Shown in pieces: positions 1 to 64,000 of a stretch of DNA of 64,000 bases (positions within the stretch are counted from its first letter, which is position 1; each line of letters opens with the position of its first letter). This stretch comes from Pseudomonadota bacterium. Its GTDB lineage: Bacteria > Pseudomonadota > Gammaproteobacteria > Acidiferrobacterales > UBA6901. The stretch covers positions 93,328 through 157,327 of the forward strand of contig JAJYEX010000002.1 of the NCBI GenBank assembly GCA_021785515.1, given 5' to 3'. Under the pieces are notes generated by a model, which saw only the letters and a list, made by a program, of their open reading frames with translations, had not been told where the DNA came from and did not search any database. A program made the position numbers and the translations under genes.

Positions 1-1
1 C

Positions 2-1120
2 ATCGGGAGGCGGTTTCGCCTGGCGCATGTGCATTTCGGGCGGGAAATCATCGAGGTCGCGACTTTTCGCGGACTTCCCGCAGCCTCGTCCGACCCTGAA
101 GTGCACGCGGTGCATGGTGCGGACGGAAGGGCAGAGCCGACTGCGCGCGAATCCCGCCGGGCCCAGCAAGCGGACTACAACATTTTTGGAACCCAGGAAG
201 AGGATGCGCTGCGACGGGATTTCACGGTAAACGCCCTGTATTATAACATCCGCGACTATGCCGTCATGGACTATGTCGGCGGGGCGAACGACCTGAAGGA
301 AGGGGTTCTGCGCATGATCGGCAATCCCCATGCCCGTTATCGCGAAGATCCGGTGCGGATGCTGCGGGTTGTGCGGTTCGCGGCCAAGCTCGGTTTCCTC
401 ATAGAACCGCAGACCGCCGCACCGATCCGCGAGCTGGGGCATCTGCTGCTCGATGTGTCGCCGGCACGCATGTTCGAGGAGGTCATCAAACTGTTTCATG
501 GCGGCTATTCGGTGGAAACCTACGAGCTCCTTCGCACCCACGGCCTGTTTCGTTATCTGTTTCCGGCCACCGAGGACAGTCTGGCCACGGAAAGCGATGG
601 CTTTCCGCGCATACTGCTGCCCAAGGCGCTGGCGAGCACCGACACCCGTCTGGACGAGGGCAAACCGGTAAATCCGGCGTTTCTGTTTGCAGCGTTCCTG
701 TGGGAGCCCGTGCGCCAGCGAATGGATCAGCTCGTGGATGAAGGCATGAAGGATCAGGATGCCCTGCGCCATGCCGCGGACGCGGTGCTGCGCGACCAGC
801 AGCGGCATATTTCGATTCCCAAGCGCTTCAGCTTTCCGATGCGCGAGATCTGGGAGCTGCAGCTGCGTTTTCCGCGCCGTCACGGGAAGGGGGCTGAACG
901 GCTGCTGGAACACAAGCGCTTCCGCGCTGCCTATGATTTCTTGGTTCTGCGCGCTGCCTCCGGTGCGGCCGATCCGGAGCTCGCGGAATGGTGGACACGC
1001 TTCCAGGAGATCGGTCCAGACCAGCGCAAGACGATGGTGCGCGCGCTGACGCCGGCGACTGCGGACCGCCCGAAGCGCCGTCGCCGGCGGCGACGGACGA
1101 CGGACCGTGAACCGGGCTGA
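2..1120 (+). CDS. pcnB: poly(A) polymerase I, 5' end outside window
   Basis: Frame open from nt 2; IGRRFRLAHVHFGREIIEVATFR and following head/neck region are PcnB-like; Arg-rich C-terminal tail; stop at 1120. Confidence 0.9.
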   Translation: MGRRFRLAHVHFGREIIEVATFRGLPAASSDPEVHAVHGADGRAEPTARESRRAQQADYNIFGTQEEDALRRDFTVNALYYNIRDYAVMDYVGGANDLKEGVLRMIGNPHARYREDPVRMLRVVRFAAKLGFLIEPQTAAPIRELGHLLLDVSPARMFEEVIKLFHGGYSVETYELLRTHGLFRYLFPATEDSLATESDGFPRILLPKALASTDTRLDEGKPVNPAFLFAAFLWEPVRQRMDQLVDEGMKDQDALRHAADAVLRDQQRHISIPKRFSFPMREIWELQLRFPRRHGKGAERLLEHKRFRAAYDFLVLRAASGAADPELAEWWTRFQEIGPDQRKTMVRALTPATADRPKRRRRRRRTTDREPG

Positions 1121-1655
1121 TCGTGCCCGCGCGTTCGTCGGGCTGGGCAGCAATCTGGATACGCCAGTCGACCAGGTGCGCATTGCAATCGGACTGCTGG
1201 ATGATCTCCCGGGAACCCGCGTGGAGCGGTGTTCGGGGTTTTATCGCAGCGCCCCAGTCGGAATGAGGGATCAGCCGGACTTCATCAATGCAGTCTGCGA
1301 GCTGTCTACGTTGCTCGCCCCGCCGGTGCTGATGCGCCACCTGCTGGCGATTGAGGCCGGCCGCGGGCGGGTGCGCGCCCAGCCTGGCGGCCCGCGTATC
1401 CTGGATCTGGACCTGCTCTTCTATATTGGGACAGATGGTTGCCCGCAACAGAGTTGCGCGGCTGATCTGGTGTTGCCGCATCCGAGACTCCACGAGCGCG
1501 CTTTCGTCTTGTATCCTTTGTATGAAATCGCGCCGGCACTGGAACTCGCCGGTCGCGGAACCGTAGCGGATCTCCGGGCGCGCTGTTCCGGGCAACGGAT
1601 AGACAGGCTGGTTACCAGATCGGCTACGGGAACGACACGGCACCATACTAGCTAG
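1107..1655 (+). CDS. folK: 2-amino-4-hydroxy-6-hydroxymethyldihydropteridine pyrophosphokinase (HPPK)
   Basis: GTG start overlapping pcnB end; FVGLGSNL, PDFINAV, LDLDLL, LPHPR motifs; pcnB-folK synteny as in E. coli. Confidence 0.9.
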   Translation: MNRADRARAFVGLGSNLDTPVDQVRIAIGLLDDLPGTRVERCSGFYRSAPVGMRDQPDFINAVCELSTLLAPPVLMRHLLAIEAGRGRVRAQPGGPRILDLDLLFYIGTDGCPQQSCAADLVLPHPRLHERAFVLYPLYEIAPALELAGRGTVADLRARCSGQRIDRLVTRSATGTTRHHTS

Positions 1656-1663
1656 AAGGCGCA

Positions 1664-2350
1664 ATGAATTCAGGCATATTGAAAGACACGGTGACACCCG
1701 CACCATCGTGCAGTCCCGGTTACGTGGTGGTAGAGGGCCCGGTCGGGGTCGGAAAGACGAGCCTAGCCCAGAAGCTGTCGCATGCCTTCGGCAGCGATCT
1801 GCTGCTGGAGCGGCCCGAGGAAAATCCGTTTCTCGAGCGTTTCTACCAGGCGCGCAAGCAGTTTGCGCTTCCGACCCAGCTTTTTTTTCTGTTTCAGCGC
1901 GTGCGCCAGTTGCAGGATTTGCGGCAGGGGGATATGTTCCGGCCGGTGCGGGTGGCGGATTTTCTGCTGGAGAAGGACAGTCTGTTCGCGCGCCTGAATC
2001 TGGATGACGACGAACTGCGTCTGTACGATCAGGTATATGCGCAGATGAGTCTGGATCTGCCGGTTCCGGATCTCGTGATCTACCTGCAGGCACCCGCGGA
2101 GGTGCTAATGGAGCGCGTGCGCCGGCGTCGTGCGTCGCACGAGCGACTGATCGAGCGCGCCTATGTTGAGTCGATTGTCGATGGCTACACGCGCTTCTTC
2201 CACCACTACACGGCGGCACCACTGCTGGTGGTCAACGCGGCGGAGGTCAATTTCGTGGATAGCGAGGCCGATTTCAAGTCGCTGCTCGAGCACCTGCGCG
2301 GGGTGCGCAATGGCCGTCATTTCTTCAATCCGCTGCCGGCCGGCCTGTGA
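1664..2350 (+). CDS. deoxynucleoside kinase family protein
   Basis: P-loop EGPVGVGKTS followed by ERPEENPFLERFY and a lid Arg cluster (RVRRRRASHE), typical dNK fold. Confidence 0.8.
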   Translation: MNSGILKDTVTPAPSCSPGYVVVEGPVGVGKTSLAQKLSHAFGSDLLLERPEENPFLERFYQARKQFALPTQLFFLFQRVRQLQDLRQGDMFRPVRVADFLLEKDSLFARLNLDDDELRLYDQVYAQMSLDLPVPDLVIYLQAPAEVLMERVRRRRASHERLIERAYVESIVDGYTRFFHHYTAAPLLVVNAAEVNFVDSEADFKSLLEHLRGVRNGRHFFNPLPAGL

Positions 2351-3147
2351 AGCCCGTTACCGTCACGACTGTCCGGGAGATGAAGAGGGCGCACGACAAG
2401 ATCGTCTGCCTGACAGCCTACGACTACAGTTTCGCAAGTTTGATCGATCGCGCCGGGGTGGACATGGTGATTGTCGGCGACTCGCTCGGCATGGTCATGC
2501 AGGGGCACGACTCAACGCTGCCTGTGACCATGGAGCACATGGTCTATCACTCGGCTTGTGTGGCGCGGGGAATAAGTCGGGCGCTGCTCGTCGTTGACCT
2601 GCCGTTCGGCAGTTATCAGGCCAGCCCAGCGCAGGCGCTGGAAAGCGCTGGGCGGCTGATGAAGGAAGGCGGGGCCCATGTGGTCAAGCTTGAGGGTGGT
2701 GCGCCGATGCTCGACACCGTGCGCTTCCTGGTGGACCGCGGTATCCCGGTCTGCGGTCATATCGGGCTCACGCCGCAGTCTGTCCATCAGTTCGGGGGCT
2801 ATCGCGTCCAGGGCCGTGACGATCCGACCGCCCACCGCATCCGGGAGGATGCGCGCCTGCTGGAGGAGGCGGGGGCCTGCCTGCTGGTGCTTGAGGCCGT
2901 CCCCGCAGCGCTTGGCGAGGCGGTCAGCGCCGCGCTGGAGATACCCGTTATTGGCATAGGCGCGGGTATCGGCTGCGACGGGCAGGTGCTCGTGTTGCAG
3001 GACATGCTTGGACTATATCCTCGCCCGAGTCCCAAGTTCTCCCGGAATTTCATGCAGGAAGGCGGGGGCATCGAAGCGGCGATCCGGGCGTATGCCGATG
3101 CTGTCCGCTCCCGGACGTTTCCTGGCCCCGAACACTCCTTCAACTGA
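2347..3147 (+). CDS. panB: 3-methyl-2-oxobutanoate hydroxymethyltransferase
   Basis: GTG start overlapping upstream stop; LTAYDYSFA, VGDSLGMV, KLEGG, GHIGLTPQS motifs. Confidence 0.92.
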   Translation: MKPVTVTTVREMKRAHDKIVCLTAYDYSFASLIDRAGVDMVIVGDSLGMVMQGHDSTLPVTMEHMVYHSACVARGISRALLVVDLPFGSYQASPAQALESAGRLMKEGGAHVVKLEGGAPMLDTVRFLVDRGIPVCGHIGLTPQSVHQFGGYRVQGRDDPTAHRIREDARLLEEAGACLLVLEAVPAALGEAVSAALEIPVIGIGAGIGCDGQVLVLQDMLGLYPRPSPKFSRNFMQEGGGIEAAIRAYADAVRSRTFPGPEHSFN

Positions 3148-3151
3148 AGCC

Positions 3152-4012
3152 ATGGACATCTGTACCACGGTTGCTGACCTGAAGCGTCAGGTTTCCGGAC
3201 TGCGCGCACGCTGCCCACGCATCGCGTTCGTGCCGACCATGGGCAATCTGCACGCCGGACACCTGCGTCTCGTTGAACGTGCCCGCGATCATGCCGACGG
3301 TGTCGTGGTCAGTATCTACGTCAATCCGCTGCAATTCGGACCGGGAGAGGATTTCGATGCGTATCCGCGCACGGTGGCGGCCGACAGCGCACAGCTGCGC
3401 AGCGCCGGCGTGGATCTGCTGTTCCTGCCATCGGACGCGGAGGTGTATCCGCGCGGGCAGACGGCCCAGACCTTTGTGGAGGTCCCGGGTATGAGCGACA
3501 TTCTGTGCGGTGCTGTCCGGCCGGGACATTTTCGCGGGGTGACCACCGTGGTCAATCGTCTGCTGAACCTGGTCGCGCCGGACGTGGCGCTGTTTGGCAA
3601 AAAGGACTACCAGCAGTGGCTGCTGATACGCCTGATGGTCGAGGACCTCGGCATGTCCGTGAAAATTGTCGGTATTGACACCGAGCGCGCGGCCGACGGC
3701 CTGGCGCTGAGTTCCCGCAACGGCTATCTGAGCGATGCGGAGCGCCAGATCGCGCCGGCGCTGTTCGCCGCACTGTGCCGACTAAAGGAGCGGATCGAGC
3801 AGGGGCGGGCGGGTGTGGGGCAGGCCGAAGCGGAAGCGCTTGCGGCGCTGACGGCGCAGGGATTCCGTCCGGACTATCTCAGCGTCCGCCGCCGCGCGGA
3901 CTTGGCCCCGCCGGTCCGGGGGGACCGGAAACTCGTAGCCCTGGCTGCGGCCAGGCTGGGCCGCACCCGGCTTCTGGACAACGTCGAATTGGATATGCCG
4001 GGCCAGGAATGA
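3152..4012 (+). CDS. panC: pantoate--beta-alanine ligase
   Basis: ORF-track start 3008 lies inside panB. Internal ATG 3152, just after the panB stop, gives a canonical N-terminus. PTMGNLHAGH and VSIYVNPLQFG motifs. Confidence 0.92.
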   Translation: MDICTTVADLKRQVSGLRARCPRIAFVPTMGNLHAGHLRLVERARDHADGVVVSIYVNPLQFGPGEDFDAYPRTVAADSAQLRSAGVDLLFLPSDAEVYPRGQTAQTFVEVPGMSDILCGAVRPGHFRGVTTVVNRLLNLVAPDVALFGKKDYQQWLLIRLMVEDLGMSVKIVGIDTERAADGLALSSRNGYLSDAERQIAPALFAALCRLKERIEQGRAGVGQAEAEALAALTAQGFRPDYLSVRRRADLAPPVRGDRKLVALAAARLGRTRLLDNVELDMPGQE

Positions 4013-4137
4013 GGCTGCCGCCCGGACGGACAGCGGTAAAAGCGGTTGAAATTGAACGCAATAGCCCAAAACGGGATAATAGGGGCTATATTGATGGTCA
4101 ATACCTGTATTGACCCTGTTTCCAGAGAGGTCCTTCC

Positions 4138-4518
4138 ATGCACAGAACGCTGCTGCGGGCCAAGTTGCACCGGGTCCATGTGACCCACTCCGAGCTCGAT
4201 TACGAGGGCTCGGTGGCCATTGACGGGCGTCTGCTGGATGCCGCCGATATTCACGAATACGAGCGCATCGAGGTGTACAACCTGCGTAACGGCGAACGCT
4301 TCGGAACCTATGCCATCCGCGCCCAGGACGGCTCGGGCGTCATCTCGGTGAACGGTGCGGCTGCCCATAAGGCTAAGCCGGCGGACATCCTTATTGTGTG
4401 TGCGTACGGCAGCATCGATGAGGCGGAGCTCGCGACCTTCAAGCCGCGTCTGGTGTATGTCGATGAGCACAACCGGATTACGCACACACGCAACGCCATT
4501 CCGGTGCAGGTAGCCTGA
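4138..4518 (+). CDS. panD: aspartate 1-decarboxylase
   Basis: [16 protein letters not shown]...[10 protein letters not shown] with the Gly-Ser self-processing site; 126 aa. Confidence 0.93.
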
Positions 4519-4797
4519 CTCTTCAGCTTCGTGTCCACCCGGGGTGCGATGGCAGAATCTGCGCTGCGCATCCCCGGGGCTGAGTATTCCCGGTGGCTGT
4601 AGCCAAAGATGGCCACCCCCCTTCCGACCCTTCCCGCGTCAAGGTGGGCAGCGCTTTTGCCAGGGCGGTCTTCCGGGCCGCGGTGATGCCGGACGTGTGA
4701 TGTCCGGGTCGCAGCATGACGGATGGAGGTGCTTGCGCCCTGGACCGGGCGTGACGGGATCGGACGCGGATCTTGGCTCGTCGTCAGGGAGTGCCAT

Positions 4798-5793
4798 ATG
4801 CGAGTGCTGGCTGGGGACATAGGGGGCACCAAGACGCTGCTGGAGATTGCAGACGTCGCTCCGGGTGCGCACCGGGTGGTCGCGCAGGAGCGCTATGCCA
4901 GTAGTGCGTACGACAGCCTGTTGCCTATGATTCGCGACTTCGTCGCCGGTGCCGGCGCCGGAAAGCTGTCCACTCTGCACGGTGCCTGTTTCGGAGTGGC
5001 CGGGCCGATCGTCGAGTCCGGTGCCGGCCAGTGCGCGCGGCTCACCAACCTTCCATGGGAGGTCGACACGGCGGTAGTCGCGCATGGCCTCGGCATGACG
5101 CGGGTACGCCTGATCAACGATTTCCAGGCTGTCGGTTACGGCATTGAGGTGCTCGGGTCCAGTGATCTGGAGGTGCTGCAGGAGGGAACCGAGCTGGCGC
5201 AGGGACCGCGCGCGGTGATCGGTGCCGGAACCGGTCTCGGTGTCGGCATTCTCGTCTGGCAGCACGATCACTACGAGGCGCTCCCGACAGAAGGGGGGCA
5301 CGTGGACTTCGCACCCACGTCGCCGGTGCAGATCGAGCTGCTGCGGTGGCTGATGGACCGCTTCGGCCGCGTATCCTATGAGCGTCTGCTCTCCGGGCCA
5401 GGGCTCGTAAACATCTATTCGTTTCTCAGCTCTAATGCCGGCGAAGGGTCTGCGCTGCAGGCGATGTTGGCGACGGAAGATCCGGCGGCCGCGGTTGCCC
5501 GGGCGGCGCAGGACGGTAGCGACGCGCTTGCCGCCCGGGCCCTGCACATGTTTGCGGAGATCTATGGAGCGCAGGCGGGCAACCTTGCGTTGACCTGTCT
5601 CGCGCGCGGTGGCATCTATCTGGCCGGCGGGATCGCGCCCAAGATCATTGCCGCATTGAAAGCGGCGCCGTTTCTGCGCGCATTCAACGACAAGGGCCGC
5701 ATGGCGGTGCTGACCGCGTCCATGCCGGTGCGTGTGGTGGTGAATCAGCAGGCGGGGCTTATCGGTGCCGCACTCGCGGCAAGCCGGCTGTGA
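4798..5793 (+). CDS. glk: glucokinase
   Basis: ATG 4798 gives MRVLAGDIGGTKT (ATP-binding N-terminus). The ORF-track start 4723 adds 25 atypical residues. EGGH motif present. Confidence 0.88.
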   Translation: MRVLAGDIGGTKTLLEIADVAPGAHRVVAQERYASSAYDSLLPMIRDFVAGAGAGKLSTLHGACFGVAGPIVESGAGQCARLTNLPWEVDTAVVAHGLGMTRVRLINDFQAVGYGIEVLGSSDLEVLQEGTELAQGPRAVIGAGTGLGVGILVWQHDHYEALPTEGGHVDFAPTSPVQIELLRWLMDRFGRVSYERLLSGPGLVNIYSFLSSNAGEGSALQAMLATEDPAAAVARAAQDGSDALAARALHMFAEIYGAQAGNLALTCLARGGIYLAGGIAPKIIAALKAAPFLRAFNDKGRMAVLTASMPVRVVVNQQAGLIGAALAASRL

Positions 5794-5809
5794 CCGGGCC
5801 ACTGTTCCT

Positions 5810-7444
5810 TCAGTAGATCCTGCGGTCCTGCTCCGGACCGCGAACCCCTTGGGGGATGCGATATCCCTCGCGGAAGATCCGGTAATCGATATCCGGAAAC
5901 GCGTTGTCGCGATTGGCCACTTCACGCAGATAATGTTCGTCGACCCGCAGCCGTTCGGTCATGTCGCCCAGGCGATGGAAGCGGTGGATATGGGTCTTGA
6001 AGCGGCGGACAGCGTAGTCCACGGTGGTGCCGCTTTTCATGATGAAGGCCCAGTCGCTGGCCTGCGCCAGGAGCAGTTCGCGGGCAGCCTGGTCCAGAGC
6101 CGCGCGGGTCGCGCCGGCGCAATCCGGAAAGCGGCTTTGCAATGCGACCATGCGTTCCAGTGCCCCGTGCAGGTGGGGATAAATCCAGTCATTGGAGCCG
6201 TTCAGCCAGACCTCGTGGAACCCGCCCGCACCCCAGCTCGATTCCGCCGGCGAGGCGGTCTGCAGCCGGTCACCGTGATCGTCGAGATAACGGGCGGCGG
6301 TGATGGTCTGGATCCCGTCCTGCCCGCGGTCGATGGCACGCAGCAGGAATTCGATCCATTGCGGACCCTCGAACCACCAGTGTCCGAACAGTTCCGCGTC
6401 GTAGGCTGCGACCATGACCGGCGGCGCATTGCAGGAGGGCGCCAGGCGCTCCACCTGCCGGCGCCGTTGCTGCAGGAAGTGGCCGGCGTGTTGTGCGGCC
6501 CGGGCGCGGGCCCAGGCCGGATGATACAGCTCCTTCCACGGCCCGTCGCCAGTGACACGGTGGTATTTGAGGCCGGTGAATCCACGGATGCCGGCGTGCC
6601 GTAACGGCAGCATGTACGGCGCATCGACGTCGAAGCCGGCGTCCCGGTAGAAGTCGCGATACAGGAAATCACCGGGGTACCCTGTGGCGGCCGACCACAC
6701 CTGCATGGACGATTCGAAATCGCGGCCAAACACGGCCGGTCCGGCTGGTGTGCGCAGCGGACGGTGCACGCCGTGTCGCGGCCGCGGCTCGGCATTCAAA
6801 ATTCCGTGCGATTCCACAAAGAAGTGATCGAACCCGAAGTCGCGCAGGACCTGGTCGAATCCGGGCAGATAGCCGCATTCCGGCAGCCAGATGCCCCTGG
6901 GGCTGCATCCGAAAATGCGCTTGTGGGTATGTACCGCCATGGCCAGCTGGGCGTGCAGCCCCTGCGGCTGGGCGGCGAGCAGTGGCAGGTAGCCATGGGT
7001 GGCGGCGCTCGTCAGGATCTCCAGATGACCGGATTCCATCAGGCGGCGGAAGGCCCACGCCAGGTTGGGTTCTGCCGCGAACCGTTCCCTCAGCTGCGCG
7101 TAGCGGCGGGCGTAGAATGTAACCAGACTGCGCAATCGTCGATCCGTGCGCGCCCGGGCACGTTCGCCGGCGAGTGCGTGCAGGCGTTCATCAAGGTAGC
7201 GCAGGTACCGACCCTGGAGCAGCGGGTCGGCGAGCATCAGCAGCAGCGTGGGCGAGAGCGACAGCGTGACGCGATAGGCGACGCCGTTGTCCGCCAGACC
7301 CTCGAACACCTCGAGCAGCGGCAGATAGGTCTCGGTGATCGCTTCGAACAGCCAGTCTTCCTCGAGGAAGCGATCATGCTCCGGATGCCTGACAAACGGC
7401 AGGTGGGCGTGCAGAACCAGCGCGAGGAAGCCTTGTGGGCGCAA
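5810..7444 (-). CDS. GH57-family 1,4-alpha-glucan branching enzyme (DUF1957 type)
   Basis: LALVLHAHLPFVRHPE..EEDWLFEAITETYLPLL is the GH57 branching-enzyme N-terminus. Start uncertain: ATG 7609 would overlap the upstream gene by 155 nt. In-frame TTG at 7444 gives MRPQGFLALVLHAHLPF, 11 nt after the upstream stop. Confidence 0.85.
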   Translation of the reverse strand: MRPQGFLALVLHAHLPFVRHPEHDRFLEEDWLFEAITETYLPLLEVFEGLADNGVAYRVTLSLSPTLLLMLADPLLQGRYLRYLDERLHALAGERARARTDRRLRSLVTFYARRYAQLRERFAAEPNLAWAFRRLMESGHLEILTSAATHGYLPLLAAQPQGLHAQLAMAVHTHKRIFGCSPRGIWLPECGYLPGFDQVLRDFGFDHFFVESHGILNAEPRPRHGVHRPLRTPAGPAVFGRDFESSMQVWSAATGYPGDFLYRDFYRDAGFDVDAPYMLPLRHAGIRGFTGLKYHRVTGDGPWKELYHPAWARARAAQHAGHFLQQRRRQVERLAPSCNAPPVMVAAYDAELFGHWWFEGPQWIEFLLRAIDRGQDGIQTITAARYLDDHGDRLQTASPAESSWGAGGFHEVWLNGSNDWIYPHLHGALERMVALQSRFPDCAGATRAALDQAARELLLAQASDWAFIMKSGTTVDYAVRRFKTHIHRFHRLGDMTERLRVDEHYLREVANRDNAFPDIDYRIFREGYRIPQGVRGPEQDRRIY

Positions 7445-7454
7445 GTTCTGCGGG

Positions 7455-8309
7455 TCAGCGGCTGCTGACGGAAGCCGACCAGACCAGGCGCTTTCCCTCG
7501 CGATGGCCACCGGTGCGTGCGTACATGCGCCCAAACTCCGCGTCGCTGATCCACCAGTGTGTGTCGGTCTGCTCCGAGGCATGCAGCGACGGCAGGCGCG
7601 CGATGCCATGGTCTATGGCGGTAATGAAGCTGTGGTCCGCCCCATAGTAACCGAGCTGGGCATACAGCTGGGTCTCAGTCGCCAGATCACCCACATGAAA
7701 ATACCAGCGCCCGCTATCGCTTGGCAGCGGGATCTCGTCCAGCACCTCGAGTACGCGGTTGTGGATGGAACACAGCCGGATACGCAAGTCAGGCTGGCGC
7801 CGAAGCGTGCCGGGTTCGAGGGCCCAGTAGCCGTGCAGGATTCCGGGCTTCTGCGGCAGCAGCCCGAGCAGCGCATCGGGAAGCGGGGGCAGCGAGTCGA
7901 TATCCTCGTCCAGGTCGGCCGCGACAAAAGGTACGGGTAGTTCCAGGCCTGCCGGTATCAGCATCGATTCCGGCTTGATCCGCAGCTTCCGGGCGGTGCG
8001 ACCGGCCGACGCAGTCCGCTTTCGAGCCGGCCTGACGCCAGCAGCGGCAGGTTTTGCAACCCGCGCGCGCTTGCGGCTCTTGGTGCGTGCCTTGGGTGTC
8101 GCCGATTTGACGCGCTTCTGCGGACGAGCGGATTTCTGTCCCAGTTTGCGCTTCGCCTGGCTGCCCGTTGCCGTGGATCGGCGCTTCGCCGGTTCACGAA
8201 CCGGGCGCGCGAGCAGGCGTAACAGTTCGCTACGACTCATCCGCGAATAACCGCGACGCCCCTGCTTGCGGGCCATCGCGCGCAGCTGCTTCACCGTTTT
8301 GTCATGCAT
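7455..8309 (-). CDS. Rho_N-like / DUF4912 domain protein associated with GH57 glycogen clusters
   Basis: N-terminus VKQLRAMARKQGRRGYSRMSRSELLRLL resembles the Rho termination factor N-terminal (SAP-like) motif. A Lys/Arg-rich linker follows. The C-terminal GILHGYWALEP..RIRL region is DUF4912-like. Confidence 0.7.
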   Translation of the reverse strand: MHDKTVKQLRAMARKQGRRGYSRMSRSELLRLLARPVREPAKRRSTATGSQAKRKLGQKSARPQKRVKSATPKARTKSRKRARVAKPAAAGVRPARKRTASAGRTARKLRIKPESMLIPAGLELPVPFVAADLDEDIDSLPPLPDALLGLLPQKPGILHGYWALEPGTLRRQPDLRIRLCSIHNRVLEVLDEIPLPSDSGRWYFHVGDLATETQLYAQLGYYGADHSFITAIDHGIARLPSLHASEQTDTHWWISDAEFGRMYARTGGHREGKRLVWSASVSSR

Positions 8310-8615
8310 GGCGATAGCGGTGGTGTATGACAGTCATGCTGGCTGCATCCTCCCGGGTTCTGCCAGCCGGCCCCGCAAAGACGCTGGACCGGCAGCCGGA
8401 TCTTGTTGGATTGAGCATTTCCGGTCCCCGAATTGTATAGGAGGTTGGTCGTTCTGTCGCCGGGCGGCAGCGGCCAGGCCGCCCGATGCGGGCCGACACG
8501 ACTTGCCGTTGATCGGCGTCAATGTGCCAGCACCGCTGTGTCGGCATGATAGCGTGCTATTGGCCGGAATCATGGCCGGTTGAAGCGGTGCGATTCCGGA
8601 GGCAGGAGGAGATGC

Positions 8616-8834
8616 ATGTATTTGAGAAACAAGAATAGTCACGATATGGTCGAGATTCTCGATGTTGAAGTTCTGCTTGATCCCTTCAAGAGCCGCGTTG
8701 CCGGACGCTACCACGCCGGGGAAGAGATGCAGGAGCCGACGATGTTCAAAAAACTCGAACTCGTGTTCCTCTCCGGAGAAGCCTTGCCGCGGTGCTGGCT
8801 GGATCCCCATTACGGTGATGCCCCCGGGTTCTGA
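8616..8834 (+). CDS. small conserved hypothetical protein (72 aa)
   Basis: ATG 8616; MYLRNKNSHDMVEILDVEVLLDPF...[13 protein letters not shown] looks like a real small protein rather than GC-rich shadow. Its 3' end overlaps the convergent glgA by 25 nt. Confidence 0.5.
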   Translation: MYLRNKNSHDMVEILDVEVLLDPFKSRVAGRYHAGEEMQEPTMFKKLELVFLSGEALPRCWLDPHYGDAPGF

Positions 8835-10306
8835 TTTTTCCCGATTGTGTGGTCGTGCAGTATTCTGGCTGACCGGTACAGATCGATATAGTGCTGGGCG
8901 CTGGCGCGCCAGCTGAAGTCCTGCCGCATGCCGCAGTGGACCAGGCTGCGCCAGCGGGACGGATTTCGATAAAGGGACATGGCACGTCCCAGGGCTGCGA
9001 TCAACGCATTGGCGTCGTCTCCGTCGAACACGATGCCCGTCGCCACACCGGCGCGCAGGTTGGGTTCGCTGGCGTCGATAACCGTGTCTGCGAGTCCTCC
9101 GACGCGCCGTACGATCGGCACGGTTCCATAGCGCAGGCTGTACAGCTGGTTGAGGCCGCAGGGCTCGAACCGGGATGGCATGAGAAACATGTCGGCGGCG
9201 CTCTCGATGCGGTGGGCGGCCGCCTCGTCGTAGCCGATGCGTGCTGCCACCCGGCCGGGATGGCGAGCAGCGAGCCTGCGCAGTGCGTCTTCGTAGCTGC
9301 GCTCGCCGTTACCCAGGAACACGATCTGCGCCCGGGCATGCAGCAGGTAGGATACTGCGCTTATCGCCAGATCCACTCCCTTTTGCCGCACCAGGCGGCT
9401 CACCATGCCGACCAGAGGTGCCTGGCTGTCAGGATCCAGGCCGTGTTCGTGCTGCAGAGCGCGCTTGTTGTCACGCTTGGCGCTGATATGCGCCGCATCA
9501 TAGTTACGGACAATCCACGAGTCGTGCTGCGGATCCCACTCTTTATCGTCGATGCCGTTGAGGATGCCTACCAGCCGGTCGGCGCGGTGTCGCAGCAGAC
9601 CGTCGAGACCGAAGCCGAGATCCGGAGTCTGGATCTCACGTGCATAGGTCGGACTTACTGTGCTGAGCATGTCGCTGTAGACCAGCCCTCCCTTGATGAA
9701 CGACAGACGGCCGTAGAACTCAAGTGAATCCGGAGTCCACAGGGACCAGGGCAGGCCAAGGTGACCCAGTTCGGCCTGGTCGAACAGACCCTGATAGGCA
9801 AGGTTGTGAATCGTGAAGACGGTGGCGGGTCGCGGATAGGTATCCTTCATAAACACGGGCGTAAGGCCAGTCTGCCAGTCGTTGGCGTGGACGATGTCCG
9901 GTTGCCAAGACACGCCGGCCTGGCCCAGTGCGATGGCGGCAGCCGCACGCGCCAGCAGGGCGAAGCGCCCGGCATTATCCCCCCATGGCTGTCCGAGCGG
10001 ATCCAGATAGGGGCCGCCAGAGCGGTCATAGGCCGGGGGGTAGTCGACAAGCCAGGTTGTGACGCCCGTCCCCGGGAACCGGCCCTCGAGCAGCCGCGCC
10101 GGCGCGACAAGCTGCGGCAGATTCAGCTGTGCTACGGGTGAGACGCTGGTGAGCCGGTCCAGGACCGTACGATACGCGGGCAGCAGCAGGCGCACGTCGC
10201 AGCCCAGCGACTGAAGCGTGGCCGGGAGACTGCCGCTGACATCGCCGAGTCCGCCAGTCTTGATGAGGGGATGCGCTTCGCTGGTGACAAACAGGACCTT
10301 GAACAT
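8810..10306 (-). CDS. glgA: glycogen synthase (ADP-glucose type, GT5)
   Basis: [24 protein letters not shown]-terminal signature; 498 aa. Confidence 0.93.
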
Positions 10307-10600
10307 GGGCAGTAGTTAGGATGATCTGCAACGGGCAGCATGCAGTGTACCCGAGGGGTGCGTGTGTAATCCACGCTGCGACCGGTGCCGGCGGGCCGCA
10401 GTGGCGCTGCTGCCCGTTGTGGGCGTATGGGCCCATGTTCTCTTGACGGGCACGCATACGGTCCCGATTTATGATTCAATACGGGATGTAGGGACGGAAA
10501 TCCGGGTCCGCAGGGCGGGTGGTGCCCCGCAATGCCGGTCGGACGGGATTGGCCGGTGTGATGCAGACCGGCGTCACACACGCAACAGGGAAATGAACGG

Positions 10601-11869
10601 ATGATCAAAGAGAGCAGTGCACGGTTTGTGAGCCGGCTTACCCGCGACACGCTGGCGTTGATACTGGCCGGCGGGCGTGGCAGTCGCCTCAAGCAGCTGA
10701 CGGAATGGCGCGTCAAACCGGCCGTGCCTTTCGGTGGCAAGTTCCGTATTATCGACTTTCCGCTATCCAACTGCATAAATTCCGGTATCCGCCGCATCGG
10801 TGTCCTCACCCAGTACAAAGCGCACTCGCTGATTCAGCATGTCCAGAAAGGCTGGGGGTTCCTGCGCGGCGAGTTCGGCGAGTTTGTCGAGCTGCTTCCG
10901 GCGCAGCAGCGGATCGAAGCATCGTGGTACCTCGGTACCGCCAACGCCGTCTACCAGAACCTCGATATTATTCGCAACCATAATCCGAGCTACGTCCTGA
11001 TTCTGGCTGGCGATCACATCTACAAGATGGATTACGGCCCCATGGTGGCGTGGCATCTGGGACACGGTGCCGACCTGACCGTGGGCTGCATCGAGGTGCC
11101 GCTCGATCGTGCGAGCGCTTTCGGGGTGATGGATGTCGATGCCGATGGCCGGGTGACGCGTTTTCTCGAGAAGCCGGCGAATCCCCATCCCATGCCCGGT
11201 AGCACTGACACGGCGCTGGTTTCCATGGGCATATACGTGTTCAACACCGACTTTCTCTACGAACAGCTTATCCGCGACGCTGACACTCGGGATTCGAGCC
11301 ACGATTTTGCCAAGGACATTATTCCACCGGCGATTGGACGGTATCGTGTCGTGGCTTATCCGTTTCGCGATGTGCAGAATGGCCGGCAGGCCTACTGGCG
11401 GGACGTGGGAACGGTCGATGCGTTTTGGGAAGCCAATATGGAGCTGATCGGCCTGACGCCCGAGCTTAATCTGTATGACGAGGAATGGCCGATCTGGACC
11501 TATCAGGAGCAGCTTCCCCCCGCCAAATTCGTGTTTGACTTCGATGACCGCCGTGGCATGGCGGTAGATTCGATGGTTTCCGGGGGCTGCATCATTTCTG
11601 GCGCCACGGTGCGGCACTCGCTGCTGTTTTCGAACGTGCACGTCGAGACCGGTGCCGTGCTCCAGGATGCGGTAGTGCTTCCGGACGTTGCGGTCGGCGA
11701 AGGATGCCGTCTGCGCCGCGTGGTTGTGGACCGGGGCTGCAGCTTTCCCCCCGGCACCGTCGTCGGTGAGGACCCGAACCAGGACAAGTCGCGTTTCTAC
11801 GTGACCCCGGGAGGGATCACCCTGGTTACGGCGGAGATGCTGGGGCAGAGCCACCATCATGTCCGCTGA
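10601..11869 (+). CDS. glgC: glucose-1-phosphate adenylyltransferase
   Basis: [35 protein letters not shown]-terminal left-handed beta-helix region; 422 aa. Confidence 0.93.
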
Positions 11870-13562
11870 CACCCGTCTGCGTGTGGTGTTGTGCTGGCAT
11901 ATGCACCAGCCACAGTATCGCGACTTGATCGGCGGAGAATACCGGCTGCCATGGACCTATCTGCATGCGATCAAGGATTACGTTGACATGGCCGCCCATC
12001 TGGAGGCCAATCGCGCGGCGCGCGCAGTGGTCAACTTCGCGCCACTGGTCCTCGAGCAGATCAATGATTATGCGCGCCAGGTTGACGGGTTTCTCCACAA
12101 CGGCATGGCGATTCGCGATCCGTTGTTGGCTGTGCTCGGTACGGCCGCCCTGCCGGCGGATGACCATTCGCGCCTGCGCCTGGTCAAGGCCTCCCTGCGC
12201 GTCAACCGCCAGCGAATCATTGAACGTTTTCCAGCGTTCCGCCGGTTGGCCGAAATCGGCGACTGGCTGGGCGCCCATCCTGACGCGATTGCGTATGTAA
12301 GTGACCAGTTTCTGGTCGATATCGTCACGTGGTACCACTTGGGCTGGCTTGCCGAGAACGTGCGGCGCGAGGACGACCGCGTCCAGCAGCTCATGGCCAA
12401 GGGTCAGGGATTCACCCTGCATGAACGGCGCCAGCTTCTGGAAATCATTTCCAGGCTGCTGTCTGGAGTCATCGAACGCTACCGGCGTCTCGCCGAGTCG
12501 GGGCAGATTGAACTTTCGGTGACCCCGTATGCGCACCCGATTGTTCCGCTGCTGCTGGATTTCGGGGTCGCGCGCGAGGCCATGCCCGATGTGACGCTGC
12601 CGCGGCTCGAGCGCTATCCGGGCGGCGCGCAACGGGTGCGGTGGCACATCGATCAGGCGATTGACGCGTTCCAGGAGCATTTCGGGTTCCGCCCGTCAGG
12701 CTGCTGGCCATCTGAAGGCGGTGTGAGCAAAGCCACCCTGGAGGCGCTGGCATCGGCCGGGTTCCGCTGGACCGCGAGCGGGGAAGGGGTGCTGCGTAAC
12801 AGCCTGTCCCGGTCCGGGGCGGCTGACGGCGGCCAGCTGGCAGGTTGCCTGCATCGCAGCTACCAGCTCGAGGCGGTTCCGATCCGCTGCTTCTTCCGTG
12901 ATGACGGGCTCTCGGACCTCATCGGCTTTACCTATTCAGACTGGGCCGCGGACGATGCCGTGGCCAATCTCGTGCACCATCTCGAAAACATTGCCACGGC
13001 CTGCCAGTCCGAGGCCGGCGCCGTGGCTTCGATCATCATGGATGGAGAGAACGCCTGGGAACATTACCCGGAGAACGGCTTTTATTTCCTGAGGGCGCTG
13101 TATGAGCGCCTGTCCTCGCACCCGCAACTTGAACTGACGACCTTCTCCGACTGCCTGGACACCGCCCCTGTGACGCTGCCGGTGCTGACGGCAGGCAGCT
13201 GGGTCTACGGGACATTTTCGACATGGGTGGGACATGCCGAAAAGAACCGGGGATGGGACATGCTCGGTGATGCCAAACGCGCCTTTGACGCGGCCGTTGC
13301 CGCAGGGCGACTGACAGGTGATGCCCTCCGGACAGCCGAAAGGCAGCTGGCTGTTTGCGAGGGTTCCGACTGGTTCTGGTGGTTCGGTGACGAGAATCCG
13401 GCGGAAACCGTTACCGATTTCGACAGCATGTTCCGCATGCACCTCGCGAACCTGTATCAGGAGATCGGCGAGGAGCCACCCGAGGACCTCTCGCAACCGT
13501 TTACCCACGGAGGGGGTATGCCGCTGCACGGCGGTGCGATGCGGCCGGGAAAGCAGACCTGA
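11859..13562 (+). CDS. GH57-family glycoside hydrolase (alpha-amylase / amylopullulanase-like)
   Basis: Starts 11 nt inside the glgC end; [43 protein letters not shown] motifs typical of GH57. Confidence 0.85.
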
Positions 13563-13633
13563 GCGCCGCGCCCGCGCTGCACCGTCGGCACGCGTTGCCG
13601 GACACGGCGGACTGAAGGTCCTCCCGGGAATCC

Positions 13634-15121
13634 ATGAATACTTCTCCCGCAGTACCAACACCGGAACCGCTGCTCGATCGGCGGCGCGCCGGCGTGCTGC
13701 TGCATCCAAGTTCGCTGCCGGGAGAAGGGGAGAGCGGTAACCTCGGCATCGACGCACACCGGTTCCTCGATGTGCTGGCCGAGGGTGGCATGTCGGTCTG
13801 GCAGATGCTGCCGCTCGGTCCCACCCATCGCGACCGGTCTCCCTACCAGTGCCTGTCGGTGCATGCGGGAGATTCCGGACTCATCAGCCCGGCGCTGCTG
13901 GTGCAGTGGGGGTGGCTCGATAGCGGTCCGGCGGGTCCGGCCGATCCGTGGCTGGCACGGGCGCAGGCGCAATTCACGCGGGACGCGAGCGCGGCAGACC
14001 GCTTGGCGCTGGAGGAGTTCGTCAGCGCCCACGGCTACTGGCTCGAGGACTATGCGCTCTATCAGGCGTTGCGCCAGCAACAGGATGGCCGTCCATGGTG
14101 GCTGTGGCCGGAAGCGCTGCGTGACCGGCAGCCGGCGGCGCTTGCGCTGGCACGCGAACGTCTGGCCGAGGCCGTTGCCCAGGTGCGGTTCGAGCAGTTC
14201 GCGTTCTTCCGGCAGTGGCAGGAACTGAAACAGCGTGCCGCGCAGCGCGATATCCTGCTGTTCGGTGATGCCCCGATTTTTGTGGCGCAGGACAGTGCCG
14301 ATGTCTGGACTTTCAGGAACTACTTTGCGCTGGATGAAGACGGTCAGCCGCGTACGGTGGCGGGTGTGCCCCCGGACTATTTTTCCGGTACCGGCCAGCG
14401 CTGGGGAAATCCGTTGTATCGCTGGGAGGAGATGCAGGCTGACGGGTTCGGCTGGTGGCTGGACCGCCTGCGCACCCAGCTCGGATTGTTCGATCTGCTG
14501 CGGATCGATCATTTCCGCGGGTTTGAATCGTACTGGGAGATTCCCGCCGATGAGCCCACCGCCATAAAGGGGCGCTGGGTGCAGGCGCCGGGAGCAGCGC
14601 TGTTTCGCGCATTCAGTGATGAGTTCGGGAAGCTGCCGCTTGTGGCCGAGGATCTGGGATTCATTACCGACGAAGTCCGCGCCTTGCGCGATGAGTTCGC
14701 GCTGCCGGGAATGCGCGTGCTGCAGTTTGCCTTCGACGGTGGCCCCGACAATCCGTATCTGCCCCACCGCCATGAAGTCAACAGCGTGGTCTATACCGGT
14801 ACTCACGACAACGACACGACGCTGGGCTGGTACAATGCACTGCCGGCGCAACAGCAATCCTATACCCTGGACTACCTCGGCGGGCCGCACGAGCCGATGC
14901 CGTGGCCGCTGATGCGGGCAGCGTTCGCCTCGGTGGCAATCCTCGCGATAGTCCCGATGCAGGACGTGCTGGCGCTCGGTGCCGGCTGCCGCATGAACAC
15001 TCCCGGCACCACGGTCGGCAACTGGCAATGGCGTTTCACCTGGGACCAGCTCACGACCCAGACGGTGGGACGTCTGCGCCATATCGCACAGCTCTACGGC
15101 CGGTTGCCGGCCGGCGGCTAG
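13634..15121 (+). CDS. malQ: 4-alpha-glucanotransferase (amylomaltase, GH77)
   Basis: RRAGVLLHPSSLPG, WQMLPLGPT, DHFRGF, YTGTHDNDT motifs. Confidence 0.92.
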   Translation: MNTSPAVPTPEPLLDRRRAGVLLHPSSLPGEGESGNLGIDAHRFLDVLAEGGMSVWQMLPLGPTHRDRSPYQCLSVHAGDSGLISPALLVQWGWLDSGPAGPADPWLARAQAQFTRDASAADRLALEEFVSAHGYWLEDYALYQALRQQQDGRPWWLWPEALRDRQPAALALARERLAEAVAQVRFEQFAFFRQWQELKQRAAQRDILLFGDAPIFVAQDSADVWTFRNYFALDEDGQPRTVAGVPPDYFSGTGQRWGNPLYRWEEMQADGFGWWLDRLRTQLGLFDLLRIDHFRGFESYWEIPADEPTAIKGRWVQAPGAALFRAFSDEFGKLPLVAEDLGFITDEVRALRDEFALPGMRVLQFAFDGGPDNPYLPHRHEVNSVVYTGTHDNDTTLGWYNALPAQQQSYTLDYLGGPHEPMPWPLMRAAFASVAILAIVPMQDVLALGAGCRMNTPGTTVGNWQWRFTWDQLTTQTVGRLRHIAQLYGRLPAGG

Positions 15122-15140
15122 TTCCGCAGTTCCGGCCGTC

Positions 15141-17735
15141 TCACAGCCAAAACATGCAGCCTGTCTCGAAGCGGTGCGCGAGGGCCGGATGAAACGGGAA
15201 CATCCGTATCTTGTAGCACTGCTGGCCGGCCAGCGTCGGGCGCAGGTCGAGACGGAACAGGGTTTCGCCCGGAGCCGTCGACTCGTCAGGACTGAATATG
15301 TGCGCATGGTGGCTGACGAATTCCCCGTCTTCCGACAAGGTGCCCACCAGGCACTCGAGCAGCACATCGTCGGCGTGCAATTCCTGCAGTTTCGCCGCGA
15401 CGCGGATGTTGATTGAGCTTCCCGAGCGGATTTCCGTCGGTGCGGCGTCGAGGCGCCGCATCGTTACCCGTGGCCAGGAGCGGTGGACCCGCTTCTTCCA
15501 CTCTGCGACATCCTTGGCGCGGGCATATCCATTGGCCGCCAGCACCAGAGCCTGTTTTCTGGCCCGTCCGTAATACTTGCGCATATAGTCCATGACCATG
15601 CGCTCGGCATTGAAGCGTGGCAGCAGGGATTTCATCGATTCCTTCGATTTGTGGACCCAGCCCTCCGGATAGCCGTTGCCGTTGCGGCTGTAGTAAAGCG
15701 GTATGACCTGCTTCTCGAGTATGTCCAGCAGCTCCTGCCCTTCCTCGCGATCGCGGTAGCTGGGCTCGAATTCCGGCCCGTGGGGCGTGATGGCCCAGCC
15801 GTTCACGCCGTTGTAGCCCTCGCCCCACCAGCCATCCAGCACGCTCAGGTTGATCACCCCGTTGATACCGGCCTTCTGACCTGAAGTTCCGCTTGCCTCC
15901 ATCGGATACTCCGGAGTGTTGACCCATACGTCGACCCCGGTTACCAGCTTGCGGGCGAGCGCCAGATCGTAATTCTCCAGAAGTATGACTTTGCCCTCGA
16001 ATTCGGGACGGCGCGAGAACTCATGAATCAGCTTGATGAACTGCTGGCTCGGTCTGTCGCTGGGATGAGCCTTGCCGGCGAAGATCAGCAGCACCGGGTG
16101 GTTCGGATCGTTCAGCAGGCGTGCGAGGCGTTGCGGGTCGGAAAACAGCAGCGTGGCGCGCTTGTAGGTCGCGAAGCGCCGGGCGAACCCGATCACCAGC
16201 ATGTCCGACTGCTGCGGCGAGAGCCGGTGGGTCAGTCGATCGATCAGCGTCTGGCTGCAGCCGGTGCGCCGCAGCTGCGAGATGATGCGTCGCCTGGTTT
16301 CCATCAGCAGTTCGGTCCGTAGCGACTGCAGCGTGCTCCAGTAGCTGTAATCGGGAATGCTGTCAATGCACTGCCAGTAGTCCTCGTTCAGCAGCTCGCT
16401 GCGCCAGCCGCTGCCGAAGCGCATTTCGAACAGATTGATCCACTCGCGCGCCAGAAACGTCGGTACGTGCACGCCGTTGGTCACGTAACCGATCGGATTC
16501 TCCGAATACGGAATCTGTGGCCAGACGTAGCCCTCCATGCGTGATGCCACCCGCCCGTGGATGCGGCTGACGCCGTTATGGTAGCGCGAACCGCGCAGAG
16601 CCAAAGCGGTCTGGTTGAAGCCTTCCGGGCTGGCCGGACTGTTGCCGAGCTGGAGAAACCGCTCCATGCTGATCCCCAGTTCTTCAACGAAGTTCCGGAA
16701 ATAGCTCGTCATGAGGCCGTGATCGAATATGTCGTGTCCAGCTGGAACCGGCGTGTGCGTGGTGAATACGGTGCCGGCGGCCACCAGCTCCAGCGTGCTG
16801 TCGAAATCGAGCCCCTTGGCGACATGGACCCGGCAGCGCTCCAGGATCTGGAACGCGGCGTGTCCCTCGTTGATGTGCCACACCGTAGGGGTGAGCCCGA
16901 GCGCCGACAATGCGCGGACGCCGCCAATGCCCAGCGCCATTTCCTGCTGCATGCGGGTGTGCACATCGCCCCCATACAGCTGGTAGGTGATGGACCGGTC
17001 GGCCTCGGCGTTGTCCGGAAGGTCGCTGTCGAGCAGGTAGAGGTTAATGTGTCCGGCCTTTGCCTTCCATACCTTCAGCACCACCCGCCGGTCCGGCAGG
17101 TCGATGTGCACATGAATCTCGGATCCGTCCGGTCCGGTTGCCGGCACGATCGGCAGATCGTCGAAGTTGGCCGGGTAGTAGTGCGCCAGCTGGTTGCCGT
17201 GGCCATCGATAGTCTGGGTGAAGTAGCCCTGGCGGTACAGCAGGCCGACTGCGACGAACGGGATCCCCAGGTCGCTCGCCGCCTTGCAGTAGTCTCCGGC
17301 AAGGATGCCGAGACCGCCGGAATAGATGTTGAAGCTCTCGTGAAATCCGAATTCGGCGCAGAAATAGGCAACCAGGTCCTGCTTGGGGTCGAGGTAATGC
17401 TCAATGCCGGGGGCTACGTGCTGCTGGTTGTAGGTATCGTAGGCCGACAGGACGCGGTTGTACTCCTCGATGAAGACGCGGTCATCGGCCGCCTCATCGA
17501 GCCGGCCCTGCGATACCCGGCGCAAAAATACCTTGGGGTTGTGGCCACAGCGGTCCCACAAGTCCGAGTCGAGACGGTAGAATAGGCCACGTACCCTGCG
17601 GTCCCAGCTGAACAGCAGGTCGTTGGCGAGTTCCGTGAGCCGCTCCAGCCGCGCGGGAATCGAGGGCTGGACTTCTATGGTGAAGCAGCTGCCCGGTGCG
17701 GCTGTTTCTCCTGCGCGTGGTGGAGTCTCGCTCAT
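15141..17735 (-). CDS. glgP: alpha-glucan phosphorylase (GT35, DUF3417 N-terminal type)
   Basis: Likely start at the internal ATG giving MSETPP. LANDLLFSWD, GGLGILAGD and EASGTSGQKAGINGV (PLP-Lys region) present. Convergent with malQ, 19 nt apart. Confidence 0.9.
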   Translation of the reverse strand: MSETPPRAGETAAPGSCFTIEVQPSIPARLERLTELANDLLFSWDRRVRGLFYRLDSDLWDRCGHNPKVFLRRVSQGRLDEAADDRVFIEEYNRVLSAYDTYNQQHVAPGIEHYLDPKQDLVAYFCAEFGFHESFNIYSGGLGILAGDYCKAASDLGIPFVAVGLLYRQGYFTQTIDGHGNQLAHYYPANFDDLPIVPATGPDGSEIHVHIDLPDRRVVLKVWKAKAGHINLYLLDSDLPDNAEADRSITYQLYGGDVHTRMQQEMALGIGGVRALSALGLTPTVWHINEGHAAFQILERCRVHVAKGLDFDSTLELVAAGTVFTTHTPVPAGHDIFDHGLMTSYFRNFVEELGISMERFLQLGNSPASPEGFNQTALALRGSRYHNGVSRIHGRVASRMEGYVWPQIPYSENPIGYVTNGVHVPTFLAREWINLFEMRFGSGWRSELLNEDYWQCIDSIPDYSYWSTLQSLRTELLMETRRRIISQLRRTGCSQTLIDRLTHRLSPQQSDMLVIGFARRFATYKRATLLFSDPQRLARLLNDPNHPVLLIFAGKAHPSDRPSQQFIKLIHEFSRRPEFEGKVILLENYDLALARKLVTGVDVWVNTPEYPMEASGTSGQKAGINGVINLSVLDGWWGEGYNGVNGWAITPHGPEFEPSYRDREEGQELLDILEKQVIPLYYSRNGNGYPEGWVHKSKESMKSLLPRFNAERMVMDYMRKYYGRARKQALVLAANGYARAKDVAEWKKRVHRSWPRVTMRRLDAAPTEIRSGSSINIRVAAKLQELHADDVLLECLVGTLSEDGEFVSHHAHIFSPDESTAPGETLFRLDLRPTLAGQQCYKIRMFPFHPALAHRFETGCMFWL

Positions 17736-17854
17736 AGAACTGGTTCGCTCGAGCAGTCGATCTGGGTTGCGACAAGGCCAGACAGCAGCTACAGTCGCCA
17801 GCCCATCGCTGGCGTGACGCATGACCGGGCCATGCCGCTTCTGCAGGTTGAATC

Positions 17855-17941
17855 TGGTACCGAGGGTCGGAATCGAACCGACACGGTGTCACCACCACCG
17901 GATTTTGAGTCCGGCGCGTCTACCAGTTCCGCCACCCCGGC
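17855..17941 (-). tRNA. tRNA-Leu (anticodon CAA)
   Basis: Reverse complement reads GCCGGGGTGGCGGAACTGGTAGACGCGCCGGACTCAAAATCCGG...long variable arm...GGTTCGATTCCGACCCTCGGTACCA; cloverleaf folds by eye, CCA encoded. Confidence 0.9.
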
Positions 17942-18040
17942 CTGCTGGGTAGGAGTATATCGATTCTGGCGCCGTGATCATAGTCGGCGCAATGTGGCAG
18001 ACCGGCACAAAAAAGGGGCGGCGGCGCCTCATGTGAGCAC

Positions 18041-19117
18041 ATGCGCAAGTCCGATTTTCATTTTGATCTGCCGGTGGAGCTTATCGCGCAGGAGCCTCCA
18101 CCTCAGCGTGGCGCAAGCCGTCTGCTGGCGTTCGACCGTGATACGGGGCTGCTGCACGACCGGACATTTGCCGAGCTGCCCGGGCTGTTGCGGACGGGCG
18201 ACTTGCTGGTCGTCAACGATACGCGGGTCGTGCCGGCACGCCTTTACGGCATGAAGGACAGCGGCGGGCGGGTCGAGCTGCTCATCGAGCGCGTGCTGGA
18301 TGAACGGCGGTTTCTGGCGCAGTGCCGGTCAAGCAAGCCATTGCGCCCGCGCCAGGCGCTCAATCTGGAGGCGGGGGTGGTGGTGCGCGTGGTTGGGCGC
18401 GAGGATGTATTTGTCGAGTTCGAGGTCGAGGCCGGCGGCGCGGTTCTGGAGATTCTGGAACGGATCGGACACGTTCCGTTGCCGCCATATATCCGCCGTG
18501 CCGACCAGCTGTCCGACCGGGAACGCTATCAGACGGTGTTTGCCAGCAAGCCCGGTGCGGTGGCCGCCCCGACCGCCGGCCTGCATTTCGAGTCCACCGT
18601 GATCAGCCGCCTGGAGGCGCGAGGAGTGCGGCTCTGTGCGGTCACACTGCACGTGGGTGCGGGAACGTTCGAACCGGTGCGTGCCGCTGAGTTGGGCGCG
18701 CACCGCATGCACCGCGAGCGCTACGAGATAAGCACGCAGGCGGCCGCGCAGATCAACGCCGCCCGCTGCGAGGGGCGTCGGGTCATCGCGGTCGGCACCA
18801 CGGTGGTGCGTACCCTGGAGAGCGCGGCGCAGGCGTCGGCGCAGGGCGCTAGCCGAGGGAGCATCGCGCCCGGAAGCGGCGAGACCGATATATTCATTTA
18901 TCCGGGCTACCGTTTCCGCGCTGTCGATGGCCTGATCACGAATTTTCATCTACCGCAGTCCACCCTGCTGATGCTGGTCTGCGCTTTTGGCGGTACAGAG
19001 CGGATGCTGGCGGCCTATCGCCACGCCGTCGAGCAAAGGTACCGCTTCTTCAGCTACGGTGATGCGATGTTCATCGCCTCCTTGTCGCCAGGCCCTGCAG
19101 CGGGGACCGGCAAGTAA
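18041..19117 (+). CDS. queA: S-adenosylmethionine:tRNA ribosyltransferase-isomerase
   Basis: MRKSDFHFDLPVELIAQEP, GHVPLPPYI, TAGLHF, TNFHLPQSTLLML motifs. Confidence 0.93.
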   Translation: MRKSDFHFDLPVELIAQEPPPQRGASRLLAFDRDTGLLHDRTFAELPGLLRTGDLLVVNDTRVVPARLYGMKDSGGRVELLIERVLDERRFLAQCRSSKPLRPRQALNLEAGVVVRVVGREDVFVEFEVEAGGAVLEILERIGHVPLPPYIRRADQLSDRERYQTVFASKPGAVAAPTAGLHFESTVISRLEARGVRLCAVTLHVGAGTFEPVRAAELGAHRMHRERYEISTQAAAQINAARCEGRRVIAVGTTVVRTLESAAQASAQGASRGSIAPGSGETDIFIYPGYRFRAVDGLITNFHLPQSTLLMLVCAFGGTERMLAAYRHAVEQRYRFFSYGDAMFIASLSPGPAAGTGK

Positions 19118-19279
19118 TGTCCGGCTTGCGGTTGTCGGCGGCGGTCAGTGCCGGTATAACGACAGCCTGGCAGGTGCCGTCCAGGAGTGGCCCATATCCC
19201 GGGTGCTTGGCGGGCGGCTGCGCGGTGCTGGCAGAAGGGCGCGCGCCGTGACCTGGATTGTTGCTTCCCGGATTCCTGA

Positions 19280-20395
<1,116 letters not shown>

Positions 20396-20512
20396 ATGCG
20401 GTCCTGCCGCTGCATTCCGGGGTTGGCGGCGTGGCCGGGCGGCGATGATACGACGGAAAAGCAGTCCGCGACCGATTATCCACTATATTAACCAAGCAGC
20501 CTTGATCGACTC

Positions 20513-20848
20513 ATGATGAACTTATTGATCCCCGATGCCTACGCCGCCGCGGCAGCGCCCGGCGGTGTCGGTGGCGGTCTGCTGGGGTTTGCCCCGCTCA
20601 TTGCCATCATCGTCATTTTTTACTTTTTGCTCATCCGGCCCCAGAGCAAGCGTGCCAAGGAACACCGGGCCATGGTGGCGGCCCTGGCCAAGGGTGATGA
20701 GGTGGTCACGAACGGGGGGCTTCTCGGGCGCGTCACCGAAGTGGGTGAGGCATTCGTAACGATTGAGGTCGCCGACGGGGTGTCCGTAAAGGTGCAGCGG
20801 CCGGCGGTCGCGTCGCTGATGCCCAAGGGTACCATCAAGTCGAGCTGA
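20513..20848 (+). CDS. yajC: preprotein translocase subunit YajC
   Basis: Single TM then IRPQSKRAKEHR..L.KGDEVVT.GG..G motif; tgt-yajC-secDF synteny. Confidence 0.9.
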   Translation: MMNLLIPDAYAAAAAPGGVGGGLLGFAPLIAIIVIFYFLLIRPQSKRAKEHRAMVAALAKGDEVVTNGGLLGRVTEVGEAFVTIEVADGVSVKVQRPAVASLMPKGTIKSS

Positions 20849-20955
20849 TGATGGTGATCGCCGATTCCTGCCTCCACCGCACGCATGCGGATCCGGATCT
20901 GTGGACTGGTGTCGGGTCCGGCCGGCTCCTCCCAAGCCACTTCTGACGGCGGGTC

Positions 20956-22863
20956 ATGAACAGGTATCCGCTGTGGCAGTATGTGTTGATCCTCGTGATC
21001 GTCGTGCTCGGGGTGATCTATGCGCTCCCGAATCTCTACGGGGAAGATCCGGCCGTGGAGATTTCGGCGAGCCATGCCACGGGCAAGGTCGATGCGCAGA
21101 CCGTCTCGCAAGCAAAACAGATACTCGCCCGTGCCGACCTGCCATACAAATCGGCCGCACTCGAACCGCAGGTGGTTATTCTGCGGTTTGCCAACACGAC
21201 CGTTCAGCTGCGCGCGCGCGACCTGCTGCAACAGGTTCTCGGGGACAACTACACGGTAGCGCTGGATCTGTTGCCGGCGACGCCGCTATGGCTGCGCTGG
21301 CTGCACGCCGAGCCGATGTACCTCGGTCTCGACCTGCGCGGCGGCGTGCATTTTCTGTTGCAGGTGGACATGGCCTCGGCGATAAAGAAGGCCGAGCAGA
21401 ACTACGTCGATGATATCGCCAATACCCTGCGCAAGAAGGATGCGCGCTATCTGTCGGTTACCCGTCCCGACAGCGGCGGCATACTGATCCGTTTCCGGAC
21501 CGCCAAGGAGCGCGATCACGGCCAGAATGTGATTTCGAAGACGTTTCCGGAACTGGTGCTTGCCGACCAGCAGCAGCCGAGGGAGTACGACATTCTCGCC
21601 AAATTGGGTCCGCAAGCCTTGGCGGAGAAGCGCAAGTTCGCCCTTGAGCAGAACATTACCTCGCTGCGCAACAGGGTGAACGAACTCGGCGTGGCTGAAC
21701 CGATTATCCAGCAGGAAGGGAGCAACCGCATCGTCGTCGAGCTTCCCGGCGTGCAGGACATCGCCAAGGCCAAGGAGATCTTGGGCCGTACGGCAACGCT
21801 TGAGGTCATGATGGTTGACGATCAGCACAGCCTGGCGGCAGCGGTGGCCGGGCAGGTGCCGCCCGGTGACAAGATCTATTATGACCGCCACGGCCACCCG
21901 ATTCTGCTGAAGAACCGGGTCATCTACTCGGGCGATGACATCGTGGATGCGGCCGCTGGAATCGACCAGCAGCAGGGCGGGGCGGTGGTCAACATCACGC
22001 TCGATTCGCGCGCCGCAGCGATAAACCAGCGTATCACCGGCGAGAATGTCGGGCGGCGCATGGCAGTGGTGTATATCGAGATTCGGCACGAGACGGTGCT
22101 CGATTCGGCGGGCAAGCCCGTACTCGACAAGAACGGCCGTGCGGTCAAGAAGGCGGTGCGCATAGAGCGGGTGATCACCGCGCCTGTCATCCGCCAGCAG
22201 CTGGGGGCGCGTTTTGAAATCAGCGGCATGGAAAACAGCGAGCAGGCGCGCAATTTGGCATTGTTGCTGCGCGCCGGTGCGCTGGCGGCGCCCGTCGAGA
22301 TCATCGAGGAGCGCACGGTCGGCCCCAGTCTCGGGGCCGACAATATCCGGCGCGGCTTTCATTCGACCTGGATCGGTTTCGCGGCGATCGCTGTCTTTAT
22401 GAGCGCGTATTATCTCCTGTTCGGCATGGTGTCGGTGATTGCGCTGGCAGTGAACGTCGTGCTGCTGATCGCGCTGCTGTCGGTATTGCAGGCCACGCTT
22501 ACTCTGCCAGGCATGGCCGGCATCGCGCTCACCGTGGGTATGGCCATCGATGCGAACGTGCTTATCAACGAGCGCATTCGCGAGGAGCTGCGCAATGGCA
22601 ATACGCCGCAAGCGAGCATCAAGACCGGATATGAGCGCGCGTTCGGAACGATTCTGGATTCAAACGTGACGGCCCTGATCGCCGGCCTGGCGCTGTTCAT
22701 GTTCGGGTCCGGCGCGGTACGGGGCTTCGCGGTGGTTCTGTGTCTGGGAATCTTGACCTCCATGTTCAGTTCCGTCGTGGGCTCGCGCGCGCTGGTGAAT
22801 CTCATGTACGGCAGTCGCCGCCGGCTTGAACGCATTTCCATCGGCAATACGGCCTGGAAGTAG
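20956..22863 (+). CDS. secD: protein translocase subunit SecD
   Basis: 635 aa; large periplasmic loop then six C-terminal TMs with LTLPGIAG and DANVLI.ERIREE motifs. Confidence 0.93.
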   Translation: MNRYPLWQYVLILVIVVLGVIYALPNLYGEDPAVEISASHATGKVDAQTVSQAKQILARADLPYKSAALEPQVVILRFANTTVQLRARDLLQQVLGDNYTVALDLLPATPLWLRWLHAEPMYLGLDLRGGVHFLLQVDMASAIKKAEQNYVDDIANTLRKKDARYLSVTRPDSGGILIRFRTAKERDHGQNVISKTFPELVLADQQQPREYDILAKLGPQALAEKRKFALEQNITSLRNRVNELGVAEPIIQQEGSNRIVVELPGVQDIAKAKEILGRTATLEVMMVDDQHSLAAAVAGQVPPGDKIYYDRHGHPILLKNRVIYSGDDIVDAAAGIDQQQGGAVVNITLDSRAAAINQRITGENVGRRMAVVYIEIRHETVLDSAGKPVLDKNGRAVKKAVRIERVITAPVIRQQLGARFEISGMENSEQARNLALLLRAGALAAPVEIIEERTVGPSLGADNIRRGFHSTWIGFAAIAVFMSAYYLLFGMVSVIALAVNVVLLIALLSVLQATLTLPGMAGIALTVGMAIDANVLINERIREELRNGNTPQASIKTGYERAFGTILDSNVTALIAGLALFMFGSGAVRGFAVVLCLGILTSMFSSVVGSRALVNLMYGSRRRLERISIGNTAWK

Positions 22864-22889
22864 GGCCTCCGCCACGGTAGCTACGGACC

Positions 22890-23825
22890 ATGGAATTTTT
22901 CAAGATACGAAAAGATATCCCCTTCATGCGCCACGCGCTGGTGTTCAACGCGATTTCCGCGATCACGTTCGTGTTGGCGGTGTTTTTTCTGATCACGCGC
23001 GGGCTGAATTTGGGCGTTGACTTTACCGGTGGCACGGTCCTGCAGGTGCGTTACAGTCACCCGGCTGACATACACGCCATCCGCACGGCGCTCGGTCCGC
23101 TCGGTTACAAAAACGCCGGCGTCGAAAATTTCGGGACATCCAGCGAGGTGCTGATCCGCCTGCCGGCCGCCAGAGGCAAGGCGGCCAGCGCGTTGTCAGA
23201 CCGGGTGATGGCGGCGTTGCACACGCAGGACCCAACGGCGCAGCTGCGCAGCGTGCAATTCGTCGGGCCCGAGGTCGGTAGCGAGATGCTGAATAACGGC
23301 GCGCTGGCGCTGCTCGTGGTTGCGGTGGGAATAGTGGTTTATCTGTGGTTTCGGTTCGAATGGAAATTCGGTGTTGCGACGCTCATCGCGAACCTGCACG
23401 ATGTCGTCATAATTCTGGGTTTCTTCGCATTCTTCCGCTGGCAGTTTTCGCTCACCGTGCTGGCCGCAGTACTGGCGATTTTCGGGTATTCGGTGAACGA
23501 ATCGGTGGTCGTGTTTGACCGGGTTCGCGAGAATTTCCGCAAGATGCGTCATTCCTCGGTTCCCCAGGTCATCGATAACGCGATCACCAGGACGCTGTCA
23601 CGGACGGTCATCACTCACGGCTGCACCCAGATGGCGGTGTTGTCGATGCTCTTCTTCGGAGGCGAGGCGCTGCACTACTTCGCCCTTGCCCTTACCATCG
23701 GCATACTGTTCGGCATCTATTCCTCGGCGCTGGTAGCGAGCCCGATCGTCATGTGGCTCGGCATTTCACGCGAGGACATGATTCCTTCGAAGAAAGACAC
23801 CACCCAGCTCGACAGCGCGCCCTGA
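22890..23825 (+). CDS. secF: protein translocase subunit SecF
   Basis: GLNLGVDFTGGT, VGPEVG, GYSVNESVVVFDRVREN motifs. Confidence 0.93.
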   Translation: MEFFKIRKDIPFMRHALVFNAISAITFVLAVFFLITRGLNLGVDFTGGTVLQVRYSHPADIHAIRTALGPLGYKNAGVENFGTSSEVLIRLPAARGKAASALSDRVMAALHTQDPTAQLRSVQFVGPEVGSEMLNNGALALLVVAVGIVVYLWFRFEWKFGVATLIANLHDVVIILGFFAFFRWQFSLTVLAAVLAIFGYSVNESVVVFDRVRENFRKMRHSSVPQVIDNAITRTLSRTVITHGCTQMAVLSMLFFGGEALHYFALALTIGILFGIYSSALVASPIVMWLGISREDMIPSKKDTTQLDSAP

Positions 23826-23973
23826 CGGCGGCACCGGCAAGCGCCGGCACATGAGCGCCCGAATAGGCATGATGGGCCGAATCGGCTATCCTTAACCCCT
23901 TTTTCCAGTCCGATATCGCCTGGCGCGACCGCGCGGCGAGGTCTGGAACCAGCCTGAGGGGATCAGTGAGCCG

Positions 23974-25239
23974 ATGTTTACGAAAGACCTGAAAATCGCC
24001 GGTTTCGACCGGGAACTGTGGCAGGCCATGCAGGACGAACGCCGCCGGCAGGAGGATCATATCGAGCTGATCGCCTCCGAGAATTACGCCAGTCCGCGGG
24101 TACTGGAAGCCCAGGGCTCGGTGCTCACGAACAAGTATGCCGAGGGTTATCCCGGCAAGCGCTACTACGGTGGCTGCGAGTACGTGGACGTTGCCGAACG
24201 CCTCGCGATCGAGCGGGCCAAGCAACTGTTCGGAGCCGCCTACGCGAATGTACAGCCGCATTCCGGGTCGCAGGCGAATGCGGCGGTCTACATGGCGCTG
24301 TTGCAGCCAGGCGACACCATTCTCGGCATGAGCCTGGCCCACGGAGGCCATCTTACCCACGGCGCCAAGGTCAATTTCTCCGGCAAGATCTATAACGCAG
24401 TGCAGTATGGCCTCGATGCCGCAACCGGGGAGATCGACTATGGGCAGGTGGAGCGGCTGGCGCATGAGCACAAGCCCAAGATGGTGGTGGCCGGTTTCAG
24501 CGCGTATTCGCGGGTGGTCGACTGGCAGCGTTTCCGGAACATTGCCGACGCGGTCGGCGCATACCTGTTCGTCGACATGGCGCATCCCGCCGGTTTGATC
24601 GCCGCCGGCCTCTATCCCAATCCGGTGCCGGTGGCCGACGTCACGACGTCGACGACCCACAAGACCCTGCGGGGACCGCGCGGCGGGCTGATTCTGGCAC
24701 GCGCCAATCCGGACATCGAGAAAAGGCTTAATTCCGTGGTGTTTCCCGGGACCCAGGGTGGACCGCTGATGCATGTGATCGCTGCCAAGGCCATCGCTTT
24801 TAAGGAGGCGCTTGAGCCGGGCTTCAAGCAGTATCAGCAGCAGGTGCTGGAGAATGCGCGGACCATGGCGGGGGTCATGCAGCAGCGCGGCTACCGGATC
24901 GTCTCCGGCGGCACCGACGACCACCTGTTTCTGGTGGACCTGGTGGCGATGGCCATTACTGGCAAGGATGCGGAGGCGGCGCTCGGGGAGGCGCACATCA
25001 CGGTGAACAAGAACGCGGTGCCGAACGATCCGCAGTCTCCGTTCGTGACCAGTGGCATCCGTATCGGCACTCCGGCGGTCACGACCCGGGGGTTTGGCGC
25101 GCGGGAGGTGGCATCAGTGGGTGGATGGATATGCGATATCCTCTCTGACCTGCAGAATCAGAGTGTGCGTGCCAGGGTTCGGGCTGACGTCGAGGCCCTG
25201 TGCGCGCGGTTCCCTGTGTATGAATCCGTTCCCTGCTAG
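23974..25239 (+). CDS. glyA: serine hydroxymethyltransferase
   Basis: [35 protein letters not shown] (PLP Lys) motifs. Confidence 0.95.
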
Positions 25240-25312
25240 TCGCACACGCAGGTCCGAGCGCGTGCGGATCCGGGGTGTGGCGGTGGCGGACCGGTTGCCC
25301 GCCTGATTCGGC

Positions 25313-25876
25313 ATGCGTTGCCCTTTCTGTTTCGCGGACGAGACCCGGGTAATCGACTCCCGCCTGGCTGATGACGGCGATTCAGTGCGCCGCCGGCGCG
25401 AATGTGAGGTTTGTTCCGAGCGGTTTACCACCTTCGAACGCGCTGAGTTGCGGCTACCTCAGGTAATCAAGTCAGACAGCCGGCGCGAGCTTTTCAGCGA
25501 GGACAAGCTGCGCGGTGGCATGACCCGGGCGCTGGAAAAGCGTCCCGTCGACGCTGAGGCCGTGGAGAAAGCGGTCGGGCGCATACGGCACAAGCTGCTG
25601 GCTGGTGGCGACCGGGAAGTCCGGTCGCGCGATATCGGCGAATGGGTCATGGAAGAACTCAAGGACCTGGACCCGGTCGCCTACGTGCGGTTTGCGTCGG
25701 TGTACCGCAGCTTCCAAGACCTTAACGCTTTCCGTGAAGAGGTCCAGCGGCTGCAGAACGAGCCCACCGGAGAGAGCCGGCGCAAGCAGCTGAAACTCAT
25801 TCCCGACGGTGATTCCCCGGAGGGCAGTCCCGGGGATGTACCACGGCGCCCAGGTACCGGCGGCAGCCGCAGATGA
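25313..25876 (+). CDS. nrdR: transcriptional repressor NrdR
   Basis: MRCPFC....RVIDSR......RRRRECE.C..RFTTFE zinc ribbon plus ATP-cone; unusually long Pro/Gly-rich C-terminal tail. Confidence 0.92.
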
Positions 25877-26991
25877 GCACCGCAGTCGACGATGTACGGG
25901 CCATGGCGCGTGCACTGCAGATTGCAGAACAGGGCCTCTATACCACGGATCCGAACCCGCGTGTCGGGTGCGTGATCGTCAAGGATGGGCAGTGTGTCGC
26001 CGAGGGCTGGCACGAGCGCGCCGGCGAGGCCCATGCCGAACGGCGCGCCCTGCAGGCGGCGGGCGGGGCGGCACGCGGGGCCACGGTCTACGTGACACTT
26101 GAGCCCTGCTGCCATCACGGGCGCACCCCGCCCTGTACCGATGCCCTGGTCGCTGCCGGGGTGGCCAGGGTGGTTGTGGCCATGCCGGATCCCAATCCAC
26201 TGGTTGCCGGGGGCGGTCTGGAACTGCTGCGGCGCGCCGGAATCGCGGTGGAAGTCGGACTGATGCGAGCCCAGGCCGAGGCCTTGAACCCCGGCTTTAT
26301 CCGGCGGATGCAGGACGGGCGCCCTTTTGTGCGCATCAAGATTGCAGCCAGCCTGGACGGGCGTACTGCCATGGCCAGCGGCGAGAGCAAGTGGATCACC
26401 GGCGCGGCCGCGCGTGCTGATGTGCAGAGATGGCGGGCACGCAGTTCCGCGATTCTGACCGGTATCGGGACGGTACAGGCGGACGATCCATCATTGACGG
26501 TACGCACCATGGCCACTGGACGTCAGCCGCTTAGAGTGGTGGTTGATTCCGGCCTGCGCATCGCAGTCACAGCGAGGGTACTTGCGCCGCCAGGTTCGGC
26601 GCTGCTTGTCGCTGCCAGTGAGGATGCGGACCGGGCCAGCCGACTGCGCGCGGCCGGGGCGCAGGTGCTGTGCCTGCCAAATCCGGAAGGCAGGGTGGAC
26701 CTGGCAGCGCTCATGCGCGACCTTGCGGGGCGCGGAATGAACGAGGTCCTGGTCGAGGCCGGCACCACCCTGTGCGGGGCCCTGCTGGCGGCCGGCCTGG
26801 CGGACGAACTCGTGATCTATTTTGCGCCGCATCTGATGGGCGCGCAGGCCCGTGGCATGTTTGCCGTGCCAGGACTGGAACGCATGCAGGAACGGGTGGC
26901 GCTGGAGGTGCGTGACGTGCGTGCGGTTGGTGCCGACTGGCGGGTGGTGGCAAGAGTGGGTGCCGGCGGATCGACGGATGCGCCGGGCTGA
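25873..26991 (+). CDS. ribD: bifunctional riboflavin biosynthesis deaminase/reductase
   Basis: ATGA overlap with nrdR; HAE..AL and TLEPC.H.GRTPPC deaminase motifs plus C-terminal reductase domain. Confidence 0.92.
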
Positions 26992-27006
26992 AGGAGGGTC
27001 AGGATC

Positions 27007-27672
27007 GTGTTTACGGGCATTATCGAGGCGGTAGGCAGCATCGCGCGGGCGGAGACGATAGGCGCAGACCTGCGGCTTCGGGTTGATGCCGGCGCGCTCG
27101 ATCTTTCCGACGTGCGCATCGGCGACAGCATTGCAGTGAGTGGCGTATGTCTGACTGTGGTGGAGTGTTCCGCCGCCGGATTTGTTGCGGATGTATCGCG
27201 CGAGACCCTGGACCATACGACTCTGTCGGGATTGCGTCCCGGAGCGCGCGTCAACCTCGAAAAGGCGCTGGCAGTGGGTGCACGTCTGGGCGGACATCTG
27301 GTGAGCGGCCACGTAGACGGCATGGGTACGGTATGCGCCCGCTGGCACGACGGCAATTCACTGCGCTTGCGGATTGAGGCACCGGTGTCGCTGGTGCGCT
27401 ATATCGCGTCAAAGGGATCGATCTGTGTGGACGGAGTGAGCCTTACCGTCAATGTCGTCGACGGTGTGCGTTTCGAGCTCAACATCGTGCCGCATACGGC
27501 GCAACAGACGACGCTGTCGGCTCTGGACGAGGGGCAGCGGGTGAACCTTGAGGTGGACCTGATCGCCCGCTATCTGGAGAGTCTGCTGACGGCCCGTGCG
27601 CCGGACCCGGTTTCGGGGCTGGACCGGGATTTTCTCGCGGCCCACGGTTTTGGATCACTGGACGACCGCTGA
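27007..27672 (+). CDS. ribE: riboflavin synthase (alpha chain)
   Basis: GTG start; MFTGIIE.VG, GDSIAVSGVCLTV and the repeated GSICVDGVSLTV lumazine-binding motifs. Confidence 0.92.
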   Translation: MFTGIIEAVGSIARAETIGADLRLRVDAGALDLSDVRIGDSIAVSGVCLTVVECSAAGFVADVSRETLDHTTLSGLRPGARVNLEKALAVGARLGGHLVSGHVDGMGTVCARWHDGNSLRLRIEAPVSLVRYIASKGSICVDGVSLTVNVVDGVRFELNIVPHTAQQTTLSALDEGQRVNLEVDLIARYLESLLTARAPDPVSGLDRDFLAAHGFGSLDDR

Positions 27673-27697
27673 GGATCGTCCCGCGGTATTGCCGCCG

Positions 27698-29185
27698 CTA
27701 TTCGCCCCAGGCCCGCGTCAGTACCTCGTATTTCGTGTTGCCACCACCGGCTGGGACCGTCCCCGTCCCACGCGGCTCAGGCTTTGCGGTTCTGCGCATC
27801 GCGCGCGCCAGTCGCGCACGTCGTATCAGGAGGCGCCGTACTGCTCCGTGCTGCAGCGCAAGTGGGTGCTTGGTTGCGGCCGGCGCCGGTTGCGACTGTG
27901 CCTGCAGAATCGGTGCTGCGGGTGGCTGGATAGCCGGGTGGGCAGCGGGCGCGAGGACCACGGGTGCCGGCGGAGCAGTGGGTGTGGCCGGAGCTTCGGG
28001 CCGGACCATGTAGAAAAACCCCGCTACCAACGCAATTGCCGTGATGGGCAGCAGGCTCATCATCGCGATCGCGGCAGGTCGCCGCAGGCGCGCCCGCAGC
28101 GACTGCCCCGTAAACGGCCCGGATGCATCCTGGGTGCGTCTGCCGAATTTGGAACGGTCTGCTTCCACGTAATGTGTCAGCAGCGCGCGGTCCTTGTCTT
28201 TTCTGATGGCTTTCAGGCGCCGATATGCGCGCACGTGAATCATGCCGAGCTTAATGAGGGCGCTGCGGAATTCGTGTGCATTCTGGAAGCGTTTGTCGGG
28301 ATTCTTGGAGATGGCCTTCAAAATTACCAGTTCCAGCTCCAGGGGGATGTCAGGCTGCAGCTTGGCGGGGCTGGGCGGCTGTTCGTGCAGGTGTGCATCC
28401 ATGTATTCGTAGTCGCTCTGTTTCACGAAGGGCAGCCGTCCGGTGACTGCTTCGAACAGCGTGATGCCCAGGGTGTAGATGTCCGAGCGAAAATCCGCCT
28501 CCTTGCCTGTAACCTGCTCCGGAGAAACATACATGAGCGTGCCGATCATCGAGCCGCTCTCGGTGACTTCCTTGTTGTCGAGTATCTTGGCGACACCAAA
28601 GTCCATGAGCTTGATCTCATGGCCGTTGGTAATGAAGATGTTGCTCGGTTTGAGGTCACGGTGGACGATACCGAGTCGATGGGCACGCTCGACTCCGAGC
28701 AGCGCTTGCTCGAACACCCACACCGTGGTTGCGACCGACAGGCGGCCGGCGTTATGCAGCCGCTGGGCAAGGGTCTGTCCCTCGATGTATTCCATGACGA
28801 GCACGAGACTGCCGGACAGTTCGAACAGCGAATGCAGGGTGACGACGTTGGGGCCGTTGAGTCGTGCCTGCGCCTGCGCCTCGATACGGAATCTCTGCAG
28901 GAACTCCTGGTTGCGGAACAGGTGCGGGGACAGCACCTTGAGTGCGACCGTGCGGTCGAGGGTGGTGTCATGCGCCTTGTACACCACGCCCATGCCGCCT
29001 TCGCCGAGCTTGCTGACGATGAGGTAGTTCCCCACCGTCTTGCCGGCTTCGATGGTATCGAGCAGGGTCTGTGGCGGGCTGCTGTGCCCGGAGCCTGCTC
29101 CCAAGATCGCGGTTTTGGCGAAGCTGGCCGCGGGCTGCTGTTTCGTAGCACCCGGCCGGCCACGCACCAATCGCAGATCGGACAT
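27698..29185 (-). CDS. Hanks-type Ser/Thr protein kinase, single TM helix, Pro/Ala-rich extracytoplasmic tail (STK1)
   Basis: GEGGMGVVYKA, VALKVL, HRDLKPSNIF, DFGVAK, SPEQ motifs. TM segment AAIAMMSLLPITAIALVAGFFYMV. Tail ends KYEVLTRAWGE. Stop lies 26 nt from the ribE stop on the opposite strand. Confidence 0.88.
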   Translation of the reverse strand: MSDLRLVRGRPGATKQQPAASFAKTAILGAGSGHSSPPQTLLDTIEAGKTVGNYLIVSKLGEGGMGVVYKAHDTTLDRTVALKVLSPHLFRNQEFLQRFRIEAQAQARLNGPNVVTLHSLFELSGSLVLVMEYIEGQTLAQRLHNAGRLSVATTVWVFEQALLGVERAHRLGIVHRDLKPSNIFITNGHEIKLMDFGVAKILDNKEVTESGSMIGTLMYVSPEQVTGKEADFRSDIYTLGITLFEAVTGRLPFVKQSDYEYMDAHLHEQPPSPAKLQPDIPLELELVILKAISKNPDKRFQNAHEFRSALIKLGMIHVRAYRRLKAIRKDKDRALLTHYVEADRSKFGRRTQDASGPFTGQSLRARLRRPAAIAMMSLLPITAIALVAGFFYMVRPEAPATPTAPPAPVVLAPAAHPAIQPPAAPILQAQSQPAPAATKHPLALQHGAVRRLLIRRARLARAMRRTAKPEPRGTGTVPAGGGNTKYEVLTRAWGE

Positions 29186-29368
29186 GACTTAAATGCACCC
29201 CTCGGTCGATGACGGCGATGACTTCTTATATGACTTGATCTTACCTCAGATCCGGTGCAAGAGATGGGCCGAACAGGATGGAAGGATCGGCCAGTCAGAT
29301 AAACGGATATTACGCTTGATCAATGACTTGGCGCTGTACCGTCTGTCGCCCAGTCCCCGTCCCGCCGC

Positions 29369-29968
29369 TTACCGTCTGCTAGAGGGTGTTGCGGTCGCCC
29401 CGGAGTGGCGCGGTTCGATGGTGAAGGTCACCTCGGCCCGCGCCAGGCGCACGGAGCGGTCGTAGCCACGGCGGTGAAAGAAGAGTTTGCTGACGATGAG
29501 ATAGTTTCCCGCGGGTGCGCCCGGTGGGATGGGCAGCAGGGTGGTCGCCGTATAGAAACCGCTTGCGCGCAGGTTCTGACCTAGAGACTCGCTGTGGGAG
29601 GCGATCAGGGTTCCGTCCTGAGCGTAGAATTCGCGCGTTTCCGTGAATGTCAGATCAGCGTACGGATCACGGCGCAGGTACAGCTCCTTGTGAATCTTGA
29701 GATATTCGCAGGGGCGGATCTCGTCGCGGTTGACGTTGACCCGGTACACCGTCGCCTGCGCTAGCATGCCACGGGGCAGGGGACCGAAAGCCAGAAACGG
29801 ACTGGCGCGATGATAGTGGGTCGCAAGATCGATCCGGCCGGATTCCGCCGCCTGGACCTGACACTCGTTTGGCGGGGTGGTGGCGCATCCGGACAGTAAC
29901 GCAAGGATCAGGCTGACGAGCAGCGCCGGCGCTGCGGACCGGCGGATCACGGCCGTACGGATGGTCAT
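29369..29968 (-). CDS. predicted lipoprotein, unknown family
   Basis: Signal peptide ending in lipobox LLSGC; 199 aa; lies between the two kinase genes on the same strand; no family recognised by eye. Confidence 0.65.
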   Translation of the reverse strand: MTIRTAVIRRSAAPALLVSLILALLSGCATTPPNECQVQAAESGRIDLATHYHRASPFLAFGPLPRGMLAQATVYRVNVNRDEIRPCEYLKIHKELYLRRDPYADLTFTETREFYAQDGTLIASHSESLGQNLRASGFYTATTLLPIPPGAPAGNYLIVSKLFFHRRGYDRSVRLARAEVTFTIEPRHSGATATPSSRR

Positions 29969-30022
29969 TTGGGGTTCCCTGTCTGGGTGACGCCGGTACT
30001 CTACCTTGGGGGCCCGCCGATG

Positions 30023-31423
30023 TCAGCTCCCACCCCAGGCCTGCCGCAGGACGTTATATTTCGAGGGCAATCGCGCCGACCGGATGGCTGGGGGCATACT
30101 GTGGACCTGGGCAGCGGCCGCCGTGTCGGAAGGCGCGGGGCCAGGGACCACCGTCTTGATCGGCGCTGCCGCGTGCGCGGGGACCGACACTTCCGCAGGA
30201 GGTTGCGGTCGGCGAGTTGCCGGGATGAAGTCCAGGCGCGGGACTAGGCCAAGATGCAGGGCCAGCGCCAGAATGGTCGTCAGCAGCAGCAGCTCAAACC
30301 CCCATGTGTTCCAGAGTCGGCGCAGTGGCGCACGGCCATGCGGCAGCCATGGCGTTTTCGTTACCTGCGGGCGACCGGATGCCGAACCGGTGGACGTGGG
30401 CATGGGGTCCGGACCTGCCTTGCCGACGCAGGCACGAAGGGTCTTGCGGAACGCGGCGGCGCTCTGGAACCGGCGACCCGGGTCTTTCTCGATCGCCTTG
30501 AGGATGACGGATTCCAGTTCGGGCGGCAGATCGCGCTGAAACGTGCGCGGGCTTGGCGGGTGCTCAAGGACATGAGCATGCATCAGGCCGTAGTCCGTCC
30601 TGCGTTCGAACGGCAGGCGTCCGGTGACGGCTTCGAACAGGCTGACCCCGAGCGTGTACAGGTCCGACCGGAAGTCGGCGTCCCGCCCGTTGATCTGCTC
30701 CGGCGCAATGTAGAGCAGCGTGCCGACCACCGCGCCGCCATGTCCGGGTTCGCGGTGGCCGACGATGTGTGCGATCCCGAAATCCATAAGCTTTACCTCG
30801 CCCCGGCGCGTGATGAAGATGTTGCCGGGCTTGAGGTCGCGATGGATGATCCCCATCGCGTGCGCACTCTCTACACCGCTCAACGCCTGATCGAATACCC
30901 AGACCGCCTCCTTCACGGTAAGGGGACCCTGCTCGCGAAGGCGTTGTCCGAGGGTCTCGCCCTCCACATACTCCATGACCAGCACCAGACCCGCCGGGAT
31001 TTCCAGCATCTGGAACAGGGTGACGACATTGGGTGTGTTCAGGCGCGCCTGCGCCAGCGCCTCCGTGCGGAATCGCTGCAGAAATCCCGAGTCATGAAAC
31101 AAGTGCGGCGGGAGGAGCTTGAGTGCCACGGTACGCTCGAGCGCCGTATCATGGGCCTTGTACACCACACCCATGCCGCCTACCCCCAGCTTGCCGAGGA
31201 TGGTATAGCCTGCAATGTGATCGCCGGCTTCGAGTGAGCCGGCTGCGAGCACCTTCAACGGCACGGCCGGCTCGGTCTGGCCGAATGTGGCGTTGGCGGC
31301 GTCCGGCAGTTGGTCGAGTTTCTTTGATAAATCCACGGTTTTTTGTCTCTCTTGCGGCGGCCTGCAGTCTCCCCGAACCGGCCTCGCATCTCTTCGCTGC
31401 GCGCATTCCTGCGCCATATCCAT
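30023..31423 (-). CDS. Hanks-type Ser/Thr protein kinase, single TM helix, paralog of STK1 (STK2)
   Basis: GVGGMGVVYKA, VALKLL, HRDLKPGNIF, DFGIAH, APEQ motifs. TM segment FELLLLTTILALALHLGLV. Tail ends SKYNVLRQAWGGS. Start codon uncertain (ATG 31423, or a GTG about 29 codons downstream). Confidence 0.85.
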   Translation of the reverse strand: MDMAQECAQRRDARPVRGDCRPPQERQKTVDLSKKLDQLPDAANATFGQTEPAVPLKVLAAGSLEAGDHIAGYTILGKLGVGGMGVVYKAHDTALERTVALKLLPPHLFHDSGFLQRFRTEALAQARLNTPNVVTLFQMLEIPAGLVLVMEYVEGETLGQRLREQGPLTVKEAVWVFDQALSGVESAHAMGIIHRDLKPGNIFITRRGEVKLMDFGIAHIVGHREPGHGGAVVGTLLYIAPEQINGRDADFRSDLYTLGVSLFEAVTGRLPFERRTDYGLMHAHVLEHPPSPRTFQRDLPPELESVILKAIEKDPGRRFQSAAAFRKTLRACVGKAGPDPMPTSTGSASGRPQVTKTPWLPHGRAPLRRLWNTWGFELLLLTTILALALHLGLVPRLDFIPATRRPQPPAEVSVPAHAAAPIKTVVPGPAPSDTAAAAQVHSMPPAIRSARLPSKYNVLRQAWGGS

Positions 31424-31525
31424 ATATAATAGTCGATCCGACGCGGCGGGATATGCGGGCGGACGCCGCGCGGCGACAAGCCGGGTGAAAATAGCGGATA
31501 ATCGTACAATTCAGGCCGAAAAACT

Positions 31526-32683
31526 ATGCCAATCAGTCCTATTGTTGAAATTGTCGACGAACTGCGACGCGGACGCATGGTCATCATTATGGATGACGAG
31601 GACCGCGAGAACGAGGGCGATGTGCTCATCGCCGCTGAACACGTGCGTGCGGAACATGTCAATTTTATGGCGCGCTATGCGCGCGGACTGATCTGCCTTA
31701 CGCTCACTCAGGAGCGGTGCCGGCAGCTGCAGTTACCGCTCATGGTAACTGAAAACGGTTCACGCATGACCACCAACTTCACCGTATCGATCGAGGCGGC
31801 GGAGGGCGTGACCACCGGAATCTCGGCGGGGGATCGCGCAACTACGGTGCGTGCCGCGATCAAGCCGGATGCCGGACCGCGAGACATCGTGCAGCCCGGA
31901 CATATCTTTCCGCTGATGGCCAGACGCGGCGGTGTGCTGGCGCGTGCCGGGCACACCGAGGCGGGCATCGACCTGCCCCGTCTGGCCGGGTTGTCGCCGG
32001 CCAGCGTCATTTGCGAGATCCTGAACGAGGACGGCAGCATGGCGCGGTTGCCGCAGCTCGAGGTATTTGCCGCGACCCACGGCCTGAAAATTGGCACCAT
32101 CGCCGACCTAATACACTACCGCATGGAGAATGAATCGACGGTCGAGCGTGCTGCCGAGTGCCACGTCATGACGGAGTTCGGGGAATTCCGCATGGTGGCG
32201 TACCACGACGAGATCGACGATACGGCCCACGTGGCGCTGGTCAAGGGCAAGATTGTGCGCGACACGCCCACCCTCGTGCGCGTCCACGTTCAGTCGAGCC
32301 TGCTCGACCTGCTTACCGTGACGCACCGCGGGATGTCCTGGACCCTGAGGGCCGCGCTGGAGCGCGTTGCCATGGAAGGTACAGGTGTGGTCGTGGTGCT
32401 CGATCAGGAGGAGTCCCCGGCGGACCTGATCCGCCAGATCCAGCATTTTCATCGCCAGGAACAGGGCATAGAATTGCCGGTCAGGCGTCCGCATCAGGCC
32501 TTGCGTACCTATGGCCTCGGTAGCCAGATCCTTTCCGATCTGGGGGTTGGCAAGATGCGGGTGCTGAGTAACCCGGTCAAGGCTCCTGGGCTGTCTGGTT
32601 TCGGGCTCGAAATCGTCGAGTACATCAGTCCGGCGGAAATTCCGGAAGAAGCTGCCACACCGGCAGCGAAAAGCCTCAATTGA
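31526..32683 (+). CDS. ribB: 3,4-dihydroxy-2-butanone-4-phosphate synthase with degenerate GTP-cyclohydrolase-II-like C-terminal domain (RibBX type)
   Basis: N-terminal domain has [10 protein letters not shown] and HTEA motifs. The C-terminal domain aligns to RibA but reads [13 protein letters not shown] where RibA has VRVHSECLTGD..CDC, so the zinc Cys ligands are absent. Confidence 0.88.
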
Positions 32684-32699
32684 TGCACATAACGAGAAT

Positions 32700-33182
32700 A
32701 TGACCATGGCGGAAGTGAAAAGCATCGATGGCGAGATGACGGCACGTGGTGCGCGTTTCGGCATCATCCTTGCTAGGTTCAACAGTTTTATCGGCGATCG
32801 GTTGCTGGAAGGCGCACTCGATACCCTGGTGCGCCACGGTGCGGACCGCTCGCAGATCGAGGTGGTGCGGGTCCCCGGCGCGTACGAGATGCCGCTGGTG
32901 GCCAAGACCATGGCGGCGGGGAGGAAGTACGATGCCCTGATCGCGTTGGGGGCGGTTATTCGTGGCGCCACACCGCATTTTGAGTACGTGGCGGGGGAGT
33001 CGTCGAAGGGGCTGGCACAGGTCATGGTCGAGTTTGACATCCCAGTGGCATTCGGACTGCTCACGGTCGACAGCATCGAACAGGCAGTTGAGCGTGCCGG
33101 TACGAAGTCGGGAAACAAGGGTGCAGATGCAGCGCTGTCTGCCATAGAGATGGTCAACCTGCTCAAGCGACTGAAGACGTGA
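32700..33182 (+). CDS. ribH: 6,7-dimethyl-8-ribityllumazine synthase
   Basis: [30 protein letters not shown] motifs. Confidence 0.93.
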
Positions 33183-33625
33183 CCACGCGCTCTGAAAAGG
33201 GGAGCCGCAGCCAGGCCCGTCAGGCGGCGGTGCAGGCCATCTACCAGTGGCAGATGACCGAGCAACCCCCCGATCAGATTGAAAACCACTTCATAAGCGA
33301 TCATGAACTGAGCGGTGTTGATCTGGACTATTTTCATCACCTGGTACGCGAGATCCCCAGGCACTGGCATCAGATTGACGATCATCTCGCTCCCCATCTT
33401 GACCGGGTGATCGATGAAGTCGACCCCGTGGAGCGCGCCATTCTGCGGATCAGCACCTTCGAGTTTGAGTTTCATCCCGAGATTCCTTACAAGGTTGTGC
33501 TCAACGAGGCGGTCGAACTGGCCAAGACTTTCGGGGCGGAGCATGGCCACAAATTTGTCAATGCGGTGCTCGACAAGGTGGCAGCGAAGCTGCGTTCCAG
33601 CGAGATCAGCCGCCGGGCATCGTAA
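33179..33625 (+). CDS. nusB: transcription antitermination factor NusB
   Basis: GTG start overlapping ribH stop; AR..AVQA.YQW, ER.ILR....[17 protein letters not shown] motifs. Confidence 0.92.
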
Positions 33626-33630
33626 GATAC

Positions 33631-34596
33631 TTGGGCGAATTTGAGCTGATCCGGGAGTATTTCGCGCGACAGCCGGTACGGCGCGCGGACGTGGCAGTTG
33701 GCATCGGTGATGACGCGGCGGTGCTCGATCCTCCGGCCGGCTGCCAGCTGGCCGTGTCGGCAGACATGCTGGTTGCCGGCGTGCATTTTCCGCAGGACAC
33801 AGCACCGGCGGCCGTGGGCTACAAGGCGCTGGCGGTCAATCTGAGCGATCTGGCGGCGATGGGTGCGAGTCCTGCCTGGTTTACGCTCAACATCAGCCTG
33901 CCAAGGGCCGATTCTTCGTGGCTGGAAGGCTTCAGCGGAGGACTTTTCGCTCTGGCTGGTCCGTATGGCCTGCAACTGGTGGGCGGTGATACGACCCGCG
34001 GGCCACTCACGGTCGGTATCCAGATCACCGGTTTTGTGCCCAGCGGACAGGCCCTGCTCCGTAGCGGCGCCCGGGTCGGGGATGGCATCTACGTCACCGG
34101 TCCGCTCGGCGACGCGGCGCTCGGACTGATGGGCTTACAGGGGGGGGTGTCGTTGTCCAAGGCGCAACGGGACCATGTCATCGGGCGTTTGGAGCGTCCG
34201 GTTCCGCGAGTTCGCGAAGGTGCGGCCTTACGCGGTGTGGCCTCGGCGTGCATCGACATTTCCGACGGCCTGGCGGCGGATCTGGGCCACGTGCTGGCGG
34301 CGAGCGGCACGGGCGCCCGTATCGAGCTTGAGGCGTTGCCGCTGTCGCCGGTCTATCAGTCCCTCCAGGAGCAGGTCGGTTGGGGTCCGGCGGTGTCTGG
34401 CGGAGACGATTACGAACTGTGCTTTACCGTCCCTCCGTCGCGGCAGTCCAGGCTTAAGGCATTGGCGGATGAGTTGGGTTGCCGTCTGTGGCGCATAGGG
34501 GCTGTAGAAGCGCAGCCGGGGCTGCGCCTGATCGAACCCTCCGGGGCGATGTACCGACCGAATGTCCCGGGTTTCAACCATTTCTCGGCCCCGTGA
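33631..34596 (+). CDS. thiL: thiamine-monophosphate kinase
   Basis: TTG start; GEFELI, GIGDDAAV, AVNLSDLAAMGA, GGDTT motifs; nusB-thiL synteny. Confidence 0.9.
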   Translation: MGEFELIREYFARQPVRRADVAVGIGDDAAVLDPPAGCQLAVSADMLVAGVHFPQDTAPAAVGYKALAVNLSDLAAMGASPAWFTLNISLPRADSSWLEGFSGGLFALAGPYGLQLVGGDTTRGPLTVGIQITGFVPSGQALLRSGARVGDGIYVTGPLGDAALGLMGLQGGVSLSKAQRDHVIGRLERPVPRVREGAALRGVASACIDISDGLAADLGHVLAASGTGARIELEALPLSPVYQSLQEQVGWGPAVSGGDDYELCFTVPPSRQSRLKALADELGCRLWRIGAVEAQPGLRLIEPSGAMYRPNVPGFNHFSAP

Positions 34597-34783
34597 ATGA
34601 CCGCTGACGTCCTTTCCGGTCGATCGACTGGAGTCGATATGCCTGAGCAAACGGGGACTTTACGGTCCTGGGGTGGTCTGGCGGCAGGAGCCCGGCTCAG
34701 GACGGACCCGGCAGCATGGCACGTGGGGCATGCTGGCATACTCCCCAATCCGGCCGGGACCACAGCCTCGCCACAGGTGCGCC

Positions 34784-35275
34784 ATGGACGATAGCTTGAA
34801 CAGCCTGGCCCGCGCGGTCGGGCACGATCTGGGGAACGCCGGCCACGCCGTGGCGACGGCGGAGTCCTGCACCGGCGGGTGGGTGGCGCAGGTTCTGACG
34901 TCCATACCGGGGAGTTCGCGCTGGTTTGAGCGCGGGTTCATCACCTACAGCAATCTTTCGAAGCGCGAGTTGCTCGGGGTCAAGACCGACACGCTGGTCA
35001 GATTTGGTGCGGTGAGCGAACAGACCGCCCGGGCGATGGCAGAAGGGGCGCTCGCCCGAAGCCGTGCCGAGTACGCGCTCGCGGTGACGGGGATCGCAGG
35101 CCCCCAGGGGGGCACCCCGGAGAAACCCGTAGGAACTGTGTGCTTCGCCTGGGTGCGGCGGCAGCACGCCTGCCACAGCGTCACGCGTCTTTTTTCCGGA
35201 GACCGGGAGCAGATCCGCCGGCAGTCCGTGGCGGCGGCCCTGGAAGGCCTGCGCGACTACGCGATGCGGCGCTGA
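34784..35275 (+). CDS. pncC: nicotinamide-nucleotide amidohydrolase (CinA C-terminal domain only)
   Basis: ATG 34784 gives MDDSLNSLA..; TAESCTGG, SS.WF.RGF.TYSN..K, TGIAGP.GG motifs. ORF-track start 34673 adds 37 atypical residues. Confidence 0.88.
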   Translation: MDDSLNSLARAVGHDLGNAGHAVATAESCTGGWVAQVLTSIPGSSRWFERGFITYSNLSKRELLGVKTDTLVRFGAVSEQTARAMAEGALARSRAEYALAVTGIAGPQGGTPEKPVGTVCFAWVRRQHACHSVTRLFSGDREQIRRQSVAAALEGLRDYAMRR

Positions 35276-35471
35276 GGACCGTTTCCAGCGGGCCTGCATC
35301 CGGGCTTGTCATCCGGTCTCTGCCGGGGGCTAGGACTTACCGGCCCAGTTATGAAATAATCCGCCAGATATCCATTTTCTGACACGGCCGTCTCGATGTA
35401 CGGACAGCCACAGGGCGCGACGGACGCGCGCCCTAGACCACACTCGACACGGGTAATCGCGAGGACCGGCA

Positions 35472-36524
35472 ATGGACACCAATAAGGGCAAGGCGCTTAG
35501 CGCAGCATTAAGTCAGATCGAGAAGCAGTTCGGCAAGGGTTCGGTGATGCGGCTCGGCGACGGTGGGGCGATCACCAACATCGAGGTGGTGCCGACCGGT
35601 TCGCTGGGTCTGGACATTGCACTTGGCGTGGGCGGCCTGCCACGCGGCAGGGTGGTCGAGATCTATGGTCCGGAATCCTCGGGCAAAACCACACTCACGC
35701 TGCAGGTGATCGCCGAGGTCCAGAAGCTGGGCGGCACGGCGGCGTTCATTGACGCGGAGCATGCGCTGGACCCGTCGTACGCGAAGAAGCTTGGCGTCAA
35801 TATCGATGACCTGCTGGTGTCGCAGCCTGATTCGGGCGAGCAGGCTCTCGAGATCACCGACATGTTGGTGCGTTCAAGCGCTGTCGACGTGGTGGTGGTG
35901 GACTCGGTGGCTGCGCTCACGCCCAAGGCCGAGATCGAGGGCGAGATGGGCGATTCGCATATGGGCCTGCAGGCGAGGCTCATGTCGCAGGCGCTGCGCA
36001 AGCTCACCGCCAACATCAAGCGTTCCAATGCGCTGGTCATTTTCATCAACCAGATACGCATGAAGATCGGAGTGATGTTCGGCAATCCCGAGACCACAAC
36101 GGGCGGAAACGCGCTGAAGTTTTACGCCTCAGTGCGCATGGACATCCGTCGCATCGGGTCGATCAAGAAGGGCGAAGAGGTCATCGGCAACCAGACCCGT
36201 GTGAAGGTAGTCAAAAACAAGATGGCACCGCCGTTCCGGCAGTGCGAGTTCGATATTCTCTATGATGAGGGCATTTCCAAGGAAGGCGAGCTGATCGATC
36301 TCGGCGTCGCCCACGGAGTGATAGAGAAATCGGGCGCCTGGTACAGCTACGGCAAAGACCGTATTGGCCAGGGCAAGGATAATACACGCCAGTTTCTGAA
36401 GGAAAATCAGTCGATTGCCGCGGAGATCGAAACGCGTGTCCGCGAACTGACGCGCCACTTGCCGCAGGGCGGGAACGCGACCGCCGATGAGGAGCCGGGT
36501 ATCCCGCAGGAGGCTGAAGCCTGA
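35472..36524 (+). CDS. recA: recombinase A
   Basis: [46 protein letters not shown] motifs. Confidence 0.97.
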
Positions 36525-36589
36525 TAGCGGGTCGGCGGACCGCCGGCAATCCGCCGGATCGGACGCAGACGCGGCAGGCCGCGCTCGAC

Positions 36590-37003
36590 ATGCTTGCGCG
36601 GCGCGAACACAGCAGCGCAGAACTGCAGACAAAGCTTTATGCCAGAGGGTATCCGGAAGGGGTGGTGGAGGTGACGGTTGCGGCGCTCGAACGCGAGGGG
36701 CTCGTCTCCGACGCACGTTTCACCGAAGCGCTGCTGACCGCACGCCGTGCGCGCGGTTATGGGCCGGTGCGCATACGTTACGAACTGGAGCAGAAAGGTG
36801 TCTGCGGGGAACTCATTGATCGGTGTCTGGATGATGCGGATGCCGGCTGGATAGAACAGGTTCGACGGGTGCGTGAGAAAAAGTTTGGCAGGCAGCAACC
36901 GGGAGACTTCGCAGAGCGGGCGCGCCAGATGCGTTTCCTGCAGCAGCGTGGCTATACCCATGATCAGATCAGGCGGGCGCTGAACGCTGACGACCTGGAC
37001 TGA
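36590..37003 (+). CDS. recX: recombination regulator RecX
   Basis: [15 protein letters not shown], three-helix repeats, recA-recX-alaS synteny. Frame is open from 36518, but no ATG/GTG/TTG lies upstream of ATG 36590, so the N-terminus is short or uses an unusual start. Confidence 0.8.
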
Positions 37004-37028
37004 ACAGGCAGGTTCTGATTCCTATCCC

Positions 37029-39620
37029 ATGAAAAGTACCGAGATCCGCGAGCTTTTTCTGCGTTTCTTCGAACGTCACGGCCATACCGTCGTGGCCTCG
37101 AGCTCGCTCGTGCCGGGCAACGATCCGACCTTGCTGTTCACCAACGCCGGCATGGTGCAGTTCAAGGATGTTTTTCTCGGGCTGGAAAAGCGTTCCTATG
37201 TGCGGGCGGCAAGCGCGCAACGCTGCGTGCGCGCGGGCGGCAAGCACAACGATCTTGAAAACGTCGGGTATACCGCGCGCCATCATACCTTTTTTGAGAT
37301 GTTGGGGAATTTCAGTTTCGGTGACTATTTCAAGCGCGAGGCCATCCGGTTCGCCTGGGAGTTCCTGACGGAGGAGCTGCATCTGCCGCCAGAGCGTCTG
37401 TGGGTGACCGTGTATGTCGATGACGCTGAAGCAGCGGACATATGGCTCAAGGAGATAAAGGTCGACCCTGCCAGGTTTGCGCGCATAAGCGGCACCGACA
37501 ATTTCTGGTCGATGGGCGATACTGGGCCGTGCGGACCCTGCTCCGAGATCTTCTATGATCATGGCCCCAAAGTGGCCGGGGGGCCGCCCGGTAGCGCGGA
37601 TGCAGACGGGGACCGCTACATCGAAATTTGGAACCTGGTCTTCATGCAGTACAACCGCGACGCGCATGGAACGCTGCACAGCCTGCCGAAACCATCTGTG
37701 GATACCGGCATGGGGCTGGAGCGCATCAGCGCTGTCATACAGGGAGTGCACAGCAATTACGATATAGATCTGTTCCAGGGCCTCATCCGTGACGCGGCGA
37801 AAATCGTCAATACGCGCGATTTCGGGGACAAGTCTCTCAATGTTATCGCTGATCATATCCGCTCGTGCGCGTTTCTGATTACCGATGGCGTGATGCCTTC
37901 CAACGAGGGCCGGGGTTACGTCCTGCGCCGCATCATCCGCCGTGCGGTACGCCATGGGCACCGGCTCGGAGCAGAAGGCCCGTTTTTTTACCGGCTGGTG
38001 GAACCTCTGGTTCGGGAGATGGGTCAGGCCTATCCGGAGCTCGGCCGTGCCCGTCGACAGGTGGAGCACGTTCTGCGTCTGGAGGAAGAGCGCTTCGCCG
38101 AGACCCTGGCGCAGGGACTGCGCATCCTCGAAGAGGATCTCGGCGCCCTGAAAACCGATGTCATTCCCGGGGAGACGATTTTCCGGCTCTATGATACCTA
38201 CGGATTTCCGGTGGACCTCACTGGGGACATCGCGCGTGAACGCGGACTCGTGCTCGATCTCGCGGGATTTGAAAAGCAGATGGAAGCGCAGCGGCAGCGC
38301 GCGCGCGAGGCGTCTACGTTCAAGGCCGTCGGAGTCCTTCCTGAAGACGCCGGGGTAGCGGTCGCCGAATTTTCAGGCTATGACACGCTGCACACCGAGT
38401 CCACCGTGATGGCGATCCGCCGCGGCGATGCCCAGGTTGGGGAGCTGGCCGCCGGGGAAGAGGGTGTGGTGTTCCTTGACCGCACTCCCTTCTATGCGGA
38501 GAGCGGTGGCCAGGTCGGTGACCGGGGGGTGTTGTCCGGAGCGGGGCGGTTCCTCGTAGAGGACACGCACAAGGGCTATGGCCATATCGGCCGGCTCGAA
38601 AGCGGTACGTTGCAGGTCGGCGCGCGCGTATCCTGCGACGTGGATCGCGGGCGGCGCCTGGCAACGGCGTTCAATCACTCGGCAACGCATCTGCTTCATG
38701 CGGCCCTCAGAGCCGTGCTGGGATCGCATGTGACGCAGAAGGGATCTCTGGTCGAGCCCGAGCGTCTGCGATTCGATTTCAGTCACAATGAGCCGCTTAC
38801 GCGCGCACAGATCGACGAGATCGAGCGGTTGGTGAACGAAGAGATACGAGCCAACGATTTAGTGGAGACGCGTGTCATGCCGATTGCCAAGGCCATGGAG
38901 TCTGGTGCCATGGCGCTGTTCGGCGAAAAGTACGGCGACGACGTGCGGGTAGTGGGCATGGGCGGGTTTTCAACCGAGCTCTGTGGTGGCACTCACGTGC
39001 GCCGAACGGGCGATATCGGGTTCTTCAAGATCCTTGCCGAAGGCGGCGTGGCCGCCGGCGTGCGGCGTGTCGAAGCGGTTACCGGTCAGGGAGCGCTGGA
39101 CCATGTCCGCGATATCGAGCAGAAGCTTGCCAGAGTTGCGGATCTGGTACGCGGGAACCGGGATGATGTCGAGCGCAAGGTGGAACAGCTGAGTGGCCGG
39201 CTGCGGCAGATGGAGAAAGAACTCGACGTGTTCCGCGGACGCCTCGCCGTCAGTCAGGGCGACGCTCTGGCTGACTCGGTGCGCGAGGTCAAGGGCATCA
39301 AGGTCGTTGCCACACGCATGGACGGGGCTGACAGCAAGGCGCTGCGCGAAGCGATGGACCGGCTTAAGGACAAGCTTGGCAGTGCCGCAATCGTGCTGGC
39401 TTCGGTGCAGGATGGCAACAAGGTCACCCTGATCTCGGGCGTCACCAAGGATCTGCTGGGCCGGCTGCACGCCGGAGAAATCGTCAATGAAGTCGCGAGT
39501 CGTGTGGGCGGGAAGGGCGGTGGCCGGCCGGATATGGCCCAGGCCGGCGGTAACAACCCTGCGGCACTGGACGCGGCGCTAGCCCAGGTTCACGATTGGA
39601 TTGCACGTAAACTTCAGTAA
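37029..39620 (+). CDS. alaS: alanine--tRNA ligase
   Basis: 863 aa; [23 protein letters not shown], editing-domain HSATHLLH, C-terminal DHHA1 domain. Confidence 0.97.
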
Positions 39621-39773
39621 ACCCCCTGTCCCCGGGGCGGGTGAAAAACACCGCCGCATGTGTTTACTCTTTAGGCAAAACAGGGTTTAATCTGCGGTTT
39701 TTTTCCAGGGCCATGGTTGCGGGCGGCTAGCGTCCGAATGGTAGCCGGCGCAGGGTGGTGTTGTGAAGAAGAT

Positions 39774-41003
39774 ATGGCATTGATCGTTCAGAAATACGGT
39801 GGCACCTCAGTGGGGAGCCCTGAGCGCATTCAGTCGGTCGCCGAGAAGGTGGCGCGTCGGCGCGCATCGGGAGACGACATGGTGGTCGTGGTCTCGGCGA
39901 TGAGCGGGGAAACAGACCGCCTGCTTGCGCTCGGCCGAAGCGTTCATCCGCAGGCTCCGGCACGCGAGCTCGACGTGCTGATTTCGACTGGCGAGCAGGT
40001 GACTATCGCCCTTCTCAGTATGGCGCTTGAGCGCTGCGGGTGTGCGGCCCGGTCCTACACCGGCAGTCAGGTGCATATTCGCACGGATAATGTGCACGGA
40101 AAGGCCCGAATTCTGGGTATTGACGACGTTCGCGTTCGTGAGGATCTCGGCAAGGGCAGGGTGGTGGTGGTTGCAGGTTTCCAGGGTGTCGATGAGGACG
40201 GAAATATAACGACGTTGGGCCGCGGGGGATCGGACACCACGGCGGTGGCCATGGCTGCGGCGCTCAAGGCCGATGAGTGTCAGATCTACACCGATGTCGA
40301 TGGAGTCTATACCACTGATCCGCGCATCGTTCCGAACGCGCGCAGGCTGGACCGTATTACCGCGGAAGAAATGCTGGAAATGGCCAGTCTTGGCGCCAAG
40401 GTTCTCCAGATCCGGTCCGTGGAGTTTGCGGGCAAGTATCGGGTGCCGCTGCGGGTGCTGTCGTCATTCGAAGAGGGGCCTGGAACGCTAATTACGTACG
40501 AGGAGAACGAGATGGAAGCCCCGCTGATTTCGGGCATCGCCTTCAGTCGCGATGAGGCCAAGGTAACGGTCCGGGGCGTCCCGGATAAACCGGGCATCGC
40601 TGCACGTATCTTGGGCGATATCGGCGGCGCCAGCATCAACGTCGACATGATTGTACAGAACGTTGGCGCGGATGGGACCACGGATTTCACATTTACCGTC
40701 CATCGCGGAGACTACCGCCAGGCTTTAGAAATACTCAAAAAGACCGCTGGACAATTAGCGGCACGCGAAGTGACGGGGGACGACAAGATCGCCAAGATAT
40801 CCGTGGTAGGCGTCGGCATGCGTTCCCATGCCGGGATTGCGGGTACCATGTTCAAGGCCCTGGCGGAAGAGGGTATCAATATCCAGATGATTTCCACGTC
40901 GGAGATCAAAATCTCCGTGGTGGTAGACGAAAAATACCTGGAATTGGGGGTACGAACGTTACATGCTGCGTTCGAACTCGATAAACAGCCGGCCGTCGGA
41001 TAG
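39774..41003 (+). CDS. lysC: aspartate kinase
   Basis: ATG 39774 gives MALIVQKYGGTSVG; VVVSAM, TLGRGGSDTTA, tandem C-terminal ACT domains. ORF-track start 39717 adds 19 atypical residues. Confidence 0.92.
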   Translation: MALIVQKYGGTSVGSPERIQSVAEKVARRRASGDDMVVVVSAMSGETDRLLALGRSVHPQAPARELDVLISTGEQVTIALLSMALERCGCAARSYTGSQVHIRTDNVHGKARILGIDDVRVREDLGKGRVVVVAGFQGVDEDGNITTLGRGGSDTTAVAMAAALKADECQIYTDVDGVYTTDPRIVPNARRLDRITAEEMLEMASLGAKVLQIRSVEFAGKYRVPLRVLSSFEEGPGTLITYEENEMEAPLISGIAFSRDEAKVTVRGVPDKPGIAARILGDIGGASINVDMIVQNVGADGTTDFTFTVHRGDYRQALEILKKTAGQLAAREVTGDDKIAKISVVGVGMRSHAGIAGTMFKALAEEGINIQMISTSEIKISVVVDEKYLELGVRTLHAAFELDKQPAVG

Positions 41004-41308
41004 ATAAGTTCAGGCGGTTGGCACGGAAGCTGCATGCTAGGCGGATAAGCCCAAAACCGGTGTTGGCGGCGAATGGACGGAAAGGCGATTCCCGCTGCCG
41101 GCCTGCCGGCTGTGGGAATGGTTCCAGAGTATAGGTGTTTCAGGGTTATCTCGGCCGCCAATCATGGAAGGTTGCCATGGCGGCATCAAACAAGGCTCAA
41201 AAACAACAGGGATGGTTGAGCGGTCGATCTGGATCGATAGGCCGTAACGTTTGCTTGCGGGTTGATTCTTTGGATAGCTACTGAACGAATTGTAAGGAGC
41301 GCAGCGCA

Positions 41309-41524
41309 ATGCTGATTCTAACCAGAAGGATAGGCGAAACTCTGAATATCGGTGACGACGTTCAGGTTACGGTACTTGGGATCAAGGGAAATCAGGTGCG
41401 TCTCGGGGTGAACGCACCGAAGGAAATTCCAGTGCATCGCGAAGAAATCTATGAGCGGATCAAGAAGGAAAAGGAGACTGGTGTCGTAGTGGTGCAGGAC
41501 ACCGATAAGCAGCATACGGGTTGA
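41309..41524 (+). CDS. csrA: carbon storage regulator CsrA
   Basis: [48 protein letters not shown]; SD AAGGAG 8 nt upstream. Confidence 0.96.
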
Positions 41525-41596
41525 TTGTGCCTGATGGCAGTGGGGTATTCCTTTACCCGGTTGCCGGGTCCATGTATCCTTGCGACCGCAACTAAA

Positions 41597-41690
41597 GGAG
41601 AGATGGCCGAGCTGGTCGAAGGCGCTCCCCTGCTAAGGGAGTATGGGGTCAAAAGCCCCATCGAGGGTTCGAATCCCTCTCTCTCCGCCA
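41597..41690 (+). tRNA. tRNA-Ser (anticodon GCT)
   Basis: GGAGAGATGGCCGAG...CTGCTAA anticodon loop, long variable arm, GGTTCGAATCC T-loop, TCTCTCCGCCA 3' end. Confidence 0.9.
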
Positions 41691-41878
41691 GTTCCTGCAA
41701 GTGGCGGACCTGAGTGGGTCACGTGCAGGACGGAGGAAATTTTCACCCGCCAGATTTAGGTGCAAAACTGAGCCTCAGTTGAACGGTATTTGAGGTGAGC
41801 CATCGGGTCTCGGCGTACGGAATGGCTCTAGTTCAGGTGGTAGGCACAGACCCAAGTCGGTAATTGTATTGTTGTTTG

Positions 41879-41907
41879 TTGACACGTCTGTGTGCCCTCC
41901 GGATAAT
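41879..41907 (+). promoter_or_regulatory. candidate sigma70 promoter for tRNA-Arg
   Basis: TTGACA (41879-41884), 17-nt spacer, GATAAT (41902-41907), 25 nt upstream of the tRNA 5' end. Confidence 0.55.
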
Positions 41908-41932
41908 TCGGCACCCTGTGTATTCCTAAATT

Positions 41933-42009
41933 GCGCCCGTAGCTCAGCTGGATAGAGTACCTGGCTACGAACCAGGTGGTCGGGAGTTCGAATCTCTCCG
42001 GGCGCGCCA
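41933..42009 (+). tRNA. tRNA-Arg (anticodon ACG)
   Basis: GCGCCCGTAGCTCAGCTGGATAGAGTACCTGGCTACGAACCAGGTGGTCGGGAGTTCGAATCTCTCCGGGCGCGCCA; standard 77-nt cloverleaf; csrA-tRNA-Ser-tRNA-Arg order as in E. coli (csrA-serV-argV). Confidence 0.93.
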
Positions 42010-42102
42010 GTTTTTCAAACACTTACATCTCTTCGGCGACACAGAAACCAAGCGGTTGTGCCAGATTTGTGTCAGGCTTCCTGCCCCTGATGCGTTACCA
42101 AC
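41968..42102 (+). repeat. direct repeat copy 1 (tRNA-Arg 3' portion plus 93 nt downstream, including the integrase 3' end)
   Basis: About 90% identical by eye to 45575-45709. The tRNA-derived part recurs a third time at 47202-47246. Confidence 0.85.
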
Positions 42103-42431
42103 TCCAGTGTCCGTATTATCGGTACGTCCACTGTATGCGGCCGGGCGATCGTTTCCGCGTGTTTGGCCAGATGTTCGGCAGAGAGGTGTGCGTACTTGCG
42201 CACCGTCTCGGATGACTCCCAGCCATCCAGCTCCTGTAACGCACTCCGGGGTGTTCCGGCCTGAACGTGCCACGAGGCCCAGGTGTGGCTCAGGTCGTAC
42301 CAGCGGAAATTATCGATGCCGGCACGCTTGAGCGCTTTGCGCCAGGCGTGGTTGTTTGCCTTACCGACACGTTTGCCTTGCCGGAAATCTCTAGCTCCCA
42401 CTGCTCGGTTTGTGGGGAGGAGGTCAGCCAC
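42072..42431 (-). pseudogene. tyrosine recombinase (phage-type integrase), C-terminal fragment only, catalytic residues mutated
   Basis: NHAWRKALKRAGIDNFRWYDLSHTWASWHVQAGTP..LQELDGWES.ETVRKYAHL aligns to the integrase catalytic box. It has YDLS where the family has HDLR (His-II and Arg-II lost). About 200 N-terminal residues are missing. Confidence 0.8.
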
Positions 42432-42500
42432 GTGGACGATCCAATAGTCTTAAGTGGCATGGCTTAGGCCTGTTCACGTGACGGCATCAATCGGGTGCTC

Positions 42501-43442
42501 TCAGGGCTGGTGCCCAAGCCGTACTGCCATGTTCGGGTGACGGTCGGCCAGCGCTTTCAGACGTTGCAGGTTTTCCAGGTTGCGGTCATTGTCGTCGGTG
42601 TAGGTGCCAGGCTCCACGCCGTGCTCCCAGCCCCAGCGGGTGTGCGAGGTGTCTCCGCTGAGCAGCACCGGGCCATGCGGGGTGCGCACTGCATAAGCCA
42701 CGCTGCCCGGTGTGTGACCGGGTACGCTGATGGCGAATACGGAGCCGTCGCCGAATACATCCAGCACCCCGTCGAATTTACCCTGCGGGTCCGGCCGAAA
42801 GCGCCATTCGCGCAGCGGCTTTCCTGCCAGCAGATTGTTGGTGCTGCGTCTGGTAAAGATGTATTTGAAGCTGCGCTCTGCGGTGGCTTCCGGCCAGCTA
42901 ATATACAGGGGTGTGCCGGCGGGAACATCCGGTGTGCCTGCGATGTGGTCCAGGTGCAGGTGGGTAAAGAAAACACCTGCCAGCGGACCGTTCAACTCCT
43001 GCAAAATCTCGACGGTGCTTTTCCGGATCCTGAGCTTGTTTGTGTGCATCACCGCCCGCACTAACCAGCCCACGCCTGAGCCGGTCGGATCGTCCACCAG
43101 CTTTCTCGAGATGCCGGTGTCCACGAGAAAGTTGCCGTATTTCGGATGCTTCAGTACGTGGACATATACCTGTATCGGCTCCTCGCGATCTTGCAGTCCG
43201 GCTGCAATCGCGGCGGGCCGCTTTAGATTGACCATGCCCGCGAGTGATACCGACCAGTCGGCGCTGACCACGGTCTCCAGCGTCACCGGTCCGGGTTGGT
43301 CGAGCAGGCGTTCCATTTCAGCACTGCCCGAGAGCCTGCCCATGGCAGCGTCCGTCACCGGATGGCCAGTCACCGCGCAGCCTCGTAGCAGCAGGGTGGG
43401 CGCGGACACAAATGCATCAAAAAGGGCGTACGTGGTTTTCAT
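42501..43442 (-). CDS. MBL-fold metallo-hydrolase
   Basis: ATG 43442 (MKTTYALF) preceded by GAGGA; HLHLDHIAG metal motif, VPGHTPGS, downstream SGDT..H. Confidence 0.82.
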   Translation of the reverse strand: MKTTYALFDAFVSAPTLLLRGCAVTGHPVTDAAMGRLSGSAEMERLLDQPGPVTLETVVSADWSVSLAGMVNLKRPAAIAAGLQDREEPIQVYVHVLKHPKYGNFLVDTGISRKLVDDPTGSGVGWLVRAVMHTNKLRIRKSTVEILQELNGPLAGVFFTHLHLDHIAGTPDVPAGTPLYISWPEATAERSFKYIFTRRSTNNLLAGKPLREWRFRPDPQGKFDGVLDVFGDGSVFAISVPGHTPGSVAYAVRTPHGPVLLSGDTSHTRWGWEHGVEPGTYTDDNDRNLENLQRLKALADRHPNMAVRLGHQP

Positions 43443-43561
43443 GCAATCCTCGATACGGTTCGTTTGGTTTGTTGATACTCTCCCATGCAAAATCAGTTGG
43501 CAATTGACAAAATGCTGATAGCATCATCCATTTTCGGATGGATTGCGGAGGAGAGGTGAGC

Positions 43562-44491
43562 ATGAACCTGAAATGGGATGACCTGCGGCTGTTCCTTGCG
43601 GTACACGAAGCGGGCAGCCTGAGCGGCGCGGCGCGGGCGCTGAGGCTCGGCCAGCCCACACTGAGCCGGCGCATTGCTGAACTGGAAGAGGCAGTGGGAG
43701 AACCGCTATTCGAGCGGCAAAGCCATGGCACCACGCTCACCGCCGTCGGGTTGAAGCTGCTGCCCGCAGCCCGAGGCATGGCTGAATGGGCCAGCGAAGC
43801 GGCGCTGAACCTGGGCAGCCAAACCCACCTTCCCGAAGGCAAGGTACGCATCGCAACACCTCCCGGGGTGGCCTACCATCTGGTGGCCCCGCTTGCGGCA
43901 AGAATCAGGCAGCGACACCCGCAGTTGCGCATCGAGGTGCTAGCCAGCATAGAGCCCCTCAATCTCGGGCGCGGCGAGGCAGACATGGCATTGCGCACCG
44001 TGCCTCCCGGCGACGAGGACACGGTATGTGTGGACCAAGTTTCCACCCGCATGCGTGTATTCGTGAGCAAGGATTACGCCGCGCGTCTACCTGCAGATGC
44101 CAGCCTCGCCGACCTCGACTGGATTGGTTGGGCCGCTCCTTATCACGAGCTGCGCACCAGTCTCGATCTGCAGACGCTTATTCCTGGCGTTATGCCTGCA
44201 TTTTCGTCGGATGATTTTATTGTACAGCTCGCGGCGTGCAGGGCAGGTGTGGGCGCAATGTTGTTACCGCAAGCAATGCACCTCTACCTTGGCCCCCATG
44301 AGCAGGCGTGCTGGCAGGAACTCCCTTTCGACCTTGGTCCGGATTCAGTGTGGACTCTCTACCTCGTCTGCCACAAGCGTTACCGCCACCTGCCCAAGGT
44401 ACGGCTAGCGATAGACTTTATCTCGCGCGAATTTGCCCGCATGCGGCAGGCAGGTGAGAGTTATGGCCAAATGTTGTGTACGCCGACATGA
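43562..44491 (+). CDS. LysR-family transcriptional regulator
   Basis: ATG 43562 after GGAGGAGAGG; LRLFLAVHEAGSLSGAARALRLGQPTLSRRIAELE HTH; divergent from the MBL hydrolase. Confidence 0.88.
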   Translation: MNLKWDDLRLFLAVHEAGSLSGAARALRLGQPTLSRRIAELEEAVGEPLFERQSHGTTLTAVGLKLLPAARGMAEWASEAALNLGSQTHLPEGKVRIATPPGVAYHLVAPLAARIRQRHPQLRIEVLASIEPLNLGRGEADMALRTVPPGDEDTVCVDQVSTRMRVFVSKDYAARLPADASLADLDWIGWAAPYHELRTSLDLQTLIPGVMPAFSSDDFIVQLAACRAGVGAMLLPQAMHLYLGPHEQACWQELPFDLGPDSVWTLYLVCHKRYRHLPKVRLAIDFISREFARMRQAGESYGQMLCTPT

Positions 44492-44670
44492 TCAGGCAGC
44501 GATCTCTGACAGCCTTGCTTGGGTACGGCGACTCCGTCTTTGAACACCACTCCGGTGATGACCTGGGCGATGCGTTCGGATCCCTTCATGTGGCACCAGC
44601 GGTTCTCGGCGCTTTTCACCAGTTTGAAGACCATCGAGAGGATGCTTGTTGATTTGCACGGAACTATGAC
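44492..44670 (-). pseudogene. IS256-family (mutator-type) transposase, extreme C-terminal remnant with a frameshift
   Basis: Reverse strand reads ..SILSMVFKLVKSAENRWCHMKGSERIAQVITGVVFKDGVAV, then shifts frame to ..EIAA-stop. This matches the conserved C-terminus of IS256-type transposases. Nothing upstream of it remains. Confidence 0.65.
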
Positions 44671-44752
44671 CTGTCCCTGGCGAATTCGTGGTCATGCCGC
44701 CACCGGTGTCTGAAGCAGACCATGGCAATGTGCCATCCAGTCAAACCGAGGG
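44671..44752 (+). repeat. solo copy A of the rve-IS terminal sequence
   Basis: CTGTCCCTGGCGAATTCGTGGTCATGCCGCCACCGGTGTCTGAAGCAGACCATGGCAATGTGCC.. is about 90% identical to the end of the defective IS at 45710-45791. Confidence 0.8.
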
Positions 44753-44777
44753 TTACGCTGACGGACACCCCTGGGCT

Positions 44778-45161
44778 CTAACCTTTTTCCAGCAATTTGA
44801 GCCCGACCGTCCTTTCGAAAATCCTGAAATCCCGGTCGCGCGTGACCAACGTTGCGCGATGGTCGAGGCAGCATTGCGCGATCAGCGTATCAGCCAGCTT
44901 AGCCTTATGGCCGCCGCGCAAAATCTTCGCCCTTAATAATCCCGCGCGCTCCCAGAATCCTTCCGACAGGGGAAGGACCGGGAGCTGTAAGATGACCTCC
45001 CGCACATTTTTGTCCAGCGATGGGTCGCTCAATACTTCTGTGACCGTGATCGGAGTGACGACGCCAACCTGATCGGCGAATGCCTGATCAATAATGCTGA
45101 CATCTTCACCCTCTGCGCCTTCGAGGTAAGCGATCAACGAGCTGGTATCAAGACAAAGCAT
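44778..45161 (-). CDS. vapC: PIN-domain toxin VapC
   Basis: MLCLDTSSLIAYL (first acidic residue), ..VTEVL.., ADTLIAQCCLDH.ATLVTRDRDF; start overlaps the vapB stop (TGATG). Confidence 0.88.
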   Translation of the reverse strand: MLCLDTSSLIAYLEGAEGEDVSIIDQAFADQVGVVTPITVTEVLSDPSLDKNVREVILQLPVLPLSEGFWERAGLLRAKILRGGHKAKLADTLIAQCCLDHRATLVTRDRDFRIFERTVGLKLLEKG

Positions 45162-45358
45162 CAGTCTTCGCGCAGCTCAGCCAGTGTGACGTGGAATTTC
45201 ACCTTGCCTTTGAGTTGCCGGAGCTTGGCGTAGGCCCCGCTGGCGGCCATCAATTCCAGTCCACGGCGAATGGTCGGCGTAATACCCTGGCCGGAGGCCG
45301 CAGTAGCGCGCTTCAACAGCTCTTCCGGAACCTGGATCGTAAGTTTCTTCAAGGCCAT
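45161..45358 (-). CDS. vapB: VapB-type antitoxin (65 aa)
   Basis: Small ORF immediately upstream of and overlapping vapC; MALKKLTIQVPEELLKR is ribbon-helix-helix-like. Confidence 0.75.
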   Translation of the reverse strand: MALKKLTIQVPEELLKRATAASGQGITPTIRRGLELMAASGAYAKLRQLKGKVKFHVTLAELRED

Positions 45359-45406
45359 TGAGCAAACCCCCAGAAAAAGTTATGCGCTAAAATAACACCA
45401 TAAAGC

Positions 45407-45428
45407 ATACCATATTCAAATATGGTAT
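45407..45428. promoter_or_regulatory. perfect palindrome upstream of vapBC (candidate VapB operator)
   Basis: ATACCATAT-TCAA-ATATGGTAT, 9-nt arms, about 50 nt upstream of the vapB start in an AT-rich patch. Confidence 0.6.
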
Positions 45429-45574
45429 TTGGTGGTGGTACCGGCCACTCTGCCAATTTTTTGCCAATGGGATCCCGGGCAATGCAGATTTATGCAGGTT
45501 TTTACAGGACTGGAAAACCGTTGGGCGTCGCAAAGCATTGATTTAATTAACAGTGTAGGGCATCAGTCGTCCAA

Positions 45575-45709
45575 CGAACCAGGCAGGTCAGAAGTTCGAA
45601 TCTCTCCGGGCGCGCCAGTTTTTCAAACACTTACATTTCTTCGCTGACACAAGAACCAAGCGGTCGTGCCAGATTTGTGTCACGCTTCCTGCTCCTGATG
45701 CGCTACCAC
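45575..45709 (+). repeat. direct repeat copy 2: tRNA-Arg 3' fragment, spacer and integrase 3' end (att scar)
   Basis: CGAACCAGGCAGGTCAGAAGTTCGAATCTCTCCGGGCGCGCCA followed by GTTTTTCAAACACTTACAT..CCTGATGCGCTACCAC. No 5' half of a tRNA, so it is not a gene. Confidence 0.85.
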
Positions 45710-46278
45710 CTGTCCCTGGCGAATTCATAGTCACGCTGCCACCGGTGTCTGAAACAGCCCATGGCAATGTGCCACCCAGTCAAACGCGAGGGCGTATTGT
45801 CCAAAAATTGCATCGCCAAGATTCACGCTGCCTGACGGTAGTAATAATGAGCATTCCGCCGAGGCGCTCGCGCCGGTGGACGGTGTCACGGCACAGAGGA
45901 GGGGCCACGGTAATGGGTTTCAGCAGGTGATTTTCCATCCCTTGGTGATTTCGTTCGGTATGATAGTGGGCCATGTACTCTTTAACGGCGTGCCGCAGTG
46001 AGGCTTCCCCCAGGAATATCATTCAGTTCAGGCACTCCTCTTTAATCGAGCGCACGAACCGATCGGCGTAGGCGTTGAGATTGGGGGATCGTGGGGGCAG
46101 ACGGATGATTTTGATGCCCTTGTCCTCGATCAGGCGGCGGAAGGCAGCGGAATATTTTGGCATCCCGATCCAGGGTGAGAATTCGTTTTCCGTTGAGGGG
46201 GAACCCATCCGTCGCGTCGGTGAGGTTGCGCGCCACCTGCATCATCCAGCGTTCATTCAATTCGCCAGGGAGATCGTC
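45710..46278 (-). mobile_element. internally deleted, defective rve-type (IS481/IS3-superfamily-like) insertion sequence with both terminal inverted repeats
   Basis: The outer end CTGTCCCTGGCGAATTC (45710) and the inverted copy GAATTCGCCAGGGAGAT (46262-46278) bracket only the C-terminal half of the transposase. The 46262-46278 end is fused directly to codon region ..[11 protein letters not shown]. Confidence 0.7.
45823..46260 (-). pseudogene. DDE (rve) transposase, C-terminal half with one in-frame TGA and at least two frameshifts
   Basis: [24 protein letters not shown].. / ..[61 protein letters not shown]. The family terminus HYYYRQAA-stop is readable only in a shifted frame, ending near 45823. 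Confidence 0.75.
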
Positions 46279-46305
46279 TTGTTGTGGTTGTTTCCTTAAT
46301 GTATA

Positions 46306-46334
46306 TTGACAATTATCTATTGTCAGATTAGGGT
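46306..46334 (+). promoter_or_regulatory. candidate higBA promoter with overlapping inverted repeat
   Basis: TTGACA (46306-46311), 17-nt spacer, TAGGGT (46329-46334). Inverted repeat TGACAAT-TATCT-ATTGTCA (46307-46325) spans the -35/spacer. Confidence 0.5.
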
Positions 46335-46360
46335 AAGCAAAGGCAGGGAGGGCAGGCGCT

Positions 46361-46639
46361 TTGATTCAGAGCTTCCGGCACAAGGGACTGAAACGGCTCT
46401 ATGAGAAGGACATCGCCAAGGGCCTCTCTGCGGATATAGAGCCGAAGATTGCGCGGGTACTGGCCCGCCTCGACGTAGCGGCTAGACCGGAGATGATGAA
46501 CCTGCCGGGTTTGAACCTGCATCCCCTGAAAGGAGAGCTGAGAGGATTCTGGGCTGTGTGGGTCACGGGCAACTGGCGGATCATCTTCCGCTTCGATGGA
46601 AGCCACGCATGTGATGTTGATCTGGTCGATTATCACTGA
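46361..46639 (+). CDS. higB: HigB toxin (RelE/ParE superfamily, plasmid-maintenance killer type)
   Basis: TTG start; [16 protein letters not shown]....I....KI.R.L..L.......M..PG..LH.LKG.L.G.W.V.V.GNWRI.F.F....A..VDLVDYH. Confidence 0.88.
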
Positions 46640-46658
46640 CCGGGATGGAGGTAGTGAA

Positions 46659-46976
46659 ATGACGATGAAAAACCCGCCGCACCCCGGATTGTCGGTGCGC
46701 CATGACTGCCTGGAGCCGCTCAGGCTCTCCGTTACGAAAGGGGCGGAGGTTCTCGGCGTAAAGCGCCAGACGCTCAACAACCTTGTGAACGGCAAGGCGG
46801 GAATTTCACCAGAAATGGCGATCCGCCTCGATAAGGCCTTCGGCGGCACGGCCGAAGGCTGGCTTGCGCTCCAGACAGCGTTCGATCTGGCGCAAGCACG
46901 CAAGAATGAGAAGTCGATCATCGTAAAACGGTACAAAGGCGCCTCTGGGGCAGAACATCAAGGCGCTTGGAAATAA
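46659..46976 (+). CDS. higA: HigA antitoxin (XRE-family HTH)
   Basis: ATG 46659 after GGAGGT; NPPHPGL.....[42 protein letters not shown]. Confidence 0.88.
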
Positions 46977-47201
46977 ATCACGATGTGGGTGGCTAATTTC
47001 TAGTTGAGGTCAAGCGAAAATACAAATCAACAGTCGGGACTTATCTACTAGTTGCCGTAGTTTCCGGAGTAGTGGCCATCATTTTCTTGCGGGACTTTTG
47101 CGGGGATTAGTTGTGCATGGTTCTGCAAAGTCCTGCAAAATGCGCAACGGGCGTCCGGTGTTGGTTGAAAAAAAACAACCGGTTACCAATTCAAGAACTA
47201 A

Positions 47202-47246
47202 CTACGAACCAGGTGGTCGGGAGTTCGAATCTCTCCGGGCGTGCCA
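47202..47246 (+). repeat. direct repeat copy 3: tRNA-Arg anticodon-to-3'-end fragment (att scar)
   Basis: CTACGAACCAGGTGGTCGGGAGTTCGAATCTCTCCGGGCGTGCCA; one mismatch to 41965-42009; no 5' half. Confidence 0.85.
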
Positions 47247-47291
47247 TATAATCAATAGCGTAGCCACATTATCGCCCGCAGAGAATGGGGC

Positions 47292-47969
47292 ATGGAGTCA
47301 CTATCAAATCCGGTCGAGATGGTGCGCAGATCGAAACTCCCATCCGGCCGGGATCGCCGCCTTGTGAGTGACGAGGAATCCCGCCTTGTCGCCGCCGCGC
47401 AGAATTATGGCGGTGAGATAGTGCGCATCATCCCTTGGGCCATTGAGACGGCCATGCGCCGTGGCGAGATCGCAGCCATGCGCTGGGATCACGTGAACCG
47501 AACGGTGCGCGTGCTGCTCATTTTAAAGTTTAAGACCGACACGCTCCGACGGGTACCCTTGTCATTAAAGGTTCTGGCAGCCTTGGATGAGTAACCCCAA
47601 CGCATCGATGGGCGGGTGCGGTCTGTCGAGCCGGAGTCCATGAGCCAGGCGTTTGAGCGCATTGGTGATCGTGCCCGGGAAGCATACGAGAGCGAATGCA
47701 GGAGGAGCGGCGTCAAGCCGGATGAGAAGATGTTCAAGGATCTGCGGTTCCACGATCTGCGGCACGAAGCAACCTCGCGGCTCTTCGAGAGAGGACGGAA
47801 CCCCATGGAGGTCTCGAGCATCACTGGCCACAAGACGCTTCAGATGTTAAAACAGGCACGGTGTTCGAGATCGTTCCATAGCGCAAAGAGATTTAATGGC
47901 GGTGATAACTTTCCGGATTTGATCCACAAGGACAGGACCCAGATGCATCGTCAGACGCAACTTGAGTAG
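47292..47969 (+). pseudogene. tyrosine recombinase (island integrase): N-terminally truncated, in-frame TAA at 47595, C-terminus scrambled before the catalytic Tyr
   Basis: AIETAMRRGEIAAMRWDHV....R.L.I..KT...R.VPLS, then a stop. It continues in the same frame with ..SQAFERI.., [35 protein letters not shown], after which similarity ends (no RYTHL). Confidence 0.8.
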
Positions 47970-48053
47970 GTGAATGAATCGATCGGCCTGGATGGTTCAG
48001 TATTCGATGCAAAGGAATGAAATCATGGAAACATTTTAGCGTGCTAATCAACA
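47939..48053 (+). repeat. 115-nt direct repeat, left copy (integrase 3' end plus downstream sequence)
   Basis: Aligns without gaps to 57998-58112 with about 20 mismatches by eye (roughly 83% identity). Confidence 0.8.
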
Positions 48054-48119
48054 CAAAGTTCTTACGTGAGGCAACGATGCGATTTGCTTAGGTTTTGGAT
48101 GAGGCAATTCGCAAGCAGC

Positions 48120-48149
48120 TTGACAGTCAATCGGAATCAAAGATATTAT
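48120..48149 (+). promoter_or_regulatory. candidate sigma70 promoter for the copper-efflux operon
   Basis: TTGACA (48120-48125), 18-nt spacer, TATTAT (48144-48149); a near-consensus pair in a GC-rich genome, 42 nt upstream of ATG 48191. Confidence 0.55.
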
Positions 48150-48190
48150 CCGCGCATGGCGCATGTTCCTCACCCATCATAGACTGCCAT

Positions 48191-48607
48191 ATGACCTCGG
48201 CGCTTGCCATGCTGCGGCGGTTACGGCACAACCCGATTGTCCTGTTCGGCGGTTTGGCGCTTGTTTTCGTTATTTTGCTCCAGGTCTGTTTCACACCCAA
48301 AGCGGCAGCGTCTGCAGCATCGATGTCGGCCATGACCGCAGACTGCGGGCCTGCCGGTGTGCCTCAGGGCCATCAAGTGCCTGCGTGCTGCCAGCCTGGA
48401 CATTTAGTGCTTTGCGCCGGTCAATCCCTCGCCATGGACACCAGCCCGGGATATGCGTCGAGCAGCGCGCTGGCAATTCTTCCCGTTACTGCGGTCCGCA
48501 TTGTTCGTTTACGGCAGCAGAGTAGGGGTCGGTCACCCGAACCCGCTGATTTTCGAACTCCTTCCTCCCAAGCGTTGTATCTGCGCCACGGCCGTTTCCT
48601 GATTTAA
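48191..48607 (+). CDS. membrane-anchored Cys/His/Met-rich protein in the CzcI / DUF2946 position (family assignment tentative)
   Basis: ATG 48191 gives MTSALAMLRRLRHNPIVLFGGLALVFVILLQVCF (one TM). It continues SMSAMTADCGPAGVPQGHQVPACCQPGHLVLC. First gene of the cus cluster. Start and reality of this ORF are less certain than for its neighbours. Confidence 0.45.
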   Translation: MTSALAMLRRLRHNPIVLFGGLALVFVILLQVCFTPKAAASAASMSAMTADCGPAGVPQGHQVPACCQPGHLVLCAGQSLAMDTSPGYASSSALAILPVTAVRIVRLRQQSRGRSPEPADFRTPSSQALYLRHGRFLI

Positions 48608-48674
48608 CCGATCCTCATTCGTAACCGTGCGCGCCACGCACCTGCGTGGCAGCTTCGCTGCGTGAGGATTTCAC

Positions 48675-49979
48675 ATGTCGTCTCGATACGTTTGTCGTAC
48701 GGTTGTGCTCGTGGCCGCACTGGCCACGAGTGTTCCGGTGTGGGCGCGGATCCTGCGGTCTTCCGGTCTCATTCCCTCGCCACTAACCCTGCACAATGCG
48801 CTACGGCTGGCGCTTGCTCGCTCCCCGGCACTGGCTCAGGCACGCGCCGAGATCGAGGCGGGCCAAAGTGAGGAGAAATATCGCAGCCAGCTACCGGATC
48901 CCGTGCTTACGCTGGGTGCTCAGAACCTTCCCGCGGATACGCTCGCGTTGAATCAAAGCGGCATGTCCATGCTGGGCATCGGTCTGTCCCAGAAATTCCC
49001 GCCGCCCGGAAAGCTCGGATTGATCCACCGGCAACTGGAACGGGACACCGCTGTGCTGCGCTACCGCATGCAGAATCTCAAGGCCGGGGTCGTGCGCGCG
49101 GTACGCCGCGCTTGGCTGGCGCTTTATTACGACGACCACGCGCTCCACATCCTCCATGAAAACCAGGCATTGTATCGCCGGATTGAACAGGTTGCGCTTT
49201 CCCGCTACCGGGCAGGTCGAGGACAAGCCGCCGACGTTCTCAAAGCACGGCTGGCGGCTGAGGACCTGATCGACCAAGAAGACGCGTGGCGCTCCAAACG
49301 TCGCCAGGCGCAAAGCCGCCTGGCTCAATTGCTCGATCTGCCGTCGTTTGACGGCATCACTGTCGCACAGACATTCCCCCGCTTGCCTGCGATTCCGCCG
49401 CTACAAACATTGCTGACAAATCTGAGTCACCATCCCGTCGTAGTCGCCCAGGACAACGTCATCCGTGCCGCACAATTCGATGTTGCCGCAGCGCGCCGGG
49501 ATTTTTATCCGTCCTACGAGATCAGTGCCGGATATGCACATCGTGCTACCCCCGGGGTTCGCGCGCCCAACCTAGTATCCGTTGGCGTAAGCCTGAGCCT
49601 GCCGCTATTCCCCGGCGAGCGCCAGGACGCTCGCCTGCACCGCCGGGAGGCGCAAACACAGGCCGCGCGCGATCAGCGCGACGACCTGCTGTTGAGCCTC
49701 CGCCGGCAGGCACAATCACGCTATGCGGAGTATGACGCCCTCACGCGGCGCGTCCAGTTACTGCAGCAAAGGTTGGTACCGGATGCCAGAGAGACGGTGA
49801 CAGTCAGCCTCTCGGCCTATCGCGCGGGCGCGCTGTCATTGACCGAGGTACTGCACGCACAGCGCGCCGTACTCAACCAGACGCTTCGACTGTGGGCCTT
49901 AAAGGCCGACCTGGCAAGCGTTATTGCCGACCTGGACTACCTGGCAACATCTACCGAGGGGCATTTCCATGCGTACTGA
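48675..49979 (+). CDS. cusC: outer-membrane efflux protein (TolC family, CusC/CzcC type)
   Basis: Signal peptide, LTLHNALRLALARSPAL.QA, two OEP repeats; 434 aa. Confidence 0.88.
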   Translation: MSSRYVCRTVVLVAALATSVPVWARILRSSGLIPSPLTLHNALRLALARSPALAQARAEIEAGQSEEKYRSQLPDPVLTLGAQNLPADTLALNQSGMSMLGIGLSQKFPPPGKLGLIHRQLERDTAVLRYRMQNLKAGVVRAVRRAWLALYYDDHALHILHENQALYRRIEQVALSRYRAGRGQAADVLKARLAAEDLIDQEDAWRSKRRQAQSRLAQLLDLPSFDGITVAQTFPRLPAIPPLQTLLTNLSHHPVVVAQDNVIRAAQFDVAAARRDFYPSYEISAGYAHRATPGVRAPNLVSVGVSLSLPLFPGERQDARLHRREAQTQAARDQRDDLLLSLRRQAQSRYAEYDALTRRVQLLQQRLVPDARETVTVSLSAYRAGALSLTEVLHAQRAVLNQTLRLWALKADLASVIADLDYLATSTEGHFHAY

Positions 49980-51294
49980 GAAAGTGGTGATCATGCTGGG
50001 TATCTTTATCGCCGGTGTGGCTGCCGGAGGCGCCGGGCTCTGGCTGCTCAGACGCATGGATCCGCGGCCAGCGCAAACAGTCGGTGTAAACCGGCTTCCT
50101 CCTGCCACAGGACGCAAAATCCTGTACTACCGCGCTCCCATGAACCCGGCCGTTCACTCGCCGGTGCCGATGAAAGACAGCATGGGCATGCCGTATATCC
50201 CGGTTTATGCCGGAACGGCATCCAAGCCGTCGCAGCCGGGGTTGATTCGCATTGACCCCCGATTGGTGCAGAACTTCGGCGTGCAGACAGCGCCGGTGGC
50301 CGAGGGCCCGTTGAGCCGCGCGATCGATGCGCCCGGTACGGTGGCGGTCGATCAGCGCTTGGTCAGCACGCTCAATCCGCGGGTCAGCGGATGGCTGGTT
50401 CGCCTGGTTCCGCGTGCGGTAGGCGACACGGTTCATCGCGGCGAGGCGGTGGCCTCGCTTTACTCGCCGCAGCTCTATCAGGCGGAACGTGACTATCTGG
50501 TGCTACGTGCCGGGCGGTCCGACGGCCCAGACGGCGCACACCCGCTGCGCCAGGCGGCGGCGGAGCGGCTGCGCCTGCTCGGGCTGAGCAACACACAGGT
50601 GCGCCGGCTGGCGGAAGAGGGCAGGGCGCAGTACACCACGCCGCTGCTGGCCGCCCATGGTGGCATCGTGACCCGGCTCGGGGCGCGCGAAGGCGGTTAC
50701 GTAACACCGGCGACCTCGCTGCTGACGGTTACCGGCCTGCGCCGCGTGTGGGTAAACGTGGCGCTCTACCCAGACCAGGCGCCCTGGGTGAGGCTGGGCG
50801 ATGCTGCGACGCTGCGTCTGCCTTCCGTTCCAGGACGCGTGTGGCACGGCCGCATCGCCTTCGTCTATCCCACCGTGAACGACCGCAGCCGCACGGTGAC
50901 GGCCAGGCTGAGTTTTCCGAATCCGGACCGTGTGCTGCGCCCAGGTCTGTACGCCAGCGTCCGCATCGACGCTCATCCGATTGCGAGGACCCTCTATGTC
51001 GCGCGCTCGGCGGTGTTGCATGACGGTCGCGACCGGGCTTACGTGTTCATCGCCCGGGGCCGGGGCCACTTTCGGCTGGTGGCGGTGCGCACCGGCATCG
51101 AGACGCCCGGGCGGGCCCAGATCCTCGCCGGACTGCAGCACGGAGAAATGGTGGTGACCCACGGGCAATTCATGCTGGATGCGGATGCGCAGATTCACGG
51201 CATCGCGGCACGCACGAATGATCCCACGCCAGACGCAGCGCAGAAAGGCGCCCGCGCCGTGCAGAGTGCGGCCATGCCGGGAGGCAGCCCATGA
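49969..51294 (+). CDS. cusB: heavy-metal efflux membrane-fusion protein (CusB type)
   Basis: ATG 49969 (MRTEKVVIMLGIFIAG..) overlaps the cusC end by 11 nt; YYRAPMNPAVHSPVPMKDSMGMPYIPVY Met-rich N-terminal region as in CusB; HlyD-like barrel. Confidence 0.88.
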   Translation: MRTEKVVIMLGIFIAGVAAGGAGLWLLRRMDPRPAQTVGVNRLPPATGRKILYYRAPMNPAVHSPVPMKDSMGMPYIPVYAGTASKPSQPGLIRIDPRLVQNFGVQTAPVAEGPLSRAIDAPGTVAVDQRLVSTLNPRVSGWLVRLVPRAVGDTVHRGEAVASLYSPQLYQAERDYLVLRAGRSDGPDGAHPLRQAAAERLRLLGLSNTQVRRLAEEGRAQYTTPLLAAHGGIVTRLGAREGGYVTPATSLLTVTGLRRVWVNVALYPDQAPWVRLGDAATLRLPSVPGRVWHGRIAFVYPTVNDRSRTVTARLSFPNPDRVLRPGLYASVRIDAHPIARTLYVARSAVLHDGRDRAYVFIARGRGHFRLVAVRTGIETPGRAQILAGLQHGEMVVTHGQFMLDADAQIHGIAARTNDPTPDAAQKGARAVQSAAMPGGSP

Positions 51295-54200
51295 TCGCGC
51301 GCCTCATTGCCTGGTCTGTGCGCAACCGCTTTCTGGTGCTCGCGGGCGCCGCGGCTGTGATCCTGTGGGGCATATACGCCCTGGACCGCATCCCGCTCGA
51401 CGCCCTGCCCAACCTGTCGGACGTCCAGGTCATCGTCAAGGCCGATTATGCGGGACAGTCCCCCCAGGTCGTGCAGAACCAGGTGACCTATCCCCTCACT
51501 ACGGTCCTGCTGGCAGTACCCGGAACACGCACGGTGCGCGGCTATTCCATGTTCGGTGAGTCCCTGGTGTACGTGATTTTCCAGGACAACACCGACCTCT
51601 ATGCGGCGCGCAACCTGGTGCAACAGTACCTCAATCAAGTCCAGGGAAAGCTTCCCCGCGGAGTAACCCCCACGCTTGGAGCTCCGGCCACCGGCCTTGG
51701 GTGGGTGTATGAGTATGCCCTCCTTGATTCCAAGGGCGGCTATGACCTGGGCGCCCTCACTAGTCTGCAGAACTGGTTTCTGCGCTATCAGCTGGAGCAG
51801 ATCCCCGGCGTGGCGAGCGTTGCAACGGTGGGTGGCATGAACCGCGAATATCAGGTGGACGTGCGGCCCAGCCGGCTGCTCGCCTATGGCATCCCTTTGG
51901 CGCGCGTGGCAAACATGCTGCGCGCCGCGAACGGCGAAACGAGCGGCGGTGTGGTGGATACCGGTGGGGGGTTTTCCTACCTGGTACAGACCGGCAGCCG
52001 TGGCTACATCCACTCCCGGCGGGATTTGCGCGATATTCCGCTGGACATGGGTCCGAGCGGATTTCCCTTGCGACTCGGCGACATCGCCCGAATCCACACG
52101 GGGCCAGGCCTGCGTTACGGGGTGGCGGATCTCAACGGCAAAGGACAGGTCGTGGGTGGAGTCGTGATCGCCCGTACCAACGCCAATGCCATGCAAGTGA
52201 TCCGGAACGTACGCGCACGAATCAGAGCGCTGCGCAAATCGCTGCCGGCGGGTGTACGCATCGTCACCACCTATGACCGCTCCCATCTGATTGAGCGCAC
52301 CATCTCAACGTTGCGCTCCAAGCTGGTGGAAGAATCCTTGGTAGTGGCCCTGGTTTGCGTGGTGTTCCTGTTCCGCTTGCGCTCGGCGCTGGTGGCTATC
52401 GTCATGCTCCCGGTCGGCATCCTGGCAGCATTGGCCATCATGCAGGCCCAGGGGCTGGGTGCCAATATCATGTCGTTGGGCGGTATTGCCATTGCCATCG
52501 GGGCCATGGTGGACGGCGCCGTCGTGATGATCGAGAACATGCACAAGCACTTGGAGCTGCAAGGTCCCGGGGCGGATCCTTGGCTGGTCGCGCAGCTCTC
52601 GGCCGAGGAAGTCGGTCCATCGTTGTTCTTTTCGCTGCTGATCATCGCCGTTTCTTTCGTGCCCATCTTCGCGCTGCATGGCGAGGAAGGTCGTCTCTTC
52701 CGGCCACTGGCGTTTACCAAGACCTACGCAATGGCCATGGCCGCCGCGCTGTCGATTACCCTCGTGCCGGTGTTCATGGGCTACCTGATCCGCGGCCGCG
52801 TCGTTCCCGAGGACAGAAATCCGCTCAACCGCTGGTTGCACCGTGCCTATGAGCCGCTCGCCCGCTGGGTGTTGCGCCACCGCGCCATGACGCTCGCCGC
52901 CTCGGGCGCGCTGCTGCTGAGCGCGTTCTATCCAGCTGGCCGGATGGGCAGCGAATTCATGCCTCCCTTGTACGAGGGCAACCTGATGTACATGCCGATT
53001 ACCGTGCTGCCCAACGTTTCGGTCGGAGAGGCGGCCTATCTTCTGCAGCAGACCGACAAGGTCATCGCCCGTTTCCCCGAGGTGAAAGAGGTGTTCGGCA
53101 AGGCCGGGCGGGCAAACACCTCCACGGACCCCGCGCCCCTGTCGATGTTCGAGACCATCATCCGGCTAAAGCCGCGCGCCGCCTGGCCGCGTGGAACGAC
53201 CTTGAGCAAGCTCAAGAAGTCCCTGAATCAAGCGGTACGGACGCCGGCGCTCGCCAACGACTGGACCATGCCCATCGCCGCACGTGTGGACATGCTCTCC
53301 ACCGGCATCCGAACACCGGTTGGCATCAAGGTCTACGGCCCGAGTCTTGCCAGTATCCAGCGCCTGGCGATACAAATCGAAAACGCCGTCAAGCACATAC
53401 CCGGCACGCGCTCCGCCTATGCGGCGCGTATCGACCAGGGGCGTTACATCGTGGTGCACGTGAATCGCGCGGCCGCCGCCCGCTACGGCCTCAGTGTCGC
53501 CGACGTGGACCGTCTGGTCAGCACCGCGATCGCGGGTAAGACAGTCACTACAACCGTACAGGGATATGCCCGCTACGCAGTGGTCGTGCGCTACCCCCGG
53601 CACCTGCGGCAATCGCTCTCCGCCCTGGAGGACAGTCTGATCGTCACCCCAGACGGAGAACGCGTGCCGCTGCGCGCGATCGCGCGAGTGGCACGTGAGA
53701 ACGGACCCACGGAAATCGACACGCAGGGTGGCCAGATGTATGACATCGTCACCATCGATACGGGCAACGTCTCCCTTGCCCAGTATGTCGCGCAGGCCAA
53801 GACGGCCATTGCCAGACAGGTGACCATACCGCCCGGTTACACCGTTCGATGGTCAGGCCAATACCGCTTCTACCGGGAAACGCTCGCCCAGATCACATTC
53901 ATCGTGCCAGTCGTGGTGTTCGTCATTTTTCTGCTGCTGTATCTAAACTTCCGGCGGATAGGGGAACCTCTCATCATCCTGCTGACCTTGCCGTTCGGTC
54001 TGGTGGGCGGCATCTGGTTCCTGTATGTGCTCGGTTACAAGTTCTCGCTGGCCGTCGCGGTCGGGTTCATCGCGGCTGCAGGCGTGGCCACCGAGTTTGG
54101 GGTCGTCCTGCTCCTCTATCTCAACCAGGCGCTGGACCGGCGTCGGGCGGAGGGCCGTCTGAGCACGTGGGAGGACGTGCGCGACGCGGTGCTTGATGGC

Positions 54201-54485
54201 ACTACGCGCCGGCTGCGACCCATCAACATGACGGCGATGGTGATCATCGTCGGCCTGCTGCCGATTTTTCTGAGCCGCGGTGCTGGCGCCGACGTGATGA
54301 AGCGAATCGCTGCTCCGTTCATGGGGGCCATGATCACCGCCCCGGCGCTCAGCCTACTGGTTATCCCTGTGGTGTACGCGCTCTGGCAGTGGCGGCGCGT
54401 AGATAAGGAAATGTCTGCCGGGCGCGAGCAGAAAATACTTAAAGAAAATGCAAAACCCGCGCTGGATCCAACAAGGAGCCCTTGA
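51291..54485 (+). CDS. cusA: heavy-metal efflux RND pump (CusA/CzcA family)
   Basis: 1064 aa; ATGA overlap with cusB; MIARLIAWSVRNRFLVL, 12-TM RND architecture, GGIAIAIGAMVDGAVVMIEN. Confidence 0.93.
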   Translation: MIARLIAWSVRNRFLVLAGAAAVILWGIYALDRIPLDALPNLSDVQVIVKADYAGQSPQVVQNQVTYPLTTVLLAVPGTRTVRGYSMFGESLVYVIFQDNTDLYAARNLVQQYLNQVQGKLPRGVTPTLGAPATGLGWVYEYALLDSKGGYDLGALTSLQNWFLRYQLEQIPGVASVATVGGMNREYQVDVRPSRLLAYGIPLARVANMLRAANGETSGGVVDTGGGFSYLVQTGSRGYIHSRRDLRDIPLDMGPSGFPLRLGDIARIHTGPGLRYGVADLNGKGQVVGGVVIARTNANAMQVIRNVRARIRALRKSLPAGVRIVTTYDRSHLIERTISTLRSKLVEESLVVALVCVVFLFRLRSALVAIVMLPVGILAALAIMQAQGLGANIMSLGGIAIAIGAMVDGAVVMIENMHKHLELQGPGADPWLVAQLSAEEVGPSLFFSLLIIAVSFVPIFALHGEEGRLFRPLAFTKTYAMAMAAALSITLVPVFMGYLIRGRVVPEDRNPLNRWLHRAYEPLARWVLRHRAMTLAASGALLLSAFYPAGRMGSEFMPPLYEGNLMYMPITVLPNVSVGEAAYLLQQTDKVIARFPEVKEVFGKAGRANTSTDPAPLSMFETIIRLKPRAAWPRGTTLSKLKKSLNQAVRTPALANDWTMPIAARVDMLSTGIRTPVGIKVYGPSLASIQRLAIQIENAVKHIPGTRSAYAARIDQGRYIVVHVNRAAAARYGLSVADVDRLVSTAIAGKTVTTTVQGYARYAVVVRYPRHLRQSLSALEDSLIVTPDGERVPLRAIARVARENGPTEIDTQGGQMYDIVTIDTGNVSLAQYVAQAKTAIARQVTIPPGYTVRWSGQYRFYRETLAQITFIVPVVVFVIFLLLYLNFRRIGEPLIILLTLPFGLVGGIWFLYVLGYKFSLAVAVGFIAAAGVATEFGVVLLLYLNQALDRRRAEGRLSTWEDVRDAVLDGTTRRLRPINMTAMVIIVGLLPIFLSRGAGADVMKRIAAPFMGAMITAPALSLLVIPVVYALWQWRRVDKEMSAGREQKILKENAKPALDPTRSP

Positions 54486-54865
54486 TGAAAAGTTATTATG
54501 CTGTCGCCACCTTGATTTGCACGATTACCGGTTCCCTGGCCGCAAGCGCCGCTACAGTGCGCATGCAAGGCATGGGGAACATGCCCATGGGAGGTAAGGG
54601 CGGCCCCAACACAACAAGTACGTCGAGCACAGTAAACCGTTACATGGCGCATGGACGGATCAACCACGTGAACAAGACCGCGGGGGAGGTCAACATCACG
54701 CATGGGCCTATCTCGGCGCTGGGCTGGCCGGGGATGACTATGAGCTTCCCAGTGCTGGACAAGACGGCATTGGCCCGCCTCAGGCCTGGAGAGCCAGTGG
54801 ACTTTGATCTGATCCGCAGGCCCAACGGCCAATATGCGATCAGCGGCATCGCTCCGGCCGACTAG
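54485..54865 (+). CDS. cusF: periplasmic Cu(I)/Ag(I) chaperone CusF
   Basis: TGATG overlap with cusA; signal peptide; VNITHGPISALGWPGMTMSF carries the CusF His/Trp/Met/Met ligand pattern; extra N-terminal MQGMGNMPMGG Met-rich stretch. Confidence 0.88.
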   Translation: MKSYYAVATLICTITGSLAASAATVRMQGMGNMPMGGKGGPNTTSTSSTVNRYMAHGRINHVNKTAGEVNITHGPISALGWPGMTMSFPVLDKTALARLRPGEPVDFDLIRRPNGQYAISGIAPAD

Positions 54866-54993
54866 GGATGACGGGAGTTGCATCTGATGTGCGCCTCAGT
54901 TCACACGAATGGCGAAGCCGCACGGGTTTTCCTGCCGTAACCCGCGCGGTCTTGATGAACGGACACGGCAGGTCCTTTAACTGGAGACATCTC

Positions 54994-55209
54994 ATGAAAT
55001 TCCGTATCCGGACTCTGTTATCACCTCTCGTGGTCGTACTGGCCGCCGGTTTCGCGCAGGCGACGGCTGCTGCGTCACCGCATGTCGGAGTGGACCCGAC
55101 CATCAGGCAAATGGAGGCATGCTTTCGCGAACATGGAAAGCTGATGCCTAAACCCGCGGTCACGAACATTTACGACTGCTGGCGGGCGCATGGCTATCTG
55201 ATGCGGTAG
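54994..55209 (+). CDS. small secreted protein (71 aa precursor), unknown family
   Basis: ATG 54994 after GGAGA. Signal peptide MKFRIRTLLSPLVVVLAAGFAQA. The mature part, about 48 aa, has 2 Cys, 3 His and 3 Met. ORF-track start 54868 is unlikely. Confidence 0.55.
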   Translation: MKFRIRTLLSPLVVVLAAGFAQATAAASPHVGVDPTIRQMEACFREHGKLMPKPAVTNIYDCWRAHGYLMR

Positions 55210-55330
55210 AAACTGTATGGGCGAAACGCGCCGGTTGCGGCTTCCTTACAGAGGAGCCGGTGCGCTTTCTGGCCTGTCGGGCGGGCAGCCGCCCCGCCCG
55301 ACGTACACTTTGGTTCCCTGGAGACCCACA

Positions 55331-56020
55331 ATGAAGATGAATTGGACGATGACCCGGCGCCGCCTGATAGCACCGGCAACCGGACTGGCTGTCCTGCTTT
55401 TTGCCACAGTGTCGGCATACCCTGACGCAAGAGTGCATGGAAGCCCGGAGAGGGGACATGCCATTGTTTCCCGATCGTGTGCTGCCTGCCACGGAGCGGA
55501 TGGAAACAGCACGAATCCGCTGTTTCCCAAACTTTCAGGCCAGAATCCCGACTATCTTTATGGCCAGCTGCGTGCATTCAAGGCTGGCGGACGGCAATCC
55601 CGCATCATGGCGCCGATCGCGACGGATATGTCGGATACGGACATGGCTGATGTTGCAAGTTACTTTGCGCGCCAGTCCATCCGGGCAGACCAGGTCCGCG
55701 ATAAAGCCGGGGTTGCCGCAGGTAGGCACATCTTCTATGACGGCGCAAATCATGGAGCCACACCGGCCTGCGCCATGTGCCACGGCGCCTCCGCAGGCGG
55801 CATGTCCATGATGGGAGGCATGATGCATGGAATGCCGATGATGCGGGGCATGATGGCCGCTATCCCGAAACTCAATGGGCAGCATGCCGCTTATCTCGTG
55901 AGGCAGCTGCAGGAGTTCGCATCCGGCAGGCGGCAGAGCATGATGATGAATTCGGTCGCGGCATCGCTGACTCATGAAGAAATGCAGAACGTTTCCGACT
56001 ATCTCGCGGACACGCCCTGA
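55331..56020 (+). CDS. diheme cytochrome c4-like protein with Met-rich insertion in the second heme domain
   Basis: ATG 55331 after GGAGA; signal peptide; heme motifs CAACH and CAMCH; c4-like PKL.GQ....L..QL..F..G.R repeats. The 18-aa segment MSMMGGMMHGMPMMRGMM (55802-55855) directly follows the second CxxCH. Confidence 0.85.
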   Translation: MKMNWTMTRRRLIAPATGLAVLLFATVSAYPDARVHGSPERGHAIVSRSCAACHGADGNSTNPLFPKLSGQNPDYLYGQLRAFKAGGRQSRIMAPIATDMSDTDMADVASYFARQSIRADQVRDKAGVAAGRHIFYDGANHGATPACAMCHGASAGGMSMMGGMMHGMPMMRGMMAAIPKLNGQHAAYLVRQLQEFASGRRQSMMMNSVAASLTHEEMQNVSDYLADTP

Positions 56021-56068
56021 AGCCAACAGAGTGCGTCTGGAACATAGGTGACCGGACCGGACGGGTGC

Positions 56069-56112
56069 ATGGCGAATTCGCAGTCACGCGGTCACCAGCG
56101 GCTGAAACAACG
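56069..56112 (+). repeat. solo copy C of the rve-IS terminal sequence
   Basis: TGGCGAATTCGCAGTCACGCGGTCACCAGCGGCTGAAACAAC compared with TGGCGAATTCATAGTCACGCTGCCACCGGTGTCTGAAACAGC at 45717. Confidence 0.6.
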
Positions 56113-56194
56113 CCGGCAGGGACAACCAGAAAATCGAGCAATGCGGGTGCGATGTTCCGGTTCTCGCTTAGTTGTTCCGGTGTTTTGCCAGTGG

Positions 56195-56227
56195 ATGGCG
56201 AATTATTGTTCACGTCACCACTGGTTC
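56195..56227 (+). repeat. degenerate solo copy D of the rve-IS terminal sequence
   Basis: ATGGCGAATTATTGTTCACGTCACCACTGGTTC, about 70% match to copies A/B; it abuts the IS3-type inverted repeat. Confidence 0.45.
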
Positions 56228-56233
56228 TTGACT

Positions 56234-56575
56234 TGACCTGAGTCCCTTTTTTTAGGTCAGTCTGTAACTGGACTAAAGTGGCGCTCATCAGTCCTCCACA
56301 GGCGGTCCGCAGGACCGATAAGGAGAGCAGGACCATGAAGCGTTCACGGTACTCGGACGAGCAGATTGCCTACGCGCTGCGCCAGGCAGAAAGCGGCAGC
56401 GCAGTAGCCGATATCTGCCTGCAGCTCGGCGTCTAGCGAGGCGACCTTCTACGTCTGGAAGAAGAAATACGCCAACCTGGGCTCGACAGAATTGCGCGAG
56501 CTGCGTGTGCTGTGCGAAGAGAACGCGAAGTTAAAGCGCCTGGTGGCCGATCTCATTCTTAGATAAGCCCAATCG
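56234..56575 (+). mobile_element. IS3-family (IS407-group-like) left end with orfA remnant, truncated
   Basis: TGACCTGAGTCCC.. terminal repeat. orfA starts at ATG 56335: MKRSRYSDEQIAYALRQAESGSAVADICLQLGV-TAG, then a frame shift to EATFYVWKKKYANLGSTELRELRVLCEENAKLKRLVADLIL. No orfB follows. Confidence 0.7.
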
Positions 56576-56828
56576 GTCCATGGGCAATAACCCGGGTGAG
56601 CGGCACCGGGCGCGATTCAGAACCAGAAGTTGCTGCTTCAGAAGCAGGTTCTCCGCCACCACCGACCGCAGACCGCCAGGGCCAAAGAGGCGCGCGAAGG
56701 TCGTTACGGCATGAACCAATAGAAGCAGCAGCGATCGCATGGTGCCGATGCTACTGATCGATCGTACCAACGCAAGACTGCTAATTCGTCACCGGTTATG
56801 ATAGCGAATATCAATTCGCTAGGGAGAG
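56575..56828 (-). mobile_element. 5' part of a second copy of the rve-type IS (terminal repeat plus transposase N-terminus), truncated
   Basis: Inverted terminal sequence CAATTCGCTAGGGAGAG at 56812-56828. The reverse-strand ORF MRSLLLLLVHAVTTFARLFGPGGLRSVVAENLLLKQQLLVLNRAR.....L...DRL is the conserved N-terminus of this transposase family. Similarity stops at the IS3 remnant. Confidence 0.65.
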
Positions 56829-56949
56829 ATGGATCGGGTATCAGTGCCAATGCATGTTGTTACATGGGTCCGACATGCAGCACACAAGCATAAGAATCGG
56901 TAATTGCTGCGCGTAGTTGCTTCGCTCAGAATGGTGAAGAAGCAGTCAC

Positions 56950-57330
56950 TCAAGCGGCGTTTGCTTTGCGCGTTGGCCGGACCAGGGACTCGGCGGGAAT
57001 ACCCAGTCTTCGATGCAGCTCCCAGATCATCCTTAGTGTCAGCGGCCGCTTGCGGCTGAGAATCTCATACACGCGGTTCGTGCGGCCGATCATAGGCTCC
57101 AGGTCTTTCACGATTAGACCCTTGCTTTCCATGGCGTACTTGATTGCCTCGACCGGATCGGGCAGGTCCAGCGGGTAGTGCTTGGCTTCATAGGCTTCCA
57201 CCAACGTGACCAGCACTTCAAGGCGGTCACCCTTGGCCGTGCGCGGCTTGGCCTGCATGAGCGCCTCGATTTCCTTGAGCGCCGCCTGATAATCGGCTTT
57301 CGTTTTGACGGGTTTGATGTCCATTGCCAT
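56950..57330 (-). CDS. higA: HigA-2 type antitoxin (N-terminal extension plus C-terminal HTH)
   Basis: IKPVKTKADYQAALKEIEALM......GDRLEVLVTLVEAYEAKHYP, then the HTH GRTNRVYEILSRKRPLTLRMIWELHRRLGIPAESL. Confidence 0.85.
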   Translation of the reverse strand: MAMDIKPVKTKADYQAALKEIEALMQAKPRTAKGDRLEVLVTLVEAYEAKHYPLDLPDPVEAIKYAMESKGLIVKDLEPMIGRTNRVYEILSRKRPLTLRMIWELHRRLGIPAESLVRPTRKANAA

Positions 57331-57336
57331 GGATCC

Positions 57337-57639
57337 TCAGATTGTCTGTACATCGATCCGATCGTACTGCACATGCGTTCCGATGAACCGGACATAGACC
57401 ACGCGATAGCTATAGTTGATCCAGACCACGATTCGGTACTTGTTGCCCGCGATATTGAACACGGCCCGCCCATTCTTGAGAATACTGGCGGTTCGGACAT
57501 CGCGTTTCAGCTCCGCCGGCGATTTCCAGTCTGCTTTCAGCGTATGCCGGTACCACGCGAGGATGGGTTCCTTGGCGTCCAGACGGGAGGCATTCTGCTC
57601 CCAGAAGGACTTCAATGTACGTAACGCGATCACTCGCAT
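57337..57639 (-). CDS. higB: HigB-2 type toxin (mRNA interferase, HigB_toxin family)
   Basis: MRVIALRTLKSFWE.......AKEPILAWY......DWKSPAELK......ASILKNGRAVFNI.GNKYR..V.I.Y....V.VRFIGTH..YD.IDV. Confidence 0.85.
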   Translation of the reverse strand: MRVIALRTLKSFWEQNASRLDAKEPILAWYRHTLKADWKSPAELKRDVRTASILKNGRAVFNIAGNKYRIVVWINYSYRVVYVRFIGTHVQYDRIDVQTI

Positions 57640-57649
57640 TATGGAGAGT

Positions 57650-57670
57650 GTAGTCCCATTATGGGACTAC
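57650..57670. promoter_or_regulatory. perfect palindrome upstream of higBA-2 (candidate operator)
   Basis: GTAGTCCCA-TTA-TGGGACTAC, 9-nt arms, starting 11 nt upstream of the higB-2 start codon. Confidence 0.55.
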
Positions 57671-57746
57671 CGCAAGTTTGGGGAGCTCCAGCGCGTTGGG
57701 ACTGGTGGTAAATGGGGGAGATAGGGATGGTATCATGCCCTGCCGG

Positions 57747-57788
57747 TGTCGAATTCCTTCACATGCACCACCGGAATCTGAAAGATCC
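57747..57788 (+). repeat. degenerate solo copy E of the rve-IS terminal sequence
   Basis: GTCGAATTCCTTCACATGCACCACCGGAATCTGAAAGATCC shares the GAATTC..TCA..G..CACCGG..TCTGAA backbone of copies A-D. Confidence 0.4.
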
Positions 57789-57997
57789 CCGACAATGGGA
57801 TAGACAGCCGAATCGTTCTGACGACTCAAAATGGACAAGCGGATTACCATAGCCGCGACCTTGCTTGGGTTTTCTGCGTATTCCGGCCCAATCCTGCCAC
57901 TCCGGTAAGGGGCCAGTTGAGGCCTATCAACGCGGGTTAACCAGCCGGTTGTTGAATTTCACCGATATATGAACCCACGATTGCGCGGGTTATGGAT

Positions 57998-58112
57998 CCA
58001 GATGCATTGTCGGAAGCGCTTTGAATAGATGAATGAATTGATCAGGCTGGATGGGTCAGCGTTCGATGCAAAGGAATGAAGTTATGGGGTCATTTTAGCG
58101 TGCAAATCAACA
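57998..58112 (+). repeat. 115-nt direct repeat, right copy
   Basis: Gap-free alignment to 47939-48053 (about 83% identity by eye). Its last bases supply the stop codon of the truncated PLP-enzyme gene. Confidence 0.8.
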
Positions 58113-58757
58113 GCCGGCGGTGATGTCGCTGTGTCCTCCCAGGTACTTGGTGGCGCTGTGAACGACCAGATCTGCTCCGAGCTCCAAAGGCCGCTGGTTC
58201 ACCGGTGAGGCGAAGGTATTGTCCACGACAAGAAGTGCCCCATGGCGATGGGCAATATCCGCCACGGCCGCAATGTCTATAATTTCAAGAGCCGGATTGC
58301 TCGGTGTTTCCAGAAACACGAGCCGCGGACCGGATTCCAGCAGAGGCTCGAGCCGGTCGAGCTCCCGCCCAAGTATCAGGTGTGTTTCGATGCCGAGCTG
58401 GGGCAACTGGGCGTCAAGCAGCTCCAGGGTTCCGCCGTAGGCATCACCGATGCACACGATTCCCTTTCTGCCATACGCGAAAAACACGGACGTTTCGGCG
58501 GCCATGCCGGAACAGAACACCCACGCAGATTCAGCCTCCTCAATGCTCGCGAGCTGCGCTTCCAGAGACTGAATGGTCGGGTTGAGGCCGTAACGCGTAT
58601 AGAGGCTTCCCGGTTTGCGTCCTTCCACCACGTCGAGCAGCGCCGCCGTGGAGGCAAAGCGAAAGGTGGTGGTGTTATAGACTGGCATGCTAGGGGAGCC
58701 GTGAACGTCAGTGGTCTCCCCTGCGTGGATGGTGCGGGTCGCGAGTCCTTGTGTCAT
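58107..58757 (-). pseudogene. Cys/Met-metabolism PLP-dependent enzyme (cystathionine gamma-synthase / O-acylhomoserine sulfhydrylase family), 3'-truncated
   Basis: TIHAG, YTRYGNPT-like LYTRYGLNPT, CSGMAA, VVDNTFASP, HSATKYLGGHSDITAGC-stop. The ORF ends 12 codons after the PLP Lys, whereas family members continue for about 170 aa. The break coincides with the repeat boundary. Confidence 0.8.
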
Positions 58758-58916
58758 GAATCGGTGCTCCTCTTGGCAGATCTTGATGGCTTCGGTGTAC
58801 CCCAGCGACGCCGTCGTCGTGCTGGTGCAGGTCAGAAATCGTTGTCAGACACCCCCGGCAGATGACACGCCAATGTTCTTAGAAGTCGGTCGGTTCGAGC
58901 AAATGAAAGGCGATTC

Positions 58917-59300
58917 TCAGTACTTCTGACGCCCGATGTCTGGAACGACAATGGTGTGTCTTTGTCCCGGCTGGACGATACCGAAGTCGAAACCGGCGGT
59001 GATGCGCCGGAAATAGGGGTCGCGGGCCCGCGAGCCCGGCGGCCAGGTTGCTTCGAATCGGCGCAACCACGCAGCCTGATCGTATTGAATCGGGACAGTA
59101 TCGAACCGCAATTTGCCCGGTTCGATAGTGTAAAGGCTGTCGTCGGAAATGTCGTGCCGTGTTGAAACGCGATTCAACAGACCATAACTTGCCGCTCCGA
59201 AATTCGGCATGCCGGCGAAGCCATTGTTGAAGACGACGTGGCTCCATTCGTGGATCCGGAATGCCTGGGCAAAAGGGGTGAGCCCTTGTATGTGCAGCAA
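58917..59300 (-). CDS. hypothetical protein (possibly itself a fragment)
   Basis: 127-aa ORF with non-shadow composition. Only a TTG start is available, and a stop lies 4 codons upstream. The alternative overlapping frame (58879-59376) is Arg/Pro-rich and less plausible. No family recognised. Confidence 0.35.
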   Translation of the reverse strand: MLHIQGLTPFAQAFRIHEWSHVVFNNGFAGMPNFGAASYGLLNRVSTRHDISDDSLYTIEPGKLRFDTVPIQYDQAAWLRRFEATWPPGSRARDPYFRRITAGFDFGIVQPGQRHTIVVPDIGRQKY

Positions 59301-59439
59301 ACAGCGGCGACCTCAAAAACGATCCCGGATTCCCGACCGGCCGGTTCTCGGGGCATGGCATTTTGGATGGCCGCAACCGATGCCTTGTGCCCGCCGCATG
59401 AATGGTTGTGTGCTGGAAACACCATTAGGCAAAAAGTTC

Positions 59440-59490
59440 TTGACACCGCAATTTTCAAAAATATAGTATTCAATTGAATAATTGAATTAT
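59440..59490 (+). promoter_or_regulatory. candidate promoter and overlapping AT-rich palindromes upstream of tauE
   Basis: TTGACA (59440-59445), 16-nt spacer, TATAGT (59462-59467). The perfect 14-nt palindrome TATTCAATTGAATA (59467-59480) overlaps a second one, ATAATTGAATTAT (59478-59490). The local sequence is about 75% AT in a 65% GC genome. Confidence 0.6.
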
Positions 59491-59693
59491 AACAGCATAA
59501 ATGAATTTGCTAAAGGGTATTTTTTTGCTGTTGTCTTCGGCACCGGCAATCGGGACGCGTCTGGGTTTCTGCAGGCAGTATGAGAATGTTGGTGCAGTCA
59601 TTCTTGCGCAGGAGCGATGGCGTCGCAGCACAGGTCGATCCGTGTCGGACATCGAGTCGGCGTTCGGACTTAATGCTTAATTATGGGGAAGAT

Positions 59694-60470
59694 ATGATTC
59701 TTGATGTTCTTTTGGGCGGGGCCGCCACCGGCTTGGTGCTGGGACTTTTGGGTAGTGGCGGGGCCATTGTGACTGTGCCGGCACTGCTATACCTTATGCA
59801 TCAGCAACCGAAATCTGCCATCGCCATGGGCCTTGGGGTTGTCGCGCTTACCGCGCTTCTTGCCGCCATCCAGGCTTGGTCGCGCGGAGACGTAAATCTG
59901 CGCGTCACCGCAATATTTGGTGTGTTCGGGGCCCTCGGATCCTTCGTCGGATCGCGCATCGGATTGAAGCTCCCGGAAACAGTTCAACTCGTGCTGTTCG
60001 CGCTCGTGATGTATGCGGCTGCTTGGCGCATGATGCGGGGGGCACCGGTGCATCGGTCGGCAGGCGCCAAGGCGGTGGCCGACTGCGAGGAGGGGGACTG
60101 CAGCAATTTTCCCTATGGCCATGTCGCCCGGCATGGCTTGACCGTGGGAATCATTGCAGGGATGGTCGGGGTGGGTGGTGGTTTCCTGATTGTGCCGGCG
60201 CTCGTGATTCTGTCGGGCTTGTCGATGCGCCGCGCAGTGGGAACCTCGCTCAGCATTGTTGCCACCCAGTCCGCGTCCGGCTTTCTCGGTTATGCCGGCG
60301 CGGTGCCGATCAACTATCCGATGCTTGCCGGGCTGACAGGAGCGGCTATCGTAACAAGTTTCTTTGGTGCGCGGATCAGTCAGCGTCTCCATGCGGCGCA
60401 TCTACGGCGCATTTTTGGTGCATTTCTTGTCATGGTTGCGACGTTCATGCTGTTCAAGAACCTTACCTGA
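59694..60470 (+). CDS. TauE/SafE-family (DUF81) sulfite/anion exporter
   Basis: ATG 59694 after GGGGAAG; LGLLGSGGAIVTVPALLYL and the repeat GMVGVGGGFLIVPALVIL (duplicated 4-TM halves). The central loop carries CEEGDC and His residues. Confidence 0.82.
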   Translation: MILDVLLGGAATGLVLGLLGSGGAIVTVPALLYLMHQQPKSAIAMGLGVVALTALLAAIQAWSRGDVNLRVTAIFGVFGALGSFVGSRIGLKLPETVQLVLFALVMYAAAWRMMRGAPVHRSAGAKAVADCEEGDCSNFPYGHVARHGLTVGIIAGMVGVGGGFLIVPALVILSGLSMRRAVGTSLSIVATQSASGFLGYAGAVPINYPMLAGLTGAAIVTSFFGARISQRLHAAHLRRIFGAFLVMVATFMLFKNLT

Positions 60471-60797
60471 ACCGTGGCACCGGAAAAAATGCCGGAATGC
60501 GCAGGCTTCCAGTCGTGCGCGGCTGATTGCCGGCGCCGCGCAGGCCGCCCCTGACGTGGATGGGCGCCAGCAGCCGGAAGTGCGCGGTACAAACTTCCCC
60601 ATTTCTGCGACAAGCGGCAGGTCGTCATGGGGTTCGTTGCGGAACCAAAAGGGGTCAAAGGAACTGGGCTGTGCAATGGTGACACATTAGGCCTTAGGAA
60701 ATATGTCCGAAAATCGAATGCATTCAGTCCTGCGGAGCAAAGCATGCATACCGTATGTTTGTGGACCGCGGGCCTTAACAGACAGAGGAATCTTCCG

Positions 60798-61208
60798 ATG
60801 AGAAAAGTATCGGTGATGTGTTTCCATGACGAGCTTTGCCAGGTTTTCAATGCGCTCATGACGGCCCTCAGCCTGCTGCGCGCGGGGTCTAATGTGGTTT
60901 TGTTTTTCGGCTCCCGCGGCATTAACGCTGTCCACCGAGAGAAGATGAAGACCCTCACCTGCCTGCCGGATGAACCAAAAGAGGTCGGAGCGGCAATCAT
61001 GGCCAAAATGGACGAGATGGGCCTGCCGTTGATCGAGGATCTGTTTGTCATGCTGATCGCCGAAGGAGCGACGGTGCTTGCCTGCCCGCTCAATCTATCG
61101 CTATTCGGCATGACATCCCGGGATTTGGTAGACGGCGTGACAGTGGCTGATCCGGCCAAGTACTACACTGATATCGTGATTGCGGCAGACATGAACCTTA
61201 CGTTCTGA
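60798..61208 (+). CDS. DsrE/DsrF-like family protein (DrsE_2 type)
   Basis: ATG 60798 after AGAGGA; 136 aa; KVSVMCFHDELCQVFNALMTALSLLRAGSNVVLFF..RGI, ..GATVLACPLNLSLFG pattern of DsrE-like sulfur-relay/peroxiredoxin-annotated proteins. Confidence 0.7.
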   Translation: MRKVSVMCFHDELCQVFNALMTALSLLRAGSNVVLFFGSRGINAVHREKMKTLTCLPDEPKEVGAAIMAKMDEMGLPLIEDLFVMLIAEGATVLACPLNLSLFGMTSRDLVDGVTVADPAKYYTDIVIAADMNLTF

Positions 61209-61359
61209 TCCGATATAGCGGACAGCTGCCGATTGACCCATTGTATAGTCAGGGAACCGAAACAGCAGCTGCTATGACGATCGTTCGCAAGGCAATGCGG
61301 CCGGCCTGGCCATGCACACAACCGCGGTACTGGTGAGCTGGGCGGTTTTTGAGTATCAC

Positions 61360-61900
61360 TGATTGTCTCAAATTTTTTTCTGAAAAGCATATGGATGACG
61401 TGGATGTCGACCTTCGGTTCCAGGAGATGGGTAGCGAGGCGGCGGAGCGTATGCATCGAGACCCGCTTCTCGATTCCCGCCACGGCCGCCGTGGCGTGTG
61501 CGGTGCGATTGAGCTGGCCGGGTGCTGAGCGACTCGATCGGGTTCTGTCCCGGGAAAAGCCACCCGCCATCGAGGATCATTCCCTCGGCGCGGGCGATGC
61601 GCTACCGCAGGCTCAACCGTTCATGCAGCACTGACGCTAGCATAGCATAGTGGTTTTTGCGCCCCTTACCGTATCCGATGCGCAGCGCCATCGTGGGTGG
61701 TGGCTTTCGCCGCGCCCAGGGAGAAGGCGTGCGGGCGCGCACCTCCGCATGACAGGCTTGGTCAGAACTGAGGGCGGGCTGGCGGGGCAGCGTGCATGTG
61801 CGCAGTGGCGCGCGGCAGGGTAGCCTGGAGGAATTAGGGCAAGCGACCAGCCTGCCTTGATTGAAACCCGGCTAATCGGCAGGATATCCATCAAAATCCC
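61360..61900 (-). pseudogene. tyrosine recombinase (XerC/D-like, of the kind found beside IS91-type elements), multiply frameshifted
   Basis: Three reverse-strand frames read successively ..MALRIGYGKGRKNHYAMLASVLHERLSLR-stop, ..ILDGGWLFPGQNPIESLSTRPAQ.., and ..AAVAGIEKRVSMHTLRRLATHLLEPKVDIHVIHMLF. This follows the order of the family motifs QGKG.KDR..MLS / WLFPG / AGI.K.V..HTLRHSFATHLLE.G.DIR.IQ.LLGH. Limits are approximate. Confidence 0.6.
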
Positions 61901-62545
61901 GATTCCAATTCATTCAGCCAAAGAAGGGGTGCACGATCCGCCGGTGATGCGCGAACCGCGCCGGAACGAAGACTCCCTGCCTGGTCGGAAGGATCTCATG
62001 TGTATATATAGTAAGTATGGCCGTCCGGCGGTTGGTCCGGTCCGTGCCCGTTGAGGGCGGGTAATCCCGTTCTGCGCGGAAACGGGCGGCGCATCGATGA
62101 ATCCTGGGCTTCCCGGGTGGATTGCCTCCTTGGATGATGACTTCGGCCATCGGGCACCAGCGGTGTGGACGTGGTTCCAGTCCAAAGGCCAGCGCCCGGT
62201 CCAAAACCCACCTTTTTTCAGGTGATGCGGATTCCATGCACCGACTGAGCGTGCATGGGGGCTGAGTGCCGCGTGGTGGCGGATCCGCGATGGCATCATG
62301 AGACGGCCGCGGCCGGACCGTTGCATGCCGTGATTCGGCTCGAGGACCTCACGCCCAACGCCGCGGTTTGAGATCGTCGAAAAAGGCCGACTGTGGAGTT
62401 TCGATGGCGACGGGGGGCGTTCTTCCGCCTTGTCTCTGAGGTACAGTTTTATCCGACAGCGATGCAAAGAGGAGATGGCGGCACGCTGGACGTATTCATC
62501 AGTTGCTCGGTCAAGAATGAACAACCGGCCCAGTTGGCAAGGCTG

Positions 62546-63196
62546 CTATTTCTCAGCCTGAATGTCCCCCGACACTACCAGGAATGCGCCCCACGGCCAA
62601 CTTACCGGCAGCAACCGCTCCAGAGCGTGAACAAACGTATTGTTGCCCGTAAAGGCAACGACGGTTTGTGTCCGAATGTTAACCACCGGTAGCTCATTGA
62701 AAAGCCGTACCGCTTCGTTTGCCGTGTGCCAGTGTGCGCCTCGATAGGCGCCCGTCCCTCCGTCTCGACCCTTTGCGAGGAAAAGCGGGCTGCGACGGTT
62801 GAGCAGGCCGAGTACCACGCGCCGGCGTGTGACGCGGATCATTTCCAGAACCGCTTGGCGCTGCTGTGCCACGAAACACAGAGCCGCAACCGAAATAGAC
62901 AGATCAACGCTCTTGTCGGCGAACGGTAAGCAGATCGCATCGCCGGCGACATAGGCTTCTTTGTGGGTCTGTCGGCTGGCGGCGAAACGTAGCCACGCTA
63001 CGTCGCTATCAAGGCCAATCACGACGCGATTCCTTTCGGCAAACCGCCGGGTGAACTGTCCGGTGCCACAACCGACGTCTAGTATCGAATCTGCAGGTCG
63101 CGGATCGAGATGTTGCCTGAGTGCTTGGTATTCGGCTAGCGCGATCCGTCGACCCTTGGCGGTCTCGTACCACGCTTCGTAGTCTTCGGCCTTCAT
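62546..63196 (-). CDS. class I SAM-dependent methyltransferase
   Basis: ILDVGCGTGQFTRRFAE (motif I), VIGLDSD, GDAICLPFADKSVDL, Methyltransf_11-like; 216 aa. Confidence 0.82.
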   Translation of the reverse strand: MKAEDYEAWYETAKGRRIALAEYQALRQHLDPRPADSILDVGCGTGQFTRRFAERNRVVIGLDSDVAWLRFAASRQTHKEAYVAGDAICLPFADKSVDLSISVAALCFVAQQRQAVLEMIRVTRRRVVLGLLNRRSPLFLAKGRDGGTGAYRGAHWHTANEAVRLFNELPVVNIRTQTVVAFTGNNTFVHALERLLPVSWPWGAFLVVSGDIQAEK

Positions 63197-63513
63197 TCGT
63201 GTTCAGCCAGATAGCTTGGGTGTAACGGCGCGCGTCCATGCCGAATTGTGTCAATCGCACGCGAGCACCGCGCCGACCTAGCCGCACGTGCGTGGTTGAA
63301 ACGGGCTGGCCGGGCCTGCATGGCGACGAGCAGCCACAGGTTCGCGCCGAGCAACGTCGCGGCTACAACGCGAAGTTGATACGAAAGCCGGCTGCGACCG
63401 AGCCAAGCCGAAATTTCCGGCGAGCGCTTGCTGCAGTCTTCACTCTCACTCGTTATTCTTCCGGTGTTTCCGCTTCGTAGTTGTGGCGCATAACGCCGGG
63501 GCATGATGCGCAA
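63193..63513 (-). CDS. possible small membrane protein (very tentative)
   Basis: Its stop overlaps the methyltransferase ATG (ATGA), and it has one hydrophobic segment VVAATLLGANLWLLVAM. However, its composition is Arg-rich and it overlaps the upstream gene end by about 60 nt. Confidence 0.25.
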   Translation of the reverse strand: MRIMPRRYAPQLRSGNTGRITSESEDCSKRSPEISAWLGRSRLSYQLRVVAATLLGANLWLLVAMQARPARFNHARAARSARCSRAIDTIRHGRAPLHPSYLAEHE

Positions 63514-64000
63514 TTCGGTCGTTCTTCGAGGCCGACGGATAACAGATCAGTATCGTCCGGTCTGCGCTCAAGTGGCTGGCTCCGCTTGCGCGTGATGAGA
63601 CGCGCCACTTCGCTTCCTGCGCGATAAACCCGCAGTTCCCCTGGGTTAAAGTGTGACCACGGCTCATCCGTAAGCGGCTCGCTGGCGATTACCGCGATCT
63701 GTGACGCCCTGCCGTCACAGCAGGCAGGCGATGGATGGGCCAGGCTGCACAGCCGGTCATGACCGTAGGCGATGAGGTGTAGGCCGTCGGACATCAGGAA
63801 ATTAAGGCGTCCGCGCGAAGAAAGCGTCTCGACGACGTTGGCAAGCGCGTCGAGCCACCATCCGTCTTTCATCGCCTGCGGCGCGGAGAAGGCCGCGGCG
63901 ATGCGCTCAAGCACGATGCAGAAGACATGCTCGGAATCGGTGTCTCCGCTCGGCACGCACATCGGCGTTGCATCCCCCGCGGCGGATAGCGCGTCATAAG
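63453..64000 (-). CDS. class II (Ntn) glutamine amidotransferase-like protein, 5' end outside window
   Basis: Frame open to the window edge; ..SGDTDSEHVFCIVL.., NFLMSDG..L.AY, IASEPLT motifs of the YafJ/EgtC-like GATase-2 group. The ATG at 63962 is internal. Confidence 0.7.
   Translation of the reverse strand, partial: YDALSAAGDATPMCVPSGDTDSEHVFCIVLERIAAAFSAPQAMKDGWWLDALANVVETLSSRGRLNFLMSDGLHLIAYGHDRLCSLAHPSPACCDGRASQIAVIASEPLTDEPWSHFNPGELRVYRAGSEVARLITRKRSQPLERRPDDTDLLSVGLEERPNCASCPGVMRHNYEAETPEE

Follow-up and report, generated by a model that had tools for sequence, protein, structure and literature searches.

The stretch of DNA analysed here (64,000 nucleotides from a Pseudomonadota bacterium, referred to as the window) carries on its plus strand a riboflavin gene cluster that begins with glyA (23974-25239), nrdR (25313-25876), ribD (25873-26991) and the riboflavin synthase gene ribE (27007-27672) and resumes with ribBA (DHBP synthase / GTP cyclohydrolase II; 31526-32683), followed downstream on the same strand by ribH, nusB and thiL. 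Between ribE and ribBA, the left and right boundaries of an insertion site, three genes lie on the minus strand: STK2 (K2; 27698-29185, 495 aa), a lipoprotein (LPP; 29369-29968, 199 aa) and STK1 (K1; 30023-31423, 466 aa when read as an ATG-start ORF). The initial annotation had described this antisense cassette, and all of its coordinates are borne out, as are the narrow gaps to the rib genes, which it had put at 26 and 102 nt and which count as 25 and 102 nt. The GC content of the cassette (0.60-0.66) equals that of the flanks, also as described. Likewise, the reported lack of a PP2C or FHA partner holds for the surroundings of the locus, in that precomputed Pfam matches on the identical contig show no gene for a phosphatase or an FHA protein, and none for an evident substrate, within ~8 kb on either side. 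The divergent region between STK1 and ribBA (31424-31525, or 31337-31525 if STK1 begins at a GTG) contains a TATAAT at ~31425-31430 and a promoter-like site for ribBA at 31473-31502, and no FMN riboswitch was found in it.

Judged from their sequences, STK1 and STK2 are probably active kinases under purifying selection. Pkinase (PF00069) matches STK2 with E 2e-51 (175 bits) and STK1 with E 9e-50 (170 bits) against a cutoff of 31.7 bits, and the two kinase domains are 62% identical. The domain of STK1 (residues 73-324; 30452-31207, minus strand) contains GVGGMG, VALK, HRDLKPGN, DFG and APEQ, and that of STK2 (residues 56-301; 28283-29020, minus strand) GEGGMG, VALK, HRDLKPSN, DFG and SPEQ; the αC Glu motif RFRxEA is readable beside them. 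The catalytic motifs, from Gly-loop to S/APEQ, are thus as intact in the translations as was first proposed, and their columns are invariant across 58 homologues. Each kinase is predicted to cross the membrane once, with the catalytic domain in the cytoplasm and the tail outside. Hydropathy scans place the TM segment of STK1 (LRRLWNTWGFELLLLTTILALALHLGLV) at 30242-30325, corresponding to an AF2 helix at 338-361 in 437-aa numbering, and that of STK2 (AIAMMSLLPITAIALVAGFFYMV) at 28004-28072, both on the minus strand, and the AF2 model of STK1 runs from the kinase domain through the TM helix and the disordered tail to a helix at the C-terminus. The 437-aa numbering reflects a GTG start at 31336, which is more likely than the ATG at 31423 (466 aa) because public assemblies call it and the resulting protein matches its homologues in length (415-440 aa), and because the longer ORF would otherwise overlap the TATAAT.

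PknB/Stk1/PrkC-type Hanks Ser/Thr kinases are of the single-pass receptor type, and STK1 and STK2 resemble them in having an N-terminal cytoplasmic kinase domain, a single TM segment and a C-terminal part outside the cytoplasm. Unlike them, STK1 and STK2 have no PASTA or folded outside domain but a disordered tether with a short conserved helix, and their host is Gram-negative. The best NCBIfam model is indeed PknB_PASTA (NF033483; E 6e-96 and 3e-92), but the scores of 323 and 311 bits fall short of the cutoff of 450 and the match covers only the kinase and juxtamembrane part, and assignment to the PknB/Stk1 PASTA kinases was therefore rejected. PASTA repeats outside the cytoplasm were rejected as well, given that Pfam finds neither these nor any domain other than Pkinase and that the AF2 tail is disordered. 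Both kinases score below the cutoff of every named NCBIfam kinase model, and a literature search found no description of the kinases or of the module, which places the kinases in no characterised orthologous group, so that this refuting condition of the initial annotation fails, and agrees with its remark that it knew of no described system with paralogous membrane eSTKs on either side of a lipoprotein. A role in defence against phage, as a kinase system akin to PD-T4-6 or Mad6, is suggested by PADLOC, whose PD-T4-6 and mad6 models match both kinases with E down to 1e-97, and by NCBIfam MADS6 (E 1e-46 to 1e-50), but it is highly improbable: what these models match is confined to the generic kinase domain, the MADS6 scores of 158-170 bits fall short of the cutoff of 460, PADLOC finds nothing in the lipoprotein, and the genes are chromosomal, of core GC content and vertically inherited at a fixed housekeeping locus, with no mobile-element or defence-island neighbours.

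The outside tails had been taken to lack a recognisable sensor domain, which is upheld by the Pfam result, but they are not featureless: each ends in a strongly conserved C-terminal motif that the initial annotation had missed on both kinases. Outside the cytoplasm the kinases end in the consensus D-[KR]-Y-[DE]-x-L-R-x-A-W-G-G, represented by KYNVLRQAWGGS in STK1 (30026-30061, minus strand; predicted to lie outside the cytoplasm and proposed as a docking helix) and by KYEVLTRAWGE in STK2 (27701-27733, minus strand). The latter is conserved in K2 orthologues, all 25 complete examples of which end in KY[DEAK]xL[TRK][RK]AWG[GQE]. Among the 120 nearest K1 homologues the motif sits at the extreme C-terminus in 118, and residue by residue it is kept almost throughout (Y and W in all 120, L in 119, A and G in 118 each, and R in 117). 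AF2 places a helix at 425-433 of STK1, after the disordered tail, with only moderate confidence for the motif helix (pLDDT ~60-65); the motif is predicted to be an amphipathic helix of 10-12 residues at the end of a Pro/Ala-rich disordered tether. In a basal clade the motif is altered (A to L/V, plus a C-terminal extension), and the partner there has a non-lipoprotein signal peptide.

The partner in the window is predicted from its sequence to be a lipidated bacterial lipoprotein. Its signal peptide and lipobox (MTIRTAVIRRSAAPALLVSLILALLSG-C28; 29885-29968, minus strand) can be read directly, and the signal peptide ends LLSG-C28, as clean a lipobox as had been reported. Across the family, the lipobox pattern [LVI][ASTVI][GAS]C occurs in 62 of the 75 sequences checked, along with two near-misses; the remainder are mostly fragments, and one basal clade carries a non-lipoprotein signal peptide in place of the lipobox. 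At position +2 the family has A, V, S, G, Q or N but never D, which points to the outer membrane under a rule that is that of E. coli and transfers unreliably to this lineage. The protein has no Pfam, NCBIfam or PADLOC match, consistent with the earlier failure to name a family for it, and only 69 cluster representatives of its family, a small one, occur in a set of 1.84 billion proteins. It is under selection, given its invariant cysteines (C36 and C87, besides the lipid cysteine), its conserved blocks (ExREFYAxDGTLIA and LPIPxxAPxGxY) and a confident AF2 model of the mature part as a β-sandwich with ~8 strands and a core pLDDT > 90. Foldseek relates the model to Ig-like/ML-like sandwiches with TM scores of 0.39-0.45 by query and 0.5-0.6 by target, the best matches including yeast NPC2 (E 2e-5, TM 0.39 query / 0.51 target) and Wzt carbohydrate-binding domains; in a PDB profile search NPC2 was the only match, with a non-significant E of 0.27. 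The predicted ~8-stranded fold resembles that of the ML-domain/Ig-like β-sandwiches (NPC2, RhoGDI, Unc119, the Wzt carbohydrate-binding domain), but there is no Pfam ML-domain match and no shared motif, and with similarity at the level of a generic sandwich the match may be a lead on the type of ligand rather than a family assignment.

The module is old and vertically inherited, and belongs to an Acidiferrobacterales-related lineage that includes Sulfuricaulis, "Muproteobacteria" and many MAGs. Among 66 distinct lipoprotein loci, all of those with visible flanks have the same order: ribBA, K1 divergent from it, the lipoprotein, K2 where there is one, and ribE converging from the other side. 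Where both rib flanks are visible, the loci comprise 20 trios and 16 kinase-lipoprotein duos, all at the ribE/ribBA junction, and a kinase lies directly upstream of the lipoprotein at every locus with a visible upstream flank. Four more lookups from motif-bearing kinase homologues gave the same layout, and with a solo tail-less form these make five kinase-seeded loci, at all of which the kinase is again at this junction. The claims of the initial annotation hold across genomes: the genes of the cassette do occur together; the lipoprotein, with no family match and a kinase upstream at all visible loci, does not come from a characterised family that occurs independently of kinases; and the cassette is no fresh insertion, as it predates the divergence of the whole order-level lineage. 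The proposed check on the rib genes found ribE adjoining ribBA, without the cassette, in ~75 other Gammaproteobacteria.

Sequence comparison indicates that the ancestral form is the duo of K1 and lipoprotein, that the STK1 orthologue is the ancestral kinase, and that STK2 arose later by a single duplication of STK1. K2 forms one clade, which adjoins the K1 of trio genomes. Over the same 20 genomes, mean pairwise identity is 87.7% for K2 versus 72.5% for K1, and RibE is ~65% identical where K2 domains are 88% identical. The gap between K1 and the lipoprotein is 1-66 nt, and K2 is preceded by 110-215 nt of conserved non-coding sequence. One sub-clade of kinases (P0225 and P0228-P0231), nested inside motif-bearing clades, ends right after the TM helix, and at locus L165 such a kinase is the sole gene separating ribBA from ribE, and 15 kb of sequence there contains no homologue of the lipoprotein. 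Loss of the tail and motif thus went along with loss of the lipoprotein at this locus, the one inspected among those of the five tail-less kinases, and such co-loss is also expected if tail and lipoprotein share a periplasmic function without contact. The duo ancestry, the duplication of STK2, the solo tail-less form and the recurrent insertion site were all absent from the initial annotation.

The constancy of the position raises the question of whether the module is functionally linked to flavin or cofactor metabolism. In such a case a divergent control region would serve both the kinase and ribBA-ribH-nusB-thiL, and the kinases might adjust riboflavin/FMN or thiamin synthesis to a cue in the periplasm that the lipoprotein reads, or phosphorylate a Rib enzyme. 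In the 66 lipoprotein and five kinase-seeded loci the kinase has kept its place between the two rib genes, reading away from ribBA, while genes beyond the core cluster were reshuffled over the same period (secDF, hypothetical genes, GGDEF/Vgb_lyase upstream, pgpA present or absent); there is no FMN riboswitch, and because the insertion split the operon, ribBA depends on a new promoter in the region it shares with the kinase. However, the cluster glyA-nrdR-ribD-ribE-ribBA-ribH-nusB-thiL is strongly conserved throughout Gammaproteobacteria, and inserts there tend to persist. The position may therefore be uninformative about function, and other lineages have unrelated antisense inserts (patatin-like and aldolase-like genes) at the same junction. 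Further, Pfam detects no flavin-binding domain in the lipoprotein, and no conserved shared operator was found, the 13-mer upstream of K2 being unique in the window. A functional tie to flavins is accordingly rather unlikely, and the position is probably historical, the simplest account being one ancient insertion at an operon junction that tolerated it, followed by vertical descent.

The trio is best explained as a lineage-specific, undescribed envelope signalling module. Within it, we give a probability of roughly 0.5 to the reading that the lipoprotein is a co-sensor for kinases without a sensor domain and that the C-terminal motif is its docking site. Each kinase would consist of a cytoplasmic catalytic domain, one TM helix, a disordered Pro/Ala-rich periplasmic tether and a terminal helix; the co-transcribed, disulfide-bonded β-sandwich lipoprotein would supply the missing sensor by binding that helix, and its binding of a ligand or sensing of the envelope state would alter kinase clustering and autophosphorylation. 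The physical binding of motif to lipoprotein, the membrane of anchoring, the nature of the signal and the cytoplasmic substrates are what we infer here. The motif is also amphipathic, with basic residues (R/K) on either side of the aromatic Y and W, a pattern seen in helices that bind membranes or glycans, and STK2 tails have extra basic stretches such as RRLLIRRARLARAMRR; it might thus anchor the tail to peptidoglycan, the membrane surface or another envelope protein, leaving the lipoprotein an independent partner, for example a regulator on the substrate side of the kinase or a co-expressed envelope protein. Such anchoring is unlikely, given the joint loss at L165, the shared phylogenetic range of motif and lipoprotein, whose genes are always adjacent, and the coincidence, in the basal clade, of the change in motif with the change in lipoprotein signal peptide.

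Several known systems provide context for a lipoprotein co-sensor. In P. aeruginosa, PpkA-TagR-TagQ, with TagQ a lipoprotein, forms the threonine phosphorylation pathway of the H1-T6SS, which is activated via accessory periplasmic/lipoprotein parts that report the envelope state. Papers on this pathway include PMC7817224 and PMC11881912. The module is similar in pairing a Gram-negative membrane Hanks kinase with a lipoprotein, but its lipoprotein belongs to no named family and is shared by two paralogous kinases; a PpkA-type T6SS pathway was itself rejected, as there are no Fha, PppA or T6SS genes within ~8 kb and no vWA in the kinases. NlpE-CpxA is a system of lipoprotein and histidine kinase. 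RcsF is the outer-membrane lipoprotein sensor of the Rcs phosphorelay (PMC12189002). The concept of a small envelope lipoprotein that senses for an inner-membrane kinase system is common to these and the module, but RcsF and NlpE signal to histidine kinases or phosphorelays rather than Hanks kinases, and no sequence or family relation was detected, the lipoprotein having no Pfam match. In a more elaborate version, which we consider very doubtful, the kinase tethers cross the periplasm and their terminal helices latch onto an outer-membrane lipoprotein, forming an inner-outer membrane link that reports envelope spacing or outer-membrane lipid state and, through the region shared with ribBA, couples this signal to flavin and thiamin synthesis. 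If real, such a tether to the outer membrane would be the Hanks-kinase analogue of the way RcsF senses distance.

For most Hanks kinases of bacteria other than Actinobacteria and Firmicutes no input is known, to our knowledge, and a sensor domain is missing from many. If the co-sensor reading is right, the sensor may be a separate small lipoprotein and the kinase may bear only a short docking peptide on a disordered tether. With two or three genes the module is small, and it is strongly conserved in an environmentally important lineage of sulfur- and iron-oxidising Gammaproteobacteria; its solo, duo and trio variants serve as natural controls. The lipoprotein and the kinases ending in the AWGG motif represent two families without a name that could be annotated, and the position in the riboflavin cluster is a handy marker for finding the module, with coupling to the cofactor as a secondary hypothesis.

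Finally, in the sub-lineage of the window STK2 appears to have retained the motif and acquired a regulatory region of its own, so the two kinases probably read the same lipoprotein. The region lies between the lipoprotein and STK2 (29186-29368, minus strand), where alignments of 8-10 relatives reveal conserved blocks CCAAGTCATTGAT, ATCCGTTTATCTG, TCCTTCCATC and GGTAAGAT, followed by the ribosome-binding site AGGGGTG. Frame-breaking indels mark it as non-coding, and no support for RNA structure was found in it; the region is probably STK2's own promoter or operator.

The two kinases and the lipoprotein (LPP) that lie antisense between ribE and ribBA constitute a real, conserved, and undescribed module. 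What appears new is a receptor Hanks kinase paired with a separately encoded lipoprotein as proposed co-sensor, and with a putative docking motif not previously recognized; the overall interpretation of the initial annotation is supported and can be extended. The ORF map places glyA (23974-25239), nrdR, ribD, and ribE (27007-27672) on the plus strand, then STK2 (27698-29185, 495 aa), LPP (29369-29968, 199 aa), and STK1 (30023-31423, 466 aa) on the minus strand, after which the plus strand resumes with ribBA (31526-32683), ribH, nusB, and thiL. The cassette boundaries agree exactly with those first reported, and two further claims stand, namely that GC content equals that of the core (0.60-0.66 in cassette and flanks alike) and that PP2C and FHA partners are lacking, as far as the ~8 kb to each side of the cassette goes. 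STK1 probably starts at the GTG at 31336, since a 437-aa product, and not the 466-aa form, agrees with public gene calls and with the lengths of homologues; a TATAAT box at ~31425-31430 would otherwise fall inside the longer ORF. Between the STK1 stop codon and the LPP start (29969-30025) lie exactly 18 codons, in frame and free of other stops, such that read-through of a single stop would fuse the two proteins, an arrangement that is probably coincidental. A 90-aa ORF called by some public pipelines on the plus strand (29193-29465), antisense to the LPP 3' end and the intergenic region, is probably spurious, since the call is confined to near-identical contigs and the frame is broken by indels among relatives. 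Neither an FMN riboswitch nor any other RNA family was detected around the cassette above gathering threshold, the sole Rfam matches in the 64-kb window being three tRNA genes at 17858-17941 (minus), 41597-41687 (plus), and 41933-42006 (plus). Further along the cluster, most relatives (loci L004, L008, L089, and L096) have pgpA between thiL and cinA; it is missing there in the window (34597-34672) and in locus L092.

The distribution of the module is narrow and its position fixed. A search of 5.8 billion proteins through a word index gave 14 LPP clusters; in a full profile search, 69 of 1.84 billion representatives matched, 56 of them with E <1e-10. Named LPP sources are Acidiferrobacterales MAGs, and Sulfuricaulis sp. 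and "Candidatus Muproteobacteria" appear as further sources among the kinase homologues. Genomic context was assembled from exact-protein look-ups, a metagenome scan with an LPP alignment (a 12-sequence subset, returning 65 loci), and kinase-seeded look-ups, and every ORF in the fetched loci was classified by script against the window genes. Among 66 distinct LPP loci, every contig with flanks has the same layout: ribBA and ribH diverge from STK1, which is followed by LPP and, in some, STK2, and these converge on ribE, ribD, nrdR, and glyA. Both flanks are visible for 20 trios (STK1, LPP, and STK2) and 16 duos (STK1 and LPP), partial contigs are all consistent, and no module was seen outside the ribE/ribBA junction in the 66 loci. 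A RibE search over one genome per GTDB species returned 80 loci, of which only the closest, L009 (RibE 78% identical), carries the cassette; in most of the rest, 10-200 nt separate ribE from ribBA. Given the uniform junction in carriers and the closeness of ribE and ribBA elsewhere, the cassette is, judged from gene order, a single insertion of ancient date that has come down by vertical descent in an order-level lineage. Among its members LPP has diverged to 35% identity and STK1 to ~48%. Of the two comparisons proposed at the outset, ribE and ribB do adjoin in most genomes that lack the cassette, and the module genes do occur together, as trio or as duo; the view that this was no fresh insertion was borne out.

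Such constancy raises the question of whether the module is functionally coupled to the riboflavin cluster through the divergent STK1/ribBA control region. A kinase sits at this junction in solo (without LPP), duo, and trio forms, and stayed there while the genes around the core cluster were rearranged. However, the gene order from glyA to thiL is in its own right one of the most stable in Gammaproteobacteria, and the same junction holds unrelated antisense inserts in some other gammaproteobacterial lineages, namely a patatin-like protein with a GSGGARG motif (locus L019, 8712-10404) and an aldolase/adducin-like protein (locus L044, 984-2489). Insertions at this point thus seem to recur and to be tolerated, the position is favored as historical and not functional, and coupling to riboflavin genes is quite improbable.

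STK1 and STK2 both belong to the Hanks kinases, with Pkinase matches at E 9e-50 and 2e-51, respectively, and kinase domains 62% identical to one another. Direct reading of the translations recovers the Gly-loop, VALK, HRDLKP, DFG, and S/APEQ elements in both, confirming the intact catalytic motifs claimed earlier. PADLOC and NCBIfam matches that might suggest a defence system reflect only the common kinase domain, and that reading was rejected. The tails had been described as lacking any sensor domain. This holds insofar as the C-terminal thirds have no domain match beyond Pkinase, but they are not featureless, and a conserved C-terminal motif had been overlooked. STK1 ends in ...KYNVLRQAWGGS and STK2 in the nearly identical ...KYEVLTRAWGE. 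The motif closes 118 of the 120 closest STK1 homologues, with the consensus [RK]-D-[RK]-Y-[DE]-x-L-R-[KQR]-A-W-G-[GSD] followed by at most one residue; among these 120 its positions are retained as Y (120), L (119), R (117), A (118), W (120), and G (118). It is also present in 25/25 complete STK2 orthologues. In an AF2 model of STK1, built from a 58-sequence alignment, the kinase domain is predicted with confidence; a single TM helix follows, then a disordered tail that closes in a short helix covering the motif at pLDDT ~60-65. Positive residues N-terminal of the TM helix place the tail and motif, by prediction, in the periplasm. From TM helix to C-terminus, tails measure 39-100 residues in STK1 orthologues (median 65) and 86-119 in STK2 orthologues (median 108). 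They are low-complexity Pro/Ala/Thr sequence, a composition that would be expected of a tether and not of a domain.

At its N-terminus the lipoprotein has a signal peptide and lipobox of textbook form (LLSG-C28). It has no Pfam, NCBIfam, or PADLOC match, in line with its first description as a protein with a clean lipobox and no nameable family. In a 51-sequence alignment the lipid cysteine, C36, and C87 are the invariant cysteines, the C36/C87 pair fitting a periplasmic disulfide, and E110, G119, Y139, G154, and Y156 are likewise invariant; conserved blocks read ExREFYAxDGTLIA and LPIPxxAPxGxY. AF2 predicts an all-β sandwich with core pLDDT >90. Foldseek against the PDB retrieves generic Ig-like/ML-like sandwiches (E ~1e-5 to 1e-4; TM 0.39-0.45 by query and 0.5-0.6 by target), including the NIS1 effector, yeast NPC2, Wzt carbohydrate-binding domains, RbmA, RhoGDI/Unc119, and the arrestin N-lobe, and the sole PDB sequence match is a non-significant one to NPC2 (E 0.27). 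The modeled fold hints at lipid or glycan binding, the similarity being that of a generic fold and not a family assignment. Residue +2 is never Asp in the family sequences checked, which would point to outer-membrane anchoring by the E. coli +2 rule, a rule that may not carry over to this lineage. The idea that a long kinase tail reaches an outer-membrane LPP has support on one side only. In its favor, tails are shortest in the clade whose partner is not a lipoprotein; against it, locus L147 combines a lipobox partner with a 39-residue tail. Because the latter is too short for a typical periplasm, an envelope-wide tether cannot be general.

Taken as a whole, the proposed mechanism is one in which the kinases would be receptor kinases without a sensor domain and LPP would provide the sensing surface by binding the terminal amphipathic helix of the kinase. 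Ligand binding or a change in the envelope would then alter kinase proximity and autophosphorylation, and in trio genomes the same LPP would be read by two kinases under separate transcriptional control. We assign this mechanism, with LPP as a separate co-sensor, a probability of about 0.5. Its main rival, that the motif has a different binding partner in the envelope, is unlikely. Motif and LPP coincide in phylogenetic range, and the kinase and LPP genes adjoin in every case. A search seeded with a basal STK1 orthologue found five kinases (P0225 and P0228-P0231; 368-406 aa) that stop just after the TM helix and, since they nest inside motif-bearing clades, have lost the tail. One of these, the 370-aa P0230 (solo locus L165, 7001-8113, on a 167-kb contig of GCA_973479145.1), is the sole gene between ribBA and ribE and lies 40 nt from the latter, with no LPP homologue in 15 kb by tblastn or by the family HMM at E up to 10; co-loss of tail and LPP thus refers to one inspected locus of the five. 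In a basal clade neighboring the tail-less kinases (loci L154-L156 and kinase P0194), the LPP homologue has an ordinary secretion signal (...AISADA or ...SSAQA) and no lipobox (L154 5773-6387; L155 1541-2179; L156 5749-6387), and is probably a soluble periplasmic protein. Here the tails are shortest, ~22-27 residues from TM helix to motif, and the motif is altered to DKYA[ST][LV][KR]K[LVA]WGN with an extension of 2-13 residues; the L154 kinase has 11 residues after the motif and HQD in place of HRD in its catalytic loop. Common range and adjacency, co-loss, and coincident change point the same way and are what a direct motif-LPP partnership would predict, as correlations within one phylogeny.

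Comparison with known systems sets the module apart. STK1 and STK2 fall below the family cutoff of the PknB/Stk1 PASTA kinases and have no PASTA repeats. Among Gram-negative systems the PpkA/TagR/TagQ pathway comes closest in function, but neither the kinases nor the ~8 kb to each side hold a T6SS, Fha, PppA, or vWA feature. RcsF and NlpE are analogous in concept, with histidine kinases as the recipients of their signal. Literature searches yielded no description of this kinase-lipoprotein module, in keeping with the earlier statement that no described system was known in which paralogous membrane eSTKs flank a lipoprotein.

With regard to evolutionary order, a neighbor-joining tree of kinase domains, computed without bootstrap, has the STK1 orthologues of duo genomes at its base and all STK2 orthologues in a single clade adjoining the STK1 of trio genomes. 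The ancestral unit would therefore be kinase plus LPP, and STK2 is, on this tree, one duplication of STK1 placed downstream of LPP. Mean pairwise domain identity across the same 20 genomes is 87.7% for STK2 versus 72.5% for STK1, by which measure STK2 became the more constrained copy. STK1 and LPP, spaced 1-66 nt apart, are probably co-transcribed. Upstream of STK2 orthologues lie 110-215 nt of non-coding DNA that contain invariant blocks, in the window CCAAGTCATTGAT, ATCCGTTTATCTG, TCCTTCCATC, and GGTAAGAT (29186-29368, minus strand), which are common to relatives whose proteins are only 55-75% identical. An RNA element is disfavored (consensus energy -0.95 kcal/mol, little covariation), and given invariant blocks without an RNA-structure signal, STK2 probably has its own promoter/operator, the blocks acting at the DNA level as a putative site for a regulator. 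An operator shared with STK1 or ribBA was also considered and rejected, as the conserved 13-mer is unique in the window and not repeated upstream of STK1 or ribBA. Within STK2 itself, a juxtamembrane stretch, IKLGMIHVRAYRRLKAIRKDKDRA, is conserved. The N-terminus of STK2 (29168-29185) reads MSDLRL[VLI]RG almost without exception in the window sub-clade and does so too in at least two trio loci further away; the pattern searched for had no match in several other trio loci. This peptide may serve in docking or regulation on the cytoplasmic side.

What the first reader, a model, noticed from the sequence alone, without database searches (positions are those of the whole stretch)
41933..47246. tRNA-Arg(ACG) followed by two further copies of its 3' end: tandem integration scars
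The intact tRNA (41933-42009) is followed by partial copies at 45575-45617 and 47202-47246. Both start in the anticodon region and run to CCA. Copy 2 differs at several T-arm positions, as expected for an attP-derived sequence from another host. It also drags along 93 nt of downstream sequence identical in order to 42010-42102, including the last codons of the integrase. This defines at least two stacked segments. Segment 1 (42010-45574) carries an integrase remnant, an MBL hydrolase, LysR, an IS256 scar and vapBC. Segment 2 (45618-47201) carries a defective IS and higBA. A third, integrase-led segment lies to the right.
Basis: seen in the sequence. Interest (0 to 1): 0.6.

Follow-up and report, generated by a model that had tools for sequence, protein, structure and literature searches.

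The report
Stacked mobile-element scars at tRNA-Arg
Two related mobile elements once inserted one after the other into the same arginine tRNA gene, each leaving a 45-base copy of the tRNA's 3' end, and both have since decayed to integrase stubs, insertion-sequence debris and toxin-antitoxin genes; this is a clean but ordinary example of a well-known process.

Summary
The intact tRNA-Arg(ACG) lies at 41933-42009. Its last 43-45 nt, from the first base of the anticodon loop to CCA, recur co-oriented at 45575-45617 and 47202-47246. The 5' half occurs only once. Copy 2 is followed by 94 nt that are about 89% identical to 42010-42103 and include the last 9-10 codons of a convergent tyrosine integrase.

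Outside evidence supports tandem site-specific integration. In 44 of 80 metagenome loci, this integrase clade sits convergent to a tRNA gene. The same 45-nt fragment bounds complete 3.6- and 5.3-kb elements (L161, L145), and a 3.8-kb one at tRNA-Pro has 47 nt. A soil contig carries four such fragments. Burkholderia phage phiE094 has the equivalent attP. Contig L084 joins a homologue of segment 2's right arm to a homologue of its left arm across a single core.

Both elements are dead. One integrase keeps 102 codons with HDLRH changed to YDLSH; the other keeps 9-10.

Two side-claims fail:
- The "third integrase" is an internal fragment of an unrelated plasmid-type recombinase that starts 25 nt after copy 3.
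- Copy 2's T-stem changes are uncompensated, so they look like decay rather than another host's tRNA.

This is a new member of a known kind, of low to moderate interest.

The parts
41597..41690 (+). tRNA-Ser(GCT), upstream neighbour in the conserved alaS-lysC-csrA-tRNA-Ser-tRNA-Arg locus
41879..41907 (+). sigma-70-like promoter match (TTGACA-17-GATAAT, 11 of 12) upstream of tRNA-Arg; consensus match only
41933..42009 (+). intact tRNA-Arg(ACG). This is attL of the array: host 5' part joined to a 3' part inferred to come from the adjacent element
   Evidence: tRNA; the origin of the 3' part is inferred from the standard integration model
41965..42009 (+). core repeat copy 1 (tRNA positions 33-77, anticodon loop to CCA)
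42010..42071 (+). P' arm of element 1: 62 nt between the CCA and the integrase stop codon. It contains the inverted repeat GACACAGAAAC...GATTTGTGTC, which is kept in copy 2 and in L002
42072..42380 (-). integrase A remnant: the last ~102 codons of a ~350-aa tyrosine integrase, convergent with the tRNA. HDLRH is mutated to YDLSH and GGW to DGW. Homology ends at 42380
42501..43490 (-). metallo-beta-lactamase-fold protein (313 aa in the public gene call); host-like G+C of about 0.605
43538..44491 (+). LysR-family regulator (public gene call 43562-44491)
44457..44647 (-). scar of an IS256/Mutator-family transposase C-terminus
   Evidence: no direct Pfam match
44664..44752 (.). solo copy of an ~85-nt repeat (D3), read as the terminal region of the rve-type IS whose transposase remnant lies at 45795-46290
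44778..45358 (-). vapBC-type toxin-antitoxin pair: PIN toxin at 44778-45161 and a 65-aa partner at 45161-45358 with no Pfam match
45359..45572 (+). P arm (right end) of element 1. It holds an IHF-consensus-like CAAAGCATTGATT at 45531-45543. A 28-nt block (45522-45549) is shared with the arm next to the core in L133
   Evidence: motif spacing compared
45575..45617 (+). core repeat copy 2: attR of element 1 and attL-derived end of element 2. It has 3 substitutions and a 1-nt insertion, and its T stem is broken
45618..45711 (+). P' arm of element 2 plus the last 9-10 codons of its integrase (stop at 45680-45682); about 89% identical to 42010-42103
45703..45792 (.). second copy of repeat D3 (IS end), abutting the integrase stub; this marks where the integrase of element 2 was cut
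45795..46290 (-). frameshifted remnant of an rve-type DDE transposase (C-terminal third)
46361..46976 (+). higBA-type toxin-antitoxin pair: HigB-like toxin at 46361-46639 and HTH antitoxin at 46659-46976
46977..47201 (+). P arm (right end) of element 2. The block 47087-47158 is about 86% identical to the arm beside the 45-nt core in L084 (z = 34 against shuffles)
47202..47246 (+). core repeat copy 3 (attR of element 2); 44 of 45 bases match the gene, with C to T in the acceptor strand
47247..47270 (+). short flank (TATAATCAATAGCGTAGCCACATT) resembling the sequence just 3' of tRNA-Arg in other loci (L148, L017, L055, L005 fragment). It is either native B' flank or a further P' arm stub; undecided
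47271..47852 (+). unrelated integrase fragment (residues ~89-267 of a ~374-aa plasmid-type site-specific integrase) with an in-frame stop at 47592-47594. It is not part of the tRNA-targeting clade

Best explanation
The tRNA-Arg(ACG) gene downstream of csrA and tRNA-Ser was used twice as an attachment site by two related integrative elements, about 10% diverged at their integrase ends.

Mechanism:
- Each element carried an attP. This comprised a P arm, a 45-nt copy of the tRNA from the anticodon loop to CCA, a P' arm, and then the 3' end of a convergent tyrosine integrase gene.
- Strand exchange in the anticodon loop rebuilt the tRNA from the element's own copy.
- The previous 3' half was pushed to the far end of the element.
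- Two rounds give: tRNA | element 1 (42010-45574) | fragment | element 2 (45618-47201) | fragment.

Decay afterwards:
- Insertion sequences and deletions removed almost everything. The excisionase and any replication or virion genes are gone.
- Integrase 1 keeps 102 mutated codons. Integrase 2 keeps 9-10 codons.
- What survives is the att arms, a toxin-antitoxin pair next to each P arm, and unrelated DNA (MBL-fold gene, LysR, IS scars).
- The array can no longer move by itself. It could at most be recombined in trans by an incoming relative.

Shown versus inferred:
- Shown: the repeats, the integrase remnants and their clade, and the homology of both arms to att regions elsewhere.
- Inferred: the order of the two integrations, the crossover position within the loop, the nature of the parent elements, and the retention of the toxin-antitoxin pairs through addiction. 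Small Rep-Xis-Int elements or filamentous prophages are favoured as parents over P2-like phages.
For: Repeats:
- There are three co-oriented copies of tRNA positions 33-77 and only one 5' half, with 0 expected by chance.
- 94 nt of P' arm plus integrase end are duplicated at about 89% identity.

Integrase remnant:
- It is 68% identical to the intact 353-aa integrase of L055, which is convergent with tRNA-Arg(ACG).

The integrase clade in other sequences:
- In 44 of 80 metagenome loci with relatives of the remnant, an intact tRNA gene lies on the opposite strand just past the integrase. Fourteen of these are tRNA-Arg(ACG), several with tRNA-Ser beside it.
- Complete elements are bounded by tRNA plus a 45-47-nt fragment: L161 at 3.6 kb, L145 at 5.3 kb and L141 at 3.8 kb.
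- These have the order Rep, Xis, Int, tRNA.
- Soil contig L153 has four fragments with truncated integrases.
- Acidiferrobacter contig L005 has tRNA-Arg, then 2 kb, then a fragment.
- Phage phiE094 (integrase 57% identical to L055's) has a 45-nt tRNA-Arg(CCG) 3' half beside its convergent integrase.

Arms:
- L084 joins a homologue of 47087-47158 to a P' arm and integrase of this clade across one core.
- A toxin-antitoxin pair lies next to the P arm in the window (twice), in L084 and in L145.

Other support:
- G+C is 0.53-0.56 across 44.5-48.5 kb, against about 0.60-0.63 upstream.
- The array is identical in several independent assemblies.
- The literature describes this process, including tandem arrays and stacked degenerate remnants.
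Against: - No relative with an empty site and long flanks close enough to show the original junction was found. Contigs of the nearest relatives are short.
- Neither segment keeps an intact integrase, an excisionase or a replication gene (one search found none in the window). The parent element type therefore cannot be read from the window.
- The interior of segment 1 (MBL-fold gene and LysR) has host-like G+C, and how it got there is unexplained.
- Copy 3 should have been displaced no later than copy 2, yet it is less diverged: 1 change against 4.
- The sequence beyond copy 3 is not recognisable native chromosome. After 25 nt it is an unrelated integrase fragment.
- The duplicated block of copy 2 ends exactly at an IS end that is itself duplicated. 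So IS-mediated rearrangement has certainly reshaped the array.
Confidence: 0.85

Rival explanations
1. The partial copies are decayed members of a tandem tRNA-Arg(ACG) gene array, as in E. coli argVYZQ or the 2-4 copy arrays of Pseudomonas. They are not att duplications.
For: Tandem arrays of 2-4 tRNA-Arg(ACG) genes occur after tRNA-Ser in more distant relatives such as Pseudomonas, Marinomonas and Nitrincola.
Against: - Those arrays have full-length genes spaced about 25-200 nt apart. Here the spacings are 3608 and 1629 nt.
- No 5' half exists anywhere else in the window.
- Both copies start at the anticodon loop. That is the same breakpoint seen in unrelated contigs and in a phage attP.
- Integrase ends and homologous att arms flank the copies.
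- Among the nearest relatives, the three whose contigs extend past the gene (L005, L006, L009) show one intact tRNA-Arg each.
Confidence: 0.02
2. Only one element ever integrated. Copy 2 with its 94-nt tail arose by a segmental, IS-mediated duplication of the tRNA-proximal end, followed by deletion.
For: - The duplicated block ends precisely at an IS end (45703-45711).
- That IS end is itself present twice more: fully at 44664-44752 and partly at 56070-56109.
- IS scars are abundant in the segment.
Against: - The two blocks differ by about 10%, while the whole array is 100% identical between assemblies. A duplication would therefore have to be old.
- A duplication would not be expected to start exactly at the anticodon loop.
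- The sequence upstream of copy 2 shares a 28-nt block, including an IHF-like site at the family's usual distance, with an independent integrase-associated core.
- A separate P arm homologous to L084 precedes copy 3.
Confidence: 0.07
3. The arrangement is an artefact of metagenome assembly, with chimeric joins at the repeated tRNA sequence.
For: - The window matches metagenome contigs only.
- Two contigs from one sample switch partners at tRNA-Ser. L002 is 100% identical upstream of it and then diverges. L169 is 80% identical upstream and 100% downstream.
Against: - The repeats are 45 nt, or 138 nt at 90% identity. That is shorter or more diverged than the k = 141 implied by the k141_ contig names.
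- The same array occurs in five contigs longer than 200 kb from different samples. Short contigs L170-L172 span copy 2, and L003 spans csrA through the integrase remnant.
- The suspicious switches are at tRNA-Ser, outside the array.
Confidence: 0.03

Closest known systems
Tandem tDNA islands as defined by Islander (Hudson, Lau and Williams 2015, PMC4383910)
   Same: - An intact tRNA gene plus co-oriented displaced 3' fragments mark the island ends.
- The attP is centred on the anticodon loop. That database lists 2083 such islands.
- Several elements are stacked at one tDNA. The database lists 125 tandems of two or more and 4 of three or more.
   Different: Islander accepts a tandem only when each member has its own integrase gene. 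Here both integrases are stubs (102 and 9-10 codons), so the array would probably be missed or merged.
Stacked and degenerate tycheposons in Prochlorococcus islands (bioRxiv 10.1101/2020.12.28.424599)
   Same: - Successive integrations at one tRNA push older elements outward.
- Elements are separated only by a partial tRNA.
- Fragmented integrases and extra partial tRNAs remain as remnants.
   Different: The host is different (an Acidiferrobacteraceae-like gammaproteobacterium). The integrase clade and cargo are not shown to be related. No active copy is present here.
Burkholderia phage phiE094 and relatives (Peduoviridae) integrase/attP module
   Same: - The integrase belongs to the same clade: 57% identical to L055's integrase, which is 68% identical to the window remnant.
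- The integrase is convergent with a 45-nt tRNA-Arg 3' half that starts in the anticodon loop and lies about 60 nt past the stop codon.
   Different: - phiE094 is a functional 38-kb P2-like phage that targets tRNA-Arg(CCG), not ACG.
- The window keeps no phage structural genes.
- The closer relatives of the window's remnant sit in much smaller elements.
Small Rep-Xis-Int integrative elements and integrase-bearing filamentous prophages (L161, L145, L141; IMG/VR L174, L175). Their module order resembles repSA-xis-int-attP of Streptomyces pSAM2 (the pSAM2 comparison is from my own knowledge)
   Same: - Same integrase clade.
- Same 45-47-nt core.
- A toxin-antitoxin pair at the P-arm end in L145.
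- Sizes of 3.6-5.3 kb, comparable with the 3.6-kb and 1.6-kb segments.
   Different: No Rep or Xis homologue remains in the window. Descent from this type is therefore inferred, not shown.
Cis-mobilisable elements (CIMEs) left by accretion and decay of ICESt-type elements in Streptococcus thermophilus
   Same: Segments are flanked by att sites but lack their own recombination genes. They arise by tandem accretion followed by deletion, and could in principle be moved by a related incoming element.
   Different: Trans-mobilisation is untested here. The host, the integrase family and the tRNA target differ.

Membership tests
tDNA-integrated element array (Islander criteria) | Intact tRNA gene plus co-oriented displaced fragment(s) of its 3' part on the same replicon | tested here: met
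tDNA-integrated element array (Islander criteria) | Fragment starts at a recognised crossover sublocation (anticodon loop) | tested here: met
   Copies start at the first base of the anticodon loop or at the anticodon. The same start is seen in L084, L145, L161, L153 and phiE094.
tDNA-integrated element array (Islander criteria) | Each member of a tandem has its own integrase gene | tested here: inconclusive
   Only remnants are present: 102 codons in segment 1 and 9-10 codons in segment 2.
tDNA-integrated element array (Islander criteria) | Empty site in close relatives, or detectable excision products | not testable with these tools
   Contigs of the nearest relatives are too short. Distant relatives show the tRNA followed by a terminator hairpin. 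No read-level data are available.
phiE094/L055-type tRNA-targeting tyrosine integrase clade | Sequence homology of the catalytic domain | tested here: met
   Pfam PF00589 at E = 1.4e-10. 68% identity to L055 over 72 aa. 55-77% identity to 80 metagenome loci.
phiE094/L055-type tRNA-targeting tyrosine integrase clade | Complete protein with an intact catalytic H-x-x-R...H...Y signature | tested here: not met
   About 250 N-terminal codons are missing. HDLRH is changed to YDLSH.
phiE094/L055-type tRNA-targeting tyrosine integrase clade | Gene convergent with the target tRNA, with the stop codon within ~100 nt of the tRNA 3' end | tested here: met
   The stop codon is 63 nt after the CCA. 44 of 80 relatives are arranged the same way.
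Rep-Xis-Int mini-element / integrase-bearing inovirus-like prophage | Rolling-circle Rep and an HTH_17 excisionase immediately upstream of the integrase | tested here: not met
   tblastn with the Rep and Xis proteins of L161 and L145 finds nothing in the window.
Rep-Xis-Int mini-element / integrase-bearing inovirus-like prophage | Toxin-antitoxin pair beside the P arm, and compact size | tested here: met
   vapBC and higBA lie next to the two P arms. The same placement is seen in L145 and L084.
Tandem tRNA-Arg gene array (argVYZQ type) | Full-length copies, or copies retaining 5' halves, separated by short spacers | tested here: not met
Cis-mobilisable element (CIME) | Flanked by att sites and lacking functional recombination genes | tested here: met
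Cis-mobilisable element (CIME) | Excision or transfer when a related element supplies integrase and excisionase | not testable with these tools
   This needs an experiment.

The most novel reading that the evidence does not exclude
The two segments may be fossils of a widespread, essentially undescribed class of very small (3.6-5.3 kb) integrative replicons with these features:
- An inovirus-type rolling-circle Rep, an excisionase and a convergent integrase.
- Cargo that is often a toxin-antitoxin pair placed beside the P arm.
- Integration into the anticodon loop of many different tRNA genes (Arg, Lys, Phe, Thr, Met, Asn, Pro).

On this reading, these elements repeatedly colonise the same tRNA. 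After decay, the addictive toxin-antitoxin pairs and the att arms are what remains. They would then seed larger genomic islands such as the metal-resistance mosaic to the right of the array.
Probability: 0.3. Interest if true: 0.45.

Novelty: new member of a known kind. Interest (0 to 1): 0.25.

Why it matters
- It documents, in an uncultured Acidiferrobacteraceae-like bacterium, how a tRNA gene accumulates layers of dead mobile DNA. It also shows which pieces survive: att arms and toxin-antitoxin pairs.
- It is a worked case that automatic island finders would miss, because they require an intact integrase in each member.
- Partial tRNA copies like these are also a known source of tRNA mis-annotation.
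- The comparative data incidentally outline a clade of tRNA-targeting integrases shared by P2-like phages, filamentous prophages and mini-elements. That clade may deserve its own study.
- The finding does not change any concept.

Tried and rejected
- Tandem tRNA array remnants: rejected.
- Third integrase as leader of a third tRNA-integrated element: rejected. It is an internal fragment of another family.
- Copy 2 as a functional tRNA half from another host: rejected, because the T-stem changes are uncompensated.
- L002 as a strain with a different occupant of the site: withdrawn. L002 and L169, from the same sample, switch partners at tRNA-Ser and each ends 0.4-2.5 kb beyond it. They are most likely reciprocal chimeric contig tails from a second, related species.
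- Search for an empty site in relatives through lysC neighbours: the nearest contigs (L004, L005) are too short.
- Plasmid-database search with the IS remnant at 45700-46320: no match.
- Direct Pfam scan of the IS256 scar peptide: no match. It was confirmed only through a homologous annotated transposase.
- Rfam scan of 41000-49000: only the two tRNAs, plus one sub-threshold plastid family hit overlapping tRNA-Ser on the opposite strand.
- RNA folding of the three 3' flanks: no structure better than shuffles.
- MBL, LysR, VapBC and HigBA proteins against all fetched loci: no informative synteny.
- Homology between the two P arms of the window: none detectable.

Full report
**1. The observation**

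ARAGORN finds three tRNA genes in the window. Two are adjacent: tRNA-Ser(GCT) at 41597-41690 and tRNA-Arg(ACG) at 41933-42009. Rfam agrees.

The repeat finder and a three-way alignment show that the 3' part of tRNA-Arg recurs twice more in the same orientation, at 45575-45617 and 47202-47246. A 25-mer from the T arm and acceptor end hits exactly these three places at up to 3 mismatches, with none expected in 100 shuffles. The 32-nt 5' half occurs once.

- Copy 3 starts at the first base of the anticodon loop (CTACGAA) and has one change, C to T in the acceptor strand.
- Copy 2 starts at the anticodon and has three substitutions plus a one-base insertion.
- The stretch after the CCA of copy 2 matches the stretch after the gene. 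41967-42103 against 45574-45711 is 89.9% identical over 138 nt.
- This shared tail contains a stop codon and the last 9-10 codons of a minus-strand reading frame.

**2. Gene content of the two intervals**

Interval 1:
- The frame ending 63 nt after the tRNA (42072-42431, minus strand) matches the C-terminal part of Pfam Phage_integrase.
- Next come a metallo-beta-lactamase-fold protein, a LysR regulator and a PIN toxin with a small upstream partner.
- The 190 nt after LysR match the C-terminus of a Mutator/IS256-family transposase. This was shown only indirectly, through a homologous annotated gene.

Interval 2:
- It holds a frameshifted rve-type transposase remnant.
- It also holds a HigB toxin with an HTH antitoxin.

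An ~85-nt sequence directly downstream of that transposase remnant's stop codon (45703-45792) recurs at 44664-44752 and partly at 56070-56109. I read it as the end of that IS. At 45703-45711 it abuts the 9-10-codon integrase stub, so the integrase of the second element is cut off at an IS end.

G+C falls to 0.53-0.56 between 44.5 and 48.5 kb, against about 0.60-0.63 upstream. The MBL-LysR stretch is host-like at about 0.605.

**3. Host and locus**

The exact CsrA protein occurs only on metagenome contigs with the same layout. The lysC product is 80-82% identical to Acidiferrobacteraceae genomes.

The locus is the conserved series recA-recX-alaS-lysC-csrA-tRNA-Ser-tRNA-Arg. More distant gammaproteobacteria have 2-4 full tRNA-Arg(ACG) genes in tight tandem at this place. 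Among the closest relatives, the three whose contigs extend past the gene (L005, L006, L009) show one intact copy each.

Where the site looks unoccupied in distant relatives, the tRNA is followed at once by a terminator hairpin.

**4. The integrase clade**

A betaproteobacterial contig (L055) has an intact 353-aa integrase convergent with tRNA-Arg(ACG). Its C-terminus is 68% identical to the window remnant.

Against it, the remnant keeps only about 102 codons and has HDLRH changed to YDLSH and GGW to DGW. It is a pseudogene. A short contig from another sample (L003) continues the integrase frame past the window's breakpoint at 42380.

A metagenome scan with the remnant returned 80 loci at 55-77% identity:
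- In 44 of them an intact tRNA gene lies on the opposite strand just beyond the integrase.
- Fourteen are tRNA-Arg(ACG), several with tRNA-Ser next to it. The rest are Lys, Phe, Thr, Met, Arg(TCG), Asn and Pro.

Searching these loci with the tRNA gave the following:
- The same 45-nt block (positions 33-77) lies next to integrases without a full tRNA in L084 and L150. L092 and L133 have a slightly shorter block (positions 36-77).
- It forms the far boundary of complete elements in L161 (3.6 kb) and L145 (5.3 kb). L141 is a 3.8-kb element at tRNA-Pro with a 47-nt repeat.
- It appears four times in one soil contig (L153) alongside truncated integrases.

The Acidiferrobacter contig L005 has tRNA-Arg, then a 2-kb insert encoding a Fic-domain protein, then a 45-nt fragment.

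The clade is also found in temperate phages. L055's integrase is 54-57% identical to those of Burkholderia P2-like phages. In phiE094 the region just past the convergent integrase contains CTCCGAAGGCAGGGGTTGCTGGTTCGATCCCAGCCGGGCGCGCCA. That is the 3' 45 nt of a tRNA-Arg(CCG) starting in the anticodon loop.

**5. Both ends of the segments are att arms**

Contig L084 carries the integrase closest to the window's remnant (76%). Read in the window's orientation it shows, in order:
- A TacA/GNAT toxin-antitoxin pair.
- An arm about 86% identical to 47087-47158 (z = 34 against shuffles).
- A single 45-nt core.
- A P' arm and integrase of this clade.

So the right end of segment 2 and a left end of the same type as its own are neighbours around one core elsewhere. 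This is what an attP, or a junction between stacked relatives, should look like.

The arm before copy 2 shares a 28-nt block with the arm next to the core in L133 (z = 12.7). This block includes CAAAGCATTGATT, which fits the IHF consensus. Similar TTGAT(T/A)(T/A)A motifs lie 24-28 nt from the core in L161, L145 and L153. The IHF assignment is inference only.

The two P arms of the window are not detectably similar to each other.

**6. What the parent elements were**

In intact relatives the order is Rep, Xis (HTH_17), Int, tRNA:
- The excisionase is present upstream of the integrase in more than 50 of the 80 loci.
- A Rep_trans initiator is present in at least 10.
- That Rep is about 33% identical to replication proteins of Ralstonia, Vibrio, Stenotrophomonas and Xanthomonas inoviruses.

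In IMG/VR, the relatives of L084's integrase split into two groups:
- At 53-58% identity they lie on 4-14-kb contigs. Two of these (L174, L175) have Zot, secretin and G2P-type Rep, so they are filamentous prophages. One (L173) has a baseplate gene.
- At 44-47% identity they lie on 36-39-kb contigs.

L145 has a Gp49/HTH toxin-antitoxin pair at its P-arm end. This mirrors vapBC and higBA in the window and TacAT in L084.

The window itself has no Rep or Xis homologue. Descent from a small Rep-Xis-Int element or a filamentous prophage is therefore favoured by size and layout but is not demonstrated.

**7. Mechanism and order of events**

The standard model applies (Islander paper; tycheposon paper). 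The element's copy of the tRNA 3' half restores the gene, and the old 3' half is displaced to the distal end.

- Copy 1 and the 42010-42071 arm come from element 1.
- Copy 2 and its tail come from element 2.
- Copy 3 is either the original host 3' half or belongs to a still older event.

The final order is the same whether element 1 entered the rebuilt tRNA after element 2, or element 2 entered the displaced fragment of element 1. The order of events is therefore not decided.

Copy 2's changes break two T-stem pairs without compensation and add a base to the variable loop. If that copy ever served as the working 3' half, the changes must be later decay. They do not look like a tRNA from another host.

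The 25 nt after copy 3 resemble the 3' flank of tRNA-Arg in several loci. From 47271 onward the sequence aligns with residues 89-267 of a 374-aa plasmid site-specific integrase. It has an in-frame stop and lacks the tyrosine region. That gene does not belong to the tRNA-targeting clade and does not lead a third element.

**8. Reliability of the assembly**

- The array is 100% identical in five contigs longer than 200 kb from different samples and in short contigs spanning copy 2. L003 spans csrA through the integrase remnant.
- Two contigs of one sample behave oddly. L002 equals the window up to the end of tRNA-Ser and then diverges. L169 equals the window from tRNA-Ser onward, but its lysC-csrA is only 79.7% identical. 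Each ends 0.4-2.5 kb beyond the switch.
- The simplest reading is reciprocal chimeric tails from a second species that shares the tRNA-Ser sequence. This lies outside the array.
- If that reading is right, the other species also carries a remnant of the same integrase clade at its tRNA-Arg.

**9. Verdict**

It is a tandem array of two decayed integrative elements at tRNA-Arg(ACG), of a kind well described in the literature. Interest is low to moderate. The only less ordinary aspect is the integrase clade and its mini-elements, which are seen in related loci rather than in the window.

Noticed in passing
window 39042-41690 versus L169 and L002: Contig L169 is 100% identical to the window from tRNA-Ser to 53161, but only 79.7% identical in lysC-csrA. 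L002, from the same sample, is 100% identical upstream and diverges after tRNA-Ser. These are probably reciprocal chimeric contig tails at a shared tRNA-Ser. If real, a region of at least 11.5 kb was exchanged between two species.
   Followed up: partly
window 47935-48053 and 57994-58112: A 119-nt repeat (82% identity). One copy follows the 3' breakpoint of the plasmid-type integrase fragment. The other abuts a truncated Cys/Met PLP-enzyme gene (58107-58757). Its nature is unknown.
   Followed up: no
window 48675-54865: A cusCBA-like RND efflux operon (outer-membrane factor, membrane-fusion protein, 1064-aa pump), with a CusF-like gene after it according to a public gene call. G+C reaches 0.65-0.69, above its surroundings. 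It is probably further island cargo.
   Followed up: no
window 56950-57639, 58107-58757 and 61163-61570: More mobile-element debris lies to the right: a second HigB-family toxin (PF09907) with an unassigned neighbour, a half-length PLP enzyme gene, and a fourth integrase fragment on the minus strand. The mosaic therefore extends to at least about 62 kb, and there is no further tRNA-Arg fragment.
   Followed up: no
L161 400-4067; L145 154-5533; L141 181-4028: Complete mini-elements of 3.6-5.3 kb bounded by a tRNA and a 45-47-nt fragment. L161 and L145 carry an inovirus-type Rep, an excisionase and an integrase, and L145 also has a Gp49/HTH toxin-antitoxin pair. L141's genes were not annotated. 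They are too small to be complete filamentous phages.
   Followed up: partly
L153 2702-15794: A soil metagenome contig with four co-oriented 45-nt tRNA-Arg fragments, truncated integrases and no intact tRNA on the contig. It is a longer decayed array of the same kind.
   Followed up: partly
L005 4682-7319: An Acidiferrobacter MAG has tRNA-Arg, then a 2-kb insert encoding a 463-aa Fic-domain protein with no integrase, then a 45-nt fragment. The fragment is followed at once by a 5'-truncated TnpB-like reading frame, identified by eye only.
   Followed up: partly
window 41309-41524: CsrA is 71 aa long, with a C-terminal extension ([17 protein letters not shown]) beyond the roughly 61 aa I recall as the usual CsrA length.
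   Followed up: no
L002 10800-10850: The integrase remnant in L002 is interrupted by a perfect 34-nt palindrome (GTGCCGCCTATGTCTCCGGAGACATAGGCGGCAC). This may be the end of another small mobile element.
   Followed up: no

What the first reader, a model, noticed from the sequence alone, without database searches (positions are those of the whole stretch)
55331..56020. Diheme cytochrome c4 with a methionine-rich insert, encoded at the tail of the cus operon
The protein has two c4-type domains (CAACH and CAMCH). Directly after the second heme motif, where c4 proteins normally have a short Gly-rich loop, it carries MSMMGGMMHGMPMMRGMM (55802-55855): 10 Met and 1 His in 18 residues. Such Met/His tracts are the hallmark Cu(I)-binding sequences of CusF, CopA/PcoA and CopB-type proteins. 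A redox protein with a Cu(I)-binding loop beside its heme, co-oriented with cusCBAF, suggests electron transfer coupled to periplasmic copper handling. That could mean Cu(I) oxidation or sensing without a multicopper oxidase. From memory, the cop cluster of Cupriavidus metallidurans includes a cytochrome-c-like gene (copJ) of unknown role. I know of no characterised Met-loop c4.
Basis: partly seen in the sequence, partly recalled or inferred. Interest (0 to 1): 0.68.

Follow-up and report, generated by a model that had tools for sequence, protein, structure and literature searches.

The report
Methionine-loop cytochrome c4 in copper-efflux operon
The last gene of a copper/silver efflux operon encodes a two-heme electron carrier with a floppy methionine-rich loop beside its second heme; this loop marks a whole, apparently undescribed branch of cytochrome c4 that sits in metal-resistance gene clusters and may link metal handling to respiration.

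Summary
ORF 55331-56020 encodes a secreted diheme cytochrome c4 (CAACH, CAMCH, both axial Met kept). Between the heme-2 His and the conserved Pro it has 27 residues instead of the canonical 11-12, including MSMMGGMMHGMPMMRGMM.

It is the last gene of cusC-cusB-cusA-cusF-orf71-c4 on a degraded island in an uncultured Acidiferrobacterales chromosome.

The loop is not unique. All 116 Met-loop sequences sampled form one c4 clade, with loops of 17-53 aa (30% Met, 30% Gly), always after heme 2. Met also sits inside the heme-2 motif in 80% of members against 0% of canonical c4.

Metal transporters or regulators lie within 9 kb of 16/27 Met-loop loci against 1/73 canonical c4 loci. The closest relatives keep the link to cusF/RND or copA/csoR. 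More distant members sit beside Zn/Cd/Pb-type ATPases, Czc-like pumps, DUF302, and SHOCT and LTXXQ-like proteins that carry the same MMG repeats.

Function is inferred only. Most likely the loop binds Cu(I)/Ag(I) beside a high-potential heme and couples copper redox state to the respiratory chain. Rivals are a metal-proof spare c4 and a Cu(II) reductase feeding Cus.

I found no paper describing this branch. I rate it a new variant of a known kind.

The parts
48120..48149 (+). sigma-70-like promoter candidate (TTGACA-18-TATTAT) upstream of the operon
   Evidence: 11 of 12 consensus matches. It is the only + strand promoter-like site between 47500 and 56600. A consensus match only.
48191..48607 (+). 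138-aa ORF with one hydrophobic helix and a Cys/His-rich tail; no family
   Evidence: no NCBIfam or Pfam hit. Position between the promoter-like site and cusC.
48675..49979 (+). outer-membrane factor (CusC-like)
   Evidence: Pfam OEP, E 3e-41
49969..51294 (+). membrane fusion protein, CusB-like (start uncertain: 49924 or 49969)
   Evidence: Pfam HlyD_D23 and HlyD_D4 of CusB; NCBIfam best hit PRK09783 CusB, below cut-off
51291..54485 (+). CusA-type heavy-metal RND pump
   Evidence: TIGR00914, 1096 bits. Best PDB match is E. coli CusA, with the Met triad contexts YMP / PLSM / VDML conserved.
54485..54865 (+). CusF periplasmic Cu(I)/Ag(I) chaperone
   Evidence: Pfam CusF_Ec, E 3e-22. ITHGPI...GWPGMTM keeps the H, W, M, M ligands (by inspection of the translation printed).
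54994..55209 (+). orf71: small secreted Cys/His/Met protein, conserved between cusF and the c4 gene
   Evidence: No Pfam or NCBIfam hit. A 54%-identical homologue sits in the same position in L088, and one is also present in L087.
55223..55305 (+). two GC-rich stem-loops in the orf71-c4 spacer, not followed by a T-run
   Evidence: fold z -2.0 (window) and -2.9 (L087); both stems are alignable with L087
55331..56020 (+). Met-loop cytochrome c4 (229 aa precursor)
55331..55417 (+). predicted signal peptide (residues 1-29, ...VSA|YP)
   Evidence: Sequence inspection; AF2 pLDDT below 60 over residues 1-30. No signal-peptide predictor was run.
55478..55492 (+). heme-1 binding motif CAACH (C50-H54); axial Met93 at 55607-55609
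   Evidence: C50, C53, H54 and M93 invariant in A1
55769..55783 (+). heme-2 binding motif CAMCH (C147-H151); axial Met206 at 55946-55948
   Evidence: M149 is Met in 80% of the clade and 0% of canonical c4.
55784..55864 (+). inserted loop, residues 152-178 (Met-rich core 55802-55855)
   Evidence: 27 aa against 10-12 in most canonical c4. pLDDT about 55 with no secondary structure.
56184..56202 (+). weak terminator-like hairpin after the c4 gene
   Evidence: 7-bp stem, T-rich tail
56337..56440 (+). IS3-family transposase orfA remnant, interrupted by a stop
   Evidence: sequence; the corresponding gene in L001, the same sequence as the window, carries Pfam HTH_Tnp_1 (weak)
47292..47969 (+). tyrosine integrase split into two fragments, at the upstream edge of the island
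   Evidence: Pfam Phage_integrase on both fragments

Best explanation
The gene encodes an accessory periplasmic diheme cytochrome c4 dedicated to metal stress. It is made as the last product of, or immediately after, the cusCBAF-orf71 operon.

A flexible Met/Gly-rich loop is anchored between the proximal His of heme 2 and the conserved Pro that contacts that His. An extra Met lies inside the CAMCH motif. Together they form a thioether-rich site that captures Cu(I), and probably Ag(I), within electron-transfer distance of a high-potential His/Met heme.

The most likely chemistry is oxidation of loop-bound Cu(I) to the less toxic Cu(II). The electron would pass from heme 2 to heme 1 and on to a terminal oxidase, as canonical c4 does with cbb3 oxidase. 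That would make it a heme-based counterpart of the Met-rich multicopper oxidases CueO/PcoA.

Shown: the c4 fold, the insertion, that it defines a clade, and the genomic linkage to metal export. Inferred: metal binding, the direction of electron flow, and the partner oxidase.
For: - c4 identity. Two CXXCH motifs, invariant axial Met93 and Met206, pLDDT above 90 outside the loop, and Foldseek best hits to c4, including c4 within the bc1-cbb3 supercomplex 8smr.
- Met enrichment is confined to heme 2. This covers the loop (Met 30%, Gly 30%, median three MM pairs) and M149 in CAMCH (80% against 0%). Heme 1 is ordinary.
- The loop defines a single clade. All 116 Met-loop sequences fall on one side of one split in a tree built from 160 non-loop columns, with only 2 exceptions.
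- Context. Metal transporters or regulators lie within 9 kb in 16/27 Met-loop loci against 1/73 canonical loci, Fisher p 1.4e-10.
- In the window's own subclade the partners are Cu(I)-specific: cusF/CusA-type RND in three loci, and a P1B-1 CopA plus CsoR in Ferrovum.
- Neighbouring secreted or membrane proteins in other loci carry the same MMG repeats. This argues that the tract is a shared ligand-binding device and not random low complexity.
- No multicopper oxidase is called in the Pfam-labelled contexts of 12 different Met-loop c4 proteins.
- Precedent. CopG is a periplasmic redox protein linked to cusCBA/copA and proposed to interconvert Cu(I) and Cu(II) (PMC7558416 section 6.5; PMC12428095 introduction).
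- From general knowledge, not tested here: c4 hemes lie near +240 to +330 mV, above aqueous Cu(II)/Cu(I).
Against: - No experiment or structure with metal exists.
- The loop is predicted disordered, so its geometry relative to the heme edge is unknown.
- The repeat is MMG with few His or Asp. It is not the MxxM/MxM/His pattern of proven Cu(I) sites.
- Many clade members, those paired with DUF302, sit beside P1B-2 (Zn/Cd/Pb-type) ATPases, Czc-like RND pumps and a pbr-like locus. These metals are redox-inert, so Cu(I) oxidation cannot be read from context for the whole clade.
- Seven of 27 loci show no metal-linked gene. For five of these (L007, L008, L079, L098, L113) some or all neighbours were also scanned with Pfam or were unremarkable: L098 carries a multicopper-oxidase-like gene, and L007, L008 and L079 show no metal context.
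- Thioether ligation stabilises Cu(I), which could make oxidation uphill.
- Spacers of 121-128 bp and two GC hairpins precede the gene, so co-transcription with cus is not established.
- No copper regulator lies in the island.
Confidence: 0.4

Rival explanations
1. A metal-proof spare c4. The protein simply carries electrons from bc1 to the terminal oxidase when the housekeeping c4 fails under metal stress. The Met/Gly loop and the Met in CAMCH act as a decoy. They keep soft metal ions away from the heme-binding cysteines during maturation and away from the heme edge afterwards. No metal redox chemistry is involved.
For: - c-type cytochrome assembly is a documented periplasmic target of copper (PMC4600104).
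- The loop starts directly after the CXXCH thiols.
- The clade occurs with resistance systems for redox-inert Zn/Cd/Pb as well as for Cu. This fits a general stress-backup role better than a copper-specific enzyme.
- Canonical c4 genes exist in other Burkholderia and Paraburkholderia species sampled, the same genera as some Met-loop carriers, so the Met-loop form may be an accessory paralogue. Both forms were not shown in one genome.
Against: - Only heme 2 is protected. Heme 1 has an ordinary loop and CAACH.
- The idea does not explain why adjacent non-cytochrome proteins carry the same MMG repeats.
- It does not explain why the gene is placed inside efflux operons and not with ccm or oxidase genes.
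Confidence: 0.25
2. A Cu(II) reductase that feeds the pump. Reduced c4 donates an electron to Cu(II). The Met loop stabilises the Cu(I) product and hands it to CusF/CusB, so that CusCBA, which exports only Cu(I)/Ag(I), can clear oxidised copper from an aerobic periplasm.
For: - The gene lies directly after cusF in three loci.
- CopG, another periplasmic redox protein linked to cus, is described as enhancing CusCBA efflux by reducing Cu(II) to Cu(I) (PMC12428095 introduction, citing Hausrath 2020).
- Thioether ligation raises the Cu(II)/Cu(I) potential, which favours reduction (general chemistry).
Against: - It would generate the more toxic Cu(I) in the periplasm.
- The Ferrovum and L120 homologues sit with CopA/CsoR and no Cus pump.
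- There is no evidence for transfer to CusF.
- The direction of electron flow cannot be read from sequence.
Confidence: 0.15
3. A metal sponge or chaperone. The loop buffers Cu(I)/Ag(I) or other soft metals, as PcoE/SilE and Met-rich tails do. The hemes are irrelevant to resistance, or serve only as a redox sensor of occupancy.
For: - The loop is disordered, long and highly variable in length, 17-53 aa. This is typical of low-specificity binding tracts.
- The same repeats occur in neighbouring proteins that are not redox proteins.
Against: - Both heme motifs and both axial Met are strictly conserved across the clade, so the redox function is under selection.
- The insertion site is fixed at heme 2 in every member.
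Confidence: 0.12
4. Not metal-related. The Met/Gly loop is a partner-docking or merely tolerated low-complexity insertion in one c4 lineage. The gene hitch-hikes on mobile islands that happen to carry metal genes.
For: - Many loci are on transposons or islands: Tn3-family, IS110 and IS3 remnants and integrases.
- In B. vietnamiensis the gene lies near aioBA, where a c-type cytochrome is an expected electron acceptor.
- Distant members L007, L008 and L079 have no metal genes nearby.
Against: - Same-strand placement directly behind efflux genes recurs in unrelated arrangements and hosts.
- Enrichment over canonical c4 is about 100-fold.
- The Met content is maintained over deep divergence (40% identity).
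Confidence: 0.08

Closest known systems
Canonical cytochrome c4 (P. stutzeri 1ETP, P. aeruginosa 6Q2U/8SMR, N. gonorrhoeae 8UF3, A. ferrooxidans 1H1O)
   Same: Two class-I heme domains and His/Met ligation of both hemes. The fold matches (TM 0.80-0.90 normalised to the target; 29-35% identity). Same periplasmic location.
   Different: The loop after heme 2 is 27 aa, Met/Gly-rich and disordered, where canonical c4 has 11-12 aa. Met sits inside the CXXCH of heme 2. The gene lies in a metal-efflux operon and not in a housekeeping context.
Met-rich multicopper oxidases CueO / PcoA / CopA (cuprous oxidases)
   Same: A Met-rich, partly disordered segment sits next to the electron-accepting redox centre of a periplasmic protein encoded with copper-resistance genes. 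The proposed logic is the same: bind Cu(I), then remove one electron. This rests on general knowledge and PMC7558416.
   Different: No cupredoxin domain and no copper centres (Pfam). The acceptor would be heme c. The electron sink would be the respiratory chain, not O2 reduced at a trinuclear cluster. The repeat type is MMG, not MxxM/His-rich.
CopG (periplasmic CxCC tetranuclear-copper protein linked to cusCBA/copA)
   Same: A periplasmic redox-active accessory protein genetically linked to Cus and CopA, proposed to interconvert Cu(I) and Cu(II) (PMC7558416 section 6.5; PMC12428095).
   Different: The fold (thioredoxin-like) and cofactor are unrelated, and it has no heme.
CopM / CopJ cytochrome-c genes of cop clusters (P. 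putida copM; C. metallidurans and R. gelatinosus copJ)
   Same: Cytochrome-c-family or CXXC proteins encoded inside copper-resistance clusters and induced by copper. Their role is unknown (PMC3056050 Table 3; PMC4600104; PMC11647585).
   Different: R. gelatinosus CopJ is about 14 kDa and was described only as having a CXXC motif. No Met-rich loop has been reported for these proteins. Homology to the present protein was not tested because no sequences were at hand.
CinA, the copper-induced Met-rich azurin-like protein of P. putida (Quaranta et al. 2007, cited in PMC3056050)
   Same: An electron-transfer protein that has acquired a Met-rich region and is under copper control.
   Different: It is a cupredoxin, not a cytochrome. 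It was not compared at sequence level here.

Membership tests
Cytochrome c4 (diheme class I) | Two CXXCH heme-attachment motifs in two tandem domains | tested here: met
   CAACH at residues 50-54 and CAMCH at 147-151; two Cytochrom_C stretches
Cytochrome c4 (diheme class I) | An axial Met ligand conserved in each domain | tested here: met
   M93 is Met in 100% of both sets. M206 is Met in 96% of Met-loop and 100% of canonical sequences.
Cytochrome c4 (diheme class I) | c4 fold and sequence similarity to solved c4 structures | tested here: met
   phmmer E 5e-31 to 8e-22. AF2 pLDDT 84.9; Foldseek top five hits are all c4, TM 0.80-0.90.
Cytochrome c4 (diheme class I) | Periplasmic export | tested here: inconclusive
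   The N-terminus looks like a Sec signal peptide by inspection (RRR, hydrophobic core, VSA|YP). No predictor was available.
Cytochrome c4 (diheme class I) | Covalent heme, high redox potentials, electron donation to a terminal oxidase | not testable with these tools
   Requires protein chemistry
cus operon (cusCFBA-type Cu(I)/Ag(I) efflux) accessory gene | Same strand, contiguous with a genuine CusA-type pump and CusF | tested here: met
   CusA Met triad and CusF ligands conserved
cus operon (cusCFBA-type Cu(I)/Ag(I) efflux) accessory gene | Linkage conserved in diverged relatives | tested here: met
   cusF-orf71-c4 in L087 (74% identity). OEP-MFP-RND-cusF-orf72-SHOCT-c4 in L088-L090 (58% identity).
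cus operon (cusCFBA-type Cu(I)/Ag(I) efflux) accessory gene | Co-transcription and copper induction | not testable with these tools
   No promoter-like or terminator-like consensus between cusF and c4. However, the spacers are 121-128 bp and contain GC hairpins.
Met-rich Cu(I)/Ag(I)-binding tracts (CusF, PcoA/CopA, CopB, CueO type) | Clustered Met (with or without His) in an exposed segment of a periplasmic protein | tested here: met
   10 Met and 1 His in 18 residues; loop pLDDT about 55
Met-rich Cu(I)/Ag(I)-binding tracts (CusF, PcoA/CopA, CopB, CueO type) | Recognised motif spacing (MxxM / MxM / MxxH) | tested here: inconclusive
   The dominant pattern is MMG/GMM. Only 34 of 112 loops contain His. 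No reference motif library was available.
Met-rich Cu(I)/Ag(I)-binding tracts (CusF, PcoA/CopA, CopB, CueO type) | Measured Cu(I)/Ag(I) binding | not testable with these tools
   Requires purified protein
Multicopper (cuprous) oxidase | Cupredoxin domains with T1/T2/T3 copper ligands | tested here: not met
   Pfam finds only cytochrome c families. This is a functional analogy only.
CopM/CopJ cop-cluster cytochromes | Sequence homology to P. putida CopM or C. metallidurans CopJ | not tested

The most novel reading that the evidence does not exclude
The Met-loop c4 clade is a heme-based periplasmic cuprous oxidase that does not need O2 at its own active site. It strips an electron from Cu(I), and perhaps other soft reduced metal species, bound on its thioether loop and feeds that electron into the respiratory chain. 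It would thereby replace multicopper oxidases and let the cell detoxify, and even respire on, Cu(I) under microoxic or anoxic conditions. Together with the MMG-repeat LTXXQ-like, SHOCT and DUF302 neighbours it would form a previously unrecognised periplasmic metal-handling module.
Probability: 0.25. Interest if true: 0.85.

Novelty: new variant of a known kind. Interest (0 to 1): 0.62.

Why it matters
Periplasmic copper detoxification is currently explained by efflux (Cus), chaperones (CusF), multicopper oxidases and the poorly understood CopG/CopI/CopJ/CopM proteins. How copper redox state is controlled when O2-dependent oxidases cannot work remains an open question.

A widespread c4 lineage has a soft-metal-binding loop fixed at one heme, and it travels with Cus, CopA, Czc and Pbr-type systems. 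That offers a directly testable link between metal resistance and the respiratory chain.

The work also flags a recurrent, uncharacterised gene module: an MMG-repeat periplasmic protein, a small SHOCT membrane protein, the Met-loop c4 and DUF302. It gives DUF302 and these SHOCT proteins a concrete functional neighbourhood.

In practical terms, the loop is a simple sequence marker for separating accessory, metal-linked c4 genes from housekeeping c4 in annotation.

Tried and rejected
1. Genome-collection scan with alignment A1. The automatic pattern CAxCHGx[DN]GN was too general. Of 80 loci, 76 were canonical c4. I reused them as the control set.
2. Plasmid tblastn. All hits were below 36% identity, so they were taken to be other diheme cytochromes and were not inspected for the loop. 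Uninformative about the Met-loop clade.
The reverse-complement form worked but gave only 20 loci.
4. A tandem-repeat origin of the loop was rejected. TRF finds nothing.
5. The idea that the protein is the arsenite-oxidase electron acceptor, prompted by B. vietnamiensis, was rejected as a general explanation. The same c4-DUF302 pair sits beside a P-type ATPase in another contig (L110). Only 2 of 27 loci have aioA.
6. A copper-only specificity for the clade was rejected after typing the neighbouring ATPases. Four are P1B-2 and two are P1B-1.
7. Literature searches for a Met-rich c4, DUF302 with copper, SHOCT with copper, and diheme with Met-rich found nothing describing this protein. The Hausrath 2020 CopG paper was not held.
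10. I ran no further search on orf71.
Full report
**Observation**

The ORF at 55331-56020 (+) translates cleanly to 229 aa. It has a GGAG 7-10 nt upstream of the ATG and an N-terminus that looks like a Sec signal peptide (by inspection; no predictor was run). It contains CAACH (residues 50-54) and CAMCH (147-151).

Pfam reports two cytochrome c stretches. The best matches among solved structures are all cytochromes c4: 8uf3, 6q2u, 1etp and 1h1o, E 5e-31 to 8e-22. An AlphaFold2 model built on 37 homologues has mean pLDDT 84.9. It exceeds 90 everywhere except the signal peptide and residues 152-178, where pLDDT is about 55 with no secondary structure. Foldseek's top five hits are c4 structures, TM 0.80-0.90 on the target. 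They include c4 inside the P. aeruginosa bc1-cbb3 supercomplex.

It has 10 Met in 18 residues, binomial p about 3e-12 at 2.5% Met. No DNA tandem repeat underlies it.

**The tract is an insertion**

In a MAFFT alignment of 219 c4-type sequences, I measured the segment from the heme-2 His to the conserved Pro of P-x-L-x-G-Q. It is 10-12 aa (median 11) in most of the 96 canonical sequences. It is 27 aa here and 17-53 aa (median 29.5) in the Met-loop set.

In class I cytochromes c that Pro packs against the proximal His (established knowledge; Pro30 of mitochondrial cytochrome c). Both ends of the insert are therefore pinned at heme 2. This geometry is inferred by homology, not measured.

**Neighbourhood in the window**

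Upstream on the same strand lie an OEP (48675-49979), a CusB-like adaptor (49969-51294), a CusA/CzcA-family RND pump (51291-54485; TIGR00914, 1096 bits) and CusF (54485-54865).

The pump aligns best with E. coli CusA and keeps the three Met of the Cu(I)/Ag(I) site. CusF keeps its H, W, M, M ligands (by inspection of its translation).

Between cusF and the c4 gene is a 71-aa secreted Cys/His/Met protein with no family.

A strong promoter-like site (48120-48149) precedes a 138-aa unknown ORF and cusC. No promoter-like or terminator-like consensus lies between cusF and c4. However, the 121-bp spacer before c4 folds into two GC-rich hairpins that are conserved in the closest homologous locus.

The module is bounded by a split integrase (47292-47969), toxin-antitoxin genes and an IS3 remnant (from 56337). 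It lies downstream of tRNA-Ser and tRNA-Arg (41597-42009).

The rest of the window is chromosomal housekeeping (AlaRS, SecD, aspartokinase, glycogen genes). Its AlaRS is 82-88% identical to proteins from MAGs, those that carry a name being labelled Acidiferrobacterales. No copper regulator lies in the island.

**The loop is a clade character, not a one-off**

The top 79 homologue clusters all carry a Met/Gly-rich loop after heme 2. Sources include Ferrovum, Burkholderia vietnamiensis, Paraburkholderia, Lysobacterales, Acidiferrobacterales and many metagenomes.

An exhaustive search of 1.84 billion representatives gave 162 hits at E <= 1e-30. Among the best 150, about 40 representatives of 50%-identity clusters are diheme proteins with the loop. 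It is always after motif 2 and never after motif 1.

A neighbour-joining tree on 160 non-loop columns puts all 116 Met-loop sequences on one side of a single split. Only two non-Met sequences join them: one with a degenerate 3-Met loop and one that has lost the loop.

Loop composition is 30% Met and 30% Gly. MMG and GMM are the dominant tripeptides, the median is three MM pairs per loop, and His is present in 34 of 112 loops.

Met enrichment is local to heme 2. The residue inside the motif, CA-M-CH, is Met in 80% of the clade and 0% of canonical c4, while heme 1 is ordinary.

**Genomic context of the clade**

- Window: OEP-CusB-RND-CusF-orf71-c4.
- P0003 (74% identity): CusF-orf71-c4.
- P0008 (58%): OEP-MFP-RND-CusF-orf72-SHOCT-c4.
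- Ferrovum P0007 (59%): CopA-type ATPase-SHOCT-transglutaminase-c4-CsoR.
- P0035: OEP-CzcB-PII-RND-cupredoxin-LTXXQ-SHOCT-c4-DUF302-ATPase.
- P0048: LTXXQ-like-SHOCT-c4, then a MerR fragment and CzcB-OEP-RND.
- P0046: OEP-CzcB-RND-PII-175aa-c4-DUF302, then ATPase, PAP2 and a cytochrome c-FTR1 fusion (pbr-like), on a Tn3-family element.
- P0047: c4-DUF302, then an HMA ATPase and MerR.
- P0092: SHOCT, CopZ-like, CsoR, CopA, then 194aa-c4.
- P0036: MerR, ATPase, 188aa-SHOCT-c4-DUF302, with a PCuAC-like gene nearby.
- P0030 (B. vietnamiensis): Tn3 transposase-176aa-c4-DUF302, then aioBA and ars genes.
- P0024: MarR-EmrA-MFS-OEP-c4, which is not clearly metal-related.

None of these contexts contains a called multicopper oxidase.

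For a quantitative comparison I used tblastn of reference neighbours against 27 non-redundant Met-loop loci with at least 3 kb of flank. These included 20 loci found by a context-blind DNA pattern. The control was 73 canonical c4 loci left over from the over-general genome scan. Results:

| Feature within 9 kb | Met-loop loci | Canonical c4 loci | Fisher p |
|---|---|---|---|
| RND, CusF, P1B ATPase or CsoR | 16/27 | 1/73 | 1.4e-10 |
| DUF302 (where examined, the next gene downstream) | 12/27 | 0/73 | 2e-8 |
| Small membrane SHOCT protein (usually the gene upstream) | 11/27 | 0/73 | 9e-8 |

Two caveats apply. The reference proteins came from Met-loop loci, so the test shows that canonical c4 lacks these neighbours. 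It does not show what canonical c4 has instead. Also, seven Met-loop loci showed none of these genes. Among them, L007, L008 and L079 have no metal context on Pfam scanning of their neighbours, and L098 has a multicopper-oxidase-like gene. L108, missed by the first survey, proved to be RND-OEP-c4.

**Two further observations shape the interpretation**

First, the proteins encoded just upstream of many Met-loop c4 genes carry the same MMG repeats. They include LTXXQ-like proteins, 175-188-aa secreted proteins with a GCCGGG motif, and the N-termini of the SHOCT proteins. This argues that the tract is a shared functional device. Binding of a common soft ligand is the simplest reading.

Those beside the c4-DUF302 pairs have CPC plus DxG(x)7N, the P1B-2 Zn/Cd/Pb type. 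Those beside the Ferrovum and L120 genes have CPC plus MxxSS, the P1B-1 Cu/Ag type.

The window's own subclade is therefore tied to Cu(I) systems. The clade as a whole is tied to metal resistance more broadly.

**Mechanism**

Shown:
- It is a c4 with both hemes and both axial Met under conservation.
- It has a disordered Met/Gly loop, plus a motif Met, fixed at heme 2.
- The loop defines a clade.
- The gene is linked to metal export, with conserved placement behind cusF in the closest relatives.

Inferred:
- The loop binds Cu(I)/Ag(I).
- Being pinned at heme 2, the loop lets the bound ion exchange an electron with a high-potential heme.

I rank the explanations as follows:
- Cu(I) oxidation, 0.40. 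The electron passes through heme 1 to a terminal oxidase. This rests on analogy with the Met-rich segments over the T1 site of CueO/PcoA, on the absence of multicopper oxidases in these loci, and on the known role of c4 as donor to cbb3 oxidase.
- A metal-proof spare c4, 0.25. It is supported by copper's known attack on cytochrome c maturation (PMC4600104) and by the Zn/Cd/Pb contexts.
- A Cu(II) reductase feeding CusF/CusCBA, 0.15. This is what has been proposed for CopG (PMC12428095).
- A pure sponge, 0.12.
- A hitch-hiker with no metal role, 0.08.

**Comparison with the known**

The protein is a member of the c4 family by every feature testable here. It is not a multicopper oxidase, and not demonstrably a homologue of CopM or CopJ. 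P. putida lists a "copM, cytochrome c family protein" next to copAB/copG (PMC3056050 Table 3). R. gelatinosus CopJ is a 14-kDa copper-induced CXXC protein (PMC4600104). C. metallidurans copJ is metal-induced (PMC11647585). None is reported to have a Met loop, and I could not compare sequences.

CopG (PMC7558416 section 6.5) and the Met-rich azurin CinA (cited in PMC3056050) are the nearest functional precedents.

Full-text searches for a Met-rich or methionine-rich c4 or diheme cytochrome with copper returned nothing. The library lacks most subscription journals, so absence is not proof.

**Verdict**

The finding is best described as a new variant of a known kind: a metal-resistance-associated, Met-loop subfamily of cytochrome c4 with a recurrent set of uncharacterised partners. 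Function remains inferred. Interest 0.62.

Noticed in passing
window 54994-55209 (+); L087 1096-1311; L088 7308-7526: A 71-72-aa secreted protein with conserved Cys, His and Met residues (MEACF..HGKLM.KPAV.N.YDCWRAHGYLM). It sits between cusF and the c4 gene in three loci and is 54% identical between the window and L088. No Pfam or NCBIfam family. Possibly a small periplasmic metal-binding protein.
   Followed up: partly
window 48191-48607 (+), after the promoter-like site at 48120-48149: A 138-aa ORF with one hydrophobic helix and a Cys/His-rich segment (DCGPAGVPQGHQVPACCQPGHLVLC) directly upstream of cusC. It matches no family. It could be a leader or accessory protein of the operon.
   Followed up: partly
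window 55223-55305 (+); L087 1325-1405: Two adjacent GC-rich stem-loops in the orf71-c4 spacer, conserved with the 74%-identical locus and without a T-run. They may be an intercistronic processing, stability or attenuation element.
   Followed up: partly
L094 7018-7898; L093 7123-7867; L121 5783-6972; L116 6408-6935; L003 9293-9823; L118 6742-6849: The genes directly upstream of other Met-loop c4 genes encode secreted or membrane proteins with the same MMG/GMMG repeats. These are LTXXQ-like proteins, 175-188-aa proteins with a GCCGGG motif, and small SHOCT membrane proteins with Met/Trp-rich N-termini.
   Followed up: partly
L003 10765-11151; L094 8784-9170; L116 7727-8113; L118 7721-8107; L121 7837-8223 and others: A 128-aa DUF302 protein lies near the c4 gene in 12 of 27 Met-loop c4 loci and in none of 73 canonical c4 loci. 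In every locus with called genes it is the next gene downstream. The DUF302 sequences are highly similar across very different contexts. The window's own locus lacks it.
   Followed up: partly
L116 8173-13233 (-): A pbr-like lead-resistance arrangement next to c4-DUF302 on a Tn3-family element: a P1B-2 ATPase, a PAP2 phosphatase (PbrB-like) and a cytochrome c-FTR1 fusion (PbrT-like).
   Followed up: no
window 41597-42009, 44778-47969, 56337-57700: Island architecture around the cus-c4 module. It includes tRNA-Ser and tRNA-Arg, a LysR regulator, PIN and HigB/HTH toxin-antitoxin genes, an integrase split in two, and an IS3 orfA remnant with an in-frame stop. GC falls to about 0.55 at the edges against 0.60-0.66 elsewhere.
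   Followed up: partly
window 58107-58757 (-): A Cys/Met-metabolism PLP enzyme ORF of only 216 aa, matching profile positions 2-210 of 381. It appears to be a truncated gene beside the island.
   Followed up: no
L091 5535-6566: The Ferrovum homologue is deposited as a 343-aa protein with an N-terminal HTH_3 hit. Other cluster members are 216-245 aa, so the long form is probably a mis-called start or a fusion artefact.
   Followed up: no
L098 2985-4217 (-): A 410-aa multicopper-oxidase-like protein (Cu-oxidase_2/_3) and an IS110 transposase lie within 4 kb of a Met-loop c4. This is the only multicopper oxidase seen near any member.
   Followed up: no
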